Shown here one piece after another: positions 1 to 64,000 of a stretch of 64,000 bases of DNA; the stretch's first letter is position 1; every line of letters starts with the position of its first letter. The stretch is from contig JBEKNE010000001.1 of the NCBI GenBank assembly GCA_049523135.1, forward strand, positions 651,234-715,233, given 5' to 3'. Both the position numbers and the translations under genes were made by a program. Under the pieces are notes generated by a model. The model was given only the letters and a program-made list of their open reading frames with translations. It ran no database searches and had not been told where the DNA came from. Origin of the DNA: Candidatus Microgenomates bacterium (lineage in GTDB: Bacteria; Patescibacteriota; Microgenomatia; UBA8517).

Positions 1-285
1 GATGATCTCAACCAAATCGGCAAGATTGTCCGATCCGAAACAAGAAAAATAGTTTTATCAGAAACTCCGGAAATTGTCCGATCTGAAACTATAAAAATTG
101 TTCAATCTGAAACTCCAAAAATTGTTCAATCCGAGACCGGTAAAATAATTAAGCCACTAAAGTCAGACATCTCCAAAATCAGAAAAGATGTCGATACTAT
201 GCTTTCGATGTTTGATCGAGAATACGTCGACCTAAGGAAAAGAGTCGAAAGAATAGAAGAACACTTGGGCTTCAATCAAAACTAA
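1..285 (+). CDS. 3' fragment of a repeat-containing protein (start lies upstream of window). Contains tandem ~8-aa repeats (PEIVRSET / IKIVQSET / PKIVQSET)
   Basis: Open frame 1 from window edge to TAA at 283-285. 24-nt near-identical DNA repeats at about 60-140. Confidence 0.4.
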   Translation, partial: DDLNQIGKIVRSETRKIVLSETPEIVRSETIKIVQSETPKIVQSETGKIIKPLKSDISKIRKDVDTMLSMFDREYVDLRKRVERIEEHLGFNQN

Positions 286-288
286 ACT

Positions 289-1512
289 TTATTCATATCT
301 CAAAGCCTCAATTGGCTGAAGATTTGCCGCCTTCTGGGCAGGGTACCAGCCGAAGATGACTCCAATGGCACCAGAAACTCCAACCGCCAAAGCAATTGAA
401 CTAATGGCAATTGTAAACGGCAAACTGATAACTTTAGAAATACCAAATGAGGCCGCTACCCCAACCATCATTCCGATTACGCCACCCGCAAAGGTAAGAA
501 TAATCGATTCGATTAAAAACTGGGCAATAATATCTTTCTTTTTGGCTCCCAAGGCTTTCCTAAGTCCTATCTCACGCGTTCTTTCGGTTACGGTAACGAG
601 CATTATATTCATAATTCCTATTCCGCCTACAATAAGAGAAATCGCGGCAATGCCAGAAAGGAGTGCCGTAAAAGTTCCTGTTACGGAGCTTACTGTTGAA
701 AGAATGTCATTCTGGGAAATAATCGTAAAATCGGCCTGAGTCGGATCGCTGATTTTGTGACGATCAAGAAGCAGGTATCCAACCTCGTCTTCAGCCGCAT
801 TCATTACATTTGAGCTTTTTGCTTGTACTACCACCGAAGTCACACTTACCGATCCAAAAAGTGAATTCATGGCAGTCGAGAGCGGAATATAAATTACATC
901 GTCCGCATTTCCAAAACCGGTTCCACCTTTGCTGACTGTTACTCCGATAATCTTAAAAGCCTGTCCTTGGATTCTTATGGACTGCCCTACAGGATCGGTA
1001 TTGGAGTTAAATAAATTCGACGCGGTAGTGGGGCCAATAACTGCAACTTTGGCCTGTTTCGCATTGTCATTGTCCGAAATAAACTGTCCTTCAGAAACAC
1101 TGACTTTGTGGATAGACGCATAGATTGCCTCAACTCCGGTAATTGAAGTATTGGTATTATTGCTCCCTGCAGTTACCTGTGCACGCCTTGAATATTCAGG
1201 GGAAACTGCGGAAACATCCGTTACTGTTGACGAACTCATAATTGCATTCGCATCGTCCAGTGTAAGAGTTGTTGCACTCCCCGCTCCACCTCTAATAAAT
1301 CCGCCCTGCTGACTTCCTGGTGATACCGTCAAAAGATTAGCTCCAAGAGACTCTATTTGATTTGAAACAGATTGCTGCGACCCTTGGCCCAAGGACACCA
1401 GAGCAATAACGCTTCCTATTCCGATGATTATTCCCAGCATTGCCAACCCTGTTCTTAATTTATTTATTGTCAGGGTTCTTACCGCCTCTTCGACTATTTC
1501 TTTATATTCCAT
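289..1512 (-). CDS. ABC transporter permease, MacB/FtsX family
   Basis: 407 aa. N-terminal TM, large periplasmic domain, C-terminal FtsX-like 3-TM bundle. Final gene of adaptor-ATPase-permease operon. Confidence 0.8.
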   Translation of the reverse strand: MEYKEIVEEAVRTLTINKLRTGLAMLGIIIGIGSVIALVSLGQGSQQSVSNQIESLGANLLTVSPGSQQGGFIRGGAGSATTLTLDDANAIMSSSTVTDVSAVSPEYSRRAQVTAGSNNTNTSITGVEAIYASIHKVSVSEGQFISDNDNAKQAKVAVIGPTTASNLFNSNTDPVGQSIRIQGQAFKIIGVTVSKGGTGFGNADDVIYIPLSTAMNSLFGSVSVTSVVVQAKSSNVMNAAEDEVGYLLLDRHKISDPTQADFTIISQNDILSTVSSVTGTFTALLSGIAAISLIVGGIGIMNIMLVTVTERTREIGLRKALGAKKKDIIAQFLIESIILTFAGGVIGMMVGVAASFGISKVISLPFTIAISSIALAVGVSGAIGVIFGWYPAQKAANLQPIEALRYE

Positions 1513-1514
1513 TT

Positions 1515-2219
1515 TTATGCAATAAGGTGCTGTTTATGTCCGTTCCCGTCTTTAACAATTTTTCCGTCCCGAATATGAATAATGCGCTTGGCGTGCTCGG
1601 CAATATCCGGCTCATGGGTAATCATTATAATTGTATGACCTTCCTTGTTTAATTTCTGAAAAATTGCCATAACTTCTTCCGCCTGGTCACTGGCAATATT
1701 TCCCGTCGGTTCATCCGCCAAAATAATTGACGGGTTAAGGGATAGTGCCCGGGCAATCGCGACTCTTTGTTGTTGTCCTCCGGAAAGCTGGGACGTTGTG
1801 TGGTCCATCCTGTCCCCCAAGCCCACCATTTTCAAATATTTTTCGGCGATCTCAAGTCTTTTCTCTTTTGGAATTCCGGCATACATCATCGGAATTGTCA
1901 CATTCTTTAAAGCTGAAGTTCGCGGAAGAAGATTAAAGGCCTGGAAAACAAAACCAATTTTTCTGTTTCTTATACCGGCAAGCTCATCATCAGTAAGTTT
2001 TTCTACATTTTCCCCATCCAGTATATAAGTTCCGGAAGTTGGGGTGTCAAGAGCCCCCAAGATATGCATCAGGGTGCTTTTTCCGGATCCGGAAGGACCC
2101 ATTATCGCTACAAATTCACCCTTTTCGATATTAAAAGAGACATCATCAAGAGCCATTGTCTCGGCTTCACCTGTGTTGTAAATTTTCGAAACGTGGGAAA
2201 CAGAAATAAGGGAACTCAT
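1515..2219 (-). CDS. ABC transporter ATP-binding protein (MacB/LolD-type)
   Basis: Walker [10 protein letters not shown], signature [15 protein letters not shown], Walker B ILADEPT. 3-nt gap to permease. Confidence 0.85.
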
Positions 2220-2220
2220 G

Positions 2221-3567
2221 TTATCTCCCTCCTGTGGTTACTCTAGTCGCACCCCCAACACCTCTCAAGGAACTACTGAATACCGATGTTCCGGTCGAGG
2301 AAGTTGTAGAAGAAGTCTTTGAAACAGTACCTGTTATAACAGTTTCGCCTTCGGTTAATCCTGAAGTAATAACCGTATTTGTATCGTCGGATATTCCGGT
2401 TTCAACTGCAACATCAACCTCTTTGCCGTTTACTAAAGTTTTGGCATAAGTTGTCCCGCTTTGGGTAACAAGAGCGCTTGAAGGAACATAAAGAGCATCG
2501 GTTGCGGTATTAACAATAATATCCGCAGTTGCCGCCATATTGGGTAATATTTGATCACTGCCGGAGTCCAGCTTGATATTTACTCCATAGCTTGTGACGT
2601 TACTTACTACCGTTCCGATTCTGTCAACCGTTGCCACAACTCCGGTAAAAGTTGCGTCCGTAATTGAGTCAAAAGTAATAGTTGCCTTCTGACCTACTTG
2701 GACATTTGGAACATCGGTTTCACCCAGCGTGACATTAATAATCGGGGTTGCACTATTTTGAATTACGGCAATCCTTTGAGAAGAAACGGCTCCGGTTGTT
2801 GAGTTCGTACTGGCGGTTATTACCATTCCCTCAACCAAATTAATGTCGGTAATTGTTCCCGTATAAGGGGCGGTTATGGTTGGAGAGCTAAGCTGAAGAT
2901 TAATCGCCGAATTGCTTAAAGCAATTTGGGCCTGACTAAGGGTTGTCTGCTGATTTTCAAAACTTGCTTCGGAAGAAAGCCATGCGTCATTTTCCTCAAT
3001 GTAAGTTGGGTCATCAGTCGCAAGAGTTCTCGCAACTGCGTCATTCATAAACTTCTGATTGGCAACATACTCGGCAGACTGAAGATTATAGTAAGCATTT
3101 TGGGCGGAAACCAAAGCACTTTCGGCCGAATAATAACCGGAGAGTGCCGAAGCATATTGCTGTTGACCCGCCTGATCTGTCGTAATATCGGCAATTTTCT
3201 GGCCTTTGACAACCTTGTCCTCGTCTTTAACATAAACTTTTGTAACAATTCCTGAAGTATCCGTACTTATGGGAAGAACACTGGTTGAGATAGCCCTACC
3301 CGATGCAGAAATAGTGGAAACAATGGTTCCCTTCTGAACGGTTGATGTTTGGTAGGTAACTTTGGAACTATTTGCTGAAGCTATTTTCCAAATGCCGCCA
3401 ATAATGATGACGAGGATAACTGCCGCTCCAATCAGTCTTTTTTTATCAGCGGTTAGCCAGCCCCAAAAAGCACCAATTTTGCTCCAAATACCAGTTTTAA
3501 CAGGTTTTTCGGTTTCTTCCGGTTTCATCTTAGTTTTTCTTGCCATATTCAGTGTAAGCCTTTTCAC
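2221..3567 (-). CDS. HlyD/MacA-family periplasmic adaptor (membrane fusion protein) with Ser/Thr-rich C-terminus
   Basis: N-terminal TM, coiled-coil plus beta-barrel pattern typical of membrane fusion proteins. Operon position upstream of ABC ATPase/permease. Confidence 0.7.
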   Translation of the reverse strand: MKRLTLNMARKTKMKPEETEKPVKTGIWSKIGAFWGWLTADKKRLIGAAVILVIIIGGIWKIASANSSKVTYQTSTVQKGTIVSTISASGRAISTSVLPISTDTSGIVTKVYVKDEDKVVKGQKIADITTDQAGQQQYASALSGYYSAESALVSAQNAYYNLQSAEYVANQKFMNDAVARTLATDDPTYIEENDAWLSSEASFENQQTTLSQAQIALSNSAINLQLSSPTITAPYTGTITDINLVEGMVITASTNSTTGAVSSQRIAVIQNSATPIINVTLGETDVPNVQVGQKATITFDSITDATFTGVVATVDRIGTVVSNVTSYGVNIKLDSGSDQILPNMAATADIIVNTATDALYVPSSALVTQSGTTYAKTLVNGKEVDVAVETGISDDTNTVITSGLTEGETVITGTVSKTSSTTSSTGTSVFSSSLRGVGGATRVTTGGR

Positions 3568-3631
3568 GCTATACCTGCAAGTCTATCGTAAGTAGTCTGA
3601 AAGGAAGCTTAAAGGAAATATAAAGGAATTT

Positions 3632-4606
3632 TTAAAGCATTACCGTGAAGGTTGTTCCTTTTCCGATTTTGCTTTTTACGGAAATTTTACCGCCGTGGGC
3701 ATCTACTATTGATTTTGCAATTGAAAGTCCAAGCCCATATCCGTCAGTCCCCCGGGATTTATCGGACCTGTAAAATCTGTCAAAAATATGCGGCAGATCT
3801 TCAGCCGGAATTCCCATTCCGTGATCCTCGACTTCCAGCATTCCCCCTTCTTTGGTTCTAACTTCAACCACTGTCTTTTTGGGAGAATACTTAAACGCAT
3901 TTTCAAGTAGGATTGTGGTTAGTTCGATGAGTGAATCTTCATTTCCTTTAACAATTGATTTATGAAGGTTTACCGCAACCTTCTTTCCGTCAACCGCTTT
4001 TTTAACAACCTCCCGTAAATCGATTTCTTTCATCTCAAGCACCCCTTTGCCGTTTTCAAATTTATTCAGTTCGAGTAGATAGTTCGAAAGTTTTTGCATT
4101 TTATCCACATCCTCAAGATTGCTTTTCAGAAGCGATTTTGCACCCAGAATACTCAACCTTCTATCTCTCAGGGCAACTTCAATTTCCGTTTTAAGCGAGG
4201 TCAGAGGGGTTCTAAGCTCATGACTGGCGTTTCCGACAAATTCTTTCTGCTCATCCATCATCTTTTTAATAGGATCCAAAGTTTGCTCAGCCAAAAAATA
4301 TCCGCCAAGACTCGATAAAACCAAAATAGAGACATTAATAAGGCCCAGTGCCCAGATAATTCTCATCCTTGCCTGTTCCACCGTTTCCGAATCGGCCGGC
4401 TGATTTTCAGGAGGAACCGGAAGGCCCTGAGAAATTAAAATACTATCGATGGTATCAACTCTTTGCTGCCTAGAGCGCTGCATGTTATCAACCCTAGTCA
4501 GTTCTCCGTTAACTCCGACATAAATTGCCACGGAAAAACTAAGGCTAATCGCCATAATAATAGCCAGGTACCATGCAGTTAACTTAATTCTTGCTTCTTT
4601 AAACAT
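3632..4606 (-). CDS. sensor histidine kinase (two TM, HisKA plus HATPase_c)
   Basis: H-box SHELRTPLTSL; N, G1 (DHGMGI) and G2 (GYGLGLSIAK) boxes. Confidence 0.8.
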   Translation of the reverse strand: MFKEARIKLTAWYLAIIMAISLSFSVAIYVGVNGELTRVDNMQRSRQQRVDTIDSILISQGLPVPPENQPADSETVEQARMRIIWALGLINVSILVLSSLGGYFLAEQTLDPIKKMMDEQKEFVGNASHELRTPLTSLKTEIEVALRDRRLSILGAKSLLKSNLEDVDKMQKLSNYLLELNKFENGKGVLEMKEIDLREVVKKAVDGKKVAVNLHKSIVKGNEDSLIELTTILLENAFKYSPKKTVVEVRTKEGGMLEVEDHGMGIPAEDLPHIFDRFYRSDKSRGTDGYGLGLSIAKSIVDAHGGKISVKSKIGKGTTFTVML

Positions 4607-4613
4607 AATTCAA

Positions 4614-5279
4614 TTATTCCACCTTGTAGCCAAAACCCCTTACGGTTTTAATTAAGTTGCTACCGATTTTGTCACGGAGATAGCCGATAAAAACTTCAAC
4701 CGTGTTAGGCAAGATATCGGCTTCATAATCCCAAACATGGGCAATTATATTTTCTTTGGAAACAACCCTTCCGGCATTTCTCATTAAATACTCCAGAAGT
4801 GCAAACTCCTTGCGGGAAAGTTCCACCGGCTTTCCCCCGACTTTTACTTCAAAAGTATTTGTATCAAGTTCCAAATCCCTGACTTTTAATTTATTACTTT
4901 TAGCCTCACGGGGACGCCTGGCAAGAGCTTTTACCCTAGCCAAAAGCTCTTCAAAAGCAAAAGGTTTAATAAGATAGTCGTCTGCCCCGCTATTTAAACC
5001 TTCAAGCTTATCTGATAGCTCCCCACGGGCCGTCAGCATCAAGATTGGTGTATGATTTTCTGCCGCTCTCAGCTTCTTGCAAATCTCCATTCCGTCCATT
5101 TTAGGAAGCATTAAATCAAGCACGATCACATCATATTCTTCTGAAGAAGCCATATCATAGCCCTCTTCACCATCATAGGCCACGTCGGTAGCCCAGGTTT
5201 CCTGTTCAAATCCGCGCTTTATGGAGTTGGCAATTTTATGTTCATCTTCAACAACCAGAATTCTCATGTCTAGGTTCAT
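4614..5279 (-). CDS. OmpR-family response regulator (receiver plus winged-helix)
   Basis: Receiver motifs (VVEDE, DVIVLDLMLP, phospho-Asp context). C-terminal trans_reg_C-like wing (RGFGYKVE). Confidence 0.85.
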   Translation of the reverse strand: MNLDMRILVVEDEHKIANSIKRGFEQETWATDVAYDGEEGYDMASSEEYDVIVLDLMLPKMDGMEICKKLRAAENHTPILMLTARGELSDKLEGLNSGADDYLIKPFAFEELLARVKALARRPREAKSNKLKVRDLELDTNTFEVKVGGKPVELSRKEFALLEYLMRNAGRVVSKENIIAHVWDYEADILPNTVEVFIGYLRDKIGSNLIKTVRGFGYKVE

Positions 5280-5367
5280 ATTATACCAAAAATGCTGAAA
5301 AATAGCTGAAAGAGGGCATTGATTATCACTTGAAAGGAATGACTACCATGATATACAATCTTCTATT

Positions 5368-6168
5368 GTGGCAAACGATAATATTATTGAAGTAAAAAAT
5401 TTAGTTAAAAAATTCGGAGATTATACCGCAGTAGATAATCTCTCGTTTGAAGTTAAACGGGGCGAAGTATTTGCTTTCCTTGGCCCGAACGGTGCAGGAA
5501 AAACGACCTCAATAAAAATGTTGACGACTCTTCTACTTCCAACTTCAGGTAGTATCTCAATAAACGGTTTCGATCCTATTAGGCAGCAGCATGAAACCAG
5601 AAAATCTTTCGGAATTGTTTTTCAAGATCCCTCTCTCGACGACGAACTGACGGCCTACGAAAACCTTGAATATCACGGGATTTTGTACGGGGTGCCGAAA
5701 GGTTTAAGAAGACAAAGGATTGAAGAACTTTTGAAATATGTCGATCTTTGGGAAAGACGTAATTCTTTAATCAAAACTTTTTCGGGAGGAATGAAGAGAA
5801 GGCTTGAAATTGCCAGAGGGCTTCTCCATCACCCCAAGATCTTTTTCCTGGACGAGCCAACTCTCGGGCTCGATCCTCAAACCAGAAATCACATCTGGAG
5901 CTATATTAAAAAATTAAATAAAGATGAGGGAATTACGGTATTTTTTACAACCCATTATATGGACGAAGCCGCAAAGGCGGCAGACCGAGTTGCTATTATC
6001 GATCGCGGAAAGATTATTGAAACCGGAACTGTGCAACAACTTCTTAAAAAGACCAAGACAAGTTCCTTAGAGGATGCATTTCTGAGCTTGACAGGACATG
6101 AGATAAGAGATGAAGCCGTAAGCGCGCACGAAGCTTTTAGAGCTCATCACCAAATGCATAGTAGGTAA
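5368..6168 (+). CDS. ABC-2 type transporter ATP-binding protein (DrrA-like)
   Basis: Walker A GPNGAGKTT, signature FSGGMKRRLEIARGL, Walker B FFLDEPTLGLD. Confidence 0.8.
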   Translation: MANDNIIEVKNLVKKFGDYTAVDNLSFEVKRGEVFAFLGPNGAGKTTSIKMLTTLLLPTSGSISINGFDPIRQQHETRKSFGIVFQDPSLDDELTAYENLEYHGILYGVPKGLRRQRIEELLKYVDLWERRNSLIKTFSGGMKRRLEIARGLLHHPKIFFLDEPTLGLDPQTRNHIWSYIKKLNKDEGITVFFTTHYMDEAAKAADRVAIIDRGKIIETGTVQQLLKKTKTSSLEDAFLSLTGHEIRDEAVSAHEAFRAHHQMHSR

Positions 6169-6178
6169 AATAAAATAT

Positions 6179-6925
6179 ATGAACAGTATTTACATTCTCT
6201 GGTTGAGACAACTTAAAAGGTATTTCAGATCTCGTTCCAGAATGATCGGATCTTTGGGACAACCAATTCTTTTTCTGGTTGCGCTGGGATTTGGCTTAGG
6301 CCCCGTTTTTGCTAAAGCCGGTCAGGGAAATTATCTTGAATTCATCGCTCCCGGAATAATTTCCATGAGCATTCTTTTTACGGCAATTTTTTCAGGAATT
6401 GAAATTATCTGGGACAGACAATTTGGATTTTTAAAAGAAACTTTGGTAGCTCCCATTACCAGATGGCAGATAATGATCGGAAGAACTCTGGGAGGGGCAA
6501 CAGTAGCCGTCTTTCAGGGAATAATTGTTCTCCTTCTTTCTCTTCTTTTCGGATTCAGAATTGAAACTTTTGTTTTAATTCCCCAGATGCTTATTTTTAT
6601 GCTTCTAATTGCCCTTCTTTTTACCGCTCTCGGAACCGCAATCGCGTCAGTTCTCGAAGATATGCAGGGGTTTCAACTAATCATGAACTTTTTGGTGATG
6701 CCTTTCTTCTTCCTTTCCGGAGCACTTTTTCCTCTTCAGGGAGTTCCAAAAGTTTTGGAAGTTATTGCCAGTATTGATCCCCTTTCTTACGGAGTTGATG
6801 GTCTAAGAGGTGCTATCACAGGATCCTTCCATTTCGGACTTTCAATCGACTTGATTGTCCTTTCTTCCGCTACAGCAATTCTTATAGGGATTGGTACATA
6901 TCTTTTCTCCAAAATACAAATTTGA
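6179..6925 (+). CDS. ABC-2 type transporter permease
   Basis: 248 aa with six predicted TM segments. Immediately downstream of ABC-2 ATPase. Confidence 0.75.
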   Translation: MNSIYILWLRQLKRYFRSRSRMIGSLGQPILFLVALGFGLGPVFAKAGQGNYLEFIAPGIISMSILFTAIFSGIEIIWDRQFGFLKETLVAPITRWQIMIGRTLGGATVAVFQGIIVLLLSLLFGFRIETFVLIPQMLIFMLLIALLFTALGTAIASVLEDMQGFQLIMNFLVMPFFFLSGALFPLQGVPKVLEVIASIDPLSYGVDGLRGAITGSFHFGLSIDLIVLSSATAILIGIGTYLFSKIQI

Positions 6926-7257
6926 AATCCAATATGACCAAGTACAAAGAATACTTCGACAAAATGGTTTCGGAAAATAAGGAAGCTTTTTATAAATTTA
7001 CACGCGCACATTTTGAATATTCAATCGATCAAAATAAAAACCAGGAGGAATTCAACAGAGAAGGTGAAAAAATTCTCAAAATTATCCACGAATGGGAAGA
7101 CAGACTCTGCAAGCACTCGGAAGGTGCCGGATTCGGAAAATATACTTCCTCTTTAGCCGAAAAATTTCAGGATGAAGTCAAAAGCCACTTTCCCCTAATT
7201 GATCACGTAGGAATAATTGTCAATAAGTTCTCCCTTAAGAAAATTAAACTGAATTAG
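6922..7257 (+). CDS. hypothetical protein (soluble, Lys/Glu-rich)
   Basis: ORF overlaps permease stop by 4 nt (ATGA coupling). No recognisable motif. Confidence 0.4.
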   Translation: MKSNMTKYKEYFDKMVSENKEAFYKFTRAHFEYSIDQNKNQEEFNREGEKILKIIHEWEDRLCKHSEGAGFGKYTSSLAEKFQDEVKSHFPLIDHVGIIVNKFSLKKIKLN

Positions 7258-7269
7258 TTATCCTTTCAG

Positions 7270-7875
7270 TTATAAAGCGATCAGTATCGCTCCTACAATT
7301 ACCACAACTCCAACTCCGGCGCCAACAATAGTAGGCCAACCAGTTCCCGTAACCGGAATGGGCCTTGGGGTAGTTTGCACATAAGGGGTCGCTGATGCTG
7401 ATGCTGTCGCTGTAGCCGTCGGGGTTGCACTGGCAGAGGCGGTTGGTGTCAAAGTCGGTGAAGGCGTGACTGTCGCCGTTGAACAAAGCGTTAAATCCGT
7501 AGTCCATGAAGAGTTTTGAGTAGGACAACAATACTGTTGCGACCCGCAGGTTGCAATTGTCCCAACATTCGCAATGCTCGAACAACTTATTTGTTCCGGT
7601 GTTCCGTCTGCATTCGGGGAAGCACAACTCATCAAAAGAGTCGTTTGTCCGGCTACGGGACAGGCTTCAGCCCCCGGACAAAGATTTGCCGCAGCTTTTT
7701 CCTGAATATTTTGCTGCTGCTTAACAAGCAGAACGCCCGCCGCAACACTCAGTGCCAAAAAAAGAGTTACAACAACGCCTATTATTATTCCTGTTTTACC
7801 GACTTTCCGAGGTTTTTTGCCGGTGACCATCTCAAAAGGAGGTGTACCATTTGTTTCATTATTTTGAGTGGGCAT
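7270..7875 (-). CDS. hypothetical surface protein. N-terminal TM, 10-Cys extracellular module, Pro/Thr/Ala-rich linker, C-terminal hydrophobic segment
   Basis: Sequence composition. C-terminus ...IPVTGTGWPTIVGAGVGVVVIVGAILIAL with no charged tail. Confidence 0.45.
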   Translation of the reverse strand: MPTQNNETNGTPPFEMVTGKKPRKVGKTGIIIGVVVTLFLALSVAAGVLLVKQQQNIQEKAAANLCPGAEACPVAGQTTLLMSCASPNADGTPEQISCSSIANVGTIATCGSQQYCCPTQNSSWTTDLTLCSTATVTPSPTLTPTASASATPTATATASASATPYVQTTPRPIPVTGTGWPTIVGAGVGVVVIVGAILIAL

Positions 7876-7890
7876 ATTAATTATATTATC

Positions 7891-8538
7891 TCACAACTGT
7901 GCAATTAGTTTTGGTGTTATTTCCGAAAACTTTCCAACAATTAAATCAGCACCGGTGAGATTTTTCTCATCTTCCAGATCAGAAATTATTATCACCTTCA
8001 TTCCTGCACTTTTGGCCGCATCAATATCCGATTGTGTATCGCCAATAACCAAACAGTCTTTTGCTGGCACGTCCAGCTTATCGGCAGCCAACAAAAAGGC
8101 ATCAGGAAAAGGTTTTTTGTTCAAAATTTCCTCACCTGTTACTGTAGCATCAAAAACTCCATCAAGGTCCAACTTTTTAAAAACTTCTTCAACCACCCAC
8201 CATTCACAATTTGTTGCTAATGCAATCTCAATATTGCTTTCTCTCAAATTTTCAAGAAAATTTCTCGCCCCTTCAATTAATTTAATGTCCTGTAAAAATT
8301 TTACATAATGTTTATAAGTTAGACTTTTCAGCTCATCCAAAGTTTTATCCGTTGTAATATTGTACTTAACGAGGAGAATGCGCCAGTTATCTTCTATACC
8401 AACTCCAGGAATTTCAGGATGCTCACTAATAGGCTCCTTTCCTAAACTCTTCAAAACCTCGGAGAAGGCTTTACTCCACAGGCCACTACTATTTATGAGT
8501 GTTCCATCGAGATCAAAAATTACGGCGGAGAGTATCAT
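7891..8538 (-). CDS. HAD-family hydrolase (beta-phosphoglucomutase/phosphatase-like)
   Basis: Motif I DLDGTL, motif III K, motif IV GDTQSDIDAA. Confidence 0.7.
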   Translation of the reverse strand: MILSAVIFDLDGTLINSSGLWSKAFSEVLKSLGKEPISEHPEIPGVGIEDNWRILLVKYNITTDKTLDELKSLTYKHYVKFLQDIKLIEGARNFLENLRESNIEIALATNCEWWVVEEVFKKLDLDGVFDATVTGEEILNKKPFPDAFLLAADKLDVPAKDCLVIGDTQSDIDAAKSAGMKVIIISDLEDEKNLTGADLIVGKFSEITPKLIAQL

Positions 8539-9965
8539 TTCTTTTTAACTATCGTTCCCATAGAAGTATCTTCAAGTGTATATCCATCTTTTTCTATCTG
8601 CGTACGAAAGTCGTCTGCAGAATCATAGTTACCTCTCTGGCGCTCCAATTCCCGCTGGTCTATGTTATTTATAGTTCCTCCACTTATCATAATTGTGGGG
8701 GAAAATAAAATTGTAGCCTTTGAAACAGGTAAAACGTTTTTAACCATTTTTTCTGACTTATAGGTAGAAAGACCCAATCCCAAAATTTCATCGAGGCTCA
8801 TTGCCAAATCATATTTATCGCCCGAGGGAATATTGCTTTTAAGCATCTCCCAAAAAACTGCCAAGGCCTTGGGGGTACCCAGATCATCACTTAACGCTTC
8901 CAAAAACTCACTGCGGAAAGTTTCAATTTTATTTTCTTTTTCTTCAGATAATACACTCCTATCCGTTTGTGTTTTAAGAGAATTTATCTGATTGCGGAGC
9001 CTTTCTAAGCCGTTTTGGGCGGCTTGCAGCGAATCCCAAGTAAAGTTCAATGTATCACGGTAGTGTACTCCCAAAAATAAGTACCTGAGTGCCAACGGAT
9101 CGAACCCTTTTTTGACAACATCATCAATTGTATAAAAATTTCCTAAACTCTTACTCATCTTCTTCCCATCAACCATTAAAAATGCCGTATGCAACCAATA
9201 TCTTACAAGAGGAATCTTACCCGATGCGGCTTCCATCTGGGCAATTTCTGCCTCGTGATGCGGAATAATGAGGTCAACTGCACCACCGTGTATATCATAT
9301 TGTGGTCCAAAAAAAGTCTCCGTAATTGCAGTATCTTCTATGTGCCACCCAGGCCTGCCTTCTCCTATTTCAGTTTTCCAAGAAGGTTCATTAGGTTTTG
9401 AAAACTTCCACAAACAAAAATCATTCCAACCTTTCTTTTGCTTGTTTTCATCTATTCTAGATACGGAATCACTCTGTGAAAGTTCGGTACGGCCCGAGAG
9501 CTTTCCGTAATCCGAAAACTTAGAAATCTCAAAATATATACCGTCATCAATCGTATAAGCGTAACCTTTATCTATCAGGGTTTTAACTTGTTTAACAATT
9601 TGACTTATATAATCAGTCGCCCGTGCATATTTTGTAACGGAAATATTGTTGAGTTCTTTCATATTTTCCATGTAAATACCTTCATATTTGTTGACAAGTT
9701 CCTTCCACTCGATTCCCAACTCCCTTGATCTACTTAATATTTTGTCATCAATATCTGTGATATTTTGAAGATAAAAAACGTCAAATCCTGCATATCTCAA
9801 AAATCTTACCAAGAAATCAAATTGTGTATATGTTTTTGCATTGCCGATATGGGGATTGTCATAAACAGTTGGACCACAGACAAAAAGATTAACCTTTTTG
9901 TCATTTATCGGTTCAAACTTTTCCTTTTTTCTTGTTAATGAATTTGTTAGAAAAATATCAGCCAC
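8535..9965 (-). CDS. cysS: cysteinyl-tRNA synthetase
   Basis: Class I HIGH (PHIGNAKT) and KMSKS (KMSKSLGN) motifs. CysRS-type zinc-site residues. Confidence 0.9.
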   Translation of the reverse strand: MADIFLTNSLTRKKEKFEPINDKKVNLFVCGPTVYDNPHIGNAKTYTQFDFLVRFLRYAGFDVFYLQNITDIDDKILSRSRELGIEWKELVNKYEGIYMENMKELNNISVTKYARATDYISQIVKQVKTLIDKGYAYTIDDGIYFEISKFSDYGKLSGRTELSQSDSVSRIDENKQKKGWNDFCLWKFSKPNEPSWKTEIGEGRPGWHIEDTAITETFFGPQYDIHGGAVDLIIPHHEAEIAQMEAASGKIPLVRYWLHTAFLMVDGKKMSKSLGNFYTIDDVVKKGFDPLALRYLFLGVHYRDTLNFTWDSLQAAQNGLERLRNQINSLKTQTDRSVLSEEKENKIETFRSEFLEALSDDLGTPKALAVFWEMLKSNIPSGDKYDLAMSLDEILGLGLSTYKSEKMVKNVLPVSKATILFSPTIMISGGTINNIDQRELERQRGNYDSADDFRTQIEKDGYTLEDTSMGTIVKKK

Positions 9966-10383
9966 GATTTATTATATCAGAAGGCTCCACGCGTTTAATA
10001 CTTAATTTGTCAAAATCTTTATCATACGAAACAACCGTCATCTTTTTTGACTGAATTTTAGGATTACTCGCAATCAAGGCGTCAATAAATTTAATGTTCT
10101 TTCCTTCATATTTTCTTAGCGCATACTCCAAATCAAATTCATCAACAATTTTCAGACCATTAAGTCCAACAATTCCTTTCAAGGATTTAATAATTTTAGA
10201 TTTCGGTTCCTTATACGAAGAACTTAGCACCCAAACAATTTCAGATAAAACCTCGCCCGAAGTAAACGCCTTTATTTTTGAATCCTTTACCAATTTCAAA
10301 AGACTGGAGCATTCATTAAATATCTTTTGATTTTCCAACTCAAGAATTCTAATAAAAATGTTTGTATCAATAAAATAGTCCAT
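9958..10383 (-). CDS. vapC: PIN-domain ribonuclease toxin VapC
   Basis: FIDTNIF N-terminus with conserved acidic residues (D6, E, D, D). 1-nt junction with upstream antitoxin gene. Confidence 0.75.
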   Translation of the reverse strand: MDYFIDTNIFIRILELENQKIFNECSSLLKLVKDSKIKAFTSGEVLSEIVWVLSSSYKEPKSKIIKSLKGIVGLNGLKIVDEFDLEYALRKYEGKNIKFIDALIASNPKIQSKKMTVVSYDKDFDKLSIKRVEPSDIINRG

Positions 10384-10619
10384 TAGATTCTCTTGTAATG
10401 AGATTGCATATCCTCGCGGGCCTTAAGAGCGGTCATTCCCTTGGGAGCTTTCCCAATTGGTGCAAAATCCAATATGTCAAAAGTTGGTTCTAACTTGACA
10501 GCTTTTTCAGAAACAGAAATCATTACCTTAGAGTAAGGTTTTATACCCAAAAGTTTCCTGAAACTAAACGGTATTGTTACTTGTCCTTTTTGTGTAACTG
10601 TGGCTAATTGTACATTCAT
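10383..10619 (-). CDS. vapB: AbrB/MazE/SpoVT-family antitoxin (VapB-like)
   Basis: 78 aa. TQKGQVTIP swapped-hairpin motif. Coupled to PIN gene. Confidence 0.65.
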   Translation of the reverse strand: MNVQLATVTQKGQVTIPFSFRKLLGIKPYSKVMISVSEKAVKLEPTFDILDFAPIGKAPKGMTALKAREDMQSHYKRI

Positions 10620-10688
10620 ATAAGTAATATTAACCTAAAAGTAATACTTTGTCAAGAGTAATACATCACAACTAGATTGCGGGCTTGT

Positions 10689-11240
10689 TTATCCACTTGG
10701 AGGTACCGGTTTTTCAACACGCGTCTGTTGTCGTTCGGCTTCCGCTTTTTGACTTCTTCCCGCACCAAATCTACGGTTGGGTTTCGACGAAACAAAAGGT
10801 AATGCCCCTTTAGACTCGTTATAAGCCGCTTGATCCTTTTGATACTTTACCGCCTCCGTTTGGGCTTTCAGAACCTGCTTCTGTTCAATAGAAAGTGTTG
10901 GATAATCTTCCAACGGAATTTCTTCCCCTTGAGTAATCTTTTCCTGTAGGTTTTTGAAAAGGTCCTGCTTTTCGATATCGGACAACTCACTTTTTAAAGC
11001 TTCCATTCCACGAGAGGTCCGTATCTTGTCTTGAGTTATCTGCTGCTCCTCTATTTTCTTTTGCTCCAGATCACCACTTTGAGAAACTTGAGGATTTTCA
11101 TTTAAAGGAATATTTTCCGGATTAAAAACCTGTTCATTTGCAGTTTTTAAAACCTCCAGAGGTCCCTTAGCAATTTGTTTGGCTATTTTTTGGGCAAGAT
11201 CGCGGGCGTATTGTCCGGACGTTTTGGCAGTATTGTTCAT
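10689..11240 (-). CDS. hypothetical protein (Gln/Glu/Lys-rich, probably coiled-coil)
   Basis: ORF only. No recognisable domain. Confidence 0.4.
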   Translation of the reverse strand: MNNTAKTSGQYARDLAQKIAKQIAKGPLEVLKTANEQVFNPENIPLNENPQVSQSGDLEQKKIEEQQITQDKIRTSRGMEALKSELSDIEKQDLFKNLQEKITQGEEIPLEDYPTLSIEQKQVLKAQTEAVKYQKDQAAYNESKGALPFVSSKPNRRFGAGRSQKAEAERQQTRVEKPVPPSG

Positions 11241-11244
11241 ATTT

Positions 11245-11850
11245 TTATAATTCCCTTCTTCCCTCCAGGGCTTGAGTTAATGTTACCTCATCAGCATATT
11301 CCAAGTCTGCTCCCGTTGGAATTCCCATTCCCAGTCTTGTTACTTTTACCATTAACTCTTCACCTTTTATCTGTTTAGTTAGATACATTGCCGTAGCCTC
11401 GCCTTCCATTGTGGGGTTTGTGGCAATTATTATCTCTTTTATATTCTTTTCTTCTTTCAATCTTTTCATTAAATCGTCTATATAAATTTCATCGGGTCCG
11501 ATATTTTCCAGAGGGTTAATGGCTCCGTGCAAAACATGGTAAATACCTTTAAATTTACCTGTTTTCTCAAATGCCAAAATATCTAAGGGTTCTTCGACAA
11601 CTAAAATCACCGATTTATCACGCGATAAGTCTGAACAAATCGGACAAGGGTCCGTTTCGCTTATATTTTTGCAGATAGAACAAAGTTTTGTATCTTTTTT
11701 AAGTCTCCCTATACTTTCCGCAAAATCATCGAGTTGTGACTGAGGAACATGGAGTAAATAATAAGTGAGACGCTGGGCACTTTTGGGGCCAATTCCGGGA
11801 AGTTTTTGAAAAGACTCAATTAATGCCGCAATAGGACCTGCAATCTTCAT
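11245..11850 (-). CDS. recR: recombination protein RecR
   Basis: HhH (LPGIGPKSAQRL), C4 zinc finger (CSICKN...CPIC), Toprim region. Confidence 0.9.
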   Translation of the reverse strand: MKIAGPIAALIESFQKLPGIGPKSAQRLTYYLLHVPQSQLDDFAESIGRLKKDTKLCSICKNISETDPCPICSDLSRDKSVILVVEEPLDILAFEKTGKFKGIYHVLHGAINPLENIGPDEIYIDDLMKRLKEEKNIKEIIIATNPTMEGEATAMYLTKQIKGEELMVKVTRLGMGIPTGADLEYADEVTLTQALEGRREL

Positions 11851-12069
11851 ATCTCATTTTATGTAAATTTCAAGAAATTTAAAGAAGATGTTTTAATAAA
11901 CCTCAGGGTTTATTGACTTTCCTTTTGTAACTGTTATGCTTGCGTTCTGCTGCCTCTACCCCTCTGCTAATCATAGGTCTCTATCGTTTTACCGTTCTTT
12001 AAAAGAATATAAATCTAACCAATAATCTGTTTTACTATATTCATTATTCATTTCCCTAAAGGAGGAAAA

Positions 12070-13101
12070 ATGAAAAACAAAATTTTTGTTATAGTGTTAA
12101 CACTTGTGTTGTTATGTTCCTGTTCGCTCTCGCCAAATATTGCCAGCACAACAACTGCACAGCCTTTAGTAGCCTTACCGACATCAACTGCCACTGTTAA
12201 AAGTACTGCTACCGAGGTGAATACGCCAGTTCCTACCATAACACCCACGTTAAGTCCTACCCTATCTCCGCGTGACTCAGCTCTAGCAGAACATGAACAA
12301 GAGCGAATAACATATCTCGCCGAGCAGGGTCCTGCAGAGGAAATTCCCGTTCTCGAGTACCATGGCGACAATTATGGTATGACTTTCGGAACTGCAGTAG
12401 TCGAACTTGAACCGGAGGCGTTCGAAGCACAAATGAAATGGTTTTATGACAACCATGTTTATGCCGTTACCGGTCAAAATTTGATTGATTGGATCAACGG
12501 AAAAATCGAATTGCCGGCAAGATCGGTGGTTTTGACTTTCGACATGGGTTACAACAGCGCCAAGGCAATCCATAGAATAATCCCCGAGTTTGAGAAATAC
12601 GGAATGTTTGGCATCTTTACAATTTTCACAAAGTTTATGAATGAAGGAGAATCCGTTAACTGCGTAAATGATGCCTGCTGGGAAGCTTTCCGGTATGCAT
12701 ACCTTTCGGGATATGTCGACATCGGAAGTCACACCATGACTCATCGGGATTTTGCGACACTATCCGAAAAAGAAGGTATGAATGAATTGGCAAATTCGAA
12801 GGAAACTATCGAGGAACATGTCGGTAATGGTTGCATCGTCTCTATTTTGACTTGGCCATACGAAAGTGTTCCAAAGTGGGGAAAGGATATTAGTCAGATA
12901 GGCTTTACCATTGCCTTTGCCGGCTATCAATATCCTATCCTGCAAAATGCCATGTGGAAAGATAAACCGGAAGATTTTTATCAGGAACCCCGGGTATTAC
13001 CCCCGAACTCCAATGGTATATCGGGAAGGCCCAACGGTAAGGATCTGGAAGGGATCATGCAGATGTATACTACCGCCAACTCTAACCAAGGTGGTTGGTA
13101 A
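12070..13101 (+). CDS. polysaccharide deacetylase (NodB homology) family protein, secreted with Thr/Pro-rich linker
   Basis: N-terminal signal peptide with Cys cluster. FDMGYN and HTMTH metal-binding motifs of NodB domain. Confidence 0.7.
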   Translation: MKNKIFVIVLTLVLLCSCSLSPNIASTTTAQPLVALPTSTATVKSTATEVNTPVPTITPTLSPTLSPRDSALAEHEQERITYLAEQGPAEEIPVLEYHGDNYGMTFGTAVVELEPEAFEAQMKWFYDNHVYAVTGQNLIDWINGKIELPARSVVLTFDMGYNSAKAIHRIIPEFEKYGMFGIFTIFTKFMNEGESVNCVNDACWEAFRYAYLSGYVDIGSHTMTHRDFATLSEKEGMNELANSKETIEEHVGNGCIVSILTWPYESVPKWGKDISQIGFTIAFAGYQYPILQNAMWKDKPEDFYQEPRVLPPNSNGISGRPNGKDLEGIMQMYTTANSNQGGW

Positions 13102-13126
13102 TATAAATAGTCAGAGGTACCCATAA

Positions 13127-13169
13127 GGACCATCTTTTTGTTTGTATGAAGAGATGGTCCTTTTTATTT
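13127..13169 (+). terminator. putative intrinsic terminator (bidirectional position between converging genes)
   Basis: 9-bp stem GGACCATCT/AGATGGTCC followed by TTTTTATTTT. Confidence 0.45.
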
Positions 13170-13442
13170 TCCAAGGCCACCCAGAAGTCCCGCTAAGCCC
13201 CCGCCCATATCCATCATCTTCTTTGCAGATTCTTTCTGTACGTCTTTCATTGCACTGTTTATCAAATCAGTTAATTCTTTTAAGTCTTCCTCGCCGCGTT
13301 TTATATAGCGGATTTTTTGGTCTCCTGTGACAGAAACTGTATAGCCGTGCTTCTCTGCAGTTTTAATAATCTTTTCAAGTTCTTTTTGAAGTTCACTCGC
13401 CTTACGGCGCATATTTGCAAGATCTTTTATTTGGTCAAACAT
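13164..13442 (-). CDS. ybaB: nucleoid-associated protein YbaB/EbfC
   Basis: 92 aa. Typical N-terminal MxxMxKQAQ-like and C-terminal GLPGLF-like tail (GLAGLLGGLGK). dnaX-ybaB synteny. Confidence 0.85.
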   Translation of the reverse strand: MFDQIKDLANMRRKASELQKELEKIIKTAEKHGYTVSVTGDQKIRYIKRGEEDLKELTDLINSAMKDVQKESAKKMMDMGGGLAGLLGGLGK

Positions 13443-13443
13443 T

Positions 13444-14976
13444 TTAGTTACTGAATATTTCTTCAGCGGCTTTAATTATATCGCCGTCCTTTCCTTCAGT
13501 CAAAACCGTATCGGTTTTTGATTCCTCAACTATTTTTTTGGGCGGCGGATCAACAAGTGTACAAACTACTTTTGTCGGTGACTTAAGAACCTTGGCAACA
13601 ATATCCTCCACCAGTCTTCTGTAGCGCGCGTCCTCCAGTCTTTCCTTATGAAACTTGTAATAAACACCTAAAGTAAGAATCTTTCCGTCATAAGTCATGG
13701 GTCTTGCCGCTCTTAGCAGTGCTTCGACTGAGGCATTTAAAGGTTTAATAAGAGCCAAGATATTCCTCCACATGTCATCATTTACATTTTCTCTTATTTC
13801 CAAAGATGGTGGCATTTCGCGAGCGCCGGAAATTTCTGTTTGAGCCAGATCGTGACTAGCGAAAGCCGCCGAGCGGGAGTTACCACTACCGGTTCCGGTT
13901 TTTCCAGAAGGCGAGTTAATTTCCGATCGAGCAGATTGTAAATGTCTTTCCTCTTCCCCACACCATTTTATAATCGCTATTTCAAGCGGCAGTTCTTCAA
14001 TCGGAAAATTCCCGATATTCTTTAAAGCTTCATCCATCAGCTCAATCAGTTTAATAAGTTCATCTTTCGATAGTTTACCAATTTCATCTTCTCCGACTCC
14101 GACTTTTGCCAAAAGAGATACACGCAATTTTTTAATAAGCGCCTCCAAAAAATTCTCCACGGTAACACCTTTGGAATCCAACATCCCGATTTCTTTAATC
14201 AACTTCTCGGTATTCCTTTCAACTAAAAGCTTAACAAATTTATCCAGATCAAAAGACTTGCTTCTGAAAAGAAATTCCTCCAAAAATTCTTTAGAAAGTT
14301 CTTTTTCTTCAGCGACAAGCTGTTCCAAAATTTTTATGGCATCGCGGAAAGATCCGTCGGAAGCTTTGGCAATAATTCCAAGAGTTTCATCATCAGCTTT
14401 AATTTTTTCTCCAGCTACAACCCTTTTAAGAGACCTGACAATTTCATCAGGATTCGCCTTTCTGAAAGGAATAAATGTAGTTCTGGATTGAATCGTGCCA
14501 ATTAATTTTTCCGGATTGGTGGTAGCCAAAATAAAAACAACATGCTCGGGAGGCTCTTCCAAAGTTTTAAGAAGAGCATTGGAAGCTTCCGTCGTTAACA
14601 TATGAGCTTCGTCAATTATGTAAATCTTTTTCTTAGCGGAGGTCGGTGCAAGCTTTACGGCATCGCGCAGAATTCTGACATCATCAATTCCGCGGTGGCT
14701 GGCGGCATCCATTTCGATAACGTCCAAATTATTTCCTTTATCAATCGACACACACTGTTTACATTTATTGCAAGGTTCCGACCCCTTTAAATTTTCGCAG
14801 TTTAAAATTTTTGCCAGAATTCTTGCCGCTGAAGTTTTTCCTGTTCCTTTGGGACCGGCAAAAAGAAATGCATGAGGAATGTTTTTACCGGAAACTATTT
14901 TTTTAAGCGATTCGGCAACATCACGTAAGTCCAACTCATCTAAATTTTTTGATCGGTATTTCAGGTATAGTGTCAT
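13444..14976 (-). CDS. dnaX: DNA polymerase III subunit gamma/tau
   Basis: AAA+ Walker A GPKGTGKTS, zinc module CxxC..C, SRC box. Confidence 0.9.
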   Translation of the reverse strand: MTLYLKYRSKNLDELDLRDVAESLKKIVSGKNIPHAFLFAGPKGTGKTSAARILAKILNCENLKGSEPCNKCKQCVSIDKGNNLDVIEMDAASHRGIDDVRILRDAVKLAPTSAKKKIYIIDEAHMLTTEASNALLKTLEEPPEHVVFILATTNPEKLIGTIQSRTTFIPFRKANPDEIVRSLKRVVAGEKIKADDETLGIIAKASDGSFRDAIKILEQLVAEEKELSKEFLEEFLFRSKSFDLDKFVKLLVERNTEKLIKEIGMLDSKGVTVENFLEALIKKLRVSLLAKVGVGEDEIGKLSKDELIKLIELMDEALKNIGNFPIEELPLEIAIIKWCGEEERHLQSARSEINSPSGKTGTGSGNSRSAAFASHDLAQTEISGAREMPPSLEIRENVNDDMWRNILALIKPLNASVEALLRAARPMTYDGKILTLGVYYKFHKERLEDARYRRLVEDIVAKVLKSPTKVVCTLVDPPPKKIVEESKTDTVLTEGKDGDIIKAAEEIFSN

Positions 14977-15362
14977 TCTTTGTGATGTATTCCCATTAGA
15001 TGTAAAGCCCCATGTTCAGCCAACTCATAAATCCTGTCGTCAGTTAAAACATTTTCTTCTCCTGCTTCTTTTACCGCCAAAGGATAGCAAATGACAATCT
15101 CGCCCAAATGGATTTTTCCGTCCGGCGGATAAACAAATTTTCCCTTAACTTCTCCCGGCACAAACGACAACACATTGTGTAACTTTTTGTCCTTCACAAA
15201 TTTATTCCCGATTTCCATCATTTTTCCTTCTCCCACAATTGCAACGGAAACATCAGCATCGGAAACAATTCCTTTTCCCGCCAAAAAGTCGGCAAGTTTC
15301 CTCTTAATGGCAGGAACACCGACAGGATAATTCGACTGTTTACTGACGAAGACTTTAATCAT
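14973..15362 (-). CDS. ybeY: rRNA maturation endoribonuclease YbeY
   Basis: HGALHLMGIHH metal-binding H-x3-H-x5-H motif. Confidence 0.8.
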   Translation of the reverse strand: MIKVFVSKQSNYPVGVPAIKRKLADFLAGKGIVSDADVSVAIVGEGKMMEIGNKFVKDKKLHNVLSFVPGEVKGKFVYPPDGKIHLGEIVICYPLAVKEAGEENVLTDDRIYELAEHGALHLMGIHHKE

Positions 15363-15378
15363 CGGATGTGAACATTCA

Positions 15379-15816
15379 TTACGAAAGTTTTCCCCTTACA
15401 ATTCCTGCAACCTTGGCTCCATCTGCTCCGGGGGCAAAACTTTTTACTTTGCCTATTACCATACCCATCTCGGATGCCGTCTTGGCCCCTGTTGCCACAA
15501 TTGCCTGATCCACAAGCTTTTCAAGTTCCTCATCGGTCAGTTCCGGAGGGAGATATTCTTGAAGTATTTTAAGTTCCGCTTCTTCTTTAACAGCACGGTC
15601 CTCGGCTCCCGCTTTTCTATACATTTCAATTGCTTCTTTTCTTTTTTTTGCTTCACGTCTTATTACAACCATTTCTTCCTCATCATTTAAATCGTGCTGC
15701 TTATCTATTTTTTCATAATTAAGAGCCGAAAGAAGAAGCCTCAAGGTCGAAGTTCTAACTTCGTCATGAGCCTTCATCGACTCGCCTATTTTTGCCTGTA
15801 AAGTTTGAGCTATCAT
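15379..15816 (-). CDS. GatB/YqeY domain protein
   Basis: 145 aa with YqeY-like helical repeat signature. Confidence 0.7.
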   Translation of the reverse strand: MIAQTLQAKIGESMKAHDEVRTSTLRLLLSALNYEKIDKQHDLNDEEEMVVIRREAKKRKEAIEMYRKAGAEDRAVKEEAELKILQEYLPPELTDEELEKLVDQAIVATGAKTASEMGMVIGKVKSFAPGADGAKVAGIVRGKLS

Positions 15817-16133
15817 ATTTTTCGATCGCTTGAGATTTTTCCCAACAGATGCATGTGCATATGGTGAACAACGGCTGCATCACCTGCATTCGTTGTCATT
15901 CTAAAGTTATTTATACCCTTTTCTTTCATAAGTTCCAACCCCAATTGTTTTATTTCAGTCCAAAGAGCATCACTGGCTTCATTTATATCCTTAATATGTT
16001 TCTTAGGAATTATCAGAATATGAACATCAGCTTGTGGATTAATATCATTAATTGCAATCAAGTTTTCTGTTTCTTTTACTTTATCCGAGGGAATTTCGCC
16101 CTTTATAATTTTGCAGAAAACACAATCTTCCAT
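15813..16133 (-). CDS. HIT-family (histidine triad) hydrolase. Start moved to internal Met (MEDCVFCKI)
   Basis: HHMHMHLL histidine triad. GGAGGGG Shine-Dalgarno upstream of ATG at 16133. Track ORF N-terminal extension to 16226 judged unlikely. Confidence 0.7.
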   Translation of the reverse strand: MEDCVFCKIIKGEIPSDKVKETENLIAINDINPQADVHILIIPKKHIKDINEASDALWTEIKQLGLELMKEKGINNFRMTTNAGDAAVVHHMHMHLLGKISSDRKI

Positions 16134-16267
16134 TTGTGAAAATAGTATAGACCCCTCCACAAGCCCAAACAAGAGGCCAAGAAATTTGACTATGAGTCTA
16201 GCGGGTGCTAAACTCCAGCCTCGCACCTAAAAATTGTCTATTAAAAAAGGAGGATATTGTGAAAACT

Positions 16268-16654
16268 ATGTATTGGATAAGCCAAGCTGTTCTTTTGGTT
16301 GGTGAGTTCATAGGGTTATTGGTATTTGCTAACGACACAACAACAATTCCGCCAACTATGGTATATTTCAATCCGATTATTGTTCTCTATCTGTTTATCG
16401 GTGAAGTGGTTGTCTCGTTGCTTTATCTACTGTTCACCGATGAAGAAGACAAAATACGATTTATAACCTTTATCGTAGTCACGGCTGTTTTTCTTGGTAT
16501 CGCCGTAGCATTAATAGCATCTTTTACAATCCCGATAAATCAAGGTACTACTGCTATTTTTGAATGGTTCTACACCACGGCCGCATTATGTTTGCCTATA
16601 AGTGCGCTTGTTTGGGGAGTAATCATAGACGTCCATCATGGCTTACCTGATTAG
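16268..16654 (+). CDS. hypothetical membrane protein (4 TM)
   Basis: AAGGAGGA RBS at 16248-16255. Hydrophobic segments. Alternative GTG start at 16260. Confidence 0.45.
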   Translation: MYWISQAVLLVGEFIGLLVFANDTTTIPPTMVYFNPIIVLYLFIGEVVVSLLYLLFTDEEDKIRFITFIVVTAVFLGIAVALIASFTIPINQGTTAIFEWFYTTAALCLPISALVWGVIIDVHHGLPD

Positions 16655-16713
16655 ACAATCTGGTGCGACCTGACGGTAAAAATTAGCATAAGTTAAACGC
16701 TAAGAAGCAACTG

Positions 16714-17943
16714 TCAGGAAAGTTTTTTTATTGTTTCCTCAAAATCCAAAAGTTCCGATTTTTCAGAAGCTCTTTCTTTCCATTCAATTTTATTTCCACT
16801 CCGCTCAGATACAACAAGGCGAACCGGAATCCCGATTAAGTCCGCATCGGCAAATTTTTCGCCGGGGGCAACATCTCTATCGTCCCAAAGAACTTCAATT
16901 CCTTTCTCGGTCAGTTCGTCATAAATCTTATTTGCATTTTTTGTTCCGGGAAGTTCAACCAAATGAACATCAAATGGCGCCACAGCTTTCGGCCATATGA
17001 TACCTTTCTCGTCATGTCCAACCTCAACCAATGTTCCCATAACTCTTGTCGGACCGATTCCGTAGCTTGCAAACCAAACCGGTTTTTTAAGACCTTTTTC
17101 ATCAGTGTAATAAACATGCATACGTTCGGAATACCATGTTCCAAGAGGAAAAATATTACCAACTTCGACAGTTCCGTCAATTTTCTCTATTTTCCCCTTC
17201 TTACATTTTGGACATAAATCATGTTCTTTTCCTTCATATATTTCCTTATTTACGGCATAATCACACAAGTCACAAGCAAAGACCGTATCCTCCCCATTCG
17301 CATTTAGAACCTGAAATTCATGAGTATGCTTATCCGTAAAAACTCCGCCTGAAGCTTCAACTATTTTGAAATTAAATCCTAAGCGCTTAAATATTTTTAC
17401 ATAAGCCGCCTTAACCTTTTCGTAGTAATTCATCATATCCTTCTCATTAGTGTGAGCCGAATATAGATCCTTCATCATAAATTCCCTACCCCGCAAAATT
17501 CCACTTCTGGCACGCGGTTCATTTCTAAACTTTGTAGAAAATTGATAAACGGCAACCGGCAAATCTTGGTAGCTTTTGATATTTTTTCTGAGAAGATCCA
17601 TAACGATTTCTTCGTGAGTAAAACTCAGCACATATTCTTTTTCTCGAGTGTCCTTGAGTTTATACATTATCTCGTCTGCTTTATCCCATCTACCCGTTTC
17701 ACTCCAAATTTCTTTCGGGTGCAGTAAGGGCATTAGCATTTCCTGTCCCCCTACGGCGTTCATTTCCTCGCGGATTATCTGATTTATCTTGGTTACAACA
17801 CAAAACCCAAGAGGAAGAAGTGTCCAGCTTCCCGACATAAGTTGATCGATAAATCCGCCGCGGACCAGAAGTTTATGATTAATACTTTCCGCATCTTTGG
17901 GAGCTTCTTTTCTGGTTTTAGGAAAAAGTTGTGATTGCCGCAT
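16714..17943 (-). CDS. proS: prolyl-tRNA synthetase, minimal form lacking the bacterial INS editing domain
   Basis: N-terminus alignable to bacterial ProRS (LFPKT..., class II motifs 1-3). Only 409 aa. Small Cys4 cluster CDLCDY...CPKC. Confidence 0.85.
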   Translation of the reverse strand: MRQSQLFPKTRKEAPKDAESINHKLLVRGGFIDQLMSGSWTLLPLGFCVVTKINQIIREEMNAVGGQEMLMPLLHPKEIWSETGRWDKADEIMYKLKDTREKEYVLSFTHEEIVMDLLRKNIKSYQDLPVAVYQFSTKFRNEPRARSGILRGREFMMKDLYSAHTNEKDMMNYYEKVKAAYVKIFKRLGFNFKIVEASGGVFTDKHTHEFQVLNANGEDTVFACDLCDYAVNKEIYEGKEHDLCPKCKKGKIEKIDGTVEVGNIFPLGTWYSERMHVYYTDEKGLKKPVWFASYGIGPTRVMGTLVEVGHDEKGIIWPKAVAPFDVHLVELPGTKNANKIYDELTEKGIEVLWDDRDVAPGEKFADADLIGIPVRLVVSERSGNKIEWKERASEKSELLDFEETIKKLS

Positions 17944-17957
17944 ATCAGGCTATTGTA

Positions 17958-19070
17958 TCATTTACTCAGGGAATTTAAGAAACCGTTAATTCCGCCAAAT
18001 GTAATCAGTCTTCGAACGTCCCCAAATGTAATAACCAGAAGAAGGGCGAGAAGAATCAACATACCGATGTTGTTTATAGTTGCTTCAACTTTTGTTGAAA
18101 TTCTTTTTTTGGTTACTGCCTCAATTCCGATAAAAAGAAGTCGCCCCCCGTCGAGTGCCGGAAAAGGAACAATATTAAGTACCGCAAGGTTAACGGAAAG
18201 AATTCCGATAAAATTAATTAAGGTCAGAATTCCGGCTCTCTGGGCTTCGGTTGTTACCGCAAAAATTCCGACAGGTCCGGAAACTCCTTGTGGAGTTTGT
18301 CCGTTAAATATTTGAACCGCCAAACCCCAAAGACCCAAAACTATCGTTTCTCCCCAATAAATCGCATCTTTAAATCCGTAATATACTCCATAAAAAGGTC
18401 TTTCCCAAATCGGCGGATAATAAATCTCCATCGTGGTTATGGTTACCCCGATCGGACCCTCGCCGGTAGGAGGATTTTCCCTCGGGGTTAAATTGATTTT
18501 TAAAGTCGATTCCTTCCCATCAACTGTTCTTTGAATTTCAAAAGTTGTAACCTTTCCTTTTAACGCTGCAGTTTTACTTATAAAATCATCGGATGACGTA
18601 ATAGCATTATTTCCTACTTTGGTTATAATATCTCCATCAATTATCCCTGCAGTTTCAGCCGGGGAACCTGCCGAAACATCGACTACCTGAAGCTTACCCG
18701 TATCGCGCGGAATTCCCGAAAAAGAATAAACAATAGCAAAAGCTACTATTGCCAGCAAAAAATTCATTATTACTCCGGCAATTACAACGAGAGCTCGCGT
18801 TCTTTTATTTTTATGTAAAAAGGATCGTGCCGGATCAGTAACACCCTCCTCGCTTTGTTCACCATAAAGCTTATTAAATCCGCCGAAAGGAAGCCAATTA
18901 ATGGAATAAATTGTTTCCCCTATTTTTTTGCCCCAAATGCGGGGAGGAAGCCCCAAACCGAATTCTTCGACCATAATCCCCGACTTTTTGGCAACTATAA
19001 AATGTCCTAATTCATGAACCAAAATCAAAAGAGAAAGAACTAGAAGAAAGACAATTATTGAAAGTATCAT
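17958..19070 (-). CDS. rseP: RIP zinc metalloprotease RseP (site-2 protease, PDZ domain)
   Basis: HELGHF HExxH in TM1, PDZ domain, LDGG motif in C-terminal TM. Confidence 0.85.
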   Translation of the reverse strand: MILSIIVFLLVLSLLILVHELGHFIVAKKSGIMVEEFGLGLPPRIWGKKIGETIYSINWLPFGGFNKLYGEQSEEGVTDPARSFLHKNKRTRALVVIAGVIMNFLLAIVAFAIVYSFSGIPRDTGKLQVVDVSAGSPAETAGIIDGDIITKVGNNAITSSDDFISKTAALKGKVTTFEIQRTVDGKESTLKINLTPRENPPTGEGPIGVTITTMEIYYPPIWERPFYGVYYGFKDAIYWGETIVLGLWGLAVQIFNGQTPQGVSGPVGIFAVTTEAQRAGILTLINFIGILSVNLAVLNIVPFPALDGGRLLFIGIEAVTKKRISTKVEATINNIGMLILLALLLVITFGDVRRLITFGGINGFLNSLSK

Positions 19071-19112
19071 TATTCCTAATAGTATGAAGCAAGAAGTATA
19101 TCGAAAGCAAGA

Positions 19113-19667
19113 TTAAATTTGAAGAAGTTCCACTTTTTTCTTCTCACCCATCGCATCAATTTTTCCGACAAACTCATCGGTTATTTCCTGAAGTTTTTTC
19201 TCTTCGGCATACTTCTCATCCTCCGTAATAGATTTTTCTTCAAATTTTTTCTTAATCTCATGCATTTCATCGGCCCGAACTTGCCTAATGGCTATCTTGC
19301 CGTTTTCCAGTTTCTGATTTAAAAGTTTTACATACTTTTCCCTATCTTCTGTTGTCAAAGGCGGCATTGTGATCCGAATAAACTCTCCATCAATTGACGG
19401 ATTCATACCGATATTTGCCTCAACTATTCCTTTTCTGATATCCCCGATTATGCTTTTATCCCAAGGGTTAATAATAATTTGTGAAGGGTCCGGAGCGGAA
19501 ATTGTTGCGAGTTCCATTACTTTCAATCTTTGGGTTCCGCCATAAGCAGGACAGATAATATTTTCGACCAAAGACGGAGTTGCCCGACCGGTTCTGATTC
19601 CAGCAATATCTGAAGTAAAAACGCCCGCACTGGACTGCATTTTGGATCTCACTGAAGCTTCATCCAT
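19113..19667 (-). CDS. frr: ribosome recycling factor
   Basis: 184 aa with RRF signature throughout. Confidence 0.9.
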   Translation of the reverse strand: MDEASVRSKMQSSAGVFTSDIAGIRTGRATPSLVENIICPAYGGTQRLKVMELATISAPDPSQIIINPWDKSIIGDIRKGIVEANIGMNPSIDGEFIRITMPPLTTEDREKYVKLLNQKLENGKIAIRQVRADEMHEIKKKFEEKSITEDEKYAEEKKLQEITDEFVGKIDAMGEKKKVELLQI

Positions 19668-20121
19668 TCTTCTTTCCCAATTCTACACGAAAAACTCTGC
19701 CAATGCGAACATTTTCTCCTGTTTTTGCAATAACTTCTTTTACCAGATCTTCAATCTTTTTACCGGGATCTTTTATAAATTCCTGTTCCGTTAACTTTTC
19801 ATCCCCCATTGAAGCAACTTGCATTGCCAAATCGCGGCCCAGAGTTTCAAAGAGCTCATTTCTGGCAACAAAGTCCGTTTCACAAAGCAGTTCGACTACG
19901 CTCACTATTTTTCCGGTATGATGCGCATAAGTAAATATTTTGCCCTCGGAAGTTTCTCTTCCCTCACGTTTTGCGGCTTTTTCGGCTCCCTCTTTTTTAA
20001 GAATTTCGAGAGCTTTCTTTTCGTCTCCTCCAACTTCCTCCAAAACCTCACGGATTCTTATAATAGCAACGCCCGTTTGTTCGCGAAGTTTTTTAATAAG
20101 GGTTATATCAATTTTTGTCAT
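19660..20121 (-). CDS. tsf: elongation factor Ts (short form). Start at MTKIDITLIKKLRE
   Basis: UBA-like N-terminus matches EF-Ts (LVKELRERTG-type). rpsB-tsf synteny. Confidence 0.85.
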   Translation of the reverse strand: MTKIDITLIKKLREQTGVAIIRIREVLEEVGGDEKKALEILKKEGAEKAAKREGRETSEGKIFTYAHHTGKIVSVVELLCETDFVARNELFETLGRDLAMQVASMGDEKLTEQEFIKDPGKKIEDLVKEVIAKTGENVRIGRVFRVELGKKNG

Positions 20122-20803
20122 GTTTATTGCCTTCTGCAATCGCCTCACCAACTAAGTTTAGTATATATTCCAAAGCTTTGCTGGCATCGTCATTCATAGG
20201 AATCGGGTAATCGATTGGGTCCGGATCCGAATTGCTGTCAACTATTCCCACAACAGAAACTTTACCCACATTTGCTTCATGAACCGCACCGGATTCCCTT
20301 TTCGTGTCGATTACAAAAAGAACATCAGGAACTTTAGTTAAAGTTTTAATTCCGCCAAAAAATCGCCCCAGACGGGCAATTTCCCGGTCAATCAGAAGTC
20401 TTTCTTTTTTGGTGTATTTATTATAAACGCCTGTCGTCATATTTTCCTTCATTTCCTCCATTTTTTTGATGGATCTTTTTATCTGCTCAAAATTGGAGAT
20501 AGTGCCCCCTAGCCATCTTTCGTTAACATAAGGGACACCAACCTTTTCGGCAACCTCGGCAACTTTATCTTTAATCTGTTTCTTGGTTCCCAAAATTAGT
20601 ACGGTTTTACCTTCTTTGACGGATTTTGTAATAAACACCAGAGCTTCCTCAATTAAAGGCTTGGTTTTGGTTAAATCAAAAATGTGAACGCCACCTTCCT
20701 GCCCATAGAGATATTCCTCCATTTTAGGATTCCAGCGCTTGGTTTGGTGACCAAAGTGAGCTCCCGTATCCATTAATTCTTCAAGTGAAACTTTAATAGC
20801 CAT
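20108..20803 (-). CDS. rpsB: 30S ribosomal protein S2
   Basis: MAIKVSLEELMDTGAHFGHQTKRWNPKM canonical S2 N-terminus. Confidence 0.95.
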   Translation of the reverse strand: MAIKVSLEELMDTGAHFGHQTKRWNPKMEEYLYGQEGGVHIFDLTKTKPLIEEALVFITKSVKEGKTVLILGTKKQIKDKVAEVAEKVGVPYVNERWLGGTISNFEQIKRSIKKMEEMKENMTTGVYNKYTKKERLLIDREIARLGRFFGGIKTLTKVPDVLFVIDTKRESGAVHEANVGKVSVVGIVDSNSDPDPIDYPIPMNDDASKALEYILNLVGEAIAEGNKHDKN

Positions 20804-20886
20804 TATATTTTTGTTTCCTTAATCCGCCGCAGGTTGGAAGTAATCCAGGAAACATAACCTGCGTGTGTAGGGGTATTATATAGGGT

Positions 20887-21390
20887 TTAGCCTAAAGCTG
20901 CAAGAGACTTTTTGTTTATCTCAATATTCTCTTCGGCAGATTCGAAGGCTGCATTGGCCAAATATTCCGCGCTCATCGCATCCGAGTGGGCATTTTTATT
21001 CCCGATTTTGGATACCTCCATGGCCATTTCCCCTATCTCCTTAGCCAAGGTTGATACTTTTTGTGGAATTTCAATTGCCCAATACAAAGCCGCCTTAATC
21101 TTAGATTTATCTTCGGACTTATACGATTCCATAACTTTTTGAAAAGCTTCACTATCGGCATCCGCCAAATCCAGCAATTCAATTCTTACCTCCTGCATTC
21201 TTGTGGAAATTTCCTTAACTCTGCCCTGAACTTCGGGATAAGATTTTCTCCCGATAGTCAAATTGCAGACCATCTCAACCAAAGCCGCAGACAAAGATGC
21301 CGTCACTGCCGCAACAGCTCCTCCGCCGGGAGTCGGTTTAACGCCCCCAACATCTTTCAGAAAATCTTCAATTGTTTGTTTTTTAATCAT
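20887..21390 (-). CDS. formiminotetrahydrofolate cyclodeaminase / cyclohydrolase-family protein (FTCD C-domain, stand-alone)
   Basis: GGGAVAAVTASLSAAL motif characteristic of FTCD_C. 2-nt gap from formiminotransferase gene. Confidence 0.7.
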   Translation of the reverse strand: MIKKQTIEDFLKDVGGVKPTPGGGAVAAVTASLSAALVEMVCNLTIGRKSYPEVQGRVKEISTRMQEVRIELLDLADADSEAFQKVMESYKSEDKSKIKAALYWAIEIPQKVSTLAKEIGEMAMEVSKIGNKNAHSDAMSAEYLANAAFESAEENIEINKKSLAALG

Positions 21391-21392
21391 AT

Positions 21393-22271
21393 CTATTCGA
21401 ACAGTTTCTTTTCCAAAACCTGTTCCGATTTAAAGCCTTCAGCTTTGAAAGTAGTTTTAACTGCCTTCACTAAAGATTCGAGAGGTATCATACCATAAAT
21501 TTCCGAACTTTCTACTCCAACGTTCAATTTTCCGGCTTCAGATTCAACCGCGCGGTAGGCCTCATCAAAATTTGTTTTTTCAAAATCTACCAAATTCATA
21601 GAAACCTGGGCAAATCCCCCAACATTAAATCCAAGCGCTTTAACTCCGGTTAATCCCCCGTTTTTCTCGCGAATTTTCCCGGCAATATCTTTAGCGACCT
21701 GTATATCTTTTGTATCAAGATTTACATTAAAAGCTACTAAATACTTTCTGGCTCCAATGACAACTGCTCCTGCGGTCGGATGAATTTCGGAAGGACCGTA
21801 ATCGGGAGTTTTCATCTTTTTCCTAAATCCTTCAAACTCCCCAACTCGGATATCAGCCAAGTTCCTATTTTCTGGTTTTTTCGCCGACTCTTCATACATA
21901 AAAACGGGGATTTTAAGTTCGTCGGCAACTTTTTTGGCAAGTTTATTTGAAAGCTCTACACATTCCTCCATTGAAATTCCTGAAACGGGAACAAACGGCA
22001 CAACATCCGTAGCCCCAATTCTTGGATGTTCTCCTTTATGTTTGCTCATATCAATAAGCTCAGTAGCTTTCTTTATAGACTCAAATACTGAAGCCAAAAC
22101 ACTCTCCGGCTCTCCAACTATAGTGAAAAGCATACGGTTATGATCGGGGTTACTCTCAAGTTCAAAAACCCTAACGAACTTTATGGATTTTGCAGCATCA
22201 AAAATTGCATTAATAACTTTGGAGTTCTTGCCCTCACTGAAGTTTGGTACGCACTCAACAATTTTGTCCAT
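21393..22271 (-). CDS. glutamate formiminotransferase (FTCD N-domain, stand-alone)
   Basis: ECVPNFSEGKN hallmark N-terminus, about 290 aa. Confidence 0.8.
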   Translation of the reverse strand: MDKIVECVPNFSEGKNSKVINAIFDAAKSIKFVRVFELESNPDHNRMLFTIVGEPESVLASVFESIKKATELIDMSKHKGEHPRIGATDVVPFVPVSGISMEECVELSNKLAKKVADELKIPVFMYEESAKKPENRNLADIRVGEFEGFRKKMKTPDYGPSEIHPTAGAVVIGARKYLVAFNVNLDTKDIQVAKDIAGKIREKNGGLTGVKALGFNVGGFAQVSMNLVDFEKTNFDEAYRAVESEAGKLNVGVESSEIYGMIPLESLVKAVKTTFKAEGFKSEQVLEKKLFE

Positions 22272-22285
22272 TTGGACTTATTATA

Positions 22286-22987
22286 TCAAAGAAGTCTCTT
22301 TTCTATTACTTTCCTTATCCTCTCCTGAATAAGTATAGTATCGCCACCGATGTCGCCCGTTGTCACACAGGGAATTGACATCCACCAGCCGCTATTGTCC
22401 TTGACTGTCCTCAAATACTCTCTATAAGAGTTTAGTTGGTGACTAAAGTCCCTCTCTGCAATATCTCTCTTTTTGCCTTTGATATAAGCCCTGTCATTCT
22501 TTGTTTTGTTCAGCTTACTGGAATCCACAGGGGATCTATCCAAAAATAAAACCAGGTCGGGCTTTAAAAGTCCAAGTTCATCCCAACCCATTTTCCAAAT
22601 CCATTTTCTAAAATCACTTTTGGCCCGAGTTTTTAACTTGGCTATCTGATGAACATTAGAGGTAAAATAGCGATCCGAAAGTACCCATCCTCCATTCTCT
22701 ATCCATTTTCTACCAATATCTCTACTCCATGTATATTGGTCAAGCATATAAGTCAGAGTAGCTAAATAAGGACTAACATCCTTCAGTTCTCCAAATTTAC
22801 CAGAAAGGAACTCTCCGACAAGTTTTCCCCATTCGGAGGAATAATATCTGGGGAAGGCAGTTACAAGCAGCTTATCATTGCCAATTTTCTCTTTTAAAAA
22901 ATCTTCAAGCAGTCTGACCTGAGTGGCCTTTCCGCTTCCGTCAACTCCTTCAATAACAATAAACTTCCCTCGTTGTTTCATTATCAT
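22286..22987 (-). CDS. tmk: thymidylate kinase family protein
   Basis: P-loop IVIEGVDGSGKATQ, DRY motif, LID region. 4-nt overlap with dNK gene. Confidence 0.75.
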   Translation of the reverse strand: MIMKQRGKFIVIEGVDGSGKATQVRLLEDFLKEKIGNDKLLVTAFPRYYSSEWGKLVGEFLSGKFGELKDVSPYLATLTYMLDQYTWSRDIGRKWIENGGWVLSDRYFTSNVHQIAKLKTRAKSDFRKWIWKMGWDELGLLKPDLVLFLDRSPVDSSKLNKTKNDRAYIKGKKRDIAERDFSHQLNSYREYLRTVKDNSGWWMSIPCVTTGDIGGDTILIQERIRKVIEKRLL

Positions 22988-23760
22988 AATCTTAACCTTA
23001 ATGACTCACCTGATAAACCGTGGAAAACATCAACACCTCCAGAGTTTTGCCCGACCGGTATTGCCGGTAAAACAAATCTGTTATCTTGTTTAAACTTTAA
23101 TAAAATATATGTTTCAATTCTGTTGGCCAAACTTTCAACACTTGAGGTCTCATTCCCGCATGAAGTATATGCAAATAATTTAAATGTATTGTTATCTTTT
23201 TCTTGCCTCCACTCTTCAACCGACTCCGAAAGTTTTTCCAAATATTCCGGATAATTTTTCAAAATCCAAAGTTCATATGCTCTTCCCCTCTCTACAATCC
23301 TTCGTTTTAGATCATCTTGACTGGCAGAAACAACTACATGCATGTCAGGATATACCAAGTGCTTTGCTTCCGCTAAAGCAAAAAATGCAGTGTTATATAA
23401 ATTCCACTCCTTATCATTCATCCAACCCATTTTGTGATGCGTTTGCGCATATATAAAATCCATTGTTAATGAAGGGTCAATTATTGTTGTTGTCTCATTT
23501 ATGTCTAATTTTTCAAGCTGTTCCATCTTGGATAACATAAAATGGAATTGACATCTGAAACTGTATTCATAAGGGCTTGCATAAAACTTGGCAAGATACG
23601 GATTTTCCGTATATTTTTCTTCTATGGGGGTTACGCTCCATCTTCTTCCAAGCTCTCCGGAAAGGGTTGTTTTTCCGCTGGCAAGACAACCGACAAAACC
23701 AATAACAAGCGGTCTTTTTATAAGTGTTTCTTTTCCTCCTAAATTTTCCTTCATACTCAC
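22984..23760 (-). CDS. deoxynucleoside kinase (dAK/dGK/dCK family)
   Basis: P-loop GCLASGKTT, ERS-like and LID arginine motifs of dNK family. 4-nt overlap with thyX. Confidence 0.75.
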   Translation of the reverse strand: MSMKENLGGKETLIKRPLVIGFVGCLASGKTTLSGELGRRWSVTPIEEKYTENPYLAKFYASPYEYSFRCQFHFMLSKMEQLEKLDINETTTIIDPSLTMDFIYAQTHHKMGWMNDKEWNLYNTAFFALAEAKHLVYPDMHVVVSASQDDLKRRIVERGRAYELWILKNYPEYLEKLSESVEEWRQEKDNNTFKLFAYTSCGNETSSVESLANRIETYILLKFKQDNRFVLPAIPVGQNSGGVDVFHGLSGESLRLRL

Positions 23761-24719
23761 TTCTTTATTAATCCCAATTTCTCAAACTTTTCCAGCATCT
23801 CTTCTTTTTCCCTTTTATTTGTCATTCCGGTACTGCCGGCACTATTCAAAATTTCATCTTTTGAAAAACTAATATTATTTTCTTTCATAACTTGCGCCAT
23901 AACCTGCTGCTCGGGTCTTGATAATTTCGTTGCATAAAGTTCATAGTCCTCAAAAGCTTCCCACGCAAGAGGTACCGCGTCTTTTAAAATACCCGACATC
24001 GCTTCCGCGTAAACTCTAATTTCATATTGCGCGTGCGGATCCGCCCGTAAATGCAGAAAGTGAAATAAATTGTGAAGATCTGTCTTCCAATACCACTGTG
24101 TATAAAAATTTAAAGAAAGATCCATCCGCGACAGTTCTCTTGCAAACATATCCCGTTCAGGGTCCTTTGGTTTTCCCATCCCGTCATCATTAAGCATAAA
24201 TTCGTAATGCTCGTAATTCCGAGCTGCATCCTCAATCAGAAGTTTTTTTATGGCTTCCGCCTGTTCTTTGCTAACGGATTCGTCTCTTCCTTGACGATTG
24301 CTTTTGGACTGGATTCCCATGACTTCGGGTTCAGGAATATAAAATTCTTTATCCAAAATTGAAAACCTCGCAGAATATTCATTAATACTGGCGGTTCTAT
24401 GTCTCACCCACTGGCGGGCAACAAAAATCGGCATTTTTGCATGAAACTTAAATTCATCCATTTCAAAGGGTGTCGTATGTTCATGACGATATAAGTATCT
24501 GATAAGTCCGCGCGTTTCATTTATGCTTCTTGTTCCTGTTCCGTACGAAACACGGGCAGCCTCCTCGATGGCTTTATCGTTCCCCATGTAATCAACCAAA
24601 TACACAAAGCCGTGATCAAGAACCGGAATAACTTCTCCCAAGCGTTTTTCGGCACCGGGGCTTATCGGTCTTTTGGTTTCACTAAGCGGAAAGTTGAGGA
24701 TTTGTCTTTCGGCGGTCAT
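23757..24719 (-). CDS. thyX: flavin-dependent thymidylate synthase ThyX with about 60-aa C-terminal extension
   Basis: RHRTASINEYSARF (RHRx7S ThyX motif). Confidence 0.9.
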   Translation of the reverse strand: MTAERQILNFPLSETKRPISPGAEKRLGEVIPVLDHGFVYLVDYMGNDKAIEEAARVSYGTGTRSINETRGLIRYLYRHEHTTPFEMDEFKFHAKMPIFVARQWVRHRTASINEYSARFSILDKEFYIPEPEVMGIQSKSNRQGRDESVSKEQAEAIKKLLIEDAARNYEHYEFMLNDDGMGKPKDPERDMFARELSRMDLSLNFYTQWYWKTDLHNLFHFLHLRADPHAQYEIRVYAEAMSGILKDAVPLAWEAFEDYELYATKLSRPEQQVMAQVMKENNISFSKDEILNSAGSTGMTNKREKEEMLEKFEKLGLIKK

Positions 24720-24804
24720 ATGTTTATCAAAGATATTTAGCAGTTAGGTAAGGGGCATGTCAATATGTAAACAGTCGAAGAAAAGGCTCTATAGTTAGTA
24801 ATCA

Positions 24805-25161
24805 CTATCTGTTATCCCCATTTCCGTGGATAGTACCTTTTATTTTTCTTGCTGCGAGTTTCTCCAAATTCATTTTGGCAATATCTGAAAGCTTCAAATT
24901 AAGTTCTGTGGAGAGCTGGGCCAAATACCACATAACGTCTCCCAACTCTTTCGCAATTTCTAATTTATATTCCTTGGTAAGTTTTCCACCGTGATCTCTA
25001 AAAAGTTTTTTTATTTTTTCAGAAACTTCTCCGGTTTCCCCCTGTAAACCCAAAAGCGGATAAACAAACTTTTTGCCAACCTTTGGATAAACTGCCGTTT
25101 TTTTACACTGTTTTTGGTATTTATCAAAATCCGAGAATCCCATTGCAAAAGATTCTAACAC
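24805..25161 (-). CDS. MazG-like nucleoside triphosphate pyrophosphohydrolase (all-alpha NTP-PPase)
   Basis: 118 aa. GLQGETGEVSEK...ELGDVMWY EExxE/D metal-binding helices. Confidence 0.7.
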   Translation of the reverse strand: MLESFAMGFSDFDKYQKQCKKTAVYPKVGKKFVYPLLGLQGETGEVSEKIKKLFRDHGGKLTKEYKLEIAKELGDVMWYLAQLSTELNLKLSDIAKMNLEKLAARKIKGTIHGNGDNR

Positions 25162-25179
25162 ATATATATTAATTACTGA

Positions 25180-25731
25180 ATGTTAATTATTGGAATTACA
25201 GGAACTCTCGGGGCAGGTAAAGGAACCATTGTTGATTATCTTACTAAGGAAAAGGGATTTGAACACTTCTCCGTATCAGAATACTTAACCGAAGAACTTA
25301 AAAAGCAAAAACGCCCTATCGACAGAGATGGGATGAGAGAGATTGCAAATGAAATAAGAGAAAAGCACGGACCCGACTACATCACAAAAGTTTTATTTGA
25401 AAAGGCAAAAAAAGAAAATGGCAACGCAGTTATTGAAAGTATCAGAAATCCTAAAGAAGTGGAGTTTATAAAAAATCACGGAGGAGTTTTGTTTGCAATC
25501 GATGCAGATCAAAAAATCCGATACGAAAGAATAAAATCACGCGGTTCTGAAAAAGATAATGTTACATTTAAAGAATTTCAACTTCAGGAGAAAAAGGAAA
25601 AAGAGTCAACCGATCCAAATGCTCAAAATTTATCAAAATGCATATTGATGTCCAACTATAAATTTGATAACAATGGCAGTGTAAAAGATCTATATGACAA
25701 AGTCGAAAAAGTCATCATCAAAATCAAATAA
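25180..25731 (+). CDS. P-loop nucleoside/nucleotide kinase-like protein (adenylate/dNMP kinase-like)
   Basis: Walker A GITGTLGAGKGT at N-terminus, 183 aa. Family assignment beyond P-loop NMP-kinase fold uncertain. Confidence 0.5.
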   Translation: MLIIGITGTLGAGKGTIVDYLTKEKGFEHFSVSEYLTEELKKQKRPIDRDGMREIANEIREKHGPDYITKVLFEKAKKENGNAVIESIRNPKEVEFIKNHGGVLFAIDADQKIRYERIKSRGSEKDNVTFKEFQLQEKKEKESTDPNAQNLSKCILMSNYKFDNNGSVKDLYDKVEKVIIKIK

Positions 25732-26215
25732 ATACAAAAGACCTTCCTGGGATGATTACTTCATGGAGGTAATGAACGCCATTGCCAAAAGGGCGACGTG
25801 CGATCGTGGCAGAGCCGGAACGGTGATTATTAGAGATAAACAAATATTGGCTACCGGATATGTCGGCTCCCCTGTTGGGTTTCCTCACTGCGATGAAGTG
25901 GGACACGACTTAAGAAAAAGTTTCAATGAAGACGGAACCGTGTCACAACACTGTATTAGAACTGTGCATTCAGAACAGAACGCCATTTGCCAGGCGGCCA
26001 AACGCGGGATTTCAATTGATGGGGCAACCGTCTATACCAGAATGACCCCATGCAGAGTTTGCGCAATGCTCCTTGTAAACTGTGGTATCAAAAGAGTTTA
26101 TTGCGAAAGAAAATATCATACAGGCAAAGAATCGGACAAGATATTTAAAAAGGCCGGAGTAAAAATCGAATATAAATATAACAAACTCCAAGAATATTCA
26201 AATCAAAAAGGTTAA
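25694..26215 (+). CDS. dCMP deaminase (cytidine/deoxycytidylate deaminase zinc-binding)
   Basis: HSEQNAI (H-x-E) and PCRVCA (PCxxC) zinc motifs. Confidence 0.85.
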   Translation: MTKSKKSSSKSNKYKRPSWDDYFMEVMNAIAKRATCDRGRAGTVIIRDKQILATGYVGSPVGFPHCDEVGHDLRKSFNEDGTVSQHCIRTVHSEQNAICQAAKRGISIDGATVYTRMTPCRVCAMLLVNCGIKRVYCERKYHTGKESDKIFKKAGVKIEYKYNKLQEYSNQKG

Positions 26216-28239
26216 TTTGGAGTTTCTTCTTTCTTGGGACTTCTCCAACTGGCCCATTTACAATCCGGATAACGGGAACAGCCAAAAAACTTTCTTCCTT
26301 TAGAAGTCTTTTTAACAATCACGTCACCGGTTTTACATTCGGGACATTTAACTCCAACTTTTTCCAAATATTTTTCCGTATATTTACAATCGGGAAAACG
26401 GGAACAGGAAATGAATTTTCCAAAACGTCCTGTACGGACTACCAGCTCCCCCTCCTTGCACTCCGGGCATTTTCTCCCCAACTTTTCAACTTCAATTTTG
26501 ACTCTCTTGGAATTCTTTTCAACCGAAGCCAATTTTTTCTCAAAAGGCCCATAAAATTCTTTAATCGGTTCTTCCCATTTCAAGTTACCGTTGGCAATAT
26601 CATCGAGTTCCCCTTCCATCTTGGCCGTAAATTCATATTCAAAAACCCCGGGAAAATTATCAATCAAAAAATCATTAACGGCAAAGCCGATACTCGTCGG
26701 GGTAAACTGCTTACTGTCATTTTTCTCAACATAATTTCTTATCTGAATAGTCGAAATTATCGGCGCATAAGTTGAAGGGCGCCCTATTCCCAATTTCTCC
26801 AAAGTTTTAATGAGAGAGGCTTCATTATATCTTGCGGGTGGTTGTGTGAATTTTTGTTCGCCCCATGTTTTAACTAAGTTTAGTTCTTCATCTGTCGAAA
26901 CTTCCGGTAAATTAACTGCCGCTTCGGCATCAAGCTTACTCTGTATAACTTTTCGCCATCCGTCAAAATTCATAATCTGACCGGAAGCTCTTAAAAGATA
27001 AACTCCCGCAGTGACATCAATTGTGGTTTCATCATAAACGGAAGACGTCATTTGACAGGCCACAAATCTTCTCCAAATTAAATCATAAAGTTTGGCAAAA
27101 TCCTGCTCTTCCAAATCTATTTGGCGATTACTCACATTGGTTGGTCTTATTGCTTCGTGCGCTTCCTGTGCAACTTTGGAAGTTGTTTTATAAAAGCGGG
27201 GCTTTTCCGGCAGGTATTTATCTCCGTATTCTTTTTTAATAAGGTCTCGGGCTTTTCCGACTGCCGCCGCATTTAAATTAAATGAATCGGTTCTGTGATA
27301 AGTAATTAGCCCTTCCTCATATAATTTTTGGGCAATCGACATTGTCTTTTTTGATGACCATCCAAAAATTCTAGCGCCGGCCTGTGTCATTGTTGAAGTT
27401 GTAAAAGGAGGATAAGGATTTTTTACAATTTGTCTTTTTCTGACATCCGCAACTTTATAATTTTCTTTTTCAAGTTCTGCTAAAATCTTATCCGACTCGG
27501 CTTTTGTTTTTATCTCAGCACTTTTATCACCAATCTTAATTAATTGGATAACAAATTGCGGATGGCGAGAGTGGAGGGAGTCCTGTTGAGTGCCCGCAGC
27601 ACTAGTCGAGGACGTTGAACGGGATGATGCCCCGACAGGACCCGCATTATCTGTCTTAACTTCCGAAAATATTTCCCAATATTCTTCAGCTTTAAACTTT
27701 CCAATTTCTCTTTCCTTTTCAACAATAAGCCGGACCGCAACGGATTGAACACGTCCCGCCGAAAGCCCTCTCCTTACCTTTTTCCAAAGAAGCGGAGAAA
27801 GTTTATAGCCCACAAGCCGGTCCAACACTCTACGTGCCGTTTGTGCATCAACAAGATTATTATCAATTCCCCTGGGATTTTTTAAAGCCTCTTCGACAGC
27901 TTCTTTAGTAATTTCATGGAAAGTAATTCTTTCAATTTTCTTTTTTCCGTCAATAATCTCTTTAACATGAGAGGCAATGGCTTCACCTTCGCGGTCAGGA
28001 TCGGAGGCAATATATGTAATCTTGGCTTTTTTACTTTTTGCAATTAAATCTTTAATGGTCTCCGCTCTTTTGGGGACTTCCACATACTCGGGCTTAAAAT
28101 TATGTTTTATATCAACTCCCAGTGTGCTTTTTGGCAAATCTTTAATGTGACCCATTGTCGCTTCCACTACATAACCCTTACCCAAAAACCGACCCAGTGT
28201 TTTTGCTTTTGTTGGTGACTCAACAATAATCAAATCCAT
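26212..28239 (-). CDS. topA: DNA topoisomerase I with two C-terminal zinc ribbons
   Basis: Toprim N-terminus (IVESPTKAKT), catalytic Tyr region, C-terminal CxxC...CxxC pairs. Confidence 0.9.
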   Translation of the reverse strand: MDLIIVESPTKAKTLGRFLGKGYVVEATMGHIKDLPKSTLGVDIKHNFKPEYVEVPKRAETIKDLIAKSKKAKITYIASDPDREGEAIASHVKEIIDGKKKIERITFHEITKEAVEEALKNPRGIDNNLVDAQTARRVLDRLVGYKLSPLLWKKVRRGLSAGRVQSVAVRLIVEKEREIGKFKAEEYWEIFSEVKTDNAGPVGASSRSTSSTSAAGTQQDSLHSRHPQFVIQLIKIGDKSAEIKTKAESDKILAELEKENYKVADVRKRQIVKNPYPPFTTSTMTQAGARIFGWSSKKTMSIAQKLYEEGLITYHRTDSFNLNAAAVGKARDLIKKEYGDKYLPEKPRFYKTTSKVAQEAHEAIRPTNVSNRQIDLEEQDFAKLYDLIWRRFVACQMTSSVYDETTIDVTAGVYLLRASGQIMNFDGWRKVIQSKLDAEAAVNLPEVSTDEELNLVKTWGEQKFTQPPARYNEASLIKTLEKLGIGRPSTYAPIISTIQIRNYVEKNDSKQFTPTSIGFAVNDFLIDNFPGVFEYEFTAKMEGELDDIANGNLKWEEPIKEFYGPFEKKLASVEKNSKRVKIEVEKLGRKCPECKEGELVVRTGRFGKFISCSRFPDCKYTEKYLEKVGVKCPECKTGDVIVKKTSKGRKFFGCSRYPDCKWASWRSPKKEETPN

Positions 28240-28375
28240 ATTTTTAATTCTTTTTGTAAATACTGCCTCCGATATTTTTTATAATACCTTTCATTTCCAT
28301 GATTGTCAGTCTAGCAGAAATCTCAGAGTTTTTGCTACCGAGTTTGTTTTTAGTGATTGAAGCGCTCCTTTTCGC

Positions 28376-30013
28376 TCATTGTGATGCAAAGTAATAATCG
28401 GCAATTTTTCTGGCGATAGGACCCGCAATTAAAGAACCTTCCCCGCCTCTTTCAACCAAAACGGTTGTCACTATTTGTGAGTTGTCGGCCGGTGCGTAAA
28501 AAGTAAACCAAGCATGGGGAATTCCGTCTTCACTAACCTCAGCCGTTCCCGTTTTACAAGCCACAGTTAGACCCCCGTGTTTTGCGCTGAAATCAAAAAA
28601 AGTAAAAGCAGTTCCACCGGTTGCACAAACCCCTTCCATCCCCTGTTTCACCAAATCCAAATTATTCTGGGAAACACCGACATTTCGGCAATTGGCGGGA
28701 CTATTCAGATTAAATCTTGGCTGGCAAAGTTTTCCACCAATGGAGATTGCGGATATGTAGGTATTTAGTTCAATCGGAGTCACCGCAACGTCTCCCTGAC
28801 CGATGGACATATTGTAAGTATCGCCCAAAAACCAAGACTCCTTTTTGGTAGCTTCTTTCCACTCGGGATTCGGAATTAGGCCTTGAGTTTCACCCGGAAT
28901 ATCAATACCTGTTTTTTTGTTCAACCCAAAAATCCCTGCCCATTTAGCTATTGGGTCCGGCCCAACCATTTGCCCGATTGTGTAGAAAAAAGTATCTGTA
29001 GAACGGGCAATTGCTTTTACAAGACCAATGGGTCCCTCCGTTCTTCCATATTCAGTAAAGTACCAATTTCTGTAAGAATAATTATTTACAGTAATTATTC
29101 CCTTATCATCAAAAATAAAATTTTTATCAATTACACCTTCCTCGAGCGCCGCAATTGCAACAATCGGTTTAAAAACCGAACCCGGGTGAAAAGTTCCGCT
29201 TATAACCCTATCAAAAAAAGGCAAATTCGGATTATTAAGTAAACTGCTTATTTCCTGGCTGTTTCCTTTATTTATAAAAATATTCGGGTCAAAAGAAGGG
29301 TAGGAATAAAATGCCAAAATTTGACCGGTTGTATCTGTCACAATTGCCGCACCTTTAACGCCCTGCATGGCATTCATATCGTTTGCAACTTCTATTTGAA
29401 GATTGTAATCAATTGTTGTTTTTAAATCTTGCCCGGGAATTGGGTCGCGTCTTCCGAGAACCCGAACTTCTTGGCCTGCGGCATTGACTTCAATAAGTTC
29501 TTCACCTGGAGTTCCGGAAAGAAGACATTCATACTCCTGCTCCAAACCCGTTTTACCAACTAAAGCATCTGACGGAACGGGACCTTTTTCGGGACATTCC
29601 GGATTAATTTTGCCTACCTGATCGGCCCCGGCCTGTGCCAAATATCCTAGACCTTGAGAAAACTTATCTCCCAACGGATAAATTCTTTTGTAATCGGTTA
29701 CAATTTGATCCTGTGTAGTATTTGTCAGGTCGTCGGAAAGGGTAAAACCGTTTTGCGTCGAAAATTGAATGCTTTTTTTAATCTCCACATTCCCCGCCAG
29801 TTCTTCCCCGCCTCTTGCCAAAATCCTGCCGCGCGGGGCAGGAAGAGCCACATGCCGAATCCTATTTTCTTCCGAAAGAAATTGATAATATACTCCTCTT
29901 ATTAACTGTGTATCGATTAGTTTTGCAAAAAGAATCAAAAACAAAAATACAAGAAGTCCTCTTAAAAACCAGGAAAGCCAAGATTGACTATCATTCGAAG
30001 ATAAAGAATTCAT
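28376..30013 (-). CDS. mrdA: penicillin-binding protein 2 (peptidoglycan D,D-transpeptidase)
   Basis: SVFKP (SxxK), SGT-like (SxN), KTGTAE (KTG) motifs. Adjacent to mreB. Confidence 0.85.
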   Translation of the reverse strand: MNSLSSNDSQSWLSWFLRGLLVFLFLILFAKLIDTQLIRGVYYQFLSEENRIRHVALPAPRGRILARGGEELAGNVEIKKSIQFSTQNGFTLSDDLTNTTQDQIVTDYKRIYPLGDKFSQGLGYLAQAGADQVGKINPECPEKGPVPSDALVGKTGLEQEYECLLSGTPGEELIEVNAAGQEVRVLGRRDPIPGQDLKTTIDYNLQIEVANDMNAMQGVKGAAIVTDTTGQILAFYSYPSFDPNIFINKGNSQEISSLLNNPNLPFFDRVISGTFHPGSVFKPIVAIAALEEGVIDKNFIFDDKGIITVNNYSYRNWYFTEYGRTEGPIGLVKAIARSTDTFFYTIGQMVGPDPIAKWAGIFGLNKKTGIDIPGETQGLIPNPEWKEATKKESWFLGDTYNMSIGQGDVAVTPIELNTYISAISIGGKLCQPRFNLNSPANCRNVGVSQNNLDLVKQGMEGVCATGGTAFTFFDFSAKHGGLTVACKTGTAEVSEDGIPHAWFTFYAPADNSQIVTTVLVERGGEGSLIAGPIARKIADYYFASQ

Positions 30014-30052
30014 AAAACAATTATCAATTACCGATTACCAATTTACAAATAC

Positions 30053-31120
30053 CTAAAGTTCTTTCGTCACCCTCATTCTTTTTAAAATACCGATATCTTC
30101 CAGACAAGCCCCACAACCCCTGACAACACAAGTTAAGGGATCTTCAGCGATTATAACCGGCATTTTAGTCGCCTCGGAGATTACTTTATCAATTCCCGAA
30201 ATAAGAGATCCGCCGCCCGCAAGTGTAATTCCGCGGTCCATAATATCTCCCGTCAGTTCCGGCGGAGTTTCTTCCAATGTATCAACTATATTTCCAACTA
30301 TTTCCTGAATAATCGGGCTTAGTGCCTCCCGGATTTCACTACCCGTTAATTTGATTGACTTAGGAAGTCCCGTCTCAAGGTCCCGCCCTCTTACAACCGC
30401 AAACTTGTCATTCTTTCCTACGGCAATTTTACCAGCAGAACCAATACTAATTTTTACCGCTTCCGCCGTCGGCTGACCCAGAAGAAGCGAGTATTTGAGC
30501 CTGACATAATTTATTATTGCTTCATCCATTTCATCTCCCGCAATCCGAACGCTTCGCCCTAAAACTATTCCGCCGAGAGAAATTACAGCCATTTCGCTGG
30601 TTCCTCCTCCGATATCCACAATAAAATTTCCTTCAGGTCCCTCTACCGGAAGACCTGCCCCAATCGCCGCGGCCATAGGTTCTTCAATCAGGTTTGCTTC
30701 CCTTGCTCCGGCATCAAGCGCCGCATCGGCAACAGCTCTTCTTTCAACTTCTGTTACGCCTGAAGGAATTCCGATAACAACTTTCGGCCTCGGTATTTTT
30801 GGTATTGTACTTCCCGATTCATGAACTTTTTTAATATAGTAAGAAAGCATTGCCGCAGTAGCATCAAAATCCGCAATAACTCCGTCGCGAAGGGGACGAA
30901 TTACCTCAATTGTTCCGGGAGCTCTTCCCATCATTTTTTTCGCGGATGCCCCGATTGCCAAAACTTCTTTGGATTTTTTGTGTCTGGCCACAGCCGAAGG
31001 TTCGCGGATTACAATTCCTTTGCCTTTTACATAAATTAATGTGTTGGCGGTTCCCAAATCTATTCCGATATCATGAGAGAAAATACCAAAGAACCTGTCA
31101 ATTGGATTAATTATTTTCAT
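30053..31120 (-). CDS. mreB: rod shape-determining protein MreB
   Basis: Actin-fold phosphate motifs (IGIDLGTANT, DIGGGT). Confidence 0.9.
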   Translation of the reverse strand: MKIINPIDRFFGIFSHDIGIDLGTANTLIYVKGKGIVIREPSAVARHKKSKEVLAIGASAKKMMGRAPGTIEVIRPLRDGVIADFDATAAMLSYYIKKVHESGSTIPKIPRPKVVIGIPSGVTEVERRAVADAALDAGAREANLIEEPMAAAIGAGLPVEGPEGNFIVDIGGGTSEMAVISLGGIVLGRSVRIAGDEMDEAIINYVRLKYSLLLGQPTAEAVKISIGSAGKIAVGKNDKFAVVRGRDLETGLPKSIKLTGSEIREALSPIIQEIVGNIVDTLEETPPELTGDIMDRGITLAGGGSLISGIDKVISEATKMPVIIAEDPLTCVVRGCGACLEDIGILKRMRVTKEL

Positions 31121-31214
31121 AAAATACCTTTAAAATGCCTCGCAAAGCAGTATACCTATTTGCCAAAAACTTGCAAAGGGTTTTTGAAGAAAAGTTTGTG
31201 TTACAATTTGATTT

Positions 31215-33245
31215 GTGAAGACTCTTCAAAAAATTATCTTTTGGCTTTTTGCAATTCTTCTTTTTTTTGTTCCTTTAATTCTTTGGCCATTTACTTCGGA
31301 AGTTTTTGAATTTAACAAAATGGTTCTTGTATATATTTTAACCACGCTGATCACTTGCACATGGATTGTACGAATGGTTTCCGAAAAGAAATTTATATTC
31401 CGTCGCACAATATTGGATATTCCCCTTCTTGTTTTTATCGGTTCACAGGTGATATCCACCATTATTTCTATTGACCCCCTAACTTCCCTCCTCGGATATT
31501 ATTCCAGATTTAACGGAGGTCTTGTCTCGGTAATTTGCTATGCAGTCCTCTACTGGGCATTTGTAAGCAATATTGACCCAAAAAGATCTTTAAAACTAAT
31601 TTACATTACCCTGATTTCAGCCGCACTGGTTTCAATTTACGCAGTTTTAGAACATTTTGGAATTGATAAAAACGTCTGGCAGCAGGATGTTCAATCAAGA
31701 GTGTTCTCCACTCTTGGGCAACCGAACTGGCTTGCGGCTTGGGTTATTGCTTTAACTCCAATTACTTGGGTATTTATCCTGAAATCAAAAATTAAATCCC
31801 TAAGTTTCTGGCTATACTACGGCCTATCAATTCTTTTTTTCTGGACTCTTATATTTACAAAATCACGCTCGGGATATTTGGGTTTTGCCGGAGCATCTGT
31901 AATTTTTTGGGCACTGACAGCCTGGCAAAAGAAAAGTGAAATTAAAAAATTAATTATTCCTTTCATTCTTGTCGGCATCAGCATTTTTGCCGTCTGTCTA
32001 ATTAGCGGAACCGAATGGACACCAAGTTTGCATGACTTAGTCAATAAATCGGCAAATACTCAAACTCAAGCTATAGACACCGGAGAAACGGCTCTTGAAA
32101 CGGGAGGAACCGAATCCGGAACAATAAGGGAAATTGTTTGGAAGGGTGCAATACAAATTTGGGAACATTACCCCGTTTTCGGCACGGGAGTTGAAACTTT
32201 TGCCTACTCCTACTATTTATACCGTCCCGTAGAACACAACTTAACGAGCGAGTGGGACTTCATATACAACAAGGCTCACAATGAGTATCTGAATTTTGCG
32301 GCCAATAGCGGAACTGTAGGAATATTATCCTATTTGGTATTAATTGGATTCGCTGTATTTTCTTTCTTCAAATACAAAGAGGACAATCCGGATTTCAGTT
32401 TTGCACTTCTTGCCGGTTTTGCCAGTCTTCTTATCACCAACTTTTTCGGTTTCTCGGTAGTTCCGACACAACTTGAACTTTTCATCTTCCCTGCTTTCAT
32501 ATTTGCGTTATCTAAAAACGAGGAAAAAATAAAAAATTCGGAAGAGCTGGGCAGCAATCAGAAAATAATTATCTTCATTATTGTCGCTACCGCTACCTAT
32601 CTTGTATTTCTTACCTGCCACTACTGGTATGCGGATACTCTTTATGCCAAAGGCGAAAGCTATAACACTATTGGCAAACCCGATGTCGCCACAGAGTATT
32701 TAACCCAGGCAATAAAGCAGGAACCAAATCAACCCCTCTTCTATGGCGATTCAAATGGTTTGGCGATGTCCTATACAAACCTTGCACTTGCCTTTAACCA
32801 GCAAAAAGAAGCAATGGAGGCGGCAGAACTTTCAAACGCAGCAATTGCGGAAATCAGCAGAGCCGTAAGTCTCTCACCCGCAAACGTTAACTTCAAAAGA
32901 GTTGAATTTGGAATTTATGTAATGCTTTCTGCCATTAATCCAAACTATTTAATTGACGCCAGAGATACACTCTTAGCCGCAATCGAGCAGGCTCCAACCG
33001 ACGCCAAACTTTATTACAATTTGGGTTTAATCTACGCACGTACAGGACAAACCGACCTGGCAATTCAAACACTGGCAAAAACAGTTGAACTGAAAGCAAA
33101 TTACAAAGAAGCACGGCTCGCTTATGCAATTCTTTTAATTGGCAATAAACAAAACACCGAAGCAAAAACTCAACTTGAATACATCCTGACAAATATCGAC
33201 CCTAACGATTCCCTCACCAAGCAAACACTTGCAAGTATCAAATAA
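31215..33245 (+). CDS. O-antigen ligase (Wzy_C)-like polytopic membrane protein fused to C-terminal TPR repeats
   Basis: About 12 TM. NKAHNEYLNFAANSG Wzy_C loop motif. C-terminal TPR-like repeats. Confidence 0.7.
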   Translation: MKTLQKIIFWLFAILLFFVPLILWPFTSEVFEFNKMVLVYILTTLITCTWIVRMVSEKKFIFRRTILDIPLLVFIGSQVISTIISIDPLTSLLGYYSRFNGGLVSVICYAVLYWAFVSNIDPKRSLKLIYITLISAALVSIYAVLEHFGIDKNVWQQDVQSRVFSTLGQPNWLAAWVIALTPITWVFILKSKIKSLSFWLYYGLSILFFWTLIFTKSRSGYLGFAGASVIFWALTAWQKKSEIKKLIIPFILVGISIFAVCLISGTEWTPSLHDLVNKSANTQTQAIDTGETALETGGTESGTIREIVWKGAIQIWEHYPVFGTGVETFAYSYYLYRPVEHNLTSEWDFIYNKAHNEYLNFAANSGTVGILSYLVLIGFAVFSFFKYKEDNPDFSFALLAGFASLLITNFFGFSVVPTQLELFIFPAFIFALSKNEEKIKNSEELGSNQKIIIFIIVATATYLVFLTCHYWYADTLYAKGESYNTIGKPDVATEYLTQAIKQEPNQPLFYGDSNGLAMSYTNLALAFNQQKEAMEAAELSNAAIAEISRAVSLSPANVNFKRVEFGIYVMLSAINPNYLIDARDTLLAAIEQAPTDAKLYYNLGLIYARTGQTDLAIQTLAKTVELKANYKEARLAYAILLIGNKQNTEAKTQLEYILTNIDPNDSLTKQTLASIK

Positions 33246-33310
33246 CCCCATAATTTCTAGTTTGTAGTATTCTTGACAACCCGGATAAATACCAATAGAA
33301 TTCGGTTGAA

Positions 33311-34006
33311 ATGGAAAATGAAAGACCCTTAGAAGCGGCAAGAGAAAGAATCGATATAAGAAAGAGGGAAGAAACTCAACCTACAAAAATTGAGGATACA
33401 GAGGTTATATTACCTGAATTTGAAAATCTTCCGATTGTAATTTTTGCTGAAGAGAATTCCATAAACAGAGTTCCAACTCACATTAAGGATCTTCTCGGAG
33501 ATATACAGGAAACCATTGAAGAGCGTGAGGGAATAAGCTTCAACGCCAAGCATGAATACAACTTCTTAACTCCTGATCCTAAAAAAGTACTTAGACTTTT
33601 GGATGCTGGAAAAGATCCTATTACGTCGATTAAATTTTCTTTTGAAGCAACAATCATCGAAAAAGGTCTTGTACATGAAAGAATTGTTTTCGGACCCAAA
33701 AGCCCGATAGAACAAAAAAATCCTGATATTATTTACAAGATATTCTTCGCTATGACTTATAACCATAAAGATAAAACCATCGAATGGATAATGGGCGATA
33801 TCGATGGTCCCGAATTTAAAGAAGAACCAGAAAATAAGGATAATGTCTATCGGCTCACAGCGCATGATCCGTATGTAAAAGGTTCCATAAAATATTCTGA
33901 AGAAAACATACCCGCTCTTGCTGAAGATTTAGTCACCCAAATTGATTCAGGAAGATATAAATACCAAGTCAGAGAATTCCCCACTATCCAGCTCCAAAAG
34001 GACTAA
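33311..34006 (+). CDS. hypothetical protein
   Basis: 231-aa ORF with no recognisable motifs. Confidence 0.35.
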   Translation: MENERPLEAARERIDIRKREETQPTKIEDTEVILPEFENLPIVIFAEENSINRVPTHIKDLLGDIQETIEEREGISFNAKHEYNFLTPDPKKVLRLLDAGKDPITSIKFSFEATIIEKGLVHERIVFGPKSPIEQKNPDIIYKIFFAMTYNHKDKTIEWIMGDIDGPEFKEEPENKDNVYRLTAHDPYVKGSIKYSEENIPALAEDLVTQIDSGRYKYQVREFPTIQLQKD

Positions 34007-34034
34007 AAGCCCTATTTTCTGGTATAATTGAGCT

Positions 34035-34574
34035 ATGATCCGAAAGATTTTACTATCAAACGACCCGGTCTTGCGTCGGAAATCAAAGCCGGTTGCCAAA
34101 ATCGATAAAAAAATATCAGCCCTGGTCAAAGATTTAAAAGACACTCTTAGTGTCCAAAAGGATCCTGAAGGAGTAGGTCTTGCTGCTCCCCAAATCGGCA
34201 AAAACCTGAGAGTCTTTGTTGCCAATTACAAAGGTTTTGAAAGGGTTGTGATAAACCCCGAAATAATCAAAATTGAGAAAAGAAATAAAGATTCCAAACC
34301 CGTTAAAACTTCCAAAAACAAAGAAATTCTGGAAGGCTGTCTTTCACTTCCCTACTATTACGGACCGTTAAAAAGAGCCCCAAAAATTACGGTCAAATAT
34401 CTCAACGAAAACGGAAAAGAGGTTACTGAAACCCTTGAAGGATTTAATGCTCAAATAATTATGCATGAAATCGATCATCTTGAAGGAGTTCTTTTTATCG
34501 ACCATATTATCAAAGAGAAAAAACCTTTATATAGGGTTGAGGGAGATGAATGGGAGGAGGTTGAGCTTGTATGA
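34035..34574 (+). CDS. def: peptide deformylase
   Basis: GVGLAAPQIG, EGCLS, HEIDHL motifs. Confidence 0.9.
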   Translation: MIRKILLSNDPVLRRKSKPVAKIDKKISALVKDLKDTLSVQKDPEGVGLAAPQIGKNLRVFVANYKGFERVVINPEIIKIEKRNKDSKPVKTSKNKEILEGCLSLPYYYGPLKRAPKITVKYLNENGKEVTETLEGFNAQIIMHEIDHLEGVLFIDHIIKEKKPLYRVEGDEWEEVELV

Positions 34575-35443
34575 AGATAGTATTTTTTGGAACACCAGAT
34601 TACGTTATGCCGATTCTCACTTCCCTGCATAAAAAATTCGTAACCGGACCGGGAAAGTCTCCGATCATTGCTGTTGTGACACAACCCCCAAGACCGGTCG
34701 GCAGAAAACAGATTCCTGCATATTCTCCCGTTGATAAATGGGCACACGCTCGAAAAATTCCGATTTACTACTCCGCAAACGATTTAATTGATAACCCTAC
34801 GGAGGCGGTTTTGGGAATTTTGGCTTCTTACGGAGAAATTATTAAAGAGGATGTTATCGATTTGTTTCCCCAAGGAATTTTGGTAATTCACCCATCTCTT
34901 CTGCCAAAATACAGAGGCGCTTCCCCGGTTCCTGAAGCGATAAAAAACGGCGACGAAACTACGGGGGTCACAATATTCAAAATGGACAAAAAAATGGATC
35001 ATGGTCCGATTATTTCCCAATTTAAAGAAGAAATTTTACCCGGGGATACCGGGGAAACTCTGAGAGCCAGACTTTTTGAAAAATCGGCTGGTGTCCTTAC
35101 CGAATTAATAGGACCTTATATCCAAAGTAAAATTAAGCCAAAAATCCAAGATGAATCTTTAGCGACTTATACAAAAATTATTACAAAAGAGGATGGTTTT
35201 ATTGACCTTAATAAAAAATCGACGGATGAAGCCGACAGATTTATTCGCGCTATGCAGCCTTGGCCCTGTGCCTGGACCCGGATTCGAGTTTCGGAAGAAA
35301 ATAAAAGGCTGAAAATACTAAAGGCACACCTCGAAGAAAACAAATTAATCTTGGATGAAGTACAACTTGAAGGCAAGCTCCCAACCACTTGGAAACAATT
35401 TAAAGAAGGCTATAAAGATGCAACTTTTGAAACGGGACGTTGA
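34571..35443 (+). CDS. fmt: methionyl-tRNA formyltransferase
   Basis: FFGTP N-terminus, formyltransferase core (HPSLLPKYRG). Overlaps def stop by 4 nt. Confidence 0.9.
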   Translation: MKIVFFGTPDYVMPILTSLHKKFVTGPGKSPIIAVVTQPPRPVGRKQIPAYSPVDKWAHARKIPIYYSANDLIDNPTEAVLGILASYGEIIKEDVIDLFPQGILVIHPSLLPKYRGASPVPEAIKNGDETTGVTIFKMDKKMDHGPIISQFKEEILPGDTGETLRARLFEKSAGVLTELIGPYIQSKIKPKIQDESLATYTKIITKEDGFIDLNKKSTDEADRFIRAMQPWPCAWTRIRVSEENKRLKILKAHLEENKLILDEVQLEGKLPTTWKQFKEGYKDATFETGR

Positions 35444-35673
35444 AACTTTTTAATTTTTCCTTCTTTCTTAAATCTGGAAATACAGCTAGTGCAAAGCCTC
35501 ATTTGGCTAGTTTTACCATTAACCATTACGGCAATTTTTTGAAGATTCGGTTTGAAAGTTCTGGGTGTTTTCTGGGCTCTTTTCTTCCAACGTTTACCGG
35601 CAACACCTCTTCCGTGGGTGCTTTGTCGGCCGTGAACTATTCCTTTTCCGCAATTATCGCAAATGTATGACAT
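35410..35673 (-). CDS. rpmB: 50S ribosomal protein L28
   Basis: CxxC...C zinc knuckle, NLQKI motif, about 87 aa. Confidence 0.75.
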   Translation of the reverse strand: MSYICDNCGKGIVHGRQSTHGRGVAGKRWKKRAQKTPRTFKPNLQKIAVMVNGKTSQMRLCTSCISRFKKEGKIKKFQRPVSKVASL

Positions 35674-35721
35674 AGTGTTTTAAACTGTGGTAGATTATAC
35701 TATTAACTACCCTCAATCGCA

Positions 35722-36375
35722 ATGGATATACTAATTCTAATAATCGGCATAATAGGATTCGCCATGGCCATAATCATCCATGAAGTTTCCCATGGATGGG
35801 TAGCGGATAGGCTTGGAGACCCTACCGCCAGACTTGCCGGCAGACTTACGCTTAATCCGATCCCCCACATAGATATTATCGGAACAATAATCCTTCCGTT
35901 GACTCTTATTTTGTTTGGCTCGCCTTTTGTCTTCGGCTGGGCAAAACCTGTACCTATTGATCCTTACAACCTTAAAGATCCAAAAAGGGATACCGCCCTG
36001 ATTTCACTTGCCGGACCGGGATCGAATATCCTTTTAGCTATTATCCTCTCCATCTCTCTAAGAATAATTTATTACTTTTTCCCTGCCTCCGACGCAATTT
36101 TTAATCTCCTTTCGCTGCTTATCGTTCTAAATATTTCACTTGCAATTTTCAACCTAATTCCAATCCATCCTCTCGACGGAGGAAAAATTTTGGTAGGCAT
36201 TTTACCTGATAAGGAAGCCAGAATTGTGGATATTTTCTTAAACCGCTTTGGACTAATCTTACTGGTAATCCTAATCTTCCCGATTTTTGGGGGAAATTCA
36301 TTAATCTCTCCAATAATTTATCCTATTATAAATGTCATTTTGAAGCTGCTTATCCCCGGTTTTTCTACAATTTAA
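35722..36375 (+). CDS. M50-family site-2 protease-like membrane metalloprotease
   Basis: HEVSHG (HExxH) in first TM, LIPIHPLDGG (LDG motif) near C-terminus. Confidence 0.75.
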   Translation: MDILILIIGIIGFAMAIIIHEVSHGWVADRLGDPTARLAGRLTLNPIPHIDIIGTIILPLTLILFGSPFVFGWAKPVPIDPYNLKDPKRDTALISLAGPGSNILLAIILSISLRIIYYFFPASDAIFNLLSLLIVLNISLAIFNLIPIHPLDGGKILVGILPDKEARIVDIFLNRFGLILLVILIFPIFGGNSLISPIIYPIINVILKLLIPGFSTI

Positions 36376-36685
36376 TGTTTTCACAGATTGACTTTCATGG
36401 TAATATATATGTGACCCTGTCGAGAAAAGAATCGGTTTAATTTCCTGATCAATTTACATTTTATTGGGAGGGCGAAGTCCAACCAAAGCATTTTTGTTAA
36501 GGAAGGCAGCTCACCCACCTGGATTTTCCAGGAATGCTACCGGCTTTTGAGGCAGGGTCTTTTTTGTATCAGGCAGAATATCTCTATTTCACCTAGTCTT
36601 TGGCCTCATAATCACGTCTTCCAGTAAATCTTATACTTGTATCGTATCTAAACTGAGTTTGTCTGGAGTATATTTCTTAAGCGGG

Positions 36686-36768
36686 TGCCAAGGCCAGGAT
36701 TCGAACCTGGGAAGCCTTACGGCATCAGTTCTACAGACTGACGTAATTGTCCACTCTACCACCTTGGC
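36686..36768 (-). tRNA. tRNA-Tyr (anticodon GTA), long variable arm, no encoded CCA
   Basis: Manual fold: acceptor GCCAAGG/CCTTGGC, anticodon stem TCAGT/ACTGA, loop CTGTAGA, T-arm GGTTCGAATCC. Confidence 0.8.
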
Positions 36769-37373
36769 TAGTTTTTAAGTAAACTTGAAGATATTATACC
36801 AATATCAGTCATAATTTGCCTATGCAACTTCTTATCGGAATATCTAATATGTACAAGCCCAAATGGCATTTTGCCAATTTTCTCTATTTTAAAGTCCTTT
36901 CGGATATAGGGTTTAGAAAATTGCCCTTTGGGTACTTTTAATTTTTTCGACCAAAAATCAATTATTTTATTTACATCCTGATTTAAATAACAATACAAAT
37001 ATATTCTGAGCCTTTTTTCGGTAACTCTATAAATTTCCCTAAGCATTCTAATAAACAAACGAAGCATTTTTTCATCGCTATTCGCAAAATCAACGGTAAA
37101 CTTATTTGCTTTTGATCCTTCAGCCCAATAAAGCATCAAGCCTGCAATAAGAAGTTTTCTTTGATGGTTTGTAAATTTTGCCAATTTATCATAACTTAAA
37201 GAGCCTCTTTCGAATTGAATTTTAAGGGTCTGTGCGGGAGTTCTCCTTTTTATTTTATTTCTCCTCATAAAACTTATTACCCGCCAAACAGAAATATTAT
37301 ATTTCCTGGCTATTTCATTGGAACTTAAACCATTTTTGTTATACAGATCCGAAACAATCATTTTATCAAGCAT
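36768..37373 (-). CDS. DNA-binding protein with N-terminal HTH and a LAGLIDADG-like motif (possible homing-endonuclease-derived protein)
   Basis: HTH LSSNEIARKYNISVWRVISFMRR. Segment LLIAGLMLYWAEGSKANKFTVDF resembles LAGLIDADG plus following beta-strand. Stop codon abuts tRNA-Tyr. Confidence 0.4.
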   Translation of the reverse strand: MLDKMIVSDLYNKNGLSSNEIARKYNISVWRVISFMRRNKIKRRTPAQTLKIQFERGSLSYDKLAKFTNHQRKLLIAGLMLYWAEGSKANKFTVDFANSDEKMLRLFIRMLREIYRVTEKRLRIYLYCYLNQDVNKIIDFWSKKLKVPKGQFSKPYIRKDFKIEKIGKMPFGLVHIRYSDKKLHRQIMTDIGIISSSLLKN

Positions 37374-37461
37374 AGTAGATCAATAATATATTTGCCTTGA
37401 CGAATAATCAATACCCATGTCAATATCAAAATTAGGCTTAGTTTGATATAATTCATATTGC

Positions 37462-37533
37462 GCCGACGTAGCTCAGTGGTAGAGCGATGCTTTTGTAAAG
37501 CAAGGATCGGAGGTCCAAATCCTCCCGTCGGCT
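37462..37533 (+). tRNA. tRNA-Thr (anticodon TGT)
   Basis: Manual fold: acceptor GCCGACG/CGTCGGC, anticodon loop TTTGTAA, T-arm GGAGGTCCAAATCCTCC. Confidence 0.8.
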
Positions 37534-37547
37534 CACGAATAAATTTT

Positions 37548-38588
37548 ATGTGGACATCACTTTTCGATTACAATCTACCAAAAAATCTAATCGCTAACTC
37601 CCCTGCTAATCCCAGAGATAGTTCCAGACTTATGATAATTAACCGAAAAACTGATCAAATTTCCGAATATGTCTTTCGCGATATTACGAATATGTTAGGA
37701 AAAAATGATATCTTGGTTTTAAATAAGACTAAAGTTTTTCCAGCCAGGCTTATTTCCAAAAAAGTAACCGGCGGAAAAGTCGAAATTTTACTTCATAAAA
37801 ATCTGGACACGTATACATGGGAAGCACTAACCAGACCAGGGCTTAAAGCCGAACAAAAAATAGTTGCCGACGGAATTCTGGCGGAAACCATAAAAAGGGA
37901 CGGAGAACTTTCCATTTTGAAATTTAATTTGGATAGAAACAAACTGATCGAAAAACTCCAAAAAATTGGCCTGACTCCCCTTCCTCCTTATATTCATTCA
38001 AACGACTCCGAAAAAGATTTAAGGCATGAATATCAGACGATTTATGCAAAAACGGTCGGTTCCGCAGCCGCCCCGACAGCCGGATTCCATTTCACCAAAG
38101 AGCTTTTGGAAAGATTACAGAAAAAAGGGGTCCAAATCGAATATATTACGCTCCATGTCGGCCTCGGAACCTTTGCCCCCGTCAAAACAAAAACGCTCGA
38201 AGAGTTCAAAATCCACGAAGAGGAATTTTTTGTGGATAATAAAACTATCAATACAATAAAAGAAGCCAAATCCAAAGGCAAAAGAATAATTGCCGTAGGC
38301 ACCACATCTGCCCGTACGTTGGAAACCATCGCTTCAGGTAAGCCCTCCGGCTCAACCAATCTTTTTATTTATCCTCCCTACAAATTCAAAATTGTTGACG
38401 CTCTCATAACTAATTTTCATCTTCCGGAGTCAACCCTTTTAGCCCTAGTTTCGGCGTTTGTTTCCTTCCCAAATACGGATACCAAATTCAAAGATTTTGG
38501 TTCATCTTTAATGGGCAAGGCTTATCGAAAAGCTATTAAAAACAAGTTTCGTTTCTACTCTTTTGGTGATGCCTGCCTGATTATCTGA
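37548..38588 (+). CDS. queA: S-adenosylmethionine:tRNA ribosyltransferase-isomerase. Start moved to MWTSLFDYNLPK
   Basis: FDYxLPxxLIAxxPxxPRDxSRL QueA N-terminal signature. Track ORF 5' extension overlaps tRNA-Thr and is rejected. Confidence 0.85.
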   Translation: MWTSLFDYNLPKNLIANSPANPRDSSRLMIINRKTDQISEYVFRDITNMLGKNDILVLNKTKVFPARLISKKVTGGKVEILLHKNLDTYTWEALTRPGLKAEQKIVADGILAETIKRDGELSILKFNLDRNKLIEKLQKIGLTPLPPYIHSNDSEKDLRHEYQTIYAKTVGSAAAPTAGFHFTKELLERLQKKGVQIEYITLHVGLGTFAPVKTKTLEEFKIHEEEFFVDNKTINTIKEAKSKGKRIIAVGTTSARTLETIASGKPSGSTNLFIYPPYKFKIVDALITNFHLPESTLLALVSAFVSFPNTDTKFKDFGSSLMGKAYRKAIKNKFRFYSFGDACLII

Positions 38589-38606
38589 TATAATTAGCTT
38601 CATCAG

Positions 38607-38681
38607 GCCTGGGTAGCTCAGTGGTAGAGCACGTACTTGGTAAGTACGGGGTCGTGAGTTCAATCCTCACCTCAGGCTCCA
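38607..38681 (+). tRNA. tRNA-Thr (anticodon GGT) with encoded CCA
   Basis: Manual fold: acceptor GCCTGGG/CTCAGGC (one G-U), anticodon stem CGTAC/GTACG, loop TTGGTAA, T-arm GTGAGTTCAATCCTCAC, 3' TCCA. Confidence 0.85.
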
Positions 38682-38686
38682 GAATT

Positions 38687-39280
38687 ATGGAACAACACGA
38701 AATACCGGTTTTTAGAAAATCCGAAAAGCATGTGGGCCCCTATATAAACGCTGTTCTTAATCCACCTATAGGAGAATTCAATAATATGCTTCGCCAAGCC
38801 AAACACTCCATCTTAGAAATTGGCTGTGGAGAAAAACCAAGACTTTCGTGGAAATTGAGTTCTGAAGATTTATGGGTAGGCTGCGATCCTCTCTTAGACA
38901 CCAACAGAGTGCAAATAAAGTCACCTATACATTCTAATAAAGTGATTCTATTCTCCGATATCGCAGCTGATATACCGAAGTTTACACCCGACGTCTTATT
39001 GGCAGTCGCGCCCAATCAAAAAAACATAGCTGAAAATAAAATATTTAATGATGAATTGGAGAATTTTCTGAATCCTCATAAACATCAATTTTTTATAGTG
39101 GCACTAGACACCCGGACAATTGAATCCAGAGGCTACCAGCAAGCCGCATTAACAAAAATTGATAATTGGATGAACGAACATCATTTTAAGAGAGATGATG
39201 AAAATCCGGTTTTAAACAAATTCAGTCCCAACTCGGATGATCTGGGAAATTTAAGCCACCTTATGTGTTTTGCCAGTTAG
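38687..39280 (+). CDS. hypothetical protein, possibly SAM-dependent methyltransferase-like. Start moved to MEQHEIP
   Basis: ILEIGCGEKP resembles methyltransferase motif I. 5' ORF extension overlaps tRNA and is rejected. Confidence 0.35.
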   Translation: MEQHEIPVFRKSEKHVGPYINAVLNPPIGEFNNMLRQAKHSILEIGCGEKPRLSWKLSSEDLWVGCDPLLDTNRVQIKSPIHSNKVILFSDIAADIPKFTPDVLLAVAPNQKNIAENKIFNDELENFLNPHKHQFFIVALDTRTIESRGYQQAALTKIDNWMNEHHFKRDDENPVLNKFSPNSDDLGNLSHLMCFAS

Positions 39281-39325
39281 CTCCGCTTGCCTCTTCACTA
39301 CGCTCCGTGATAAAATATCAGCCAT

Positions 39326-39517
39326 ATGGCAAAAAAAGGCGCAAGAGAAGCTGTTATGTTGGTTTGTTCCGTTTGTAAAAATCAAAATTACATTACTGAA
39401 AGGAACAAAGTTAACATGGAGCTTAAAAACAAAAAGGGCTCAAAATTGGAGATCAAGAAATACTGTAAATTCTGCAGGAAAGTCCAGCTCCATAAGGAAA
39501 CCAGCAAGCTTAAGTAA
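39326..39517 (+). CDS. rpmG: 50S ribosomal protein L33 (zinc-ribbon type)
   Basis: CSVCKNQNYIT...KYCKFCRKVQLHKETSK matches Cys4 L33. Precedes tRNA-Trp/secE/nusG as in canonical synteny. Confidence 0.85.
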   Translation: MAKKGAREAVMLVCSVCKNQNYITERNKVNMELKNKKGSKLEIKKYCKFCRKVQLHKETSKLK

Positions 39518-39646
39518 AAACTTCGAGCACGGGAGAACAAAAATAAATTACTTCAAAAACATCCTTGCAAGGATAAGTAATCTTCATGTTTTTGATTGCG
39601 TATCTTATTTCTGCTCCCCCAGGTCGCATTGTGCTCATACTAACAC

Positions 39647-39877
39647 CTAAACATTAATCTGATTACCGTGGATTTTCGCGTGATTAGGGAAATGTCCCGG
39701 TGCATGGTTGTGTTTCAACTCGTCCACCAACTTAACGGTACCGGCCTTTGTATAAAAACCTGATTTCCCATTTAGGGTATCCAGTACTATATCACCGGGC
39801 TGGGGACCACACGCAGGTCCATTTCCCACACCTAAAAACACAAAACTGCCGTCTTGTTTCAATGTCCAACTGGCCAT
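39647..39877 (-). CDS. hypothetical small protein
   Basis: ORF only (MASWTLKQDGSFVFLGVGNG...). Gly/His-rich. Confidence 0.25.
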   Translation of the reverse strand: MASWTLKQDGSFVFLGVGNGPACGPQPGDIVLDTLNGKSGFYTKAGTVKLVDELKHNHAPGHFPNHAKIHGNQINV

Positions 39878-39984
39878 ATTTGTACGCCTCCACAATGTTA
39901 ATTTGCGACCTATAGTGGACTATATCAAAAAATACGCTATTTTTCAACTTTGAGGCAATCTGGGGTATAATACAAAGGTAATTT

Positions 39985-40055
39985 AGGGGTGTCGGTCAGT
40001 GGTAGGCCGCGAGTCTCCAAAACTTGCAACGTAGGTTCGATTCCTACCACCCCTG
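39985..40055 (+). tRNA. tRNA-Trp (anticodon CCA)
   Basis: Manual fold: acceptor AGGGGTG/CACCCCT, anticodon loop CTCCAAA, T-arm GTAGGTTCGATTCCTAC. TATAAT box about 14 nt upstream. Confidence 0.8.
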
Positions 40056-40064
40056 CAGAGGCAC

Positions 40065-40325
40065 TTACTGACTAGCGTATTTATGAAGAACCGAGGACGC
40101 AAGAGTTTGATAAGGAATCCCCTCTTCAGCTGCTTTAGCTCTTAAACGTGCTATAACTCTTTCGGAAAGTCTAATGTTTATGTTTTTGGTCTTGTTCAGA
40201 GTATTCTTAGCGATTTTTTCATAAAGTTTTTTCGCTTTCTTAAAATCTGAAACTGAGACAAACGTCCCCTTTTCAAAATCTTTCAAAATAGTTCTTTCAT
40301 CTTTTGTTAATTCGTAATATTTCAT
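40065..40325 (-). CDS. brnA: BrnA-type antitoxin (ribbon-helix-helix, COG3514-like)
   Basis: C-terminal ...IRLSERVIARLRAKAAEEGIPYQTLASSVLHKYA typical of BrnA. Overlaps toxin gene by 4 nt. Confidence 0.65.
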   Translation of the reverse strand: MKYYELTKDERTILKDFEKGTFVSVSDFKKAKKLYEKIAKNTLNKTKNINIRLSERVIARLRAKAAEEGIPYQTLASSVLHKYASQ

Positions 40326-40609
40326 TTTTTTCCACCTCCTTTAACTATATATTTTTTAGTTGCCTTTCGGCTTGGAATAATCGTTTTCAAAAACACTTTC
40401 TCCTCATCTTCAACAAAAGGTACTAAATAAACATAGTTGTTAATGTTTAGCACAAACATTTTTTGATTAGGATATTTCTTCTGATTTGGATGCTTAACTA
40501 TATCCAAAAGTCCACCAGATTCTATCGCTATATAAACTTCTTCAAAAGAGATATCCCGTTCAGCCTTAAGCAACCTATTTTTCTCTTTATTCCAATCGTA
40601 ATACTTCAC
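40322..40609 (-). CDS. brnT: BrnT-type ribonuclease toxin (DUF497/COG2929-like)
   Basis: YDWNKEKNRLLKAERDISFEE N-terminus (F-x-WD-x-x-K-x-x-N-x-x-KHG-like pattern), about 95 aa, upstream of RHH antitoxin. Confidence 0.65.
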   Translation of the reverse strand: MKYYDWNKEKNRLLKAERDISFEEVYIAIESGGLLDIVKHPNQKKYPNQKMFVLNINNYVYLVPFVEDEEKVFLKTIIPSRKATKKYIVKGGGKK

Positions 40610-40756
40610 TAGTAGTGATGTTATGACAAATAATATGATTTGTCAATAGTTAAAGTAGGCCTTAAAAATTCATTAATTCGACTCATATCAAACGAACATA
40701 TATTGTTCCAAACTGTACGAAAATTGGATACTAAGGCCTGTCACATAGTTAAGCTG

Positions 40757-41767
40757 TTAAGTCTTAATGATAGGGTCCGCTCCATCCAAATATATCAAAA
40801 TCTTGCTTATACCCCTTAGATCTCTAAGCTTCTCCAGCGAATATGTAACATTATTACGAACCTTATTTTCCGGAATATCATATTTATCCCCGATCTCACT
40901 ATACTTCCAGTGCCTCCCGTCGACTATTCCAATTCTATAAAGAAGCTTATCAATCGAAGAAAGTGAAATAGTTTCGCAAAGGACATCTCTAAGGAAATCT
41001 TTCAACTCTTTCTCCTCCAAAATATCCAAAGCGTCTTTCCCAGGGCCTTCAATACAATCCTCCAATACTTCATCAGGATTATCATCTTTGTTCCTCGGTT
41101 CATTTAACGATTTCTGACGCTTATTCGCCTGAAATGCCGCCCTTAAAGTATTCAATTGGATTCTCGAAAGACCAAGCTTTTTTTCCACTTCCGGAATCTC
41201 TGGAGTACGGGCCAATTTCTGTGTCAAAAACTTTTCGGCTTTCTTATAGTCAATAATTCTTTTGAACGAAGCGGGGGGTATAACGATATGATTCGCATTG
41301 TGGATTGCATTAATCATTTCACGGACGATCCAATATTCTATGTATGTAGAGACGTTGCATCCTTCATCAAGGTCATATTGGGCTAGTCCCTTTATCATTC
41401 CAACTACACCTTCGTTTAATAAATCGACATTGGGTAAATCGCACTTATAAAAAAGGTTATTTTTTTTTGCCAGACTAAATACAAAAAGCAAATTGTGGTT
41501 CACTAGTTCATTGAAAGCCAGATGGGATTCTCTATTTGTAAATCCAATTTTTACCTGTTCCGTGTGGGGATTTATTATTTCAGCTCCGGAAAACATCACC
41601 CGTGCAAGCTCCTTTTGTTCTTCCGCAGGAAGAGCGGGATAATTTTCGGCCTCACGGATCCATTCCTTAACCCCCATTTTGACCAAAGTCGGTTCAGTTT
41701 CTTTCATAAACAGTGAATTATAATACGGGAGAGTCCTATTTCGCCAGTTCGTATCTTTCGGAGGCAA
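40757..41767 (-). CDS. RNA polymerase sigma factor, sigma-70 family (regions 1.2, 2, 3, 4 recognisable). Possibly the principal sigma
   Basis: Region 2.3/2.4 YIEYWIVREMINAI, region 4.2 HTH EIGDKYDIPENKVRNNVTYSLEKLR. Confidence 0.8.
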   Translation of the reverse strand: MPPKDTNWRNRTLPYYNSLFMKETEPTLVKMGVKEWIREAENYPALPAEEQKELARVMFSGAEIINPHTEQVKIGFTNRESHLAFNELVNHNLLFVFSLAKKNNLFYKCDLPNVDLLNEGVVGMIKGLAQYDLDEGCNVSTYIEYWIVREMINAIHNANHIVIPPASFKRIIDYKKAEKFLTQKLARTPEIPEVEKKLGLSRIQLNTLRAAFQANKRQKSLNEPRNKDDNPDEVLEDCIEGPGKDALDILEEKELKDFLRDVLCETISLSSIDKLLYRIGIVDGRHWKYSEIGDKYDIPENKVRNNVTYSLEKLRDLRGISKILIYLDGADPIIKT

Positions 41768-42722
41768 GAGAAATAATTTTACTGATCAGATCTTTATAAC
41801 TCATTCCCGCAACCATTGCCGCACGGGGAAAATAGGAAATCTGATTCATATCAGGATTAATCCCCGGAAGTGTATTTATTTCGATAAAATAAAGAGTCCC
41901 ATCATTACTCAGCCGATAATCAATTCTGGCACAATCTCTGACATCCAAAAGTTTATAAATCTTTTTGGAAACATCCTCTATTTTATCCTTAAGTTTTTCA
42001 TCTATTTTTGCAGGGCAATCATAAGCAGTTTTTAGATCCTTTAACTTGTCTTCATAAAGCCACTTCAGTTCATAACCGGCAATTTTGTTCATTCCAGCAG
42101 GTAGAAAATCGAATTTTTGCTCTATAATTGGAAGAACCTGAATTTCCTTATTCCCAAGCACGCCAACAGTAAACTCACGTCCGTCGATATACTCCTCTAC
42201 CAAGACTTCTGTATCAAGCGCCTCTCTTAGCTCCTTAATCTTTTTGTCCAACTCTTCCTTGTTCCTGACGACACTATTATCCATTATCCCTTTACTTGAA
42301 CCTTCCTTATTCGGCTTCACAATTAATGGGAACGTGATTGAACCGGGAACATCCACTATTTCCGCCCCTTTTATAATTAACTTTGTAAACTCCTTATCAA
42401 GTTTTATTGCATTTGTGGTAGGACCCGAGTGAGTATAAGGAATTCCCAAAACTTCACAGAAAAGAGGAATTTGGCTTTCCCTTGCATCCCCCGTTAATCC
42501 TTCAGCAATATTAAAAACAAGGTCAATTTTCCCTTTCAAAGATTGAAGTGTATCGAAAGCATTTTCATTCGCTTCAACCAGTACCACCTCGTGTCCCAAA
42601 GACTCCAGGGTTTCTTTAATCTGATTGATTGTTTCGGGAGCATCGAACTCCGTATCTTTCTGCTTACTCGGATCCAAAGAAGGATCACTCCTTTTAACAT
42701 TGAAGGTAAAGGCAATTTTCAT
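41736..42722 (-). CDS. D-alanine--D-alanine ligase-family ATP-grasp enzyme (paralog 1)
   Basis: EVLGIPYTHSGP, LIVKPNKEGSSKGI, EEYIDGREFTVGVLG, FIEINTLPG. Ddl-like ATP-grasp motif set. Confidence 0.75.
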   Translation of the reverse strand: MKIAFTFNVKRSDPSLDPSKQKDTEFDAPETINQIKETLESLGHEVVLVEANENAFDTLQSLKGKIDLVFNIAEGLTGDARESQIPLFCEVLGIPYTHSGPTTNAIKLDKEFTKLIIKGAEIVDVPGSITFPLIVKPNKEGSSKGIMDNSVVRNKEELDKKIKELREALDTEVLVEEYIDGREFTVGVLGNKEIQVLPIIEQKFDFLPAGMNKIAGYELKWLYEDKLKDLKTAYDCPAKIDEKLKDKIEDVSKKIYKLLDVRDCARIDYRLSNDGTLYFIEINTLPGINPDMNQISYFPRAAMVAGMSYKDLISKIISLASERYELAK

Positions 42723-42820
42723 CTATGTAGTGTGGTGTGGAAAAAGGGATTGCGATTTTGAGGAGAAAATTACCATTATGAGTTAGATTATATACCCCTC
42801 CGAAAATTTGTTAACAAGTA

Positions 42821-43501
42821 CTATTTCCTGATCATCCCCAACTTCTTAGGCCAGGTTTCGCTTTTCGGAGTTATGACAAACATTACCCGGTTATCTATGA
42901 GGCTTCTACCGCCAATAATATTCTCATCCCACCATCTTTTCTCAAAAAGCCTGATGGGAAATCTCCTGTCCACCCCGTTGTAGCGGAATATGCCATTGAA
43001 ATACGGATCCGCGATTCTTACATAGCCTGTCTTTTTATCTACACCCGTGACCACTCCGTAATGCCCGCTGTCCCCATCTTCGTTTTCATAGAAAACTCCC
43101 TGCCACTCAACCCCAACGGGAGATTTAAACGTATGCACCGCTCTCCAAAGGTCATGGATGGTAGCGTCGCGCTTTTCCCAAAAATAATATTCTTTCTTTC
43201 CCAAAAATGAGGTTGCACGGGTCAAGTCTTTGACATTTAGACCGTATTCTCTGACTTTGGTTTGTGCCCTGAGCGATTTAATCATACTTTTCTGGCTTAC
43301 CTTAACGCCAAAGAAAGAAAAAAGCATTTCTTCTACAGCCGGACCGCAGGCATAGATTGAAACTTGTTTTACCCTACGCATTTCAGGGAAGGGCTTGCCG
43401 AAGAGCTTATCCGCAAGTTCCCATAAACGTTTCAGAAATCTTCTCGCAATCGGGTTTTTTTCAAGTTCCATAATTTGCCCAATTATACGGGCGGAAGCCA
43501 A
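42821..43501 (-). CDS. papain-fold cysteine peptidase-like protein (C39/BtrH_N-like)
   Basis: Candidate catalytic Cys in SIYACGPAVEEMLFSFFG and His in DSGHYGVVTGVD, ordering as in C39-like peptidases. Flanked by two ATP-grasp genes. Confidence 0.45.
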   Translation of the reverse strand: MASARIIGQIMELEKNPIARRFLKRLWELADKLFGKPFPEMRRVKQVSIYACGPAVEEMLFSFFGVKVSQKSMIKSLRAQTKVREYGLNVKDLTRATSFLGKKEYYFWEKRDATIHDLWRAVHTFKSPVGVEWQGVFYENEDGDSGHYGVVTGVDKKTGYVRIADPYFNGIFRYNGVDRRFPIRLFEKRWWDENIIGGRSLIDNRVMFVITPKSETWPKKLGMIRK

Positions 43502-43507
43502 GTTTGT

Positions 43508-44620
43508 CTACTGCAATCCTTTGGTGTACTTGGAAAGGAGGCTGGAGACTATCTCCGGAAACTCAACTCCGTACATTGCCATTACCTCCGTCATGGGAAG
43601 TCCCATATCCGGACCAAAGGCTGTATTGGGGTTGCTGTCGGTAAAGTACGGGGTCGTTGTTTCTTCATCTACCCTAATGTCAAACTTTGCGTAATCGTTA
43701 TGCTGAAGTCCGCCAAAAGCTCTTACGGCAAGCTTGGTAATCTCATAGCGGAGATCATCCTTAACGGGAATATATTTATAAGCCTTAGAATCGTCATAAG
43801 ACTCAAAACTTGTAAAGAAATATTTACCGTCAGCCTTTTTTCTAAAGACCTTTTGTCCCATAAATACGTGCCTTTTGCTTCCGTCGTCAAAGACCACAAC
43901 CGTAATTTCAGGCCCGCCTATAAACTTCTCAACAACAACCGGAACGTGGTATGTTGAAATCATTTTATTGGACCGAAGCATTGCGGCTCTGAAGGTCTCT
44001 TTAACAGCATGATTATTTATTCCGACGCTTCCCCCACCCTCGTTAAGTTTAACGATAAGAGGAAGCCCCAAGTCTTCATCAATTGTCGTTCCGGCACGTC
44101 TGATAAATTGGAACGGAGGAGTCGGAATGTCATAGGCCATAAGAAGTCTCTTGGTTAAATTTCTGTTATTGCCAATGATAAGACCTTCCATTCCGGCTCC
44201 GGTATAAGGAATTCCGGCCAGTTCCAGTGCCGCCGGAACCGAAGGCTGGAGTTGATCGCGGCCTTTTAAGGTATCCACCAAATTAACAACCAGGTCGGGT
44301 TTATCAACAAGCAAATTCGTATAAAAATACTGATCTCCTGGAAGAGTCCTAACCTGAATTCCAAGTTTTCGAATTTCTTCCGAAACCTCAACCGCTCTCT
44401 CCTCTACTTCAACTTCCGCCTCATAAGCGGACTGGGTGGCAAAGTGCTCCCTCTGGACACTGCTGTAAGCAACTACCACCAACCTAAACTTTTTTAAACC
44501 GTCCTTATCAACAGCTAATTTAATTTTTCCTTTGGGGGATGTTTTTTTTACCAGGGCTTCATCTTCGCTTTTTGAAGTGGGCATATACTCATAGTACCAA
44601 ATAATCCTTCTCTGATACAA
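43508..44620 (-). CDS. D-alanine--D-alanine ligase-family ATP-grasp enzyme (paralog 2, N-terminally extended). True start may be Met at 44584
   Basis: ELAGIPYTGAG, LIVKLNEGGGSVGI, EKFIGGPEITVVVF, ATP-grasp C-domain. Confidence 0.75.
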   Translation of the reverse strand: MYQRRIIWYYEYMPTSKSEDEALVKKTSPKGKIKLAVDKDGLKKFRLVVVAYSSVQREHFATQSAYEAEVEVEERAVEVSEEIRKLGIQVRTLPGDQYFYTNLLVDKPDLVVNLVDTLKGRDQLQPSVPAALELAGIPYTGAGMEGLIIGNNRNLTKRLLMAYDIPTPPFQFIRRAGTTIDEDLGLPLIVKLNEGGGSVGINNHAVKETFRAAMLRSNKMISTYHVPVVVEKFIGGPEITVVVFDDGSKRHVFMGQKVFRKKADGKYFFTSFESYDDSKAYKYIPVKDDLRYEITKLAVRAFGGLQHNDYAKFDIRVDEETTTPYFTDSNPNTAFGPDMGLPMTEVMAMYGVEFPEIVSSLLSKYTKGLQ

Positions 44621-44629
44621 TACGCTTAA

Positions 44630-45283
44630 ATGACTAATTCAAAAATTGGAATGCTTTTGGTTATAACCGGCGCTTCCGGAACCGGAAAAGATTCTGTTGC
44701 AAATGAGATCCTGAAACATCCTGCTCTTGCAGAATTAAATTTAAAAAGGTTGATTACCTGTGCCGACAGGCCACCTCGCCCGGGAGAAACCGAAGGAGTC
44801 GATTATTATTTTGTGACACCAAAGGAGCTTGATGAAATGTATAAAAAGGAACAGCTAGTGGAAAAACCCCAAACCACAGGAACATCAAGAAAAGGAACTC
44901 CAAGAAAAGAATTTACCGCAATTTTGAAAGGAGAAAAAAGACTTTGGAGAATTGATCCATTCCTGGCATCAAAGGTCGCCACTGGGATTTTTTTTGAAGA
45001 GCAATTTGAAGGTAGAGAGAAAGAAGATCTCAAATCACTAACTACAGTTGTATGTGTTGCCTCCCCCAAAGAACAAATCGAGGGTAGACGGAAATTGCGC
45101 GACAGGGAAAAATATAACACAAAAGAATACAAATTAAGGGATCTTCAGGAAAAACCAAATCTGGATGTTTTACAAAAAGAGAGTTTACTTGTGCAAAATC
45201 TCAATGGACAACTGGGGGAAACTGTAAAAGAGGTTGCAAACATAATACTTAAAAATTATGCCAAAGGTAAAGAAAGAGGCTAA
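44630..45283 (+). CDS. gmk: guanylate kinase
   Basis: P-loop ITGASGTGKDS, CADRPPRPGETEGVDYYFV (TTRxPRxGExDGxDYxFV) motif. Confidence 0.8.
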   Translation: MTNSKIGMLLVITGASGTGKDSVANEILKHPALAELNLKRLITCADRPPRPGETEGVDYYFVTPKELDEMYKKEQLVEKPQTTGTSRKGTPRKEFTAILKGEKRLWRIDPFLASKVATGIFFEEQFEGREKEDLKSLTTVVCVASPKEQIEGRRKLRDREKYNTKEYKLRDLQEKPNLDVLQKESLLVQNLNGQLGETVKEVANIILKNYAKGKERG

Positions 45284-45692
45284 AGTTTTGGTCGGTGGAT
45301 GTTTTGATATCCTCCACTTCGGCCATATCAGTTTTTTAAAAAAGGCCAAGTCTTTAGGAAACTATCTGGTGGTTGCTTTGGAATCAGACAAAAATGTTAA
45401 AAGGCTCAAAGGAACCGATCGTCCGATTCATTCCCAATCCCAAAGACATGAGATACTTATATCTCTAGAATTTGTAGATGAAGTAATAAATCTGCCTGAC
45501 AATATGAGTGATACAGATTATTTGGAGCTGGTTAAAAACATCAGACCGGCTATTATCGCGGTAACTCAAGGAGATCCAATTCTTGCCAAGAAACAAAAAC
45601 AGGCAAAAGCGGTCAGAGCCAAAGTTGTCGAAATTGCAAATATAAAAGTTCCTTCAACCTCCAAAATTGCAAAACTCCTAAAGCTGGAATAA
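45258..45692 (+). CDS. cytidylyltransferase-like nucleotidyltransferase (HldE domain II / TagD family)
   Basis: GGCFDILHFGHISFL (H-x-G-H), SDKNVKRLKGTDRPI, C-terminal ISTS-like motif. Confidence 0.65.
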   Translation: MPKVKKEAKVLVGGCFDILHFGHISFLKKAKSLGNYLVVALESDKNVKRLKGTDRPIHSQSQRHEILISLEFVDEVINLPDNMSDTDYLELVKNIRPAIIAVTQGDPILAKKQKQAKAVRAKVVEIANIKVPSTSKIAKLLKLE

Positions 45693-45757
45693 ACAAATAA
45701 TTAAGAAGCTTCCCGCTTGCGGTTTTTCCGAATCTGATATAATCTTGATTATTCAAT

Positions 45758-46768
45758 ATGGCGGATCAAAAGACAGCTTTAATCTACGGAGTTTCCTCGC
45801 AGGACGGTTCCTACATGGCCGATCTTCTTCTCGAAAAAGGCTATAAAGTTGTAGGAACAATCAGAAGAAGCACCACCAACCGAAAGGAAAATATAGATCA
45901 TCTTCTTGGAAAAATTAAAATTGAACTGGCCGACCTAACCGACTACGAATCTATTAGCCGTGCCATAAGAACCCATAAACCCGATGAAATTTATAACTTT
46001 GCCGCTCAGTCGGTTCCGGCTGACAGCTGGGCACAACCCTTTTATACGGGAGAAGTAACAGGAATGGGAGTTGTCAGAATTCTGGAGTCAATTAAAAATA
46101 TCTCCCCTTCCTCTAAATTTTATCAGGCTTCAAGCCGGGAAATTTTCGGAAACATCGCAAAAATAAAGGCGAATGAAAATACTCCAATTGACCCAAATAA
46201 TCCTTACGGAATCGCAAAGGCTTATGCACACTTGATGGTTAGGTGTTACCGCGAGTCTTACGGAATGTTTGCCGTTGGCGGAATTCTTTTCAATCACGAA
46301 AGTCCGAGGAGAGGCCTCCATTTTGTCTCAAGAAAAGTTACCGCAGCTGTTGCTTGCATCAAAAACCATGCCAAAAATATTCCGCTTGATGAACTGGGGG
46401 AACCTCTGGTTGACGCCGAGGGAAAAGTCCACATGGGAAACCTTGATGCCAAACGCGACTGGGGATATGCCAAAGAATATATGGAAGCAGTCTGGAAAAT
46501 ATTGCAACAGGACAAACCTGAAGATTATGTTATTGCAACCGATACTTCTTATTCAATTAAAGATCTTTGCAAAATTGCTTTCGAACACGTAGGTCTAAAT
46601 TGGGAAGACTATATAGTAAGCGATAAAAAGTTCTTCAGACCTACAGAGATTAAGGAATCAACGGGCGACTTCTCAAAAGCAAAAAGAAATCTTGGTTGGG
46701 AGCCAAAAACAGATTTTAAAACTTTGATCGAAATGATGGTTGACGCCGACTTGAAAAAATTTAAATAA
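45758..46768 (+). CDS. gmd: GDP-mannose 4,6-dehydratase
   Basis: N-terminal Rossmann GVSSQDGSYMADLLLEKGYKV, SDR catalytic YxxxK, GMD-specific N-H-E-S-P-R-R motif (FNHESPRRG). Confidence 0.9.
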   Translation: MADQKTALIYGVSSQDGSYMADLLLEKGYKVVGTIRRSTTNRKENIDHLLGKIKIELADLTDYESISRAIRTHKPDEIYNFAAQSVPADSWAQPFYTGEVTGMGVVRILESIKNISPSSKFYQASSREIFGNIAKIKANENTPIDPNNPYGIAKAYAHLMVRCYRESYGMFAVGGILFNHESPRRGLHFVSRKVTAAVACIKNHAKNIPLDELGEPLVDAEGKVHMGNLDAKRDWGYAKEYMEAVWKILQQDKPEDYVIATDTSYSIKDLCKIAFEHVGLNWEDYIVSDKKFFRPTEIKESTGDFSKAKRNLGWEPKTDFKTLIEMMVDADLKKFK

Positions 46769-46778
46769 TCCCCAGTCA

Positions 46779-47726
46779 ATGCAAAAAGTCTTAATTACAG
46801 GGGTAGCAGGCTTCGTAGGACACTACCTTACAGAAAGTTTACTTGAGGATTATCGAGTAACAGGAACCGATAAAGCTCCCCTTTCTCCTAATTCCAAAAT
46901 AGATTACTTTCCGGGTGATATTCTGGACAGAAAATTTTTAGGTGATTTAATCTCCAAGCAAAAGCCCGAAGTAATTTTTCACCTCGCCGCCAAAAGCCAA
47001 ACATGGAGTCGGAATGTTGAAGAAGTCTTCAAGATAAACATGCTTGGAACGATTAATCTTTACGAAAGCATCCTCGAAGCAAGGGAAAATTCCGATTATA
47101 ACCCCAAAATAATTTTTATAAGTTCATCGGAAGTCTACGGAAACACAACCGACCCTAAAAACATTACCGAGGATTCCCCTCTTTTCCCGATCAAATTTTA
47201 TTCGGCAAGCAAAGTTGCCGCAGACAGACTCAGTTACAGCTACAGCCAAAATGAAAAATTAAATATTCTCATTCTAAGACCTTTTACTCACACGGGTCCG
47301 GGGCAGCAAAAGGGATTTTTTGTTCCCGACATTTGTTCCCAAATAGCAGAAGTCGAAAAAGGTGATAAAAACGAATTGCTTGTAGGAAATCTCGATTCCG
47401 TACGGGATTATCTTGATGTGCGGGATGTGGTAGCCGGATATAAAACAATAATAAATAAAGATTGGGTTCCCGGGGAAAGCTTTAATATCTGCTCAGGACA
47501 CGGCATAAAAATCCGGGCAATGCTTGAAATTCTGCTTAAGCTTTCAGATAAAAAATTTGTGACAAAAGAGGATCCGTCAAAAATCAGAGAATCGGATGCC
47601 CCGGTCTACATCGGAAACAATAGAAAATTCCGTGAAGCAACCGACTGGAAACCTCAAATTTCGATTGAAAAAACCCTCAAAGACACGCTTAACTACTGGA
47701 GAAATTTACCCCCTAGTAAAAAATAA
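46779..47726 (+). CDS. NAD-dependent epimerase/dehydratase (extended SDR). Likely GDP-4-keto-6-deoxyhexose reductase or epimerase partnering gmd
   Basis: ITGVAGFVGHYL Rossmann motif, YSASK (YxxxK). Directly downstream of gmd. Confidence 0.7.
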   Translation: MQKVLITGVAGFVGHYLTESLLEDYRVTGTDKAPLSPNSKIDYFPGDILDRKFLGDLISKQKPEVIFHLAAKSQTWSRNVEEVFKINMLGTINLYESILEARENSDYNPKIIFISSSEVYGNTTDPKNITEDSPLFPIKFYSASKVAADRLSYSYSQNEKLNILILRPFTHTGPGQQKGFFVPDICSQIAEVEKGDKNELLVGNLDSVRDYLDVRDVVAGYKTIINKDWVPGESFNICSGHGIKIRAMLEILLKLSDKKFVTKEDPSKIRESDAPVYIGNNRKFREATDWKPQISIEKTLKDTLNYWRNLPPSKK

Positions 47727-47802
47727 CAATTCAATTATTGGAACTAATCTGTTAAAATAGCGTTGCTGAAGAAAAAACTGAAAGGAGGCGATTTTATATA
47801 AT

Positions 47803-47997
47803 ATGTTCATATTAAAAAAGAAAAAGGGTGAAAGCGATGATAAGCTTATTGCCCGTTTTCGCAAAAAAACCATTGTTGAAGGTGTTATGCAGGAATACCG
47901 CGACCGCGAACGCTATAAAAAGCCTTCCGAAAAAAGGAAAGAGGATAAATACCGCATCGCCCACTCTATCGAGCTTGAGAAGAAGAGGAATTATTAA
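47803..47997 (+). CDS. rpsU: 30S ribosomal protein S21
   Basis: 64 aa basic protein. LIARFRKKTIVEGVMQEYRDRERYKKPSEKRK matches S21 core. AAAGGAGG RBS upstream. Confidence 0.7.
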   Translation: MFILKKKKGESDDKLIARFRKKTIVEGVMQEYRDRERYKKPSEKRKEDKYRIAHSIELEKKRNY

Positions 47998-48646
47998 TCC
48001 AAGTTTCGACAAATTGCTTCCTGTGCTGCCGGGTTGAACCATATTTTTTGATTGCTTCCTGATGTTGTTTCGTGCCGTAACCCTTGTTTTTCGCCCACTT
48101 GTACTTTCTGTATTTCGGGTTTTTATTTAGGTTGGTCATTAGGCTGTCTCTATAAACTTTGGCAATAATTGAGGCTGCTGCAATTGAGATAGATTTCGTG
48201 TCTCCTTTAATAATCGGCTTCTGATTTTTCCGTCTCAAACCTTTAACGTAAGGAATATAAAAAGCATCTATAAGTAAATAGTCAATTCTTTCATTGCAGT
48301 TTTTAATAGCTTTACGAAAAGCTATCTCAGTAGCCTTTTTAATTCCAAATTTATTAATTTCCCCAACACCCGCTTTCCCAATTCCATAGCAGTAAGCATT
48401 TCTTTTTATCCAAAATGAAGCTAATTCCCTTTGTCTGGGAGTTAATTGTTTTGAATCATTAATAATTATTTTATTTTGTAATTTATTGAAAATTGTAAAT
48501 TGATAATTGTTAATCGGAACGAAGGCAACAGCCGCAGCGACCACCGGTCCTGCAAAACATCCTCTTCCAACTTCATCAACTCCGGCAATAAATTTGTAAC
48601 CTTGTTTTTGAAGTTTTTTCTCAAAAGAAAAATCAGGAAGAGTCAT
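47966..48646 (-). CDS. rnhB: ribonuclease HII
   Basis: IAGVDEVGRGCFAGPVV catalytic DEVGRG motif. Confidence 0.9.
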   Translation of the reverse strand: MTLPDFSFEKKLQKQGYKFIAGVDEVGRGCFAGPVVAAAVAFVPINNYQFTIFNKLQNKIIINDSKQLTPRQRELASFWIKRNAYCYGIGKAGVGEINKFGIKKATEIAFRKAIKNCNERIDYLLIDAFYIPYVKGLRRKNQKPIIKGDTKSISIAAASIIAKVYRDSLMTNLNKNPKYRKYKWAKNKGYGTKQHQEAIKKYGSTRQHRKQFVETWINNSSSSQAR

Positions 48647-49116
48647 TTGTGTTCGGGGCTGGGCCAGTGATACAGTATAGCGTCTCGCAAATCTTTATTC
48701 TTTTTTTCAATCTCCGCCTTGGATGAACTTGCAAGATTAAGTGCTTTTTTCACTGCCGCATTCCTTGATAACAAATCATTTGCTATCTTGTCAGCACTAA
48801 CACCTTGTGCCATAAGAGCCGGCATAAGTCTATCTGCCACCTCAGAAGGCTGTTCTGAAGGATATCTTGATCTGACATCTTTCAAAAGTTCTATTTCCTT
48901 AGCCTGACCTTCAGTTCCTTCAAATTCATCAGGAAAAGCCCTGGTAACAACAGAAACCAAGTCATCAAGAATCTCGGCGGGGACAAGGGTATCCTTTACT
49001 GGATTCCGAAATCGAGCGTCGGGTAAATTACCACCCTGGGAATATATTAAAATTTCCCCCTTTCTATTGGTTGTAACAATTGGTTTTCCAAAGGGTGGTC
49101 TTTCTTTGCTCTCCAT
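48643..49116 (-). CDS. hypothetical protein
   Basis: ORF coupled to rnhB (4-nt overlap). No motif recognised. Confidence 0.4.
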   Translation of the reverse strand: MESKERPPFGKPIVTTNRKGEILIYSQGGNLPDARFRNPVKDTLVPAEILDDLVSVVTRAFPDEFEGTEGQAKEIELLKDVRSRYPSEQPSEVADRLMPALMAQGVSADKIANDLLSRNAAVKKALNLASSSKAEIEKKNKDLRDAILYHWPSPEHK

Positions 49117-49188
49117 AAGACGATTATATCAAACCATGGCAATTCCACTTCCATTTGGCTAAATAATCTGTTACAATTTACGCCTAGT

Positions 49189-49374
49189 ATGAAACCTGTC
49201 GTTACTTTCTTTTCGGAAGTAAGGAGTGAACTTTCCAAGGTTACCTGGCCAAAAAGAGATGAGGTTGTCAGGCTCACTCTTATAGTCTTTGTTGTTTCAG
49301 GAGTTGTAGGCTTATACGTAGGGGGGCTCGATTACCTGTTTACCAAGATATTAACGACAATTTTAACCAAATAG
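49189..49374 (+). CDS. secE: preprotein translocase subunit SecE
   Basis: 61 aa. VTWPKRDEV motif followed by single TM. Immediately upstream of nusG. Confidence 0.8.
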   Translation: MKPVVTFFSEVRSELSKVTWPKRDEVVRLTLIVFVVSGVVGLYVGGLDYLFTKILTTILTK

Positions 49375-49377
49375 AAT

Positions 49378-49989
49378 ATGGATGAAGATACAAACCAAGT
49401 CGCAGAGCGCGGCATTGGACACAAAAAAATACAAGGGCATATTGTCCTTTCCCAAACTGAAGATCCCAAGGCAAAATGGTATGTTGTTCATACCTCCTCA
49501 GGACATGAGGCCCGTGTCATGGACACCTTAAAACAAAGAGTCGAAACCATGAACCTCGAGGGCAGAGTTTTCGAAATGCTCGTCCCTACTCAGGACAGGG
49601 TTATCATAAGAAGCGGAAAAAAGGCCACAATTAAGGAAAAAATCTTCCCGGGGTATCTTCTTGTCAAAATGATTTTGGATGATCCGACTTGGTTGGCAGT
49701 TAGGACTACCGCCGGAATTACAGGCTTTGTTGGCGCCGGCAATAACCCGACACCTCTTTCCGAAACGGAAGTATCAAACATTCAAAAGTTTATCGCCTCA
49801 CCAGCTCCGAGATTTAAGACAAAGTTTTCTGTCGGCGAAGCAGTGAAAATTACCGATGGGCCTTTTAGCGATTTTCTTGGAACAATCCATGAAATGGATG
49901 AGGAAAAAGGCAAAGTTAAAGTTCTTGTTTCAATCTTCGGCCGCGAAACTCCGGTTGAACTCGATTTCCTCCAAATACAGAAAGTCTGA
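49378..49989 (+). CDS. nusG: transcription termination/antitermination factor NusG
   Basis: KWYVVHTSSGHE NGN domain, C-terminal KOW (FSVGEAVKITDGPFSDFLGTI). Confidence 0.9.
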   Translation: MDEDTNQVAERGIGHKKIQGHIVLSQTEDPKAKWYVVHTSSGHEARVMDTLKQRVETMNLEGRVFEMLVPTQDRVIIRSGKKATIKEKIFPGYLLVKMILDDPTWLAVRTTAGITGFVGAGNNPTPLSETEVSNIQKFIASPAPRFKTKFSVGEAVKITDGPFSDFLGTIHEMDEEKGKVKVLVSIFGRETPVELDFLQIQKV

Positions 49990-50062
49990 GCCAAAAAAAA
50001 CAGCGGAGACTTATCCAATCCTTGCCAAAGGCAAAAATCAGTGCTCCGCATTTTGCGAAAAA

Positions 50063-50269
50063 TTAATCAGGATTAAATTTTTCCTGACTTTCCTCACAAA
50101 CACCCCTGCGATCACTCCGAAAATGATGTACTCCTTCAAATATTGAAATAACAAAACAAAAACAGGCTGCTATTGAAAGAGTGTTATTTCCGGTAATTCC
50201 ACCAACTAAAGCCAAAATCAAAAAGGCCGGAAACCAAATACAATCGAGAAACTCAGTAAATTTTTTCAT
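50063..50269 (-). CDS. hypothetical small membrane protein
   Basis: 68 aa with two hydrophobic helices. Confidence 0.3.
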   Translation of the reverse strand: MKKFTEFLDCIWFPAFLILALVGGITGNNTLSIAACFCFVISIFEGVHHFRSDRRGVCEESQEKFNPD

Positions 50270-50293
50270 TATATTTTCTTCTCCTTTGAATCT

Positions 50294-50713
50294 TTATTGA
50301 TTCATCCCGTTGTCTTGCCCGACTTTCATAAAATAATACATCAAGCTATTGATGCTAGAGGGTTGATCTTTTCCCCAGGCGAACAAAATTTGTTCGCTCA
50401 ACCGCTTCAAGTAGTCTTGTGTATCCGGCCAGCCATAACTTTGGTAATTAGACTTTACCAGATCAATACAATAGTCGGAGTTTTTATCCAAATTTACATC
50501 TGTCTTCCCAAACGCAATTTCAATTCCGTCATTACAAACTTGCGTAATCGCTTCTTGAACATTGGGCGGAATCTCAACAGAATTTGTGGGAAGAATGGTT
50601 GGTGTCGGTTTTTGAGTTATTGCCTGATTAACTATAATGAATCCTTTCACAACTATAAAAACAAACAACAAGACAAAAAGGGCTCCTCCTAAAATATAAC
50701 CGATGCTTCTCAT
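50294..50713 (-). CDS. hypothetical secreted/membrane-anchored protein
   Basis: N-terminal TM/signal, Pro/Thr linker, two Cys. Confidence 0.4.
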   Translation of the reverse strand: MRSIGYILGGALFVLLFVFIVVKGFIIVNQAITQKPTPTILPTNSVEIPPNVQEAITQVCNDGIEIAFGKTDVNLDKNSDYCIDLVKSNYQSYGWPDTQDYLKRLSEQILFAWGKDQPSSINSLMYYFMKVGQDNGMNQ

Positions 50714-50857
50714 GTTTTCCTCTCTTTTTGAAAAGGTTTTTTTAGTTGTTAGAGTGCTAGAAAACTAGGTTCAAAGCAAAATATGAACCTAGACTATTTC
50801 CAACTGAAGCTAACGTTATAGGTCAAAATTACTCATTTGTCAAGTCCGGTAAGGCTC

Positions 50858-50887
50858 TTGCCAAATTCACCCATACCCTGCTATAAT
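50858..50887 (+). promoter_or_regulatory. sigma-70-like promoter upstream of rplK (-35 TTGCCA, 18-nt spacer, -10 TATAAT) followed by L11 operon leader
   Basis: Hexamers read directly, about 90 nt upstream of rplK start. Confidence 0.4.
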
Positions 50888-50974
50888 ACCTCTTACCTAG
50901 CCAAAATAGCCAGGGAGACGCAAGTCGAAACTTCTTAAATCAGTTTCCCCTTGTGTTCCAAAATCTAAAATAGA

Positions 50975-51397
50975 ATGGCAAAAAAAGTTAAAGTAGTAGT
51001 CAAAATAAATTTACAGGCAGGGGTCGCAACACCCGCTCCTCCGGTTGGAACCGCTTTGGGTCAGCATGGTGTTGCCATTATGGATTTCGTCAAACAATAT
51101 AACGACAGAACTAAAGATATGAAAGGCCAAGTCGTTCCGGCAGTCATTACTATTTACGAAGACAGAAGTTTTGTCTTTGTAATCAAAAAAGCCCCCGTTG
51201 CCGATATGATTAAAAAGACTTTGGGAATTGAAAAAGGCAGTGGACACATGCCCAAGGAAACCGCAGGAACCTTGACCCGCAGCCAAGTAAGAAAAATTGC
51301 CGAGGAAAAAATGGCCGATCTGAATACTACAAACATCGAAGCCGCAATGAAAATTGTTGAAGGAACAGCCCGCTCAATGGGAGTCAAAGTGGAATAA
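50975..51397 (+). CDS. rplK: 50S ribosomal protein L11
   Basis: [24 protein letters not shown] canonical L11 N-terminus. Confidence 0.95.
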
Positions 51398-51406
51398 ATT
51401 TAAATT

Positions 51407-52198
51407 ATGGGAAAAATGAAAACCACCGAGGTCGGTGAAAATAAAAACAAAGAAAAACAGGAAAAAGCTCGCAAAGGTGAAACTGAAAAGATTCATTTGA
51501 GTGGACTTAAAGGCGGACAAAGAGTAAAAGTCATCGAAGCGGAAATGCCTGACGAAGAGATAAAAACCGAAGGAACTGAAGTTAAAAAATCAGGCGGGAG
51601 AAAGATTATTGAGCGCGTCAGGGGCAAAAAATATAAGGAGGCAAAAGCCAAATTTGACCACGAAAAGCATTACAAAGTTGCCGAGGCCGTCAAACTTGTC
51701 AAAGAATCTTCATATTCAAAATTCAACGGGACAATGGAACTGCATTTAGTTGTCAAGAAGACAGGGACAAGCGCCCAGGTAACTCTTCCCCATCAAGCCG
51801 GACGTGAGAAAAAAGTTGAAATAGCAAGCGACGACACTATTGAAAAATTAAAGACAGGTAAAATTGATTTTGATGTGCTGGTAGCTACCCCCGCCACGAT
51901 GCCGAAACTTGTTCCTTTCGCAAGAATTTTGGGACCAAAGGGTTTAATGCCAAATCCCAAAAACGGAACTTTAGTTAATGATCCCAAAAAAGTAGCTTCT
52001 TTCTCAACCGCTACGATAACACTTAAGACCGAAAAAGAAGCTCCTCTTATTCATATGGTTGTAGGCAAAGTCAGCCAGAAAGAAACCGAGATTGCCGAAA
52101 ATATTGAGGCTGTTCTCAAAGCCTTTGGAGGCAGTAAACAAGTTGTAAAAGCCTTTGTCAAAGCCACCATGAGCCCTGCTGTTAAAATCAACATCTAA
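51407..52198 (+). CDS. rplA: 50S ribosomal protein L1 with about 60-aa Lys/Glu-rich N-terminal extension
   Basis: Core aligns to L1 from about residue 70 (KVAEAVKLVKE...PNPKNGT). rplK-rplA synteny. Confidence 0.9.
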   Translation: MGKMKTTEVGENKNKEKQEKARKGETEKIHLSGLKGGQRVKVIEAEMPDEEIKTEGTEVKKSGGRKIIERVRGKKYKEAKAKFDHEKHYKVAEAVKLVKESSYSKFNGTMELHLVVKKTGTSAQVTLPHQAGREKKVEIASDDTIEKLKTGKIDFDVLVATPATMPKLVPFARILGPKGLMPNPKNGTLVNDPKKVASFSTATITLKTEKEAPLIHMVVGKVSQKETEIAENIEAVLKAFGGSKQVVKAFVKATMSPAVKINI

Positions 52199-52620
52199 TT
52201 TGCAAATAAGCATAAATTGTTGTTAAATAAAACCCAATGACATTAGAAAACATCCAAAAACGAAATTTCCAGTTAAGTATTCTTGAAGCCAAAGAAAAAC
52301 TCGGCGAACTGACTGAAGAACAAAAAGCTCAACTGGAATCTTTACGCGAATCGGAACAACTAAGACATGCGGGCGTATCAGCCGGGGCTTTGATAGAGCC
52401 GACTGTTTACGGCGAAGGAATATCAGGGACTCCTGAATCAGACAGACTGCAAAATTTAAAACTTGAACATAAAAGAGCTACAAGGCAAGATAAACGTAGT
52501 AGCCGCGGGGGCTCTACTGGTTGACTTAGCCTGCCAATTATTAGATAATACCCATGTCCTAAGAAAGCTCGCATTCCGAGAGGATACAAGTCAAGCCGAG
52601 GCAAAAAGCGATAATTTTAT

Positions 52621-52646
52621 GCGCGCCTCAAGGGCGCGTTTTTTTT
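52621..52646 (+). promoter_or_regulatory. rplJ leader attenuator/terminator-like hairpin
   Basis: GC stem CGCGCC/GGCGCG with loop TCAAG followed by T8, 8 nt upstream of rplJ start. Confidence 0.5.
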
Positions 52647-52654
52647 AGAAAAAT

Positions 52655-53206
52655 ATGTTAAAAGCACAAAAAGTTACATTCGTAGACAATTTGAAAGAAG
52701 ATCTTAAAGGAGCAAAATCTGTAGTTTTGGTTAACTATGCCGGATTGGGAGTTAAAGCCCAACAGGAACTTAAAAAGAGGCTTTCGGAAGTTGACGGACA
52801 CATGATTGTAGTTAAAAATACTCTTCTAAAACGCGCCGGCGAAGCGGTCGGAATCGACAAGGAAGTTTTAACCGATGATATTCTTTCCGGCCAAACTGCA
52901 CTCGTTATCGGGAGTGAGGATCCAATTGCCCCGATTCAAGTCTTGGGAAAGTTTGCCAAAGAATTTGTCAGTGAAGTGGGTTTGCCCATACCGAAATTTA
53001 AAGTCGGAGTTGTCGATGGATCTTTCCAGGATGAAGTTTCCCTTGCCAAACTTGCCACTCTTCCGGGACGTGATGCACTGCTTTCGCAAGTCCTTGGAAC
53101 CTTGATGGGTTTGGAATACGGCTTAGTTGGAACACTTAATGGAAATTTACAAAAGCTTATCTACATATTAGATCAAGCCAGTAAAAAGAGCGGAGGTGAA
53201 AAATAA
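52655..53206 (+). CDS. rplJ: 50S ribosomal protein L10
   Basis: L10 family similarity. rplJ-rplL coupling (ATGA overlap). Confidence 0.9.
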   Translation: MLKAQKVTFVDNLKEDLKGAKSVVLVNYAGLGVKAQQELKKRLSEVDGHMIVVKNTLLKRAGEAVGIDKEVLTDDILSGQTALVIGSEDPIAPIQVLGKFAKEFVSEVGLPIPKFKVGVVDGSFQDEVSLAKLATLPGRDALLSQVLGTLMGLEYGLVGTLNGNLQKLIYILDQASKKSGGEK

Positions 53207-53613
53207 TGACAGAAGAAGTAAAAAAGGCATCAGAAAAAATTGAAAAAATGGTTGAGGAAGTTTCAAAACTTTCCGTCTTGGAACTTTCGGAGTTGGTCAA
53301 TGCTCTTCAGGACAAACTCGGTGTTAGTGCCGCCATGCCGGTAGCTGCAGCCGCAGCCCCAGCAGCCGCGGGCGAAGCCCCGGCAGCCGATACGGCAAGT
53401 GCTACCCAAACAGTAACAATGACAGCATCCGGAGCCAATAAAATTGCAGTTATTAAAGCTTTGAGGGAAATTAATCCCAACTTAACTTTAATGGATGCAA
53501 AAGGCATGACCGAAACTCTCCCGGCTGAAGTTTTGAAAGACGCTAAAACAGAAGACGCAAAGAGCGCTTCCGAGAAACTTAAGACAGCAGGAGCAACCGT
53601 AGAGCTCAAGTAA
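53206..53613 (+). CDS. rplL: 50S ribosomal protein L7/L12
   Basis: N-terminal dimerisation helix, Ala/Pro hinge, C-terminal ...AGATVELK. Confidence 0.9.
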   Translation: MTEEVKKASEKIEKMVEEVSKLSVLELSELVNALQDKLGVSAAMPVAAAAAPAAAGEAPAADTASATQTVTMTASGANKIAVIKALREINPNLTLMDAKGMTETLPAEVLKDAKTEDAKSASEKLKTAGATVELK

Positions 53614-53646
53614 TTACTAAAAAGTTATTTGAGTCTACATCAAAAG

Positions 53647-53673
53647 ATCCGTCTTAAAACGACGGATTTTTTG
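53647..53673 (+). terminator. intrinsic terminator after rplL
   Basis: Stem ATCCGTC/GACGGAT, loop TTAAAAC, then TTTTTTG. Confidence 0.6.
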
Positions 53674-53768
53674 TGTTTGAGTTACGGTAATTAAAGAAAA
53701 ATGATGATATATTCGTATTTTATTAGGGGTGTGAAAATGAACAAAATTCAGGCATCCTCAGGGTAAAT

Positions 53769-55610
53769 TTATTGTTCTAAACCGGAAGAAAATAGCGATT
53801 TTAGGATATCTTTGGTGGCATCATACTTCTTCCCCTTTTCAACTTCCCAATGCAAATCATAACCCGGAGCACCGTTTATCTCTATCACGAAAAAGCGACA
53901 ATGGGCATCGTGTATATTTGGAGAAATTATATCTACCCCACAAAATCTCAAACCTAAAGCCTTTGTCGCTTTAATCGCTATTTGAGAATATTTCAAATCA
54001 AAATGTTCAACGTTCTCAACAGTACCTCCTGTGTGGGCATTTGCATTCATGCGTAATGTAATTTTCTCGCCTTTGGCCGGAACACTATTGTATCCCAAGA
54101 CTTGTTTTGTAAGCATTCTCTCGACTTCATAATTTAATATCAACGGTTCTATCCTCCCGTTATTATATTTCTCTATCAAATCAATTATTGTCAAATTTCC
54201 ATCGCCAACAACGGAAGGTAAAACTCTACGTGCTACTGCTAGTACCCTTCCATCTAAAACAAGAAAACGATAATCCTCCCCTTCCACATATTCCTCAATT
54301 AATACTGATTTATATTTCTCCCTGACTCTATTAAATGTTTCCTTAAGCTCATCAACATTCTCAAGTTTTGCTGCCACAAATTTTCCGGACGATGCGGTAT
54401 CGGGTTTTATTACTAAAGGAAAAGAAATTTTTTTCGTTTTTAGTGATTGCAGGACTTCCTCCCAGGTGCCAGCTAGAATCCCCGCTGGTGTTGGTATACC
54501 GCACTTTCTCAAAATCTCTTTCGTCAAATTTTTCCTCTTGGTCAACTTGGTTGCAACCGTCGAATTCAAAGAAAAGAGATTCTTAAATGTAAAAATAGTT
54601 TTTCCATTTTTTGAAATTTCATAAACTCTTTTATCCGCAGGGTATTCATGCACAAAATATCCCAGTTTTGCCGCATCTTTAGCAAAATCGTCCATCAGTG
54701 TTGTAGATCTGGGTTTATCGGTAATCAAAAATTTGATAATCTCTCTCTCAACATTCAACCCGGTGTCCTCTTTAATAGAATCCCATTTGGGTGCTGAGTT
54801 TACCTCAAGTATAAAAAGATTTCCGTTTTCGTCTTCCAGAATATCAACTCCAGCAACATCAATTGAAAGAGCATTTACCGCTCTTTCAGCCAATATTGAA
54901 TATTTGTGGGGTACCTTTTTATACGACATTTTTACAGGACCCTCTTTACCAAAATGGTCCTTCCATCTAGTAGGTCTAACAATTGCAGCCATTGCTTTGC
55001 CGCCAATTACAAGAACTCTAACTCTTATACTTGCTTTGATAAATTCTTGCGCGAGAAATCTTTCACCTAATATCTCCCGAATTGTCAGATCTTCAATCAG
55101 TCCATCTAATTGCTTTTTATTCTCCGATAACCATACGGCACGCCCCCTTTTACCATTGGTACCTTTAATAACAAAGGGGAAACCAAAAATTTTTGGTGCC
55201 TGTTTCCCAATCTTTTTCAAAGACATAAACAATGTCCTTGGAACAGGAATGCCATTTTCAAATAAAAGTTTTGTCTCAAGACCTTTAGCTAGTGGCAATC
55301 GGATAAATAGGGACTTTTGATACATTCCGTCAACAACTTTTACTCCGTTTTTTCTGGCATAATCGGCAACTATCGACGCATCTTCAAAATGCTTACTTAC
55401 AACTCTAAAGTAAATTACACCGAAAGAAGCAATGTCCTTACCTTTAATTAAAATTACAGGAGCAGCAGATGTTTTATTAAGGTCATATTCCAAATCCAAA
55501 AATGATGCTGTAGTCATATCCAGCCCCATCACTTTACCCTCTCTGGAAAACGCGGTGAGATGATTTACTTTTCCACCAGTGATAATTAATATTTTCTTAT
55601 TATTTGTCAT
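53769..55610 (-). CDS. tandem double ATP-grasp protein (two RimK/cyanophycin-synthetase-N-like ATP-grasp modules in one 613-aa polypeptide)
   Basis: Module 1: FPFVIKGTNGKRGRAVWL, ILEVNSAPKW. Module 2: FPLVIKPDTASSGKFV, EEYVEGEDYRFLVLDGRV, FFVIEINGAPG. Confidence 0.7.
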   Translation of the reverse strand: MTNNKKILIITGGKVNHLTAFSREGKVMGLDMTTASFLDLEYDLNKTSAAPVILIKGKDIASFGVIYFRVVSKHFEDASIVADYARKNGVKVVDGMYQKSLFIRLPLAKGLETKLLFENGIPVPRTLFMSLKKIGKQAPKIFGFPFVIKGTNGKRGRAVWLSENKKQLDGLIEDLTIREILGERFLAQEFIKASIRVRVLVIGGKAMAAIVRPTRWKDHFGKEGPVKMSYKKVPHKYSILAERAVNALSIDVAGVDILEDENGNLFILEVNSAPKWDSIKEDTGLNVEREIIKFLITDKPRSTTLMDDFAKDAAKLGYFVHEYPADKRVYEISKNGKTIFTFKNLFSLNSTVATKLTKRKNLTKEILRKCGIPTPAGILAGTWEEVLQSLKTKKISFPLVIKPDTASSGKFVAAKLENVDELKETFNRVREKYKSVLIEEYVEGEDYRFLVLDGRVLAVARRVLPSVVGDGNLTIIDLIEKYNNGRIEPLILNYEVERMLTKQVLGYNSVPAKGEKITLRMNANAHTGGTVENVEHFDLKYSQIAIKATKALGLRFCGVDIISPNIHDAHCRFFVIEINGAPGYDLHWEVEKGKKYDATKDILKSLFSSGLEQ

Positions 55611-55612
55611 TC

Positions 55613-56914
55613 TTATTGTGTTGGATTAATTAAAAAACCAGCCATATCGTTCCTACCCATTAAAAACCGCGTTGACATTCTTGACCTGTCAGTCACCGAG
55701 GCGGTTGATCTAATCTTTTGTCCAGCAATTATATAAGTAATCCCAATCACAGGTCGTGTTTGTAAACCACTTGCCGATCTATATTCATACTTGTCTTTCC
55801 ACAAAATATTTTCTTTTGTCATTAACCCTAAGTCTTCAGCAAGTCCCCTATCAATTGAGCTTCTCATTGCCCCTGTATCAATGCGTGCAAGTATCCTGAC
55901 CCTCCTGGATTTGTCAAAACTGTATATTTTTATTTCCTCTAAACCTTTGAGAGTTTTTATTCCTTCCTCCTGTGCTGCCCTATTTTCAAATCTTCCCGCA
56001 AAAAGCATTTTGGCAATTCTGACTCCGTGATCCGCATCAATTACATTCAGGTCATCCACTCTCTCCAGTCTCTTTTTAAGACCCTCTCCATTGGCAAGCT
56101 GAATCTGAAGCCCGGGTTGGGCATTAAGTTCAAGAACCATCGGTCCTTTATCTGGATGTAAAACGATATCAACCCCCACATAACCCAAATTGGAAGCTTC
56201 AGCCGCCTTGACTGCCGTTTCTAAAATCAAAGTCCAATTAGGTACTTTTACTCCCCGAAGTTTCCTTCCCGTGTCGGGTTTGTACACAATTTGACTTCCG
56301 TGCCAGATGGCATTTGTTGTTGTACCTGTTGCAATATCCACTCCAACCCCAAGTGCACCCTGATGCAAATTGGCTCTTCCGCCGCTTTCCTTCGTAGGTA
56401 ATCTAAGCATTGCCATAACGGGAATTTTGTTAAAAACAATTATACGGATATCGGGTGTTCCGCGATAAGCATACCTTCTGAAAGCTTTGGCACGGCCTAC
56501 ATATTCCTGAATAAAAGCAACATCGGGATCGTTTCCCATTGAATATGCTCCTTCCAGGATATCCAAAGTGTGAAGTTTAAGATCATCAGCCGTTACCCGC
56601 TCTTTCTGCGTAGTCAGCCATATAGGCTTACCGTTTGATTTCAATCGCCTTTTAACTACAATTATTCCCTCTCCTCCCATTCCCCGACTTGGTTTCAAAG
56701 CAAACTGGTCAGGAAGTGACCCCCAATCGGACTCAAGAACATCCTTAGGATCCATAAACTTCTTAAAAATTTCAGGGTGCGCCACTTCAGCTTTCTTAAG
56801 TACTCTTGCCGTCTGAATTTTGGAATCGGCAATACTTTTACCGCGCTTGGTATTATATTTGTATGCAAAAAGCTGAGTTCTGGCATTAAGCCCCAAAATC
56901 GAGGATGTTTTCAT
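55613..56914 (-). CDS. RimK-like alpha-L-glutamate-ligase-family ATP-grasp fused to C-terminal retropepsin-like aspartyl protease domain (pfam05618/RimB-like)
   Basis: ATP-grasp motifs FALKPSRGMGGEGIIVV, ANLHQGALGVGVDI, VLELNAQPG. C-terminal RILARIDTGAMRSSID (D-T-G-A active-site signature). Confidence 0.7.
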   Translation of the reverse strand: MKTSSILGLNARTQLFAYKYNTKRGKSIADSKIQTARVLKKAEVAHPEIFKKFMDPKDVLESDWGSLPDQFALKPSRGMGGEGIIVVKRRLKSNGKPIWLTTQKERVTADDLKLHTLDILEGAYSMGNDPDVAFIQEYVGRAKAFRRYAYRGTPDIRIIVFNKIPVMAMLRLPTKESGGRANLHQGALGVGVDIATGTTTNAIWHGSQIVYKPDTGRKLRGVKVPNWTLILETAVKAAEASNLGYVGVDIVLHPDKGPMVLELNAQPGLQIQLANGEGLKKRLERVDDLNVIDADHGVRIAKMLFAGRFENRAAQEEGIKTLKGLEEIKIYSFDKSRRVRILARIDTGAMRSSIDRGLAEDLGLMTKENILWKDKYEYRSASGLQTRPVIGITYIIAGQKIRSTASVTDRSRMSTRFLMGRNDMAGFLINPTQ

Positions 56915-56920
56915 ATAATT

Positions 56921-57850
56921 TTAACCTTTGATGAGTTTTCTAAACCTGTAGAATTCCATAACTCGAAGTCCTGTATATTTACCAAGGATGAGATCAAGGG
57001 CTGCCATTAAAACGAGAGAAATTTCAGGGTTCAGAAGTACATACTTTTGAAGCGGCTGAAAAGTCAAAAACAAGTATGAAACAAGCGACAGAATTAAAGT
57101 TTCAAAAGTTAAGTTCAAAGCCGTTTTGACACTTTTGCCAAGCTGAACTCTTGTAAAGTCCTCCGCCAGAAGGATTAGGATTAGAACCGCAAAAATGGAA
57201 ACGTTAGCAAGAGCCGAGAAACTAAGTACGGGAGCCAAGAATAAAATGCCTAAAACCCCAACCACAACAGCCCAAAGAATAAATGACATTCTGGGAAGGT
57301 ACTGAAGCCTGATCTTCAGCCTTCGGAGAATCATACGCACAAGCGTCGAAACGGTAACAATTACCAGGAAAAGTCCAATTCCGACAACCGGCCCTGTTGC
57401 CACAAACACAACCGACAAAGCGGCAGGGAGGAAAATTCCGAATCCTCTAATTCCTATCACATTACGCGAAAATGCTATGACAAAAGTTATGATAGGCAAA
57501 AGGAGCAAAAGAACAATTGTATTGGCAGGTACCCCTGAGGCTACCGCGCCACGGATCGCATACTTAACGGGGTTAAACGGCCAAACCGGGCCCAAAGTCT
57601 GATTTTTCAAAAGTGACTCCAGTGGACCCAGAGATTCTGTGCTCTTCTGAGTGATATCGATAGGTGCAGCAACAGGTGTAGGAGTTAGAGTCACAATGGG
57701 AGTTGGAGTCGGGGTTGGGGTTTGGGCTCTTCCCAAAGCCAAAGACGGCCTTACTAGCACCAATCCCAAAACCACAAAAAGTATTAAAAATATTTTTCTC
57801 ATGGAAAAAGTTTTCTCGAAAGTAAGGCTATTATACCATAAATGTCTCAA
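56921..57850 (-). CDS. polytopic membrane protein (signal/TM, Pro/Thr linker, about 7 TM). Candidate partner of ATP-grasp system (7TM_transglut-like, no transglutaminase domain seen)
   Basis: Hydropathy pattern. 6-nt gap to ATP-grasp/protease gene. Confidence 0.45.
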   Translation of the reverse strand: MRHLWYNSLTFEKTFSMRKIFLILFVVLGLVLVRPSLALGRAQTPTPTPTPIVTLTPTPVAAPIDITQKSTESLGPLESLLKNQTLGPVWPFNPVKYAIRGAVASGVPANTIVLLLLLPIITFVIAFSRNVIGIRGFGIFLPAALSVVFVATGPVVGIGLFLVIVTVSTLVRMILRRLKIRLQYLPRMSFILWAVVVGVLGILFLAPVLSFSALANVSIFAVLILILLAEDFTRVQLGKSVKTALNLTFETLILSLVSYLFLTFQPLQKYVLLNPEISLVLMAALDLILGKYTGLRVMEFYRFRKLIKG

Positions 57851-57965
57851 TAAATCCCTGAAGACGCGGCTAAAAAAGATCTTGTACTTTTTGCCTAAAA
57901 TCAGCTACAATTAAGCTTCGCCGCCAAAATTATTCCCTAACAGGGCAGTTTTTGCGTCAAAAAAT

Positions 57966-59696
57966 ATGGTCAAAACACTAAAAACATTTTATAAATTTGT
58001 TGCAAGGCGAAAATTAGTATTTATCGTCTTTGTAATGCTGTTTATCTTAAGCCAAGTTCTGGGAAGTGTTACCCCCTACTTTTACAAGCTATTTACCGAT
58101 GCTATTCCTTCATTGGACTTCCTTAAGCTTGTCATTATACTTGCCGCTTATATCACAGTTTCGATGATTGCTCTTATTTTGGAAGTATCCGCCATGAGAA
58201 TGGGAGACCAAATAATAGTCCGTGAAGGAGCCAATGCAAGATCTACTATTTTTAAATATGTACAAGATTTGGATTTCTCATTCCATTCCAGTAAATCAAC
58301 CGGAAGCCTAATTTCAGCATTCAAACGCGGCGATTCGGCATTTTTTGGATTGTTTTTTGATATTCATTACAGAATTCTAAGCGTTATTGTTTCTTTCTTT
58401 GTACTCGCCTATTTCTTCCTGCAATTCGGCTGGAGCTTTATTGCCTTGATAATCCTGTCGTTTGCCATAGCTCTTTTCGCCATGAAATTCTTAATTAAAA
58501 ACAATGTCGAAAAAAGAAATATTGCAAACGATGAGGAGGACAACGTATCGGCAATAATAACCGACAACCTTATGGCCTACGAAACTGTCAAGCTTTTCGC
58601 CAAAGAAAAGGCAGAACTGGGAAGACTTAACCTCGCATTCATTCCCTGGAAGACTAAAAGCCTCGATTACCAAAGATCATTCCGTAGTATCGACCTTGTC
58701 ATGGGCATAATTATTAACCTTAGTATGTTTGCAATACTCCTTCTTACACTACATTCAACCATTGTTGCCAAGTTGACAATTGGAGATTTCGTTATGATTG
58801 CAGCTTTCATCTCCAGTTTCTTCCCCCGTCTTTGGGAACTTGTCTGGGGCTTAAGGGATGTTGCTAAAGATTTTGCCGATATTGAAAAGTATTTTGGCCT
58901 TCTTAACTATCAGATTGATGTAAAGGATCCAGAAAAACCAATCAGGATTGATCATGTTTTTGGAGAAATTATTTTCGACAAAGCCAAATTTGCCTACGGA
59001 AACAGATCCAGAAATGCCATTGACGGAATAAATCTAAAAATTGATCAGGGACTAGCTTTAGCACTCGTCGGCAGAAGCGGCTCGGGTAAAACCACTCTCG
59101 TTAAACTCCTTATGAGATTCTACGACCTCCAAGAAGGATCAATTATGATTGACGGAATTAACATCAAAGATTTCAAGAAAAACACTTTGAGAGGATTTAT
59201 CGGTATGGTTCCCCAAGAACCTATCCTTTTTAACAACACCATCGCCTACAACATCGGCTACGGAAAAGTAAAGCCAAAGCTTTCCGAAATCAGGTTTGCC
59301 GCTAACATGGCAAATATAGATGATTTTATTCAAAGTTTGCCCAAGAAATACGAAACAGAAGTCGGAGAACGCGGGGTTAAGCTATCCGGAGGGCAAAAAC
59401 AAAGATTATCAATCGCACGAATGATCCTAAGTGATCCAGATATTATTATTTTTGATGAAGCCACAAGCCAGCTTGATTCCGAATCCGAAAGACTTATTCA
59501 GGATGCTTTTTGGAAGGCCAGACGCGGAAAAACAACAATTATTATTGCCCATCGCCTTTCCACCATTATGAAAGCGGATAGAATTGTTGTCATGGAGAAA
59601 GGAAAAATAGTTGAAGAAGGAACCCACAAAGGACTTTTAGCAAAAAAGGACTCTCTTTATTCTCACTTTTGGAATTTACAAATCAAGCTGGACTGA
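57966..59696 (+). CDS. ABC exporter, fused permease-ATPase (MsbA/type I exporter family)
   Basis: 6-TM N-domain. Walker A GRSGSGKTT, signature LSGGQKQRLSIAR, Walker B IIIFDEATS, H-loop AHRL. Confidence 0.85.
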   Translation: MVKTLKTFYKFVARRKLVFIVFVMLFILSQVLGSVTPYFYKLFTDAIPSLDFLKLVIILAAYITVSMIALILEVSAMRMGDQIIVREGANARSTIFKYVQDLDFSFHSSKSTGSLISAFKRGDSAFFGLFFDIHYRILSVIVSFFVLAYFFLQFGWSFIALIILSFAIALFAMKFLIKNNVEKRNIANDEEDNVSAIITDNLMAYETVKLFAKEKAELGRLNLAFIPWKTKSLDYQRSFRSIDLVMGIIINLSMFAILLLTLHSTIVAKLTIGDFVMIAAFISSFFPRLWELVWGLRDVAKDFADIEKYFGLLNYQIDVKDPEKPIRIDHVFGEIIFDKAKFAYGNRSRNAIDGINLKIDQGLALALVGRSGSGKTTLVKLLMRFYDLQEGSIMIDGINIKDFKKNTLRGFIGMVPQEPILFNNTIAYNIGYGKVKPKLSEIRFAANMANIDDFIQSLPKKYETEVGERGVKLSGGQKQRLSIARMILSDPDIIIFDEATSQLDSESERLIQDAFWKARRGKTTIIIAHRLSTIMKADRIVVMEKGKIVEEGTHKGLLAKKDSLYSHFWNLQIKLD

Positions 59697-59698
59697 AA

Positions 59699-59917
59699 TT
59701 ATTCTTCTTTTCCCTGCATTCCCAAAAGCCAGAGGACGGCTTCCTTTTTGTAGCGCCTGTCACCTCTACTATTTATACGGATGGCAGGAAGCTTACCGCG
59801 TTTTCCCCAGCGCTTAATTGTTAAAGGAGAAACCCGGAGCAGTTCACTGACTTCGCGGACGGTAAGCAAATCGGGAAGATCTTCCAATCTGATTTTCTTT
59901 TTAATAGTTTGTTCCAT
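59699..59917 (-). CDS. excisionase/MerR-superfamily helix-turn-helix DNA-binding protein
   Basis: LLTVREVSELLRVSPLTIKRWGKRGKLPAIRI matches excisionase-family HTH. Confidence 0.55.
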   Translation of the reverse strand: MEQTIKKKIRLEDLPDLLTVREVSELLRVSPLTIKRWGKRGKLPAIRINSRGDRRYKKEAVLWLLGMQGKEE

Positions 59918-60230
59918 TTGTATTTAGTCCCCTGCCTACCGTTTATCTTTCTTAGTCAGACAATATCAAAGCACTACAAGTGTGTCAATAGTCATTTATT
60001 CCAATTTCGATGACTACGATGAGATTTACTCCGGGGTGTAAAATTAATTGTAAGGGGGTGAGAAGTATGTTGTAACGAACCATCTGTCCTAATTAGCTAA
60101 AACCTTCATTTTCTTATAAGTTTTAGTTTATTAACGCCTGCCCACTTCAAAAAAATAGGTATTTATTTTTAGTTATAAAAAAATTGCATATTTCAAGTTC
60201 AACGAGGTAATAGCATCCGTAAATAGAGAT

Positions 60231-60416
60231 ATGCAGGTTGAGACTGATGATAAAAGCTCCCCAAATACTACAGACATTATATACAAAGAGGCAAAAAAAC
60301 TAAGAGATGCGGACTTACGCGAGATGACCCCCAAAGAAATCGAAGAAATGAAAAAGGAATTTCAACAGCACAATGACAGTTTAATACACAAGATCGCCAG
60401 AAAAATAGGTTTCTAA
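60231..60416 (+). CDS. hypothetical small protein
   Basis: 61-aa ORF following 310-bp non-coding stretch. Weak TTGCAT-17-GTAATA promoter-like element upstream. Confidence 0.25.
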   Translation: MQVETDDKSSPNTTDIIYKEAKKLRDADLREMTPKEIEEMKKEFQQHNDSLIHKIARKIGF

Positions 60417-60434
60417 ATTTCAAAAAATTAAAAA

Positions 60435-61709
60435 CTAAGCTACACGTTCCTTTAGGGCACTGTAATATTTTTGAAGATAATCTTCAGCTTTGTCCCAATG
60501 CTCTTTCCCTAATCCCGCAAGTGCTAAATTCTTCTCTACTCCCGCCAAAACCCTAAGGTGCGCCGCTTTAGCCGCCTGAAGAAGAGAAATCCTGTAAACT
60601 TCAGCCAAATGCTGACAGGCAAGCTTCTCCGCTTCGGATGCGGAAGCTACGCTGTCTTTATTTCCCATTTCTCTGGCAAAGTCCACTTCCATCGAGGCTA
60701 CAATTCTGGGCTCAAAAGCAAGTTTTACCTCACTTTTCAGAAGCTGATAAAACTTCTTCATATCTTCTTTTGCCTTGTCCCATTTTTCATCCTTTTCTTC
60801 GATGAGAGCCTCAACCATATATTTGGCTGCCTCTTTTGCAAGCTCTTTGGAAAGACCATATTGCTCTTTCAGGTGTTTCATTGCATAATCCCGAAGCCTC
60901 ATTCCTTCCGGAACGTTTGCCAGCCTCCACCACGAAAGCTCAAGCTTGGCTGTAATTTTTGGATCAAAAGCAAAATGATTTACCGTATCGTTTCCCCCAA
61001 ATCTGCGTCTCCTGCGGGAGTAATCAAGGATTATATCGGCAAGCTTCCTTGGTGTCATACTCGGAAGGTGATCAACTTCCCAATAAAATTCTGCATAGTT
61101 TGCCTGCCACATCATAAAACCGCTGGTCCGCTGCTCACCTGAAGTTCTTATGAGCAGATCCACATCCGGATACGGTTGATCATGGGTATCAAGATATGAA
61201 GAAATAAGCTTCTCATCAATATCTTCCGCTTTTATACCCGCTTTAACAATCTTCTGTGTAGCTCTGACTATTTCATCCCTTCCCCCATAATCAATAGCCG
61301 CATTAAAAATATGAGTTTTATTATTTTTGGTTTTGTTTTCTATTCTTTTAATATATAGGGCGAGAGCTTTCGGAATTCTATCTTTTCTACCAAGGTGAAC
61401 AAATTTAATATCATCTTTTTCAGCCTCTTTTTCTACAACAGACACCATATTCCAGTAAAGTTTCATTAAATAGGCAAGCTCTTTCGGACTTCTGTCCCAG
61501 TTTTCAGTCGAAAGGCCCCAAACCGTAAAAGTATGCACTCCCCATCTCCTGGCAGCTCTGGCCATTTCCATTCCGGCTTCAAAGCCGGCTTTGTGACCTT
61601 CGAGTGTAGGAAAGCCGTGAGAACGCGCCCAGCGTCTATTGCCATCAAGGATAAAGGCTATGTGGTTTGGAACAATTGTGCCTTCGGGAAGAGCAGTTTT
61701 ATCTTGCAT
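60435..61709 (-). CDS. uppS: undecaprenyl-diphosphate synthase (cis-prenyltransferase) fused to about 180-aa C-terminal helical domain of unknown function
   Basis: HIAFILDGNRRWA, FTVWGLSTENW, cis-IPPS C-terminal RRRRFGG. Extra C-terminal domain has no motif. Confidence 0.8.
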   Translation of the reverse strand: MQDKTALPEGTIVPNHIAFILDGNRRWARSHGFPTLEGHKAGFEAGMEMARAARRWGVHTFTVWGLSTENWDRSPKELAYLMKLYWNMVSVVEKEAEKDDIKFVHLGRKDRIPKALALYIKRIENKTKNNKTHIFNAAIDYGGRDEIVRATQKIVKAGIKAEDIDEKLISSYLDTHDQPYPDVDLLIRTSGEQRTSGFMMWQANYAEFYWEVDHLPSMTPRKLADIILDYSRRRRRFGGNDTVNHFAFDPKITAKLELSWWRLANVPEGMRLRDYAMKHLKEQYGLSKELAKEAAKYMVEALIEEKDEKWDKAKEDMKKFYQLLKSEVKLAFEPRIVASMEVDFAREMGNKDSVASASEAEKLACQHLAEVYRISLLQAAKAAHLRVLAGVEKNLALAGLGKEHWDKAEDYLQKYYSALKERVA

Positions 61710-62376
61710 AAGCTCTGATTATATCAGCAATAGTGTCTCTATTCACGATTTGCCACCCTTTTTCTCTTGCTATATCTTTCAAATACGAATTAGGCTCAAT
61801 TACAACAGGAAAATCAACTTTATTAAGCATATCCGCATCGTTTTCCGAATCTCCAACTGCGATCGAACCTTTTTTGCCGTACTTAGAAATCAAATCGGCC
61901 GCTATCCCCTTATTGCCACCTAAACTTAGTTCAACTCTGCCTGTAAATTTACCGTTTGCGATACCTGCAATTGACGAAAGATAATTTTTCACCCCATAAA
62001 TTCTACCCAAAGCCTCACACATAAACTGAAAATTAGTGGTCACGAAGTAAATATCATAGGTATCTTTTATTTGAGAAACCAGATTTTCAAAATATGGAAA
62101 AAATTTATCCTTGTTGTGATTCAAAAACTTATATGTATCCTCAAGGATAATATTGGGGCTTTTCCCCTTTACGGCCTGTGCGTAAATTTCAAGCATCCTA
62201 TCTGCAGCTTGTTTATAATTTTTTTTACCTGATTTATATTCGCTCAACTCAATAAGAATTTTATCCCACGTTCCTTTTGCAACCACTCCTCTTTTCTCCC
62301 AATCTTGGATTTGATCAAATATCGTATGTCCGTTATATATTACCCCATCGATATCAAAAAGTGCCAGTTTTTTCAT
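61699..62376 (-). CDS. HAD-family phosphatase (HAD-IB / phosphoserine-phosphatase-like)
   Basis: Motif I FDIDGV, motif IV GDSENDADML. Confidence 0.7.
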   Translation of the reverse strand: MKKLALFDIDGVIYNGHTIFDQIQDWEKRGVVAKGTWDKILIELSEYKSGKKNYKQAADRMLEIYAQAVKGKSPNIILEDTYKFLNHNKDKFFPYFENLVSQIKDTYDIYFVTTNFQFMCEALGRIYGVKNYLSSIAGIANGKFTGRVELSLGGNKGIAADLISKYGKKGSIAVGDSENDADMLNKVDFPVVIEPNSYLKDIAREKGWQIVNRDTIADIIRAYAR

Positions 62377-62386
62377 AATAATTAGA

Positions 62387-63187
62387 TCAACTAATTAATG
62401 TTCCTCCAACCTTTTTACCCAAAATCGCGTTTTTAAGAGAACCTTTTACCTTCCCGTTGATTATCAAAGTTTTTATCCCGGTCTTTTTTGCTAAATTTAA
62501 AGCTTCTTCAACTTTGTGTAGCATTCCGCCCGTCACGTCCACTCCTTTCGCACCAACGATTGAAGACTTTAACTTGGCAAAATTTTTCGCATTGATTTCC
62601 CCAATTGTTTTACTTTTTTCGTCATATACCCCATCGGTATCGGTAACATAAATTGTTTTAATTTTGTATTTCTTTTGCAATTCTCTCGCCAAAATCGAAA
62701 GAATTTTCTCAGTTGAAAATATAGTACAACCAATCTTTCTATCAATAACTACATCACCATAGACAACAGGCACAATTCCGATTTCCAATGCTTTTTTGAT
62801 AGAATCAAAATATGATTTATCGCATACTTTTACATCAGAAATCAGAAAACTTGCGGGAGAAAAAGAAAAAACAGGAATACCCTCTTCCAGGAAGTTTTTG
62901 ACAACAATCATATTGAGTTTCTTGGCTGCATCCTCCGTTACCGCCATCCCATAAAGACTATCTTTATTTATTAATCCTTCTTTTGTTTTATATTTATGTG
63001 CAGGTGTATGAGCAAAACTTCCGGCACCGTGTCCGATAATAATTTTGCCGTTAAATTTACGTTGGACTTCCTTAATTTCACCAGCCAATCGAATAATATT
63101 CCCCTCCCGGGCCGTATATTCCCTACCCTTGTCAGTTATCACACTTCCGCCGAGCTTAATCAAGATTAATTCTTTCATCTTTTCCAT
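62387..63187 (-). CDS. isopentenyl phosphate kinase (amino-acid-kinase fold)
   Basis: LILIKLGGSVITDK N-terminus, HGAGSFAHTPA, DVTGGM. Alignable along its length to archaeal IPK. Confidence 0.7.
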   Translation of the reverse strand: MEKMKELILIKLGGSVITDKGREYTAREGNIIRLAGEIKEVQRKFNGKIIIGHGAGSFAHTPAHKYKTKEGLINKDSLYGMAVTEDAAKKLNMIVVKNFLEEGIPVFSFSPASFLISDVKVCDKSYFDSIKKALEIGIVPVVYGDVVIDRKIGCTIFSTEKILSILARELQKKYKIKTIYVTDTDGVYDEKSKTIGEINAKNFAKLKSSIVGAKGVDVTGGMLHKVEEALNLAKKTGIKTLIINGKVKGSLKNAILGKKVGGTLIS

Positions 63188-63228
63188 AGAGTCAAATTCT
63201 ACACCATGTTATACTGTTAGTCACAGGT

Positions 63229-63756
63229 ATGGCGAAAAACACACGCTTTGAAGCGGTTTATCGTGATTTTTATCTTCCTCTGACCAAATTTGTGATGAAA
63301 AGGATGGGAGCCGGTGAAAAAGAAGCAGAGGAAGTTGTTGAAGAAACTGCCGTAGCCGCATGGAAAGGTTGGAATACCTTCAAACACAAAAGCGGCTACT
63401 TTACATGGCTTTGCAGGATTGCTTTAAACAAAATTGCCGATTACTATCACGATCAGGTTAATGAAAATTCAAAATTAATTGTTCCTTTAATCGACACTAT
63501 TACCGAAACCGACAAAAAACTTTCCCCCGATGAGACTTTAGCTTTGAAAGAATTAAGAAAATCGGTAAATGACTGTCTTAATCTTCTTCCCCCCGAAAAA
63601 CGTCAACTTTTACAGTTCAGGTACTGGTATGACATGTCCTATTCCGAAATAAGTAAGGTAATGGGTATTAGTGAGCGGGCAGTTGAAGGACAAATTTACC
63701 GTGCCAAGCACGAGTTTGCTAAAGTCTGGTCCTCTACGAAAGTTTATACAAAATAA
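63229..63756 (+). CDS. ECF-type RNA polymerase sigma factor
   Basis: Sigma-70 region 2 (YFTWLCRIALNKIADYY) and region 4 HTH (SYSEISKVMGISERAVEGQIYRAKHEF). Confidence 0.8.
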   Translation: MAKNTRFEAVYRDFYLPLTKFVMKRMGAGEKEAEEVVEETAVAAWKGWNTFKHKSGYFTWLCRIALNKIADYYHDQVNENSKLIVPLIDTITETDKKLSPDETLALKELRKSVNDCLNLLPPEKRQLLQFRYWYDMSYSEISKVMGISERAVEGQIYRAKHEFAKVWSSTKVYTK

Positions 63757-64000
63757 TCTTTAAAGGAAAAACAATAACTGCATTTAAAATCCGACTGATC
63801 CTCTTGGGCTCGGTAATAAGCCTCCAGAGCCACTCTAGGCCACAAGCAGCCATCCATTTGGGCGGAAGCTTACTTATGCCTGCCACATAGCGGAAAGCAC
63901 CTCCTACGGCCATAGCGCCGCCTACGTTCAATTTTGGAAGGTTATTATGGATCCATATTTCCTGCTTAGGGTTACCGAAGGCTACAAAAAGAAGCTGGGG
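63734..64000 (-). CDS. WecB/TagA/CpsF-family glycosyltransferase, C-terminal part (gene starts beyond window end)
   Basis: GLEWLWRLITEPKR C-terminal signature. Reading frame stays open to window edge. Confidence 0.5.
   Translation of the reverse strand, partial: PQLLFVAFGNPKQEIWIHNNLPKLNVGGAMAVGGAFRYVAGISKLPPKWMAACGLEWLWRLITEPKRISRILNAVIVFPLKIILYKLS

Follow-up and report, generated by a model that had tools for sequence, protein, structure and literature searches.

The thymidylate and folate gene cluster described here, from the tiny genome of a Candidatus Microgenomates (CPR) MAG, is in our view, held with moderate confidence, a lineage-conserved housekeeping operon supplying dTDP/dTTP that is co-expressed with a module for folate recycling or re-loading. 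This reading is carried by the gene identities, the operon geometry, conservation across the lineage through gene replacement, and gene fusions in relatives. Within the window, as we call the whole stretch of 64,000 nucleotides that was analysed, the cluster is bounded by topA on one side and by rpsB-tsf-frr on the other. The minus-strand genes encode a MazG-like protein, ThyX, a deoxynucleoside kinase-like protein (dNK-like), thymidylate kinase (Tmk), glutamate formiminotransferase (FT) and a cyclodeaminase-like protein (CD), and two plus-strand genes, for a P-loop kinase (kinL) and a dCMP deaminase, are divergent from the thyX operon. All eight open reading frames of the original prediction are present at their predicted limits, and their names are backed by Pfam and NCBIfam models.

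Microgenomates have been reported to lack nucleotide biosynthesis, and in the proposed pathway dUMP would be reached by two routes. First, the MazG-like protein (24805-25161, minus strand; PF03819, 36.7 bits; 118 aa from a GTG start, 112 aa from an ATG) would act as an all-alpha NTP pyrophosphohydrolase, probably a dCTP/dUTP pyrophosphatase giving dCMP and dUMP. Its E42xxE45...E72xxD75 residues are invariant in 37 homologues, its family profile matches Bacillus MazG (5ie9), YpjD, integron MazG (2q73) and DCTPP1, and the folds closest to its AF2 model (pLDDT 89.4) are the mouse and human dCTPase DCTPP1, YpjD and the dUTPase DR2231, at a TM of about 0.6. The dCMP would then be turned into dUMP by the zinc-dependent dCMP deaminase (25694-26215, plus strand; PF00383, 80 bits; 173 aa), which carries the HxE and PCxxC motifs and scores 102 bits against the S. 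mutans dCMP deaminase 2hvv and 117 bits against ComEB (TIGR02571), below the cutoff of that model. We place its start at 25694, since a conserved KYKRPSWD(D/E)YF stretch precedes the internal Met and is shared with a fused relative, P0517. The deaminase is paired with kinL (25180-25731, plus strand; AAA_18, 53 bits; 183 aa), whose 3' end overlaps the deaminase start by 38 nt. kinL scores 73 bits against PRK08356, below its cutoff, and its AF2 model (pLDDT 89.7) is closest to Sulfolobus SSO1041 (UPF0200), with AK and UMP/CMP kinases next, which points to a P-loop NMP-kinase fold and to a putative dNMP kinase or nucleotide-binding partner of the deaminase.

Second, the dNK-like kinase (22984-23760, minus strand; PF01712, 92.7 bits; 256-258 aa) would phosphorylate salvaged deoxynucleosides. 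It scores 48 bits against Mycoplasma dGK (2jaq) and keeps the P-loop and the RxxxRGRxxE lid, and in place of the ERS motif with its Arg it has DPS, as do four relatives; it probably belongs to a divergent subfamily of thymidine/deoxynucleoside salvage kinases. From both routes, ThyX (23757-24719, minus strand; 320 aa) would methylate dUMP with 5,10-methylene-THF, releasing THF. Judged from its sequence, this protein is a canonical flavin-dependent thymidylate synthase: it scores 177.6 bits against TIGR02170 (cutoff 87.9), 164 bits against T. maritima ThyX and 245 bits against the solved ThyX 6j61, with about 58% identity, and its RHRX7S motif reads R106-H107-R108...S116. Finally, Tmk (22286-22987, minus strand; PF02223, 47.9 bits; 233 aa) would phosphorylate dTMP to dTDP. 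Its motifs place it among the FPRY-type (M. tuberculosis/eukaryote-like) thymidylate kinases; it does not reach the TIGR00041 equivalog cutoff or, at 93 bits, that of NF005923. Like M. tuberculosis TMPK (1g3u), with which it aligns over the full length, it has the FPRY motif, an Asp-containing P-loop (GVDGSGK) and the DRY motif, but the match reaches just 51 bits, and the window Tmk alone has Gln for the conserved Arg of the LDR motif. This substitution, together with the loss of the ERS Arg in the dNK-like clade, makes the exact activities of the two kinases uncertain.

The pathway logic of the original prediction (deoxynucleoside to dNMP, dCMP to dUMP, dUMP to dTMP, dTMP to dTDP) holds, and its gene identities are correct. 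The same reactions make up the dCMP-deaminase route to dTTP in Gram-positives and eukaryotes (DCTPP1/dCTPase, dCMP deaminase, thymidylate synthase and TMPK), and the cluster has a plausible enzyme for each step. Compared with that route, however, it has ThyX instead of ThyA, so that DHFR is not needed; its putative dCTP/dUTP pyrophosphatase is a single-domain MazG of 118 aa; and its deaminase comes with an extra kinase-fold protein, to which it is translationally coupled.

Short same-strand spacing bears out the tight coupling proposed for the minus-strand genes. ATGA overlaps had been claimed for thyX, dNK and tmk alike; as read from the sequence, one is found at the dNK/tmk junction, where the tmk ATG overlaps the dNK stop codon, whereas thyX and dNK are joined as TGA-gt-ATG, with a 2-nt gap, and a GTGA overlap arises only with a GTG start. 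Further downstream, the gaps are 14 nt between tmk and FT, 2 nt between FT and CD, and 83 nt between CD and rpsB (20108-20803, minus strand; PF00318). The terminator scan called no minus-strand terminator between CD and rpsB, and the promoter scan gave 23 promoter-like sites against 15.9 expected, neither scan being informative. Co-transcription of the minus-strand genes is plausible, and rpsB, the first gene of an rpsB-tsf-frr-rseP-proS run, may be transcribed together with CD.

Downstream of the thymidylate genes, FT and CD would keep a small, presumably scavenged folate pool usable. FT (21393-22271, minus strand; 292 aa; NCBI accession MGA3292254.1) is a stand-alone glutamate formimidoyltransferase (TIGR02024, 365 bits; cutoff 221) that matches both PF07837 and PF02971, carries the motif ECVPNFSEGK and shares 74% identity or more with over 120 Microgenomates proteins. 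CD (20887-21390, minus strand; 167 aa) belongs to the FTCD_C family (PF04961, 152.5 bits). It scores 129.5 bits against the FchA model NF045657 (cutoff 275), 107 bits against TM1560 (1o5h), 93 bits against FchA (7vg4) and just 51 bits against the C-domain of rat FTCD, and is predicted to be either a formimino-THF cyclodeaminase or a methenyl-THF cyclohydrolase. The two proteins have the domains of bifunctional animal FTCD and fused bacterial FT-CD in the same order, but are encoded by separate genes. Their earlier description as a split pair is a fair one, as 82 of the 144 FT loci from other phyla have a single fused reading frame. A further folate user, fmt, is also present in the window (34571-35443).

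In the reading that we favour, FT would remove or use 5-formyl-THF in place of 5-formyl-THF cycloligase (5-FCL) and would also transfer formimino groups to THF, and CD would convert 5-formimino-THF to 5,10-methenyl-THF; the direction and the donor of this flux are presumptive. Jeanguenin reportedly found in 2010 that FT replaces 5-FCL experimentally and is needed to use supplied 5-formyl-THF. According to the summary in PMC3223725, FT (COG3643) can take over from 5-FCL as a moonlighting role. The window FT is of the same family, above the equivalog cutoff, and the role proposed here is likewise the return of 5-formyl-THF to the usable pool where folate is limited or supplied. However, the characterised cases lie in histidine-utilisation operons, whereas the window FT-CD pair lies in a thymidylate/ribosomal-protein operon. 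Disposal or use of 5-formyl-THF by FT would account for the folate-thymidylate link at least as well as a dedicated one-carbon supply, although it needs no CD, and CD is always there.

Such a dedicated supply, in which FT would load a formimino group, from formiminoglutamate or another donor, onto the THF that ThyX releases, CD would form 5,10-methenyl-THF and a FolD-type dehydrogenase would deliver methylene-THF to ThyX, is rather unlikely. In its favour, no Microgenomates locus has FT without CD beside it, the FT score is that of a full equivalog, the consumers of both ThyX products, dTMP and THF, are united by the Tmk-FT fusion of a relative, and FolD and GlyA have been reported in about 80% of CPR genomes. 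However, this scheme requires a formimino donor, and no hut genes were found near FT in any Microgenomates locus, whereas the commonest FT neighbours in other phyla are a HutI-like amidohydrolase (34 loci), urocanase (31) and HutH (10). In addition, methenyl-THF needs the methylene-THF dehydrogenase FolD before ThyX can use the carbon, and GlyA, if present, would supply methylene-THF already.

The housekeeping reading with folate recycling draws further on gene order in the lineage. Nine related Microgenomates loci whose upstream sequence is readable keep the order ThyX-type gene, Tmk, FT, CD, rpsB. Between topA and rpsB, the first four are always present (window, L170-L175, L010 and L012), the ThyX-slot gene of L010 having the RHR motif only and no Pfam match, and FT-CD-rpsB is kept in L011, L090-L092 and L170-L175. 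As the same order recurs in independent genomes, the clustering is not due to chance. The parts themselves vary: ThyX is the 320-aa canonical type, 303 aa or 517-599 aa; Tmk is of either the FPRY or the EPGG type; the place of the salvage kinase is taken by dNK, by TK or by both (TK, PF00265, replaces dNK between thyX and tmk in L170 and L174, and L175 has both); and the upstream slot for dUMP supply is occupied by MazG, Dut (L012) or dCTP deaminase (L010). FT and CD could also be mere neighbours in a gene-order-conserved lineage, serving general folate metabolism or histidine catabolism apart from ThyX. The compared genomes share synteny over the whole 20-kb region from mreB to recR, so the adjacency of FT-CD to tmk could partly be inherited gene order rather than selection, and gaps of 14 nt (tmk-FT) and 83 nt (CD-rpsB) alone are no proof of a single transcript. 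We nevertheless consider the absence of any coupling unlikely, as the adjacency outlasts repeated swaps of thymidylate genes for non-orthologous types and holds in the distant L012 and L092, where FT is just 54-55% identical (75-77% in L010 and L170-L172), and as independent assemblies encode the Tmk-FT fusion protein in five sequence variants. These grounds support the claim made at the outset that thymidylate synthesis and the folate genes are functionally linked.

For kinL and the deaminase, a different role, that of a split anti-phage dCTP deaminase depleting nucleotides in defence instead of supplying dUMP, is very unlikely. The two proteins are homologous to the two halves of the anti-phage dCTP deaminase (Tal et al.), which carries a kinase at its N-terminus and a zinc deaminase at its C-terminus, both essential, and of Vibrio DcdV. 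They match both halves of the defence model NF041025 (43 and 50 bits) and of the PADLOC dCTPase model (71 bits for kinL, covering positions 155-330 of 630, and 57 bits for the deaminase), P0517 has them fused in one protein of 345 aa, and the pair is patchy, occurring among the syntenic loci only in the window, L170 and L173. However, the window has two genes with scores far under the equivalog cutoff of 400, and its deaminase stands much nearer to ordinary dCMP deaminases such as 2hvv and ComEB. Moreover, kinL is highly conserved among Microgenomates (60-76% identity), L174 has it without the deaminase, and the two window genes, divergent from the thyX operon, are part of a core housekeeping region and not of a defence island.

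Finally, a phage-style DNA hypermodification role, in which the cluster would make a modified pyrimidine, shares with it only general enzyme classes (dNMP-kinase-like, dCMP deaminase, MazG and thymidylate-synthase type) and a faint PF21448 DNMK match in many kinL relatives, and this role, which the original prediction thought worth excluding, is not supported and is highly improbable: ThyX is canonical and the known hydroxymethylases are, to our knowledge, ThyA-like, a search for phage homologues of kinL gave none at E<=1e-3, Tmk shares no more than 37% identity with phage Tmks, the chromosomal location is core and conserved, and no transferase, amidotransferase or DNA-kinase genes for modification were found near the cluster.

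In conclusion, the cluster, read as a housekeeping supply of dTDP/dTTP joined to folate recycling, represents known housekeeping parts in a lineage-specific arrangement. If the dedicated re-loading of THF were true, thymidylate synthesis in this organism would have its own one-carbon source, independent of serine hydroxymethyltransferase.

All eight ORFs of the original prediction were found at the limits it gave, and their families were backed by profile searches. The minus-strand run consists of a MazG-like gene (24805-25161; PF03819, 36.7 bits against a cutoff of 22), thyX (23757-24719; TIGR02170, 177.6 bits against an equivalog cutoff of 87.9; PF02511, 172.5 bits), a dNK-family kinase gene (22984-23760; PF01712, 92.7 bits, cutoff 27), thymidylate kinase (Tmk; 22286-22987; PF02223, 47.9 bits, cutoff 27), glutamate formimidoyltransferase (FT; 21393-22271; TIGR02024, 365.3 bits, equivalog cutoff 221.25; PF07837, 234 bits, and PF02971, 80 bits) and an FTCD_C-family gene (CD; 20887-21390; PF04961, 152.5 bits). 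On the plus strand lie kinL, which encodes an AAA_18 kinase-fold protein (25180-25731), and the dCMP deaminase gene (25694-26215; PF00383, 80 bits). As read from the sequence, dNK and tmk overlap by ATGA, the thyX/dNK junction is TGA-gt-ATG (or a GTGA overlap, if a GTG start is used), 14 nt separate tmk from FT and 2 nt separate FT from CD, and a gap of 83 nt lies between CD and rpsB. No minus-strand terminator was called between CD and rpsB in the terminator scan, and a hairpin in this spacer (CGCAGGTT...AACCTGCG) was rejected as a regulatory element or terminator, its stability being no better than that of shuffled sequences (z = -0.72). A sigma-70-like site upstream of thyX, spotted by eye, was uncalled in the promoter scan, and promoter-like sites overall barely exceeded expectation; thus, no promoter is claimed for thyX.

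The neighbours on both sides are core genes, with mreB, a PBP gene and topA on the upstream side and rpsB, tsf, frr, rseP, proS, HIT, yqeY, ybeY, dnaX, ybaB and recR on the downstream side. The same window holds fmt and def, users of another folate form (34035-35443). The FT sequence matches NCBI MGA3292254.1 exactly; that protein comes from a Candidatus Microgenomates MAG, on a contig of 780,708 bp. Several further features were observed in this region. EF-Ts (19660-20151), whose gene overlaps the end of rpsB, has about 153-163 aa, about half the normal bacterial length, and short forms (133-153 aa) are called in relatives too. At 53769-57850, two ATP-grasp (RimK-like) genes adjoin a 7TM_transglut membrane protein gene, apparently a cluster of the peptide-ligase/transglutaminase type with no relation to the thymidylate operon. 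Toxin-antitoxin pairs (BrnT/BrnA-like and MazE/PIN, at 40065-40609 and 9958-10619) lie among the housekeeping genes. GC skew is negative in 30 of the 32 2-kb windows over 1-64000, with the cumulative value reaching -3.42, in agreement with the strand-composition asymmetry reported in some Microgenomates genomes (PMC7143001).

Synteny across the lineage was assembled from exact-protein look-ups and ORF reading, which gave nine loci with readable upstream sequence. A ThyX-type gene, tmk, FT and CD occur in this order in all nine, with rpsB next wherever the locus reaches that far, and the shorter loci L011 and L090-L092 are consistent with the same order. Between topA and FT, the window carries kinL and the deaminase gene (both divergent), mazG, thyX, dNK and tmk, and the complete Woesebacteria genome CP066686.1 (L170) carries the same divergent pair followed by thyX, a thymidine kinase gene (TK) and tmk. 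The corresponding interval holds mazG, thyX (303 aa), dNK and tmk in L171; thyX (598 aa), dNK and tmk in L172; divergent kinL and deaminase, mazG, thyX (599 aa) and tmk in L173; divergent kinL, thyX, TK and tmk in L174; and thyX (542 aa), TK, dNK and tmk in L175. In L010 it holds a dCTP deaminase gene, a gene for a 517-aa protein with an RHR motif, and tmk, and in L012 nrdD, dut, thyX (548 aa), tmk and then a fused tmk-FT gene. Two extra proteins were seen in L170: one of 319 aa that gives a weak PRTase-CE match and adjoins the deaminase (3843-4802), and one of 202 aa, without a Pfam hit, between tmk and FT (8391-8999).

The individual genes at these positions differ strongly in their conservation. 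FT is 75-77% identical to the window FT in L010 and L170-L172 and 55% identical in L012, whereas the ThyX genes across these loci are too divergent for a BLASTP match and Tmk switches between FPRY and EPGG types. Long divergent Thy1-domain proteins (517-599 aa) occupy the thyX slot in close relatives, namely those of L172 (5741-7537) and L012 (6528-8174), each with two matched Thy1 stretches, those of L173 (2700-4499) and L175 (2526-4154), and the 517-aa protein of L010 (6740-8293), which has the RHR motif only and is without a Pfam hit; none of these long proteins gave a BLASTP match to the window ThyX. Since FT is conserved while ThyX is unmatched and the Tmk type alternates, it is the function that seems to have been retained here as the genes were replaced. 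Retention of this kind, through gene replacement, argues more strongly than plain synteny for selection on co-location.

The window ThyX itself can be assigned as canonical. Its RHRX7S motif was read as R106-H107-R108...S116, and the substrate-binding block FVARQWxRHRxASxNExSxR is kept in an alignment to the solved ThyX 6j61 (245 bits) and the T. maritima enzyme (about 164 bits). Tmk, an FPRY-type protein, gives a full-length alignment to M. tuberculosis TMPK (51 bits) and has the P-loop GVDGSGK and the DRY motif (as SDRY). Its scores lie below the cutoffs of TIGR00041 (55.8 against 83.25) and NF005923 (93 against 193), and the Arg of the LDR motif, present in 7/7 aligned relatives, is Gln in the window; undoubted Tmks occupy the same slot in relatives. 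In an alignment of the dNK-like protein with Mycoplasma deoxyguanosine kinase (2jaq, 48 bits), its P-loop GCLASGKTT and its Arg-rich lid RRIVERGRAYE both match. The Arg of the ERS/DRS motif, DRT in 2jaq, is absent from the entire Microgenomates clade of dNK-like proteins: the window has DPS, and four relatives have DPS, DPG, VPS or DAG. These proteins form a divergent subfamily of the deoxynucleoside kinase family. In the MazG-like protein, the ExxE(12-28)ExxD metal-binding motif is invariant (E42, E45, E72 and D75). A single-sequence PDB search with this protein gave no match, and its family profile matches Bacillus MazG, YpjD, integron MazG and DCTPP1. The AF2 model has four helices (pLDDT 89.4), and its closest folds are the mammalian dCTPase DCTPP1, YpjD and the dUTPase DR2231.

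Alongside the observed gene identities, geometry, conservation and fusions, we infer the following pathway. The MazG-like protein would convert dCTP or dUTP to dCMP or dUMP, and the deaminase would convert dCMP to dUMP, with kinL as its partner or as a dNMP kinase. The dNK-like kinase would supply dNMPs from salvaged deoxynucleosides, a role that TK may take in some relatives. ThyX would then convert dUMP and methylene-THF to dTMP and THF, and Tmk would phosphorylate dTMP to dTDP.

The presence of FT and CD in this operon raises the question of their role in folate metabolism. In an FT-profile scan of one genome per species and JGI metagenomes, which gave at least 160 loci, few of them from Microgenomates, CD followed FT in 89 loci among the matches listed, and FT and CD formed a single fused ORF in 82 of the 144 listed loci with a complete FT gene. 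In other phyla, the commonest neighbours within 5 kb of FT were a HutI-like amidohydrolase (at least 34 loci), urocanase (at least 31) and histidine ammonia-lyase (HutH; at least 10), and formate-THF ligase was found within 5 kb in at least 7 loci of the scan. No genes for histidine utilisation (hut) lie within 6-10 kb of FT in the window, and the Microgenomates loci that were examined likewise yielded none. Among the matches listed, thymidylate genes stood beside FT only in Microgenomates loci; a thyX 3 kb from FT in the Thermotogota locus L016 was set aside as a coincidence, with unrelated ABC-transporter and beta-propeller genes intervening. The CD protein is about equally near to TM1560 (1o5h, a putative cyclodeaminase; 107 bits) and to FchA (7vg4, a characterised methenyl-THF cyclohydrolase; 93 bits), and it scores 129.5 bits with the FchA model NF045657 against a cutoff of 275. 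Because of its conserved pairing with FT, we favour cyclodeaminase activity for CD.

According to the summary of Jeanguenin 2010 in PMC3223725, FT has been shown in experiments to dispose of 5-formyl-THF, replacing 5-formyl-THF cycloligase (5-FCL). In a minimal Mycoplasma genome, an analogous enzyme is essential, possibly as an entry point for scavenged folate. FT is reportedly also required for the use of supplied 5-formyl-THF. Microgenomates have been reported to be without nucleotide biosynthesis, and about 80% of CPR genomes encode GlyA and FolD. By analogy with the known substitution, the best-supported role of the FT-CD pair would be the maintenance of a usable folate pool. The strict retention of CD suggests either that 5-formimino-THF does arise in the cell or that CD has cyclohydrolase activity. 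The same retention keeps alive the proposal of the original prediction that FT and CD provide a dedicated one-carbon supply for ThyX, a route that would need a formimino donor and methylene-THF dehydrogenase. The observation behind the original prediction is confirmed, and its interpretation is partly supported.

Gene fusions involving these proteins occur in relatives. In Microgenomates ADurb.Bin219, one ORF (L012:8888-10912, protein P0241) combines an N-domain, an FPRY-type Tmk and FT; some homologues have this N-domain annotated as nucleoside-deoxyribosyltransferase-like (PF05014). Five variants of this Tmk-FT fusion (P0241, P0512, P0513, P0515 and P0516; 664-677 aa) come from separate NCBI, JGI and Logan assemblies and differ in their linkers, which shows that the fusion is no sequencing error. 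The fusion is restricted to one 90%-identity cluster, and the next 22 Tmk-containing hits are N-domain-Tmk proteins without FT (P0242-P0263, about 375 aa), a form common in Patescibacteria, so that it was rejected as a widespread Rosetta stone. A more ambitious reading, which we regard as unlikely, would join these elements: thymidylate synthesis in Microgenomates would be self-contained and have its own one-carbon supply, with FT-CD either re-loading the THF that ThyX sets free, using a formimino donor, or converting scavenged 5-formyl-THF, in both cases independently of serine hydroxymethyltransferase; the proteins would be physically associated, an idea suggested by the Tmk-FT fusion of one relative, and kinL and the deaminase would be the two-gene housekeeping counterpart of the fused anti-phage dCTP deaminases.

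The kinL/deaminase pair deserves separate consideration. The two genes overlap by 38 nt (25694-25731) in different frames within an A-rich stretch, and the ATG at 25694 is taken as the true deaminase start because the conserved N-terminal KYKRPSWD(D/E)YF precedes the internal Met. With 102 bits to S. mutans 2hvv, the deaminase is an ordinary zinc dCMP deaminase. The AF2 model of kinL has an NMP-kinase-type P-loop fold (pLDDT 89.7), nearest to the uncharacterised Sulfolobus protein SSO1041 and then to adenylate and UMP/CMP kinases. Both proteins match opposite halves of anti-phage dCTP deaminases, kinL with 43 and the deaminase with 50 bits to NF041025 (cutoff 400), and with 71 and 57 bits, respectively, to the PADLOC dCTPase model. 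In anti-phage dCTP deaminases, the kinase and deaminase domains are both essential. Unlike these, the window has two overlapping genes (183 and 173 aa), although in-frame kinL-deaminase fusions occur in relatives (P0517, 345 aa, and P0158). That the pair is an anti-phage defence system has a low probability: kinL and the deaminase are encoded separately, the deaminase is much more similar to ordinary dCMP deaminases, kinL shows strong conservation throughout the lineage and is present without the deaminase in L174, and the genomic context is housekeeping, with topA, thyX and rpsB as neighbours in place of a defence island. For these reasons we regard kinL and the deaminase as a housekeeping pair related to the fused defence enzymes but outside that family.

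Phage-type hypermodification of thymidine or cytidine is not supported as a role of this cluster, given that ThyX is canonical and the locus core chromosomal and vertically conserved; the annotated surroundings (the 64-kb window plus flanks of about 17 kb) contain no hydroxymethylase-type enzyme, no transferase, no DNA kinase and no phage or mobile-element signs, no phage homologue of kinL was found at E<=1e-3, and Tmk shares no more than 37% identity with phage Tmks.

In conclusion, folate recycling genes appear to be held in a ThyX/Tmk operon by selection, despite repeated replacement of the thymidylate genes. All of the enzymes come from known families and nothing is categorically new; the arrangement is a lineage-specific variant. 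The split kinase/deaminase pair could help to explain the role of the essential kinase domain in anti-phage dCTP deaminases. By analogy, the locus would extend the known substitution of FT for 5-FCL to a new context, the thymidylate operon. The genomes of this lineage, at about 0.8-1 Mb, must scavenge nucleotides and presumably folate, and the operon offers a testable hypothesis for how CPR bacteria may keep a tiny folate pool working.

Follow-up and report, generated by a model that had tools for sequence, protein, structure and literature searches.

Is the nine-kilobase stretch of genes that lies between tRNA-Trp and secE in this bacterium a genomic island, or is it inherited chromosome? tRNA genes are classic targets of genomic islands, and here a candidate toxin-antitoxin pair sits right beside one. 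The rpmG/tRNA-Trp/secE array is contiguous in many bacteria, with rpmG and tRNA-Trp as members of the secE operon in the conserved tufB / secE-nusG-rplKAJL cluster (Brandis, 2021; PMC8046335). A sequence-only reading of the window (the whole stretch of 64,000 nucleotides analysed here) had proposed that a nine-kb block was inserted into this array, long ago and since domesticated, or, as a second option, that the arrangement reflects lineage-specific rearrangement. The evidence assembled here makes it highly probable that the 9.1-kb interval is inherited chromosome that was remodelled piecemeal, and not an island, and that its brnTA cassette was exchanged recently.

Gene content of the interval

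The window retains the canonical order and orientation of tRNA-Tyr, two tRNA-Thr genes, rpmG, tRNA-Trp, secE, nusG, rplK, rplA, rplJ, and rplL. The left anchor of the array is rpmG, the gene for ribosomal protein L33 (39326-39517, plus strand; PF00471, 54 bits), which precedes tRNA-Trp in relatives as well; tRNA-Trp (CCA) is found at 39985-40056 on the plus strand (ARAGORN; Rfam RF00005, 60.8 bits). The right anchors, also on the plus strand, are secE (49189-49374; PF00584, 70 bits) and nusG (49378-49989; PF02357). The contiguity of tRNA-Trp and secE is absent; the gap spans positions 40057-49188 (9,132 bp, 13 genes) in the window and at least 2.6 kb in relatives. All 13 genes that the sequence-only reading had listed between tRNA-Trp and secE were recovered, with assignments made at family level (Pfam, NCBIfam).

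The tRNA-proximal brnA and brnT genes and a sigma-70 family gene, described below, are followed on the minus strand by a trio that consists of a Ddl-like ATP-grasp gene (grasp1, 41736-42722), a C39-like peptidase gene (42821-43501), and a second ATP-grasp gene (grasp2, 43508-44620). The plus strand then carries a guanylate-kinase-like gene (gmk, 44630-45283), a small nucleotidyltransferase gene (ctp, 45258-45692), a GDP-mannose 4,6-dehydratase-like gene (gmd, 45758-46768), and an SDR epimerase/reductase gene (46779-47726); gmk and gmd score under the NCBIfam equivalog cut-offs. The secE-proximal end is formed by rpsU (47803-47997, plus strand; PF01165), rnhB (47966-48646, minus strand; PF01351), and the gene of a fast-evolving hypothetical protein of 157 amino acids (48643-49116, minus strand); this protein had no match in Pfam or NCBIfam, and has same-position homologs of 29-42% identity in six relatives (L009, L010, L016, L024, L026, and L095).

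Synteny among related loci

Loci from 77 related species were anchored on NusG (63-91% identical, with NusG identity used as a proxy for phylogeny), cover 10 kb on each side, and were mapped by tblastn and ARAGORN; gene presence is given as present/eligible related loci. tRNA-Trp was located 2,633-9,414 bp upstream of secE in 24 loci (median 6,056 bp); another 26 loci, each with 9 kb or more of upstream sequence, showed no tRNA-Trp there. It was directly upstream of secE in none of the 77 species, and the empty site, with tRNA-Trp abutting secE, occurred in 0/50 informative loci. This comparison speaks against insertion and bears out the second option, lineage-specific rearrangement: the synteny is fixed across the related loci.

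The genes of the interval fall into layers of different phylogenetic depth. A clade-wide layer consists of rpsU, upstream of secE in 66/68 loci and usually within ~1 kb of it, and rnhB (47/69). The sub-clade layer comprises the sugar-nucleotide genes (SDR 37/61, ctp 19/57, gmk 11/54, reductase 2/65) and the ATP-grasp/C39 trio (grasp2 17/53, C39 13/53, grasp1 4/52); among the related loci, the plus-strand gmd-plus-reductase pair is confined to L020, L079, and L097, and the others have a different SDR on the minus strand in its place. The layer restricted to the window's lineage contains the sigma gene (1/51, and that one merely 25% identical) and brnTA, both of whose genes were found in 0/48 related loci with enough upstream DNA to show them. 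Sporadic presence among relatives holds for brnTA and sigma only; the core genes are near-universal. The genes that occupy the slot in relatives are ordinary and diverse (NUDIX, DUF218, UDG, hydrolase, pyrF, ribA, PBP, GH1).

Composition and signs of integration

The block is indistinguishable in composition from the rest of the window, in GC content (0.402 vs. 0.400, p = 0.97), in GC3 (0.372 vs. 0.362, p = 0.77), and in codon typicality (p = 0.75), a result that also goes against insertion; low GC within the block is limited to brnT and brnA (0.31-0.33), both short genes. Because the gene order is shared with relatives and the composition resembles that of the flanks, insertion of the nine-kb block as a single event is unsupported.

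Integrase or recombinase domains were detected by Pfam neither in the 13 block proteins nor in the flank proteins, and no integrase appeared among the scanned slot genes of relatives. Probes of 27 and 17 nt from the tRNA-Trp 3' end, with up to three mismatches allowed, matched the tRNA itself alone in the entire 64 kb; the previous observation that the region has neither an integrase nor a repeat of the tRNA-Trp 3' end is thus confirmed. A general repeat scan of 39300-49400 returned nothing relevant, and an Rfam scan of the block and of the variable zone of the sister locus L097 returned tRNAs only.

The brnTA cassette

The brnTA cassette (40053-40650, minus strand), delimited by nucleotide comparison with L097, contains the antitoxin and toxin genes and a putative operator region. 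The brnA-like gene (40065-40325, minus strand) encodes a ribbon-helix-helix antitoxin of the BrnA/CopG type (PF12441, 32.6 bits, cut-off 28; PF14384, 27.4 bits, cut-off 26.1); 8 nt separate the stop codon of this gene from the tRNA-Trp 3' end. The brnT-like toxin gene (40322-40609, minus strand) is co-directional with and upstream of the antitoxin gene, and overlaps it by 4 nt. The BrnT candidate matches PF04365 at 27.2 bits (E = 4.8e-6), under the gathering score of 34.5, and many of its homologs carry a precomputed PF04365 match; searches against PDB by sequence or profile gave no match. Its AF2 model (pLDDT 89.3) retrieved toxins of toxin-antitoxin systems as the best Foldseek hits, with 7vd7_A first (TM 0.64, prob 1.00), followed by YafQ, RelE, and HP0894, and with all E-values >1e-3; the model predicts a RelE-like ribonuclease fold for the toxin, and the pair is a putative toxin-antitoxin system. 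The palindrome TGACAAAT-N6-ATTTGTCA upstream of brnT (40624-40645), read in the sequence and conserved in L097 and L098, is probably the operator.

The closest counterpart of the cassette is in L097, the sister locus, which has the same gene order as the window except that the sigma gene is missing from this position. The cassettes of the window and L097 share 95.3% nucleotide identity over 599 bp, and identity falls sharply at both cassette borders, to 68-79% in the DNA of the flanks (rpmG, the trio, gmd-rpsU, and secE-nusG). Since the cassette is so much more similar than its syntenic flanks, a recent exchange is the likely cause; within the interval, these ~0.6 kb alone bear clear marks of a recent horizontal event. 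The notion that a toxin-antitoxin module marks an island boundary here consequently holds for brnTA and fails for the 9 kb as a whole.

Four or more lineages have the cassette in this slot (the window, L097, L098, where it is 78% identical, and L103); instead of repeated transfer, this distribution could reflect a long-standing presence combined with gene conversion and numerous losses. Other CPR genomes carry BrnT homologs of 68-79% identity in unrelated surroundings, and the protein falls into a subfamily that is found across CPR; of its 7,990 database matches, the best 120 show 66-100% identity. The comparison with plasmids produced just one 114-nt match, to a Calothrix plasmid, which is not informative.

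The orphan sigma-70 family gene and the small-ORF family

The orphan sigma-70 family gene (40757-41767, minus strand; gene callers start at 41707) is recognized by its region 2 (Sigma70_r2, 30.7 bits, cut-off 24) and by the superfamily model TIGR02937 (51.8 bits, above the cut-off of 42.9); region 3 (22.7 bits, cut-off 25.3) and region 4 (18.8 bits, cut-off 24.1) remain below threshold. No relatives above 31% identity emerged from a word-indexed search or from an exhaustive one, in which the next-best relative among 1.84 billion representatives was 31% identical, and PADLOC, run on the block proteins, returned just a generic sigma-domain match to MzaA. The gene is confined to the window's lineage; perhaps it arrived recently, like the adjoining brnTA.

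Between the cassette and the sigma gene lies a degenerate copy (40657-40743, minus strand) of a conserved small ORF of ~35 codons, its start lost (ATG-TGA-CAG). Several species have one to four copies downstream of tRNA-Trp, and the gene that closely follows differs from copy to copy. The 24 unique copies of this family (nhmmer/hmmsearch) are all downstream of tRNA-Trp and share the consensus MQALVxxLRTIWHEISSFDxEKIQxFLNPQP plus a variable tail; the repeat shows a coding signature, and ATG/TTG and a GAGG motif directly precede the conserved Q in 13/24 copies. No longer homolog or parent was found in Pfam, NCBIfam, viral contigs, or phage records. Other identities for this ~90-nt repeat were rejected: a decayed tRNA-Trp 3' fragment, or att relic, is incompatible with the coding signature of the antisense frame (what it shares with the tRNA is limited to the words CCAAA, GTTCGA, and GGCCTGC, all short, and even these align only with indels); an integron attC would call for core sites and an integrase, and neither is present; and a C-terminal gene fragment does not agree with the start codon and GAGG before the conserved Q in 13/24 copies. 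The idea that the ATP-grasp/C39 trio has its RiPP precursor in the small ORF is not supported; co-occurrence is weak, with the small ORF in 4/9 trio-positive and 2/~17 trio-negative slots by our own tally.

The small-ORF module (SD, start codon, and ~35-codon ORF) is followed within 0-50 nt by cargo genes that are unrelated to one another, and a genome can have as many as four copies, all in one orientation. The module might serve as a portable leader for expression or translational coupling, or could provide homology for integrase-free swapping of cargo such as brnTA between genomes. That the tRNA-Trp-proximal end represents a new kind of gene-cassette zone in Woesebacteria, built on this module, is a speculative proposal, and rather doubtful at present.

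Origin of the interval

We infer the following order of events and route of recombination. The contiguity of rpmG/tRNA-Trp/secE-nusG would have been lost before the sampled species of Candidatus Woesebacteria (Microgenomates, CPR) diverged; ancestral adjacency of tRNA-Trp and secE is assumed because it is the general bacterial pattern (PMC8046335), a pattern short of a phylum-level reconstruction, as the sampled relatives are all Woesebacteria. Since then, the interval would have been filled and remodelled gene by gene, in layers that differ in age. The oldest would be rpsU (with rnhB), beside secE in nearly all species; the small nucleotidyltransferase, the guanylate-kinase-like gene, the SDR sugar-nucleotide gene, and the ATP-grasp/C39/ATP-grasp trio would have followed in sub-clades, and, in a few close relatives, the gmd-plus-reductase pair would have taken the place of another SDR. 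Gene turnover is fast at the tRNA-proximal end, where the window's lineage has the orphan sigma-70 gene and the ~600-bp brnT/brnA; brnTA would have been swapped recently between lineages, most likely by recombination and not by integrase-mediated insertion at the tRNA.

An alternative origin as a single ancient ~9-kb insertion or island at tRNA-Trp, with decayed integrase and att sites and later domestication, could draw on the toxin-antitoxin pair that abuts the 3' end of a tRNA, a gene class well known as island target. The contiguity of the canonical array in many bacteria would fit as well (PMC8046335). Yet this history is very unlikely, given that the interval genes differ so widely in phylogenetic depth (from 66/68 down to 0/48), that the gap ranges from 2.6 to >9.4 kb among relatives, that the most conserved members are the housekeeping genes rpsU and rnhB, and that the block lacks an integrase and a tRNA 3' repeat and equals its flanks in composition. 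An assembly or binning artefact, a chimeric contig that joins unrelated segments at the tRNA, deserves consideration for metagenome-assembled material, but is extremely improbable: at least 10 independent contigs (JGI, ENA, Logan) span the tRNA-Trp/brnTA/sigma/ATP-grasp and rpsU/rnhB/secE junctions in identical order, and the synteny is common to related species. Because independent contigs of this one species, from several samples, agree, the gene order is not an assembly artefact.

For the cassette itself, the 95% identity with L097 might instead be attributed to very strong purifying selection on a vertically inherited cassette, or to local gene conversion; brnTA resides in a homologous slot, from tRNA-Trp to the ATP-grasp gene, in the window and L097, and L098 and L103 hold it there too. 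This explanation is unlikely, as the identity holds for the DNA itself, non-coding operator region included, whereas the highly constrained rpsU (96% identical in amino acids) and nusG (89%) reach only 77-79% in DNA; moreover, identity drops sharply at both borders, and the cassette is missing from all 48 species loci with enough upstream DNA.

Piecemeal remodelling of inherited chromosome has consequences for annotation. A toxin-antitoxin pair by a tRNA within a broken "universal" operon cluster may mimic an island and yet be fixed lineage synteny; for annotators of CPR genomes, adjacency alone is insufficient for calling islands. The related loci document a class-level CPR lineage without tRNA-Trp/secE contiguity, in which the gap has long been a place where genes come and go. 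With its sharp borders, the 600-bp brnTA offers a clean case of recent exchange between divergent CPR bacteria with reduced genomes, and the small-ORF family beside it, a conserved, unannotated, and previously undescribed feature, may merit separate study.

Comparison with known systems

Like tRNA-associated islands, the window has accessory genes (a toxin-antitoxin module and an orphan regulator) immediately 3' of a tRNA, where content varies between relatives; unlike them, its interval is without integrase, att direct repeat, or compositional deviation, and is mostly conserved and partly housekeeping. Chromosomal integron arrays resemble the L097-type relatives in their co-oriented small genes, which include two toxin-antitoxin pairs, with a ~90-nt repeat between them; in these relatives, however, the repeat is no attC hairpin but a short stretch of coding DNA that has an SD and a start codon, and neither an IntI-type integrase nor R'/R'' core sites occur in any examined locus. 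The brnTA pair agrees with the BrnT/BrnA type II prototype of Brucella abortus in its toxin-first order with a 4-nt overlap, in the CopG/BrnA ribbon-helix-helix domain of the antitoxin, in the RelE/YafQ-like fold of the toxin model, and in the upstream palindrome; it differs in a toxin that scores under the Pfam BrnT threshold, does not match solved structures in sequence, and belongs to a CPR-wide subfamily. Finally, the window shares genes, order, and orientation with the tufB / secE-nusG-rplKAJL cluster, yet has no tuf, carries queA between the two tRNA-Thr genes and lineage-specific ORFs between nusG/rplK and rplA/rplJ, and is split by 9.1 kb between tRNA-Trp and secE, a break that is fixed throughout a class-level CPR lineage.

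Gene content of the interval

ARAGORN and Rfam both place tRNA-Trp(CCA) at 39985-40056, and the genes that separate it from secE (start 49189) and nusG (start 49378) were assigned with Pfam and NCBIfam. A minus-strand run begins with a BrnA/CopG antitoxin (40065-40325) and a BrnT-like toxin, identified at family level (40322-40609), and continues with a sigma-70 family protein (40757-41707) and a trio consisting of a Ddl-like ATP-grasp protein (grasp1, 41736-42722), a C39-like peptidase (42821-43501) and a second ATP-grasp protein (grasp2, 43508-44620). Guanylate-kinase-like, small nucleotidyltransferase, GDP-mannose-4,6-dehydratase-like (gmd) and SDR reductase genes follow on the plus strand (44630-47726), then rpsU (47803-47997) and, on the minus strand, rnhB (47966-48646) and a 157-aa hypothetical protein (hyp157, 48643-49116). 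The gene list of the sequence-only reading is thereby confirmed at family level, as is its placement of the BrnT/BrnA pair at the tRNA-Trp 3' end, with 8 nt between the brnA stop codon and the end of the tRNA. Several samples yielded independent contigs of this species, and their gene order is identical. A 37-nt direct repeat (47722-47758 and 49141-49177, 70% identical, shared core AATCTGTTA[AC]AAT) has its copies just upstream of rpsU and of secE, and is possibly a shared promoter motif.

The left flank contains tRNA-Tyr (36684-36768, minus strand), tRNA-Thr(UGU) (37462-37534) and tRNA-Thr(GGU) (38607-38681), again found by ARAGORN and Rfam, and rpmG (39326-39517; Pfam/NCBIfam). A 201-aa ORF without a Pfam match (36768-37373, minus strand) abuts tRNA-Tyr with its stop codon and has the lowest GC of the neighborhood (0.305, z = -2.9); among related loci (designated by L-numbers, with positions counted within each locus) it recurs beside tRNA-Tyr in L023 (65%) and L097 (68%), with weaker conservation in L058 and L121. 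Within 37458-39280 no tuf follows the tRNA-Thr/Tyr/Thr set; the two tRNA-Thr genes flank a queA-like gene, which several relatives (L013, L017, L018, L021, L097) have at the same place, and a 219-aa protein with no assigned function precedes rpmG.

Insertion or inherited gene order

The contiguous rpmG/tRNA-Trp/secE-nusG array is the canonical arrangement (PMC8046335). The sequence-only reading had proposed that a 9-kb block was inserted into it, either as an old, domesticated insertion or through lineage-specific rearrangement, and had named matching composition and the same gene order in relatives as results that would speak against an insertion. Among 69 non-overlapping window ORFs of at least 100 aa, the 10 block genes were indistinguishable from the other 59 in GC (0.402 vs. 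0.400, p = 0.97), GC3 (0.372 vs. 0.362, p = 0.77) and leave-one-out codon typicality (p = 0.75); low GC in the block was restricted to the two short toxin-antitoxin genes (0.31-0.33). Its remark that no integrase or direct repeat of the tRNA-Trp 3' end was seen near 49.1 kb holds, with no integrase domain in the block or flank proteins (Pfam) and no copy of the tRNA-Trp 3' end elsewhere in the 64-kb window.

Synteny was examined in a NusG-anchored scan with one genome per GTDB species, which yielded 77 loci (NusG 63-91% identical, used as a proxy for phylogeny) with at most 10 kb of flank per side, onto which the window proteins were mapped by tblastn and the tRNAs by ARAGORN. The canonical position of tRNA-Trp directly upstream of secE was found in none of the 77 loci; tRNA-Trp lies 2,633-9,414 bp upstream of secE in 24 loci (median 6,056 bp) and comes after nusG in L070, and another 26 loci, each with 9 kb or more of upstream sequence, have no tRNA-Trp there. 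Even in the most distant locus (L081, NusG 64%), 5.8 kb of ordinary content – a GH1 glycosidase, an EamA transporter, a class A PBP and an ASCH protein – separates tRNA-Trp from secE. Composition matches the flanks and relatives keep the arrangement, both of which speak against a recent insertion; the single inserted 9-kb block is unsupported, and the alternative of a lineage-specific, fixed synteny is supported.

In the complete Woesebacteria genome L070 (CP055308.1), rpmG is followed directly by rplK-rplA-rplJ-rplL, with rpsU-rnhB-secE-nusG about 7 kb beyond and tRNA-Trp just after nusG. Many loci in this set (L008, L011, L013, L018 and others) have titles such as 'uncultured Gammaproteobacteria bacterium' or 'Alphaproteobacteria bacterium'. 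The synteny of these GTDB species representatives is clearly that of Woesebacteria, their NusG reaches about 91% identity, and the titles look wrong.

Layers of conservation

Counted only over loci with enough upstream DNA, rpsU was present in 66 of 68 loci, rnhB in 47 of 69 and the SDR sugar-nucleotide gene in 37 of 61; the nucleotidyltransferase (19/57), grasp2 (17/53), the C39-like peptidase (13/53) and the gmk-like gene (11/54) were less frequent, and hyp157 (5/71), grasp1 (4/52), the reductase (2/65), sigma (1/51, at 25% identity) and brnT/brnA (0/48) were rare or absent. The plus-strand gmd and reductase pair is common only to the window, L020, L079 and L097; most relatives have a different, minus-strand SDR in its place. 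In the closest relatives, the nucleotidyltransferase is separated from the SDR/gmd gene by an MFS transporter gene of 412-423 aa (L079 4249-5514, L097 4598-5869, L007, L009, L010, L018); this gene is absent from the window (45692-45758). Directly 3' of tRNA-Trp, the content differs in almost every species, and includes NUDIX, DUF218, UDG, serine hydrolase, a second guanylate kinase, pyrF, ribA and unknowns. These layered counts, the filled gap in L081 and the variable slot next to the tRNA indicate that, among the sampled Woesebacteria loci, the interval represents an ancient split of the canonical array throughout the clade, with a core near secE that is conserved and an end near the tRNA that turns over fast.

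The brnTA cassette

The sister lineage L097 shares the gene order from tRNA-Tyr to rplK; between its tRNA-Trp and brnA lie small genes spanning 3.2 kb, a YafQ-like toxin-antitoxin pair among them. The brnTA cassette (40053-40650, minus strand) is 95.3% identical to L097 over 599 bp (blastn), whereas its syntenic neighbors are all 68-79% identical (rpmG 75%, trio 71%, gmd to rnhB 77%, secE-nusG 79%). On one side the tract ends within a few bases of the tRNA end, and on the other just past a conserved palindrome, TGACAAAT-N6-ATTTGTCA (40624-40645), that is probably the brnT operator. From this identity and the sharp borders it is concluded that brnTA forms a discrete, mobile cassette and that its exchange was recent; within the interval, evidence of recent acquisition is confined to these ~0.6 kb.

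The cassette occupies the same slot in L098 (Woesebacteria GWA1_41_8; 78% nucleotide identity, HicAB pair adjoining) and lies downstream of tRNA-Trp in opposite orientation in L103. More distant homologs (68-79% aa identity) occur in genomic settings unrelated to this one, and other tRNA genes are often nearby. Two examples come from other CPR: L106 (8001-10863), with six tRNA-Ser/Arg genes within 2.3 kb and smpB adjoining, and L104 (8001-11489), with tRNA-Ile and tRNA-Cys near a HEPN/MNT pair. Members of this family abound in CPR; the best 120 of 7,990 database matches, Parcubacteria and Portnoybacteria proteins among them, all have 66% identity or more. The BrnA/CopG domain of the antitoxin passes the Pfam threshold; the BrnT-like toxin scores below it and had no match in PDB by sequence, and its confidently predicted model (pLDDT 89) resembles RelE/YafQ-fold toxins (best TM 0.64).

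The orphan sigma gene and a repeated small ORF

A word-indexed search of 5.8 billion proteins and an exhaustive HMMER search of 1.84 billion representatives found nothing above 31% identity to the sigma protein outside its own cluster; by these comparisons the gene is an orphan, restricted to this lineage. Its composition is typical of the genome; it is absent at the corresponding position in L097, and L036 carries another, unrelated-looking sigma-70 gene (25% identical) in the same slot.

The segment that separates the brnT operator from the sigma stop codon (40657-40743, minus strand) matches a ~90-nt repeat, single-copy in the window, that has four copies in the variable zone of L097 (9834-9926, 11368-11460, 12733-12825, 13301-13393), two each in L059 (4124-4210, 6311-6400) and L103 (3999-4084, 5588-5675), and further copies in L008 (3350-3438), L010 (1229-1317), L029, L041 and L072; a 20-base pattern found it in 17 metagenome contigs (L108-L124). 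Wherever a contig carries tRNA-Trp, the repeat lies 0.3-5.4 kb downstream and co-oriented. It has a coding signature on the strand opposite the tRNA, for a small ORF of ~35 codons (consensus MQALVxxLRTIWHEISSFDxEKIQxFLNPQP plus a variable tail): one stop codon in the conserved frame vs. 16-39 in other frames, a 3-base periodicity of column entropy (permutation p = 0.002), and a synonymous/non-synonymous ratio of 0.80 vs. 0.13-0.38 in other antisense frames. ATG or TTG directly precedes the consensus Q in 13 of 24 unique copies, and several have a GAGG motif upstream. The window copy is probably degenerate, with its start codon lost, since ATG-TGA precedes the Q.

The one to four co-oriented copies each stand just upstream of a different gene; a co-directional ORF starts -4 to 107 nt past the stop in 15 copies (at most 51 nt in 14 of these), and the downstream genes are mutually unrelated (BrnT, DUF218, dCMP deaminase, HD, RsgA, several unknowns). 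The L008 copy has an internal stop and is followed by a NUDIX gene. Searches of Pfam, NCBIfam, Rfam, viral contigs and phage records gave no match. The element could encode a small protein or serve as a translational-coupling leader; it could also provide portable homology for cargo exchange, because its edge coincides with the end of the 95%-identical tract. Readings as a tRNA-fragment att relic, an integron attC site, a C-terminal gene relic or a RiPP precursor for the neighboring trio, with which co-occurrence is weak, were set aside.

The ribosomal cluster beyond nusG

Two minus-strand ORFs of 68 and 139 aa (50063-50713) lie between nusG and rplK, and a 95-aa ORF (52237-52524) between rplA and rplJ, all three without a homolog in the 77 related loci. 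The nusG-to-rplK distance in relatives varies from ~0.6 to 4 kb, and the ribosomal cluster itself is thus interrupted in this lineage. Directly after rplL, a second ATP-grasp cluster (53769 to ~60000, minus strand), kept in L001, L095 and L096, contains RimK-like ligases, an ATPgrasp_ST protein, a 7TM_transglut protein and an ABC transporter; the RimK-like ligases are fused into one 613-aa protein in the window and are two proteins in relatives.

Comparison with known systems

The small-ORF family is the only item here that might be new. The main finding, the old break of the array, is ordinary for gene-order evolution and adds a new example in CPR.

Follow-up and report, generated by a model that had tools for sequence, protein, structure and literature searches.

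Why would a bacterium keep the gene for a ligase of the D-Ala-D-Ala ligase (Ddl) type directly next to the gene for a papain-like peptidase, and on what would such a pair act? The question is raised by four genes on the minus strand of a 64-kb stretch of DNA, referred to here as the window. A first-pass annotation had read them as two ATP-grasp ligases bracketing a papain/C39-like peptidase, followed by a sigma-70 factor. All four genes hold up, as do their domain assignments, and the starts of ligase A, the peptidase and the sigma factor were set by homologs and by the source metagenome's own gene calls. The locus comprises the following features:

43508-44584, minus strand: ligase A, 358 aa from M13; the longest ORF extends to 44620
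42821-43471, minus strand: C39-like peptidase, 216 aa from M11; the longest ORF extends to 43501
41736-42722, minus strand: ligase B, 328 aa, a second Ddl-type ATP-grasp ligase, accessory to the pair
40757-41707, minus strand: sigma-70 family gene, 316 aa from M21; regions 2, 3 and 4 detected by Pfam
43482-43510, minus strand: promoter-like site in the spacer between ligase A and the peptidase, TAGACA-17-TATAAT, 11 of 12 consensus matches
42787-42814, minus strand: promoter-like site in the spacer between the peptidase and ligase B, TTAACA-16-TATAAT, 11 of 12 consensus matches

The spacers measure 36 nt between ligase A and the peptidase and 98 nt between the peptidase and ligase B. A 32-nt overlap described between the sigma and ligase genes turns out to be an artefact of taking the longest ORF: the ATG at 41707 leaves a 28-nt gap to ligase B, and the sigma gene call of locus L089 also begins 28 nt past the ligase B stop. 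Since promoter-like sites lie upstream of both the peptidase and ligase B, a single four-gene transcript is not required. The one at 43482-43510 is a candidate internal promoter; the count of such sites in the region shows no excess over shuffled expectation. GC content is even across the window.

What is conserved among relatives is smaller than the unit of ligase, peptidase, ligase and sigma factor that had been proposed. In 78 of 80 species-representative loci, spanning Microgenomates (Woese-, Shapiro-, Gottesman-, Roizman- and Amesbacteria), WWE3 and Chloroflexota, the peptidase gene is directly preceded by that of ligase A on the same strand, and this order recurs in L001-L006, L087-L091 and L094-L096. 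Ligase B, taken for a fixed member, sits beside the pair in only 10 of the 80, plus L087, L088 and L089. None of the 80 has a homolog of the sigma factor, which is an unrelated neighbour outside the conserved module. Across loci the ORFs of the pair are closely spaced or overlapping, and the two genes are probably translationally coupled; on one contig they are fused in frame, an arrangement not seen in that contig's three nearest relatives. ORF clustering of the representative loci revealed no third universal partner, and no small ORF of at least 45 aa is conserved near the pair in the 80 loci. Neither an ABC transporter nor a RiPP precursor nor a carrier protein is conserved with it, and neither the two ligases nor the peptidase matched anything in PADLOC. 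Very likely, ligase A and the peptidase work together on one substrate. The amide 'synthesis and trimming' suggested at the outset stands as the best general description, and we regard the pair as an uncharacterised variant on the known theme of an amidoligase with a papain-type peptidase.

Is ligase A simply a Ddl, as the JGI annotation calls both ligases? It matches Pfam Dala_Dala_lig_C (2.8e-18), and in the PDB its top neighbours are without exception Ddl, with roughly 20% identity. Against the NCBIfam Ddl models it scores at most 102 bits where 243 bits are required (NF002378), and ligase B reaches 178.5 bits, so that the initial view of both as something other than a standard Ddl is upheld. 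The claim that they share ATP-grasp motifs holds only approximately, with GIPYTG in A versus GIPYTH in B and KLNEGGGSVG versus KPNKEGSSKG. Compared with E. coli DdlB (reference sequence confirmed over positions 69-305 by a retrieved alignment), ligase A retains K191, E231, E238, D314, D328, N330 and E69, the equivalent of E15, in the numbering of its 370-aa ORF. Across 77 orthologs the ATP/Mg2+ residues are invariant and the D-Ala-specific positions invariantly different: S150 is replaced by G197, R255 by K312, E270 by D328 and G276 by Ala, and S281/L282 are absent. The codons were verified on the DNA; the predicted structure is of moderate quality (pLDDT 65), and the pocket arguments rest on the alignment.

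Ligase A homologs share 70-91% identity. Between the Shapirobacteria L036 and L043 the identity is 84% for ligase A, 65% for the peptidase, 59% for ddl and 50% for a murF-like gene; between the window and Shapirobacteria it is 67% for ligase A and 51-53% for NusG. Ligase A is conserved better than NusG or the canonical Ddl of the same genomes. Conservation at this level is more in keeping with an enzyme that has a macromolecular partner than with a typical one for small molecules, and in this respect favours the modification of proteins, weighed below.

The assignment of ligase A as a Ddl was rejected, given its rebuilt D-Ala pocket and the canonical ddl alongside it in L036 and L043. The question of a separate canonical Ddl, raised by the first-pass annotation, thereby has an answer for these related Shapirobacteria, where it scores 334-345 bits and where ddl (on the divergent strand), alr, the murF-like gene and then ligase A are adjacent. 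The 64-kb window contains no canonical ddl, alr or murF.

Ligase B looks different (Pfam 3.6e-43). It keeps the equivalents of E15, K97, K144, S150, K215, R255, D257, E270, N272, G276 and S281 of E. coli DdlB; 6 extra residues lengthen its omega-loop, which contains an invariant K220-W221, with Trp in the place of Tyr216, and a 4-residue insert precedes the S281 equivalent. An NCBI protein with 100% identity to it bears just the name 'ATP-grasp domain-containing protein', and PGAP makes no Ddl call there. Most relatives lack ligase B at the locus, including the complete chromosomes L011 and L021, and orthologs, where found, sit beside ligase A and the peptidase and not in the mur/fts cluster. 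Judged by its residues, ligase B is a near-complete Ddl-type enzyme, an accessory that was probably added in the sub-clade of the window.

The peptidase had been called a 226-aa papain/C39-like protein with a Cys/His pair. Fold and catalytic set are borne out, and only the length changes, to 216 aa: the papain/C39 fold is confidently predicted and the Cys, His and Asp are invariant among homologs. The catalytic codons lie at 43364-43366 (Q46), 43346-43348 (C52), 43061-43063 (H147) and 43007-43009 (D165), and just before the catalytic His runs an acidic loop, YENEDGDSGHY, with a median net charge of -6. Fold neighbours include C39 domains, UFM1/ubiquitin-type clippases, papain-like CdiA toxins and CtaG; there is no sequence-level relative in the PDB and no Pfam match to the BtrH_N, Phytochelatin, CHAP or GspS families or to PF11814 (DUF3335). 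No TM-like segments were found in the peptidase or in ligase A. With its catalytic set complete, the protein is a cysteine peptidase or transacylase of C39-like papain fold, soluble and stand-alone. Its family is small and distinct, with 408 representative clusters among 1.84 billion proteins. Some relatives are fused, in both domain orders, to a GNAT of the RimJ/RimL type (Acetyltransf_3), and one of these has ligase A immediately upstream; such fusions would also fit action on protein N-termini.

Where, then, does the pair act? Its neighbourhood gives a hint. The system had been set apart from peptidoglycan synthesis, but the pair is flanked by envelope genes in independent lineages: besides the ddl, alr and murF-like genes of Shapirobacteria, a class A PBP (PBP1A) follows the peptidase in Gottesmanbacteria (3-nt gap, same strand), a PAP2 gene directly precedes ligase A (5-nt gap, same strand), an LCP protein gene directly follows the peptidase on the same strand, and M23-LysM, CapA/PGA_cap and RmlD genes occur near the pair in some loci. 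In many Chloroflexota and WWE3 loci the neighbours are ClpB, a P-type ATPase, a histidine kinase, an E1 dehydrogenase, PPDK, a HAD hydrolase or IS605, and in Woesebacteria the pair lies among ribosomal-protein and NusG genes. The Woesebacteria contexts largely reflect common synteny, so that these loci are not independent observations; the proposed link to GDP-deoxyhexose genes likewise dissolves into synteny specific to this lineage. The recurrence of envelope genes in independent lineages leads us to connect the pair, tentatively, with cell-envelope precursor chemistry.

Our preferred reading, with a probability of about 0.45, is that ligase A and the peptidase work in the cytoplasm as a couple that ligates and cleaves or transfers, with a peptide precursor of the cell envelope as its substrate. 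A substrate among the precursors of the envelope or of peptidoglycan has slightly less than even odds; that the exact chemistry is as outlined here is unlikely. By homology to Ddl, ligase A with ATP/Mg2+ would convert the carboxylate of a small amino acid to an acyl-phosphate, holding its ammonium group with the retained E15-equivalent Glu. The invariant rebuilding of the D-Ala2 pocket points to an attacking amine other than D-Ala; the likeliest acceptor may be an amine on a larger, cationic cytoplasmic envelope precursor such as a peptidoglycan stem-peptide intermediate. The peptidase, with Cys52, His147, Asp165 and Gln46 as oxyanion residue, would form a thioester on the same or a neighbouring amide, which could then be hydrolysed (editing or erasing) or transferred (transpeptidation), while its acidic loop might hold either the ligase or the cationic portion of the substrate. 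Ligase B, where present, would make a D-Ala-D-X-type dipeptide with second-residue specificity altered through the Trp for Tyr216. The sigma factor and the GDP-sugar genes would be neighbours outside the module.

Other substrates need to be weighed. The pair might run a modification cycle at the C- or N-termini of proteins or peptides, the peptidase cutting a cellular protein, for instance behind a small-residue motif, or taking off a terminal residue, and ligase A adding an amino acid to the end thus exposed, in the manner of RimK on ribosomal protein S6 or of tubulin tyrosine ligase (TTL) with vasohibin. Conservation at or above NusG is typical of enzymes docking on conserved macromolecules, clippases and C39 domains are among the fold neighbours of the peptidase, the GNAT family fused to it is known for ribosomal-protein N-terminal acetylation, and the Woesebacteria locus sits amid ribosomal-protein and NusG genes. 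This cycle is nevertheless unlikely: the pair has no conserved companion gene that could encode a substrate, the ribosomal surroundings reflect lineage synteny and are gone in Shapirobacteria and Chloroflexota, and the polarity would be opposite, since RimK and TTL activate a protein carboxylate whereas the E15-type Glu of ligase A would bind a free amino acid as acyl donor. The envelope genes recurring in several independent lineages speak against it, and also against a somewhat less probable couple in which ligase A would produce a metabolite with an amide linkage, such as a polyamine or thiol peptide conjugated to an amino acid, for the peptidase to hydrolyse or transpeptidate. Models would be glutathionylspermidine/trypanothione synthetase-amidase and glutathione synthetase with phytochelatin synthase. 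The acidic loop by the catalytic His suits a polycationic substrate, the module is autonomous, without an obligatory partner, and a synthetase with a papain-like amidase has a precedent in enzymes with 'conflicting synthetic and hydrolytic activities' (PMC10318531); yet the Phytochelatin, CHAP and GspS families are unmatched, no thiol or polyamine biosynthesis genes lie beside the pair in the loci inspected, and such extreme conservation of ligase A is unusual for enzymes of secondary or redox metabolism.

It is improbable that one ligase is the housekeeping D-Ala-D-Ala ligase, especially ligase B in the trio-bearing Woesebacteria, and the arrangement meaningless. Ligase B retains nearly all Ddl catalytic and substrate residues, the window lacks ddl, alr and murF, and JGI labels both ligases Ddl; but ligase A co-exists with a canonical ddl, and for ligase B the low score, the invariant Trp, the longer omega-loop, the missing PGAP call, its absence from most relatives' loci and its place at the pair locus all argue otherwise. 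With no precursor, transporter or carrier protein conserved beside it, the pair is unlikely to belong to a RiPP or thiotemplated pathway. A thiotemplated, NRPS-independent route of the closthioamide (CtaD/CtaG) or butirosin (BtrJ/BtrH) type, with the ATP-grasp enzyme loading a carrier and a transacylase moving the chain, is very improbable: 95% of CtaD homologs have a nearby PCP gene (PMC7183216), whereas the pair has neither this nor a conserved decarboxylase or other tailoring gene, BtrH_N is unmatched, CPR genomes are small, and housekeeping-level conservation with syntenic chromosomal placement across phyla is unlike biosynthetic gene clusters. We give slightly less credence still to graspetide-like RiPP or bacteriocin maturation with a C39 leader peptidase, or to an anti-phage or conflict system. 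The classical role of C39 domains is to cut double-glycine leaders, ATP-grasp ligases occur in graspetide clusters, a graspetide survey names C39 (PMC8939145), and CdiA toxins are among the fold matches. Against this, the spacers of just 36 and 98 nt and the 80 loci offer no precursor ORF, the peptidase is soluble and stand-alone, ligase A belongs to the Ddl branch, PADLOC matches are lacking for the two ligases and the peptidase, and GC content is uniform.

How does the pair compare with known systems? The complete three-domain Ddl architecture is present in both ligases, Ddl enzymes account for all of their closest solved structures, and both keep the ATP/Mg2+ ligands and the E15-equivalent Glu, ligase B also S150, K215, R255, E270 and G276. 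Unlike Ddl and the Van-type D-Ala-D-Lac/D-Ser ligases, they fall below every NCBIfam Ddl and Van cutoff, with S150G, R255K, E270D, G276A and the loss of S281/L282 in ligase A and the altered omega-loop in ligase B; no vanH- or vanX-type genes adjoin the pair. The C39 domains of PCAT1, ComA and LahT differ from the peptidase, which at about 216 aa has roughly 80 extra residues and neither fusion or linkage to an ABC transporter nor a GG-leader precursor. To Alr0975 (phytochelatin-synthase-like, C83) and PeiR (pseudomurein endoisopeptidase, C71) it shows 16-18% identity, without Pfam membership, and we know of no pairing of either with an ATP-grasp ligase.

Other systems couple both activities. 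CtaD/CtaG and BtrJ/BtrH also combine an ATP-grasp enzyme with a C39/BtrH-like papain-fold enzyme and acyl transfer through a Cys-thioester (PMC7183216), and CtaG is a structural neighbour of the peptidase; they depend on carrier proteins within biosynthetic clusters, unlike the housekeeping-type pair. In the glutathionylspermidine/trypanothione enzymes an ATP-dependent amide synthetase and a papain-superfamily cysteine amidase address the same bond (PMC10318531), there as a CHAP amidase fused to a GspS-type synthetase, here as a C39-like protein beside a Ddl-type ATP-grasp ligase. Finally, Iyer, Abhiman, Burroughs and Aravind (2009) predicted amidoligase-peptidase systems, for example DUF3335/C39-like domains fused to GNAT. 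As far as the citing paper (PMC10318531) describes them, they differ in that our peptidase lacks a PF11814 match and our ligase is of the Ddl branch, not RimK-like, and what they share with our pair is the general theme of an amide-forming enzyme, ATP-grasp or GNAT, whose gene stands with, or is fused to, that of a C39-like papain peptidase.

Four co-directional open reading frames occupy the minus strand of the window at 40757-44620, as the first-pass annotation had described, and its domain calls are upheld by profile searches for all four proteins. Two encode ATP-grasp ligases of the Ddl branch (ligases A and B), one a soluble C39-like cysteine peptidase, and one a sigma-70 family factor. 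Homolog alignments and the gene calls of the source metagenome revise the starts of ligase A, the peptidase and the sigma gene; the longest ORFs had given 370 aa for ligase A and 226 aa for the peptidase.

Features of the window locus and its surroundings
44630-45692, plus strand: guanylate-kinase-like gene and RfaE-domain-II-like nucleotidyltransferase gene, divergent upstream neighbours of ligase A
43508-44584, minus strand: ligase A, 358 aa from M13
43482-43510, minus strand: promoter-like hexamer pair 5' of the peptidase, 11/12 matches (consensus match only)
42821-43471, minus strand: peptidase, 216 aa from M11
42787-42814, minus strand: promoter-like hexamer pair 5' of ligase B, 11/12 matches (consensus match only)
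41736-42722, minus strand: ligase B, 328 aa
40757-41707, minus strand: sigma gene, 316 aa from M21
40065-40609, minus strand: BrnT-like toxin (95 aa) and BrnA/CopG-like antitoxin (86 aa), directly downstream of the sigma gene
36686-36768 (minus strand), 37462-37533, 38607-38678 and 39985-40055 (plus strand): four tRNA genes within 36686-40055
53769-57850, minus strand: second amidoligase cluster, unrelated to ligase A and the peptidase and about 10 kb from them

With the revised starts, the 32-nt overlap reported between the sigma gene and ligase B proves to be an artefact and gives way to a 28-nt gap. Spacers of 36 nt and 98 nt separate ligase A from the peptidase and the peptidase from ligase B. 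GC content is even along the whole window and thus gives no indication of a foreign island. A motif, CCCGTAT(T)ATAAT, is common to the 25 nt 5' of the revised peptidase and sigma ATGs (43472-43495 and 41708-41730, minus strand), where a perfect TATAAT precedes the ATG by 10-15 nt and a Shine-Dalgarno sequence is not evident, a layout that suggests very short leaders or a common promoter type.

Several further features surround the locus. The BrnT-like and BrnA-like ORFs overlap by 4 nt, and this couple also lies downstream of the sigma gene in the related locus L089. The starts of a QueA-like ORF (37458) and of the ORF at 38621-39280 are over-extended, since they fall inside or beside tRNA genes. 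The second amidoligase cluster encodes a protein of 613 aa that combines a RimK-like and a Ddl_C-like ATP-grasp module, an ATPgrasp_ST protein of 433 aa whose C-terminal region is Zn_protease-like, and a membrane protein of the 7TM_transglut type (309 aa); divergent to the cluster is an ABC transporter at 57966-59696. Between the RNase HII and NusG genes lies a 157-aa ORF (48643-49116, minus strand) that matches no Pfam or NCBIfam model and is kept in place in three related loci, L017, L020 and L023 (30-36% identity).

Which of the four genes belong together? Scanning a peptidase profile against one genome per species yielded 80 loci, spread over Woese-, Shapiro-, Gottesman-, Roizman- and Amesbacteria, WWE3, a few other Patescibacteria and many Chloroflexota, the latter mostly Anaerolineales. 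In 78 of them a ligase A ortholog lies directly upstream of the peptidase on the same strand, at a distance of a few tens of bases or with an overlap; of the remaining two, L075 is a contig edge and L077 holds a divergent paralog. Metagenome contigs found by way of either gene show this arrangement as well. Ligase A and the peptidase are therefore a tightly linked two-gene module of broad but patchy distribution, restricted to Patescibacteria and Chloroflexota, and are probably translationally coupled. All-against-all clustering of the 5,848 ORFs of the 80 loci returned no third universal partner, further ORF 'families' being antisense shadow ORFs, and neither a conserved small ORF (at least 45 aa) nor a conserved transporter accompanies the pair in these loci.

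The larger unit that had been proposed, two ligases and a peptidase together with the sigma factor, does not hold at this scale. Ligase B follows the pair in 10/80 loci, including L034 and L035, where the peptidase is only 41% identical to that of the window, and on large contigs its orthologs are again found at the pair locus. One of these orthologs is set apart from the pair by an IS1595 element plus toxin and antitoxin genes. The sigma gene, whose regions 2, 3 and 4 match weakly (30.7, 22.7 and 18.8 bits), has a homolog in none of the 80 loci; with its overlap artefactual, it is ruled out as a member.

Some loci deviate in other ways. On L088 (4503-6876) an IS1595-family transposase and small genes (DUF433, DUF3467-like) lie between the peptidase and ligase B, so the trio is physically separable. 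In one Patescibacteria locus (L055, 8633-9553) the pair is followed by another ATP-grasp gene with no more than 28% identity to ligase B, which hints that a second ligase was recruited more than once. L039 (7367-8603) carries two peptidase copies in tandem after ligase A, at 35-36% identity to the window's peptidase. The paralog of L077 (1966-4000) retains HCGPA, PVGVEWQG, GHY, DP and RWW and has no acidic loop; it is preceded by a 448-aa multi-pass membrane (MFS-like) protein in place of ligase A, the sole clear instance of the peptidase without it. Taxon names in the locus table need care: many of the locus-bearing TPA metagenome-assembled genomes are titled 'uncultured Gammaproteobacteria' or 'uncultured Pseudomonadales' (L007, L008, L013, L014, L025 and others) and L084 is titled 'Bacteroidota', and such records with a Patescibacteria-type locus look mislabelled.

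The peptidase is a genuine enzyme of the papain/C39 fold with a complete catalytic set, as the first reading of the locus had supposed. The 226-aa ORF product matches Peptidase_C39_2 and Peptidase_C39 above the Pfam cutoffs. All 38 homologs have C52, H147 and D165, and nearly all have Q46, which gives the full Gln/Cys/His/Asp set with the Q-x5-C spacing of C39. An AlphaFold model built from the same alignment is confident (pLDDT 88.4, pTM 0.87), and its Foldseek matches are the C39 domains of PCAT1, LahT and ComA, the phytochelatin-synthase-like Alr0975, papain-like CdiA toxins, and CtaG. A sequence search of the PDB returned no meaningful relative. The protein has no TM-like segment, which points to a stand-alone cytoplasmic enzyme with no transporter domain. 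Directly before the catalytic His lies an acidic loop of variable length and conserved composition, whose net charge has a median of -6 across 77 loci; for a charge comparison with the N-terminal tail of ligase A, the motif anchor was found in only 36 ligase A sequences. A search of 1.84 billion proteins at E <= 1e-3 recovered 408 representative clusters, which makes this a small family.

Both ligases belong to the Ddl branch, and neither is a canonical Ddl, in line with the original proposal; the paralogy claimed for them is distant only (25% identity). Both match Dala_Dala_lig_C in Pfam (E 2.8e-18 for ligase A, 3.6e-43 for ligase B), have the three-domain Ddl ATP-grasp organization, and find Ddl without exception as nearest solved structures in PDB and Foldseek searches. 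On the NCBIfam Ddl model NF002378 (cutoff 243 bits) ligase A reaches 102 and ligase B 178.5 bits, and on TIGR01205 (cutoff 245.65 bits) 95.4 and 161.7 bits, against 334-345 bits on the NCBIfam Ddl model for the true Ddl genes found in related Shapirobacteria. Functional residues were mapped in the orthologs of ligase A (77) and ligase B (11) in E. coli DdlB numbering, on a reference sequence of which positions 69-305 agree with the computed alignment. Neither ligase has the complete set of Ddl residues E15, S150, K215, Y216, R255, S281 and L282. Ligase A retains the ATP/Mg2+ ligands and the E15-equivalent Glu; S150G, R255K, E270D and G276A are invariant, K215 is unaligned and S281/L282 are unconserved. 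Ligase B retains nearly all functional residues and loses L282; its omega-loop is longer by six residues and bears an invariant Lys-Trp, the Trp replacing Tyr216 (Y216W), and a 4-residue insert precedes the S281 equivalent. The predicted structure of ligase A is moderate (pLDDT 65), and the fold search returns just Ddl and does not inform specificity.

No canonical ddl, alr or murF lies within the 64-kb window of the ~780-kb genome. In Shapirobacteria, ligase A occurs alongside a canonical ddl in the same genomes, which excludes ligase A, and only ligase A, as the housekeeping ddl. A Van-type glycopeptide-resistance cluster is likewise rejected: Van models give 23-112 bits against cutoffs of 495-775, and neither vanH nor vanX lies beside the ligases. 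The trio is neighboured in the window by the gmk-like gene, a cytidylyltransferase, the sigma factor and BrnT/BrnA.

Ligase A is unusually constrained. Between two Shapirobacteria (L036 and L043) it is 84% identical, against 65% for the peptidase, 59% for canonical Ddl, 58% for an Hsp70-like protein and 50% for a MurF-like ligase. From the window to Shapirobacteria the values are 67% for ligase A, 35-37% for the peptidase and 51-53% for NusG. The pair shows conservation at housekeeping level and is among the most strongly constrained non-informational gene sets of Microgenomates.

In lineages other than Woesebacteria, envelope genes repeatedly adjoin the pair. Woesebacteria loci share synteny: the pair is flanked at one end by NusG/SecE, RNase HII, S21, GDP-sugar genes, an MFS transporter and a cytidylyltransferase and at the other by QueA, an M50 peptidase, fmt and def, so that these loci do not count as independent observations. 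The recurrent MFS gene matches generic MFS only, and an AmpG-type muropeptide permease was rejected. In Shapirobacteria a canonical ddl (divergent strand), an alanine racemase and a MurF-like ligase lie directly upstream of the pair, the last in four loci.

Wall-gene clusters next to the pair in Shapirobacteria
L036, 1071-5925, ddl divergent: ddl, alanine racemase, MurF-like ligase, ligase A, peptidase
L043, 4883-8657, ddl divergent: ddl, MurF-like ligase, ligase A, peptidase

The MurF-like ligase is short (395-399 aa; 150-156 bits on TIGR01143, cutoff 288.6), and an Hsp70/YegD-like gene stands upstream of both clusters. In Gottesmanbacteria a class A PBP follows the pair after 3 nt; on two soil contigs a PAP2 phosphatase ends 5 nt upstream of it, and on a third an LCP protein lies downstream. 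M23-LysM, CapA/PGA_cap and RmlD are found near the pair in other loci, and the window itself carries PBP2, a Wzy_C-TPR protein and UppS. At further loci the genes beside the pair bear no relation to the envelope: ClpB, a P-type ATPase, a histidine kinase, an E1 dehydrogenase, PPDK and IS605. With wall genes repeatedly adjoining the pair outside Woesebacteria, the distance from peptidoglycan biology that had been assumed is probably wrong. The GDP-deoxyhexose genes named as neighbours are plausible but inexact assignments, the 'gmd' scoring 345.7 bits against an equivalog cutoff of 415; the guanylate-kinase-like and RfaE-domain-II-like neighbours of ligase A likewise reach 72.7 (cutoff 160) and 104 bits (cutoff 181.5).

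What could such a pair do? Judged by their residues, ligase A and the peptidase are both catalytically intact. Ligase A seems to preserve the acyl-phosphate chemistry of Ddl together with the Glu holding the ammonium of the donor amino acid, with a rebuilt acceptor pocket. It would couple a small amino acid with an amine that is not D-Ala, and the peptidase would form a thioester on the same or an adjacent amide, then hydrolyse or transfer. The idea of a ligase with a processing peptidase, apart from canonical Ddl, thus survives, without the extent of the unit or the role of the sigma factor once attached to it. A cell-envelope precursor peptide is the most likely substrate, with a probability of about 0.45, since wall genes recur next to the pair, which has also recruited a second, near-canonical Ddl-type ligase. 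If so, the pair would reveal a lineage-specific envelope chemistry. We would place rather less trust in the narrower proposal that the two proteins form a heteromeric enzyme for an unrecognised cytoplasmic step of wall-precursor synthesis or editing in Microgenomates/WWE3 and Anaerolineae-type Chloroflexota, which seems unlikely at present. Such an enzyme could use ATP to attach an amino acid to the stem peptide and couple this with thiol-mediated proofreading or transpeptidation, or could be a hydrolase-fed ligase as in MurT/GatD or CarA/CarB; if true, it would be a new determinant of peptidoglycan chemotype in largely uncultured lineages.

Two other readings are viable, and protein fusions bear on one of them. 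On one soil contig ligase A and the peptidase are fused in frame; the three nearest relatives have separate overlapping ORFs, so an indel is possible and the fusion supports the pair only weakly. Five relatives of the peptidase (P0390, P0396, P0399, P0408 and P0413) are fused to one GNAT family (Acetyltransf_3, RimJ/RimL-like), N-terminal in some and C-terminal in others. The only such fusion with upstream sequence (L091, 3-2089) has a ligase A ortholog directly upstream at 74% identity, which rules out the GNAT as a substitute for the ligase and makes it an additional, third amide-forming activity. These RimJ/L-type fusions, together with the extreme conservation of ligase A, would fit a cycle that modifies protein termini. 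A small-molecule synthetase/amidase couple, by analogy with glutathionylspermidine synthetase/amidase or with glutathione synthetase and phytochelatin synthase, may also be considered; it is favoured by the full-length similarity of the peptidase to Alr0975 and by the acidic loop, and a precedent exists for such a couple (PMC10318531). The envelope precursor nevertheless remains our preferred substrate.

Strong constraint and sharing with Chloroflexota suggest that the pair probably has a central physiological role in these little-understood bacteria, most of them uncultured. That role is experimentally reachable because Anaerolineae include cultured members; a Longilinea MAG (L079) carries the pair. 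Public annotation names ligase A "D-alanine-D-alanine ligase" and the peptidase "bacteriocin exporter peptidase domain" or "hypothetical", labels that are probably wrong and through which too many Ddl/Van-like "resistance" genes are counted in CPR genomes (compare PMC8651080). To an NCBI protein 100% identical to ligase B, PGAP gives no more specific name than 'ATP-grasp domain-containing protein'.

How does the pair relate to known systems? C39 bacteriocin-processing peptidases are domains of, or linked to, ABC exporters and act with GG-leader precursors, whereas the peptidase here is soluble and stand-alone, with neither. Graspetide and other RiPP clusters place a precursor gene beside the ATP-grasp gene, for which the 36- and 98-nt spacers of the window are too short, and without precursor or transporter a RiPP reading is unlikely. 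The thiotemplated CtaD/CtaG and BtrJ/BtrH pathways need a carrier protein, and 95% of CtaD loci carry a PCP (PMC7183216); the pair has no conserved small ORF, and with no carrier protein present a pathway of this type is unlikely. Pfam searches of the peptidase at E <= 0.01 gave no match to BtrH_N or PF11814, nor to phytochelatin synthase PF05023 (C83), a family whose likeness to the peptidase is at the level of the fold only. An anti-phage defence system is unlikely, PADLOC models matching neither the pair nor ligase B and the sigma factor only weakly (MzaA-like). The CHAP and GspS-type domains of glutathionylspermidine synthetase/amidase are undetected here, and the resemblance lies in the functional logic alone. 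Amidoligases of the ATP-grasp or GNAT type, encoded with a papain-like peptidase or transacylase, are a general theme known both from prediction and from experiment (Iyer et al. 2009, as cited in PMC10318531; PMC7183216; structures of GspS and trypanothione synthetase-amidase cited in PMC10318531). The PDB and the literature on CPR or Chloroflexi yielded no characterised member of this exact pairing, which Iyer et al. 2009 may mention. What distinguishes the pair is the combination of a Ddl-branch ligase with a rebuilt acceptor pocket and a distinct small family of C39_2-like peptidases, along with its restriction to two phyla and its housekeeping-level conservation.
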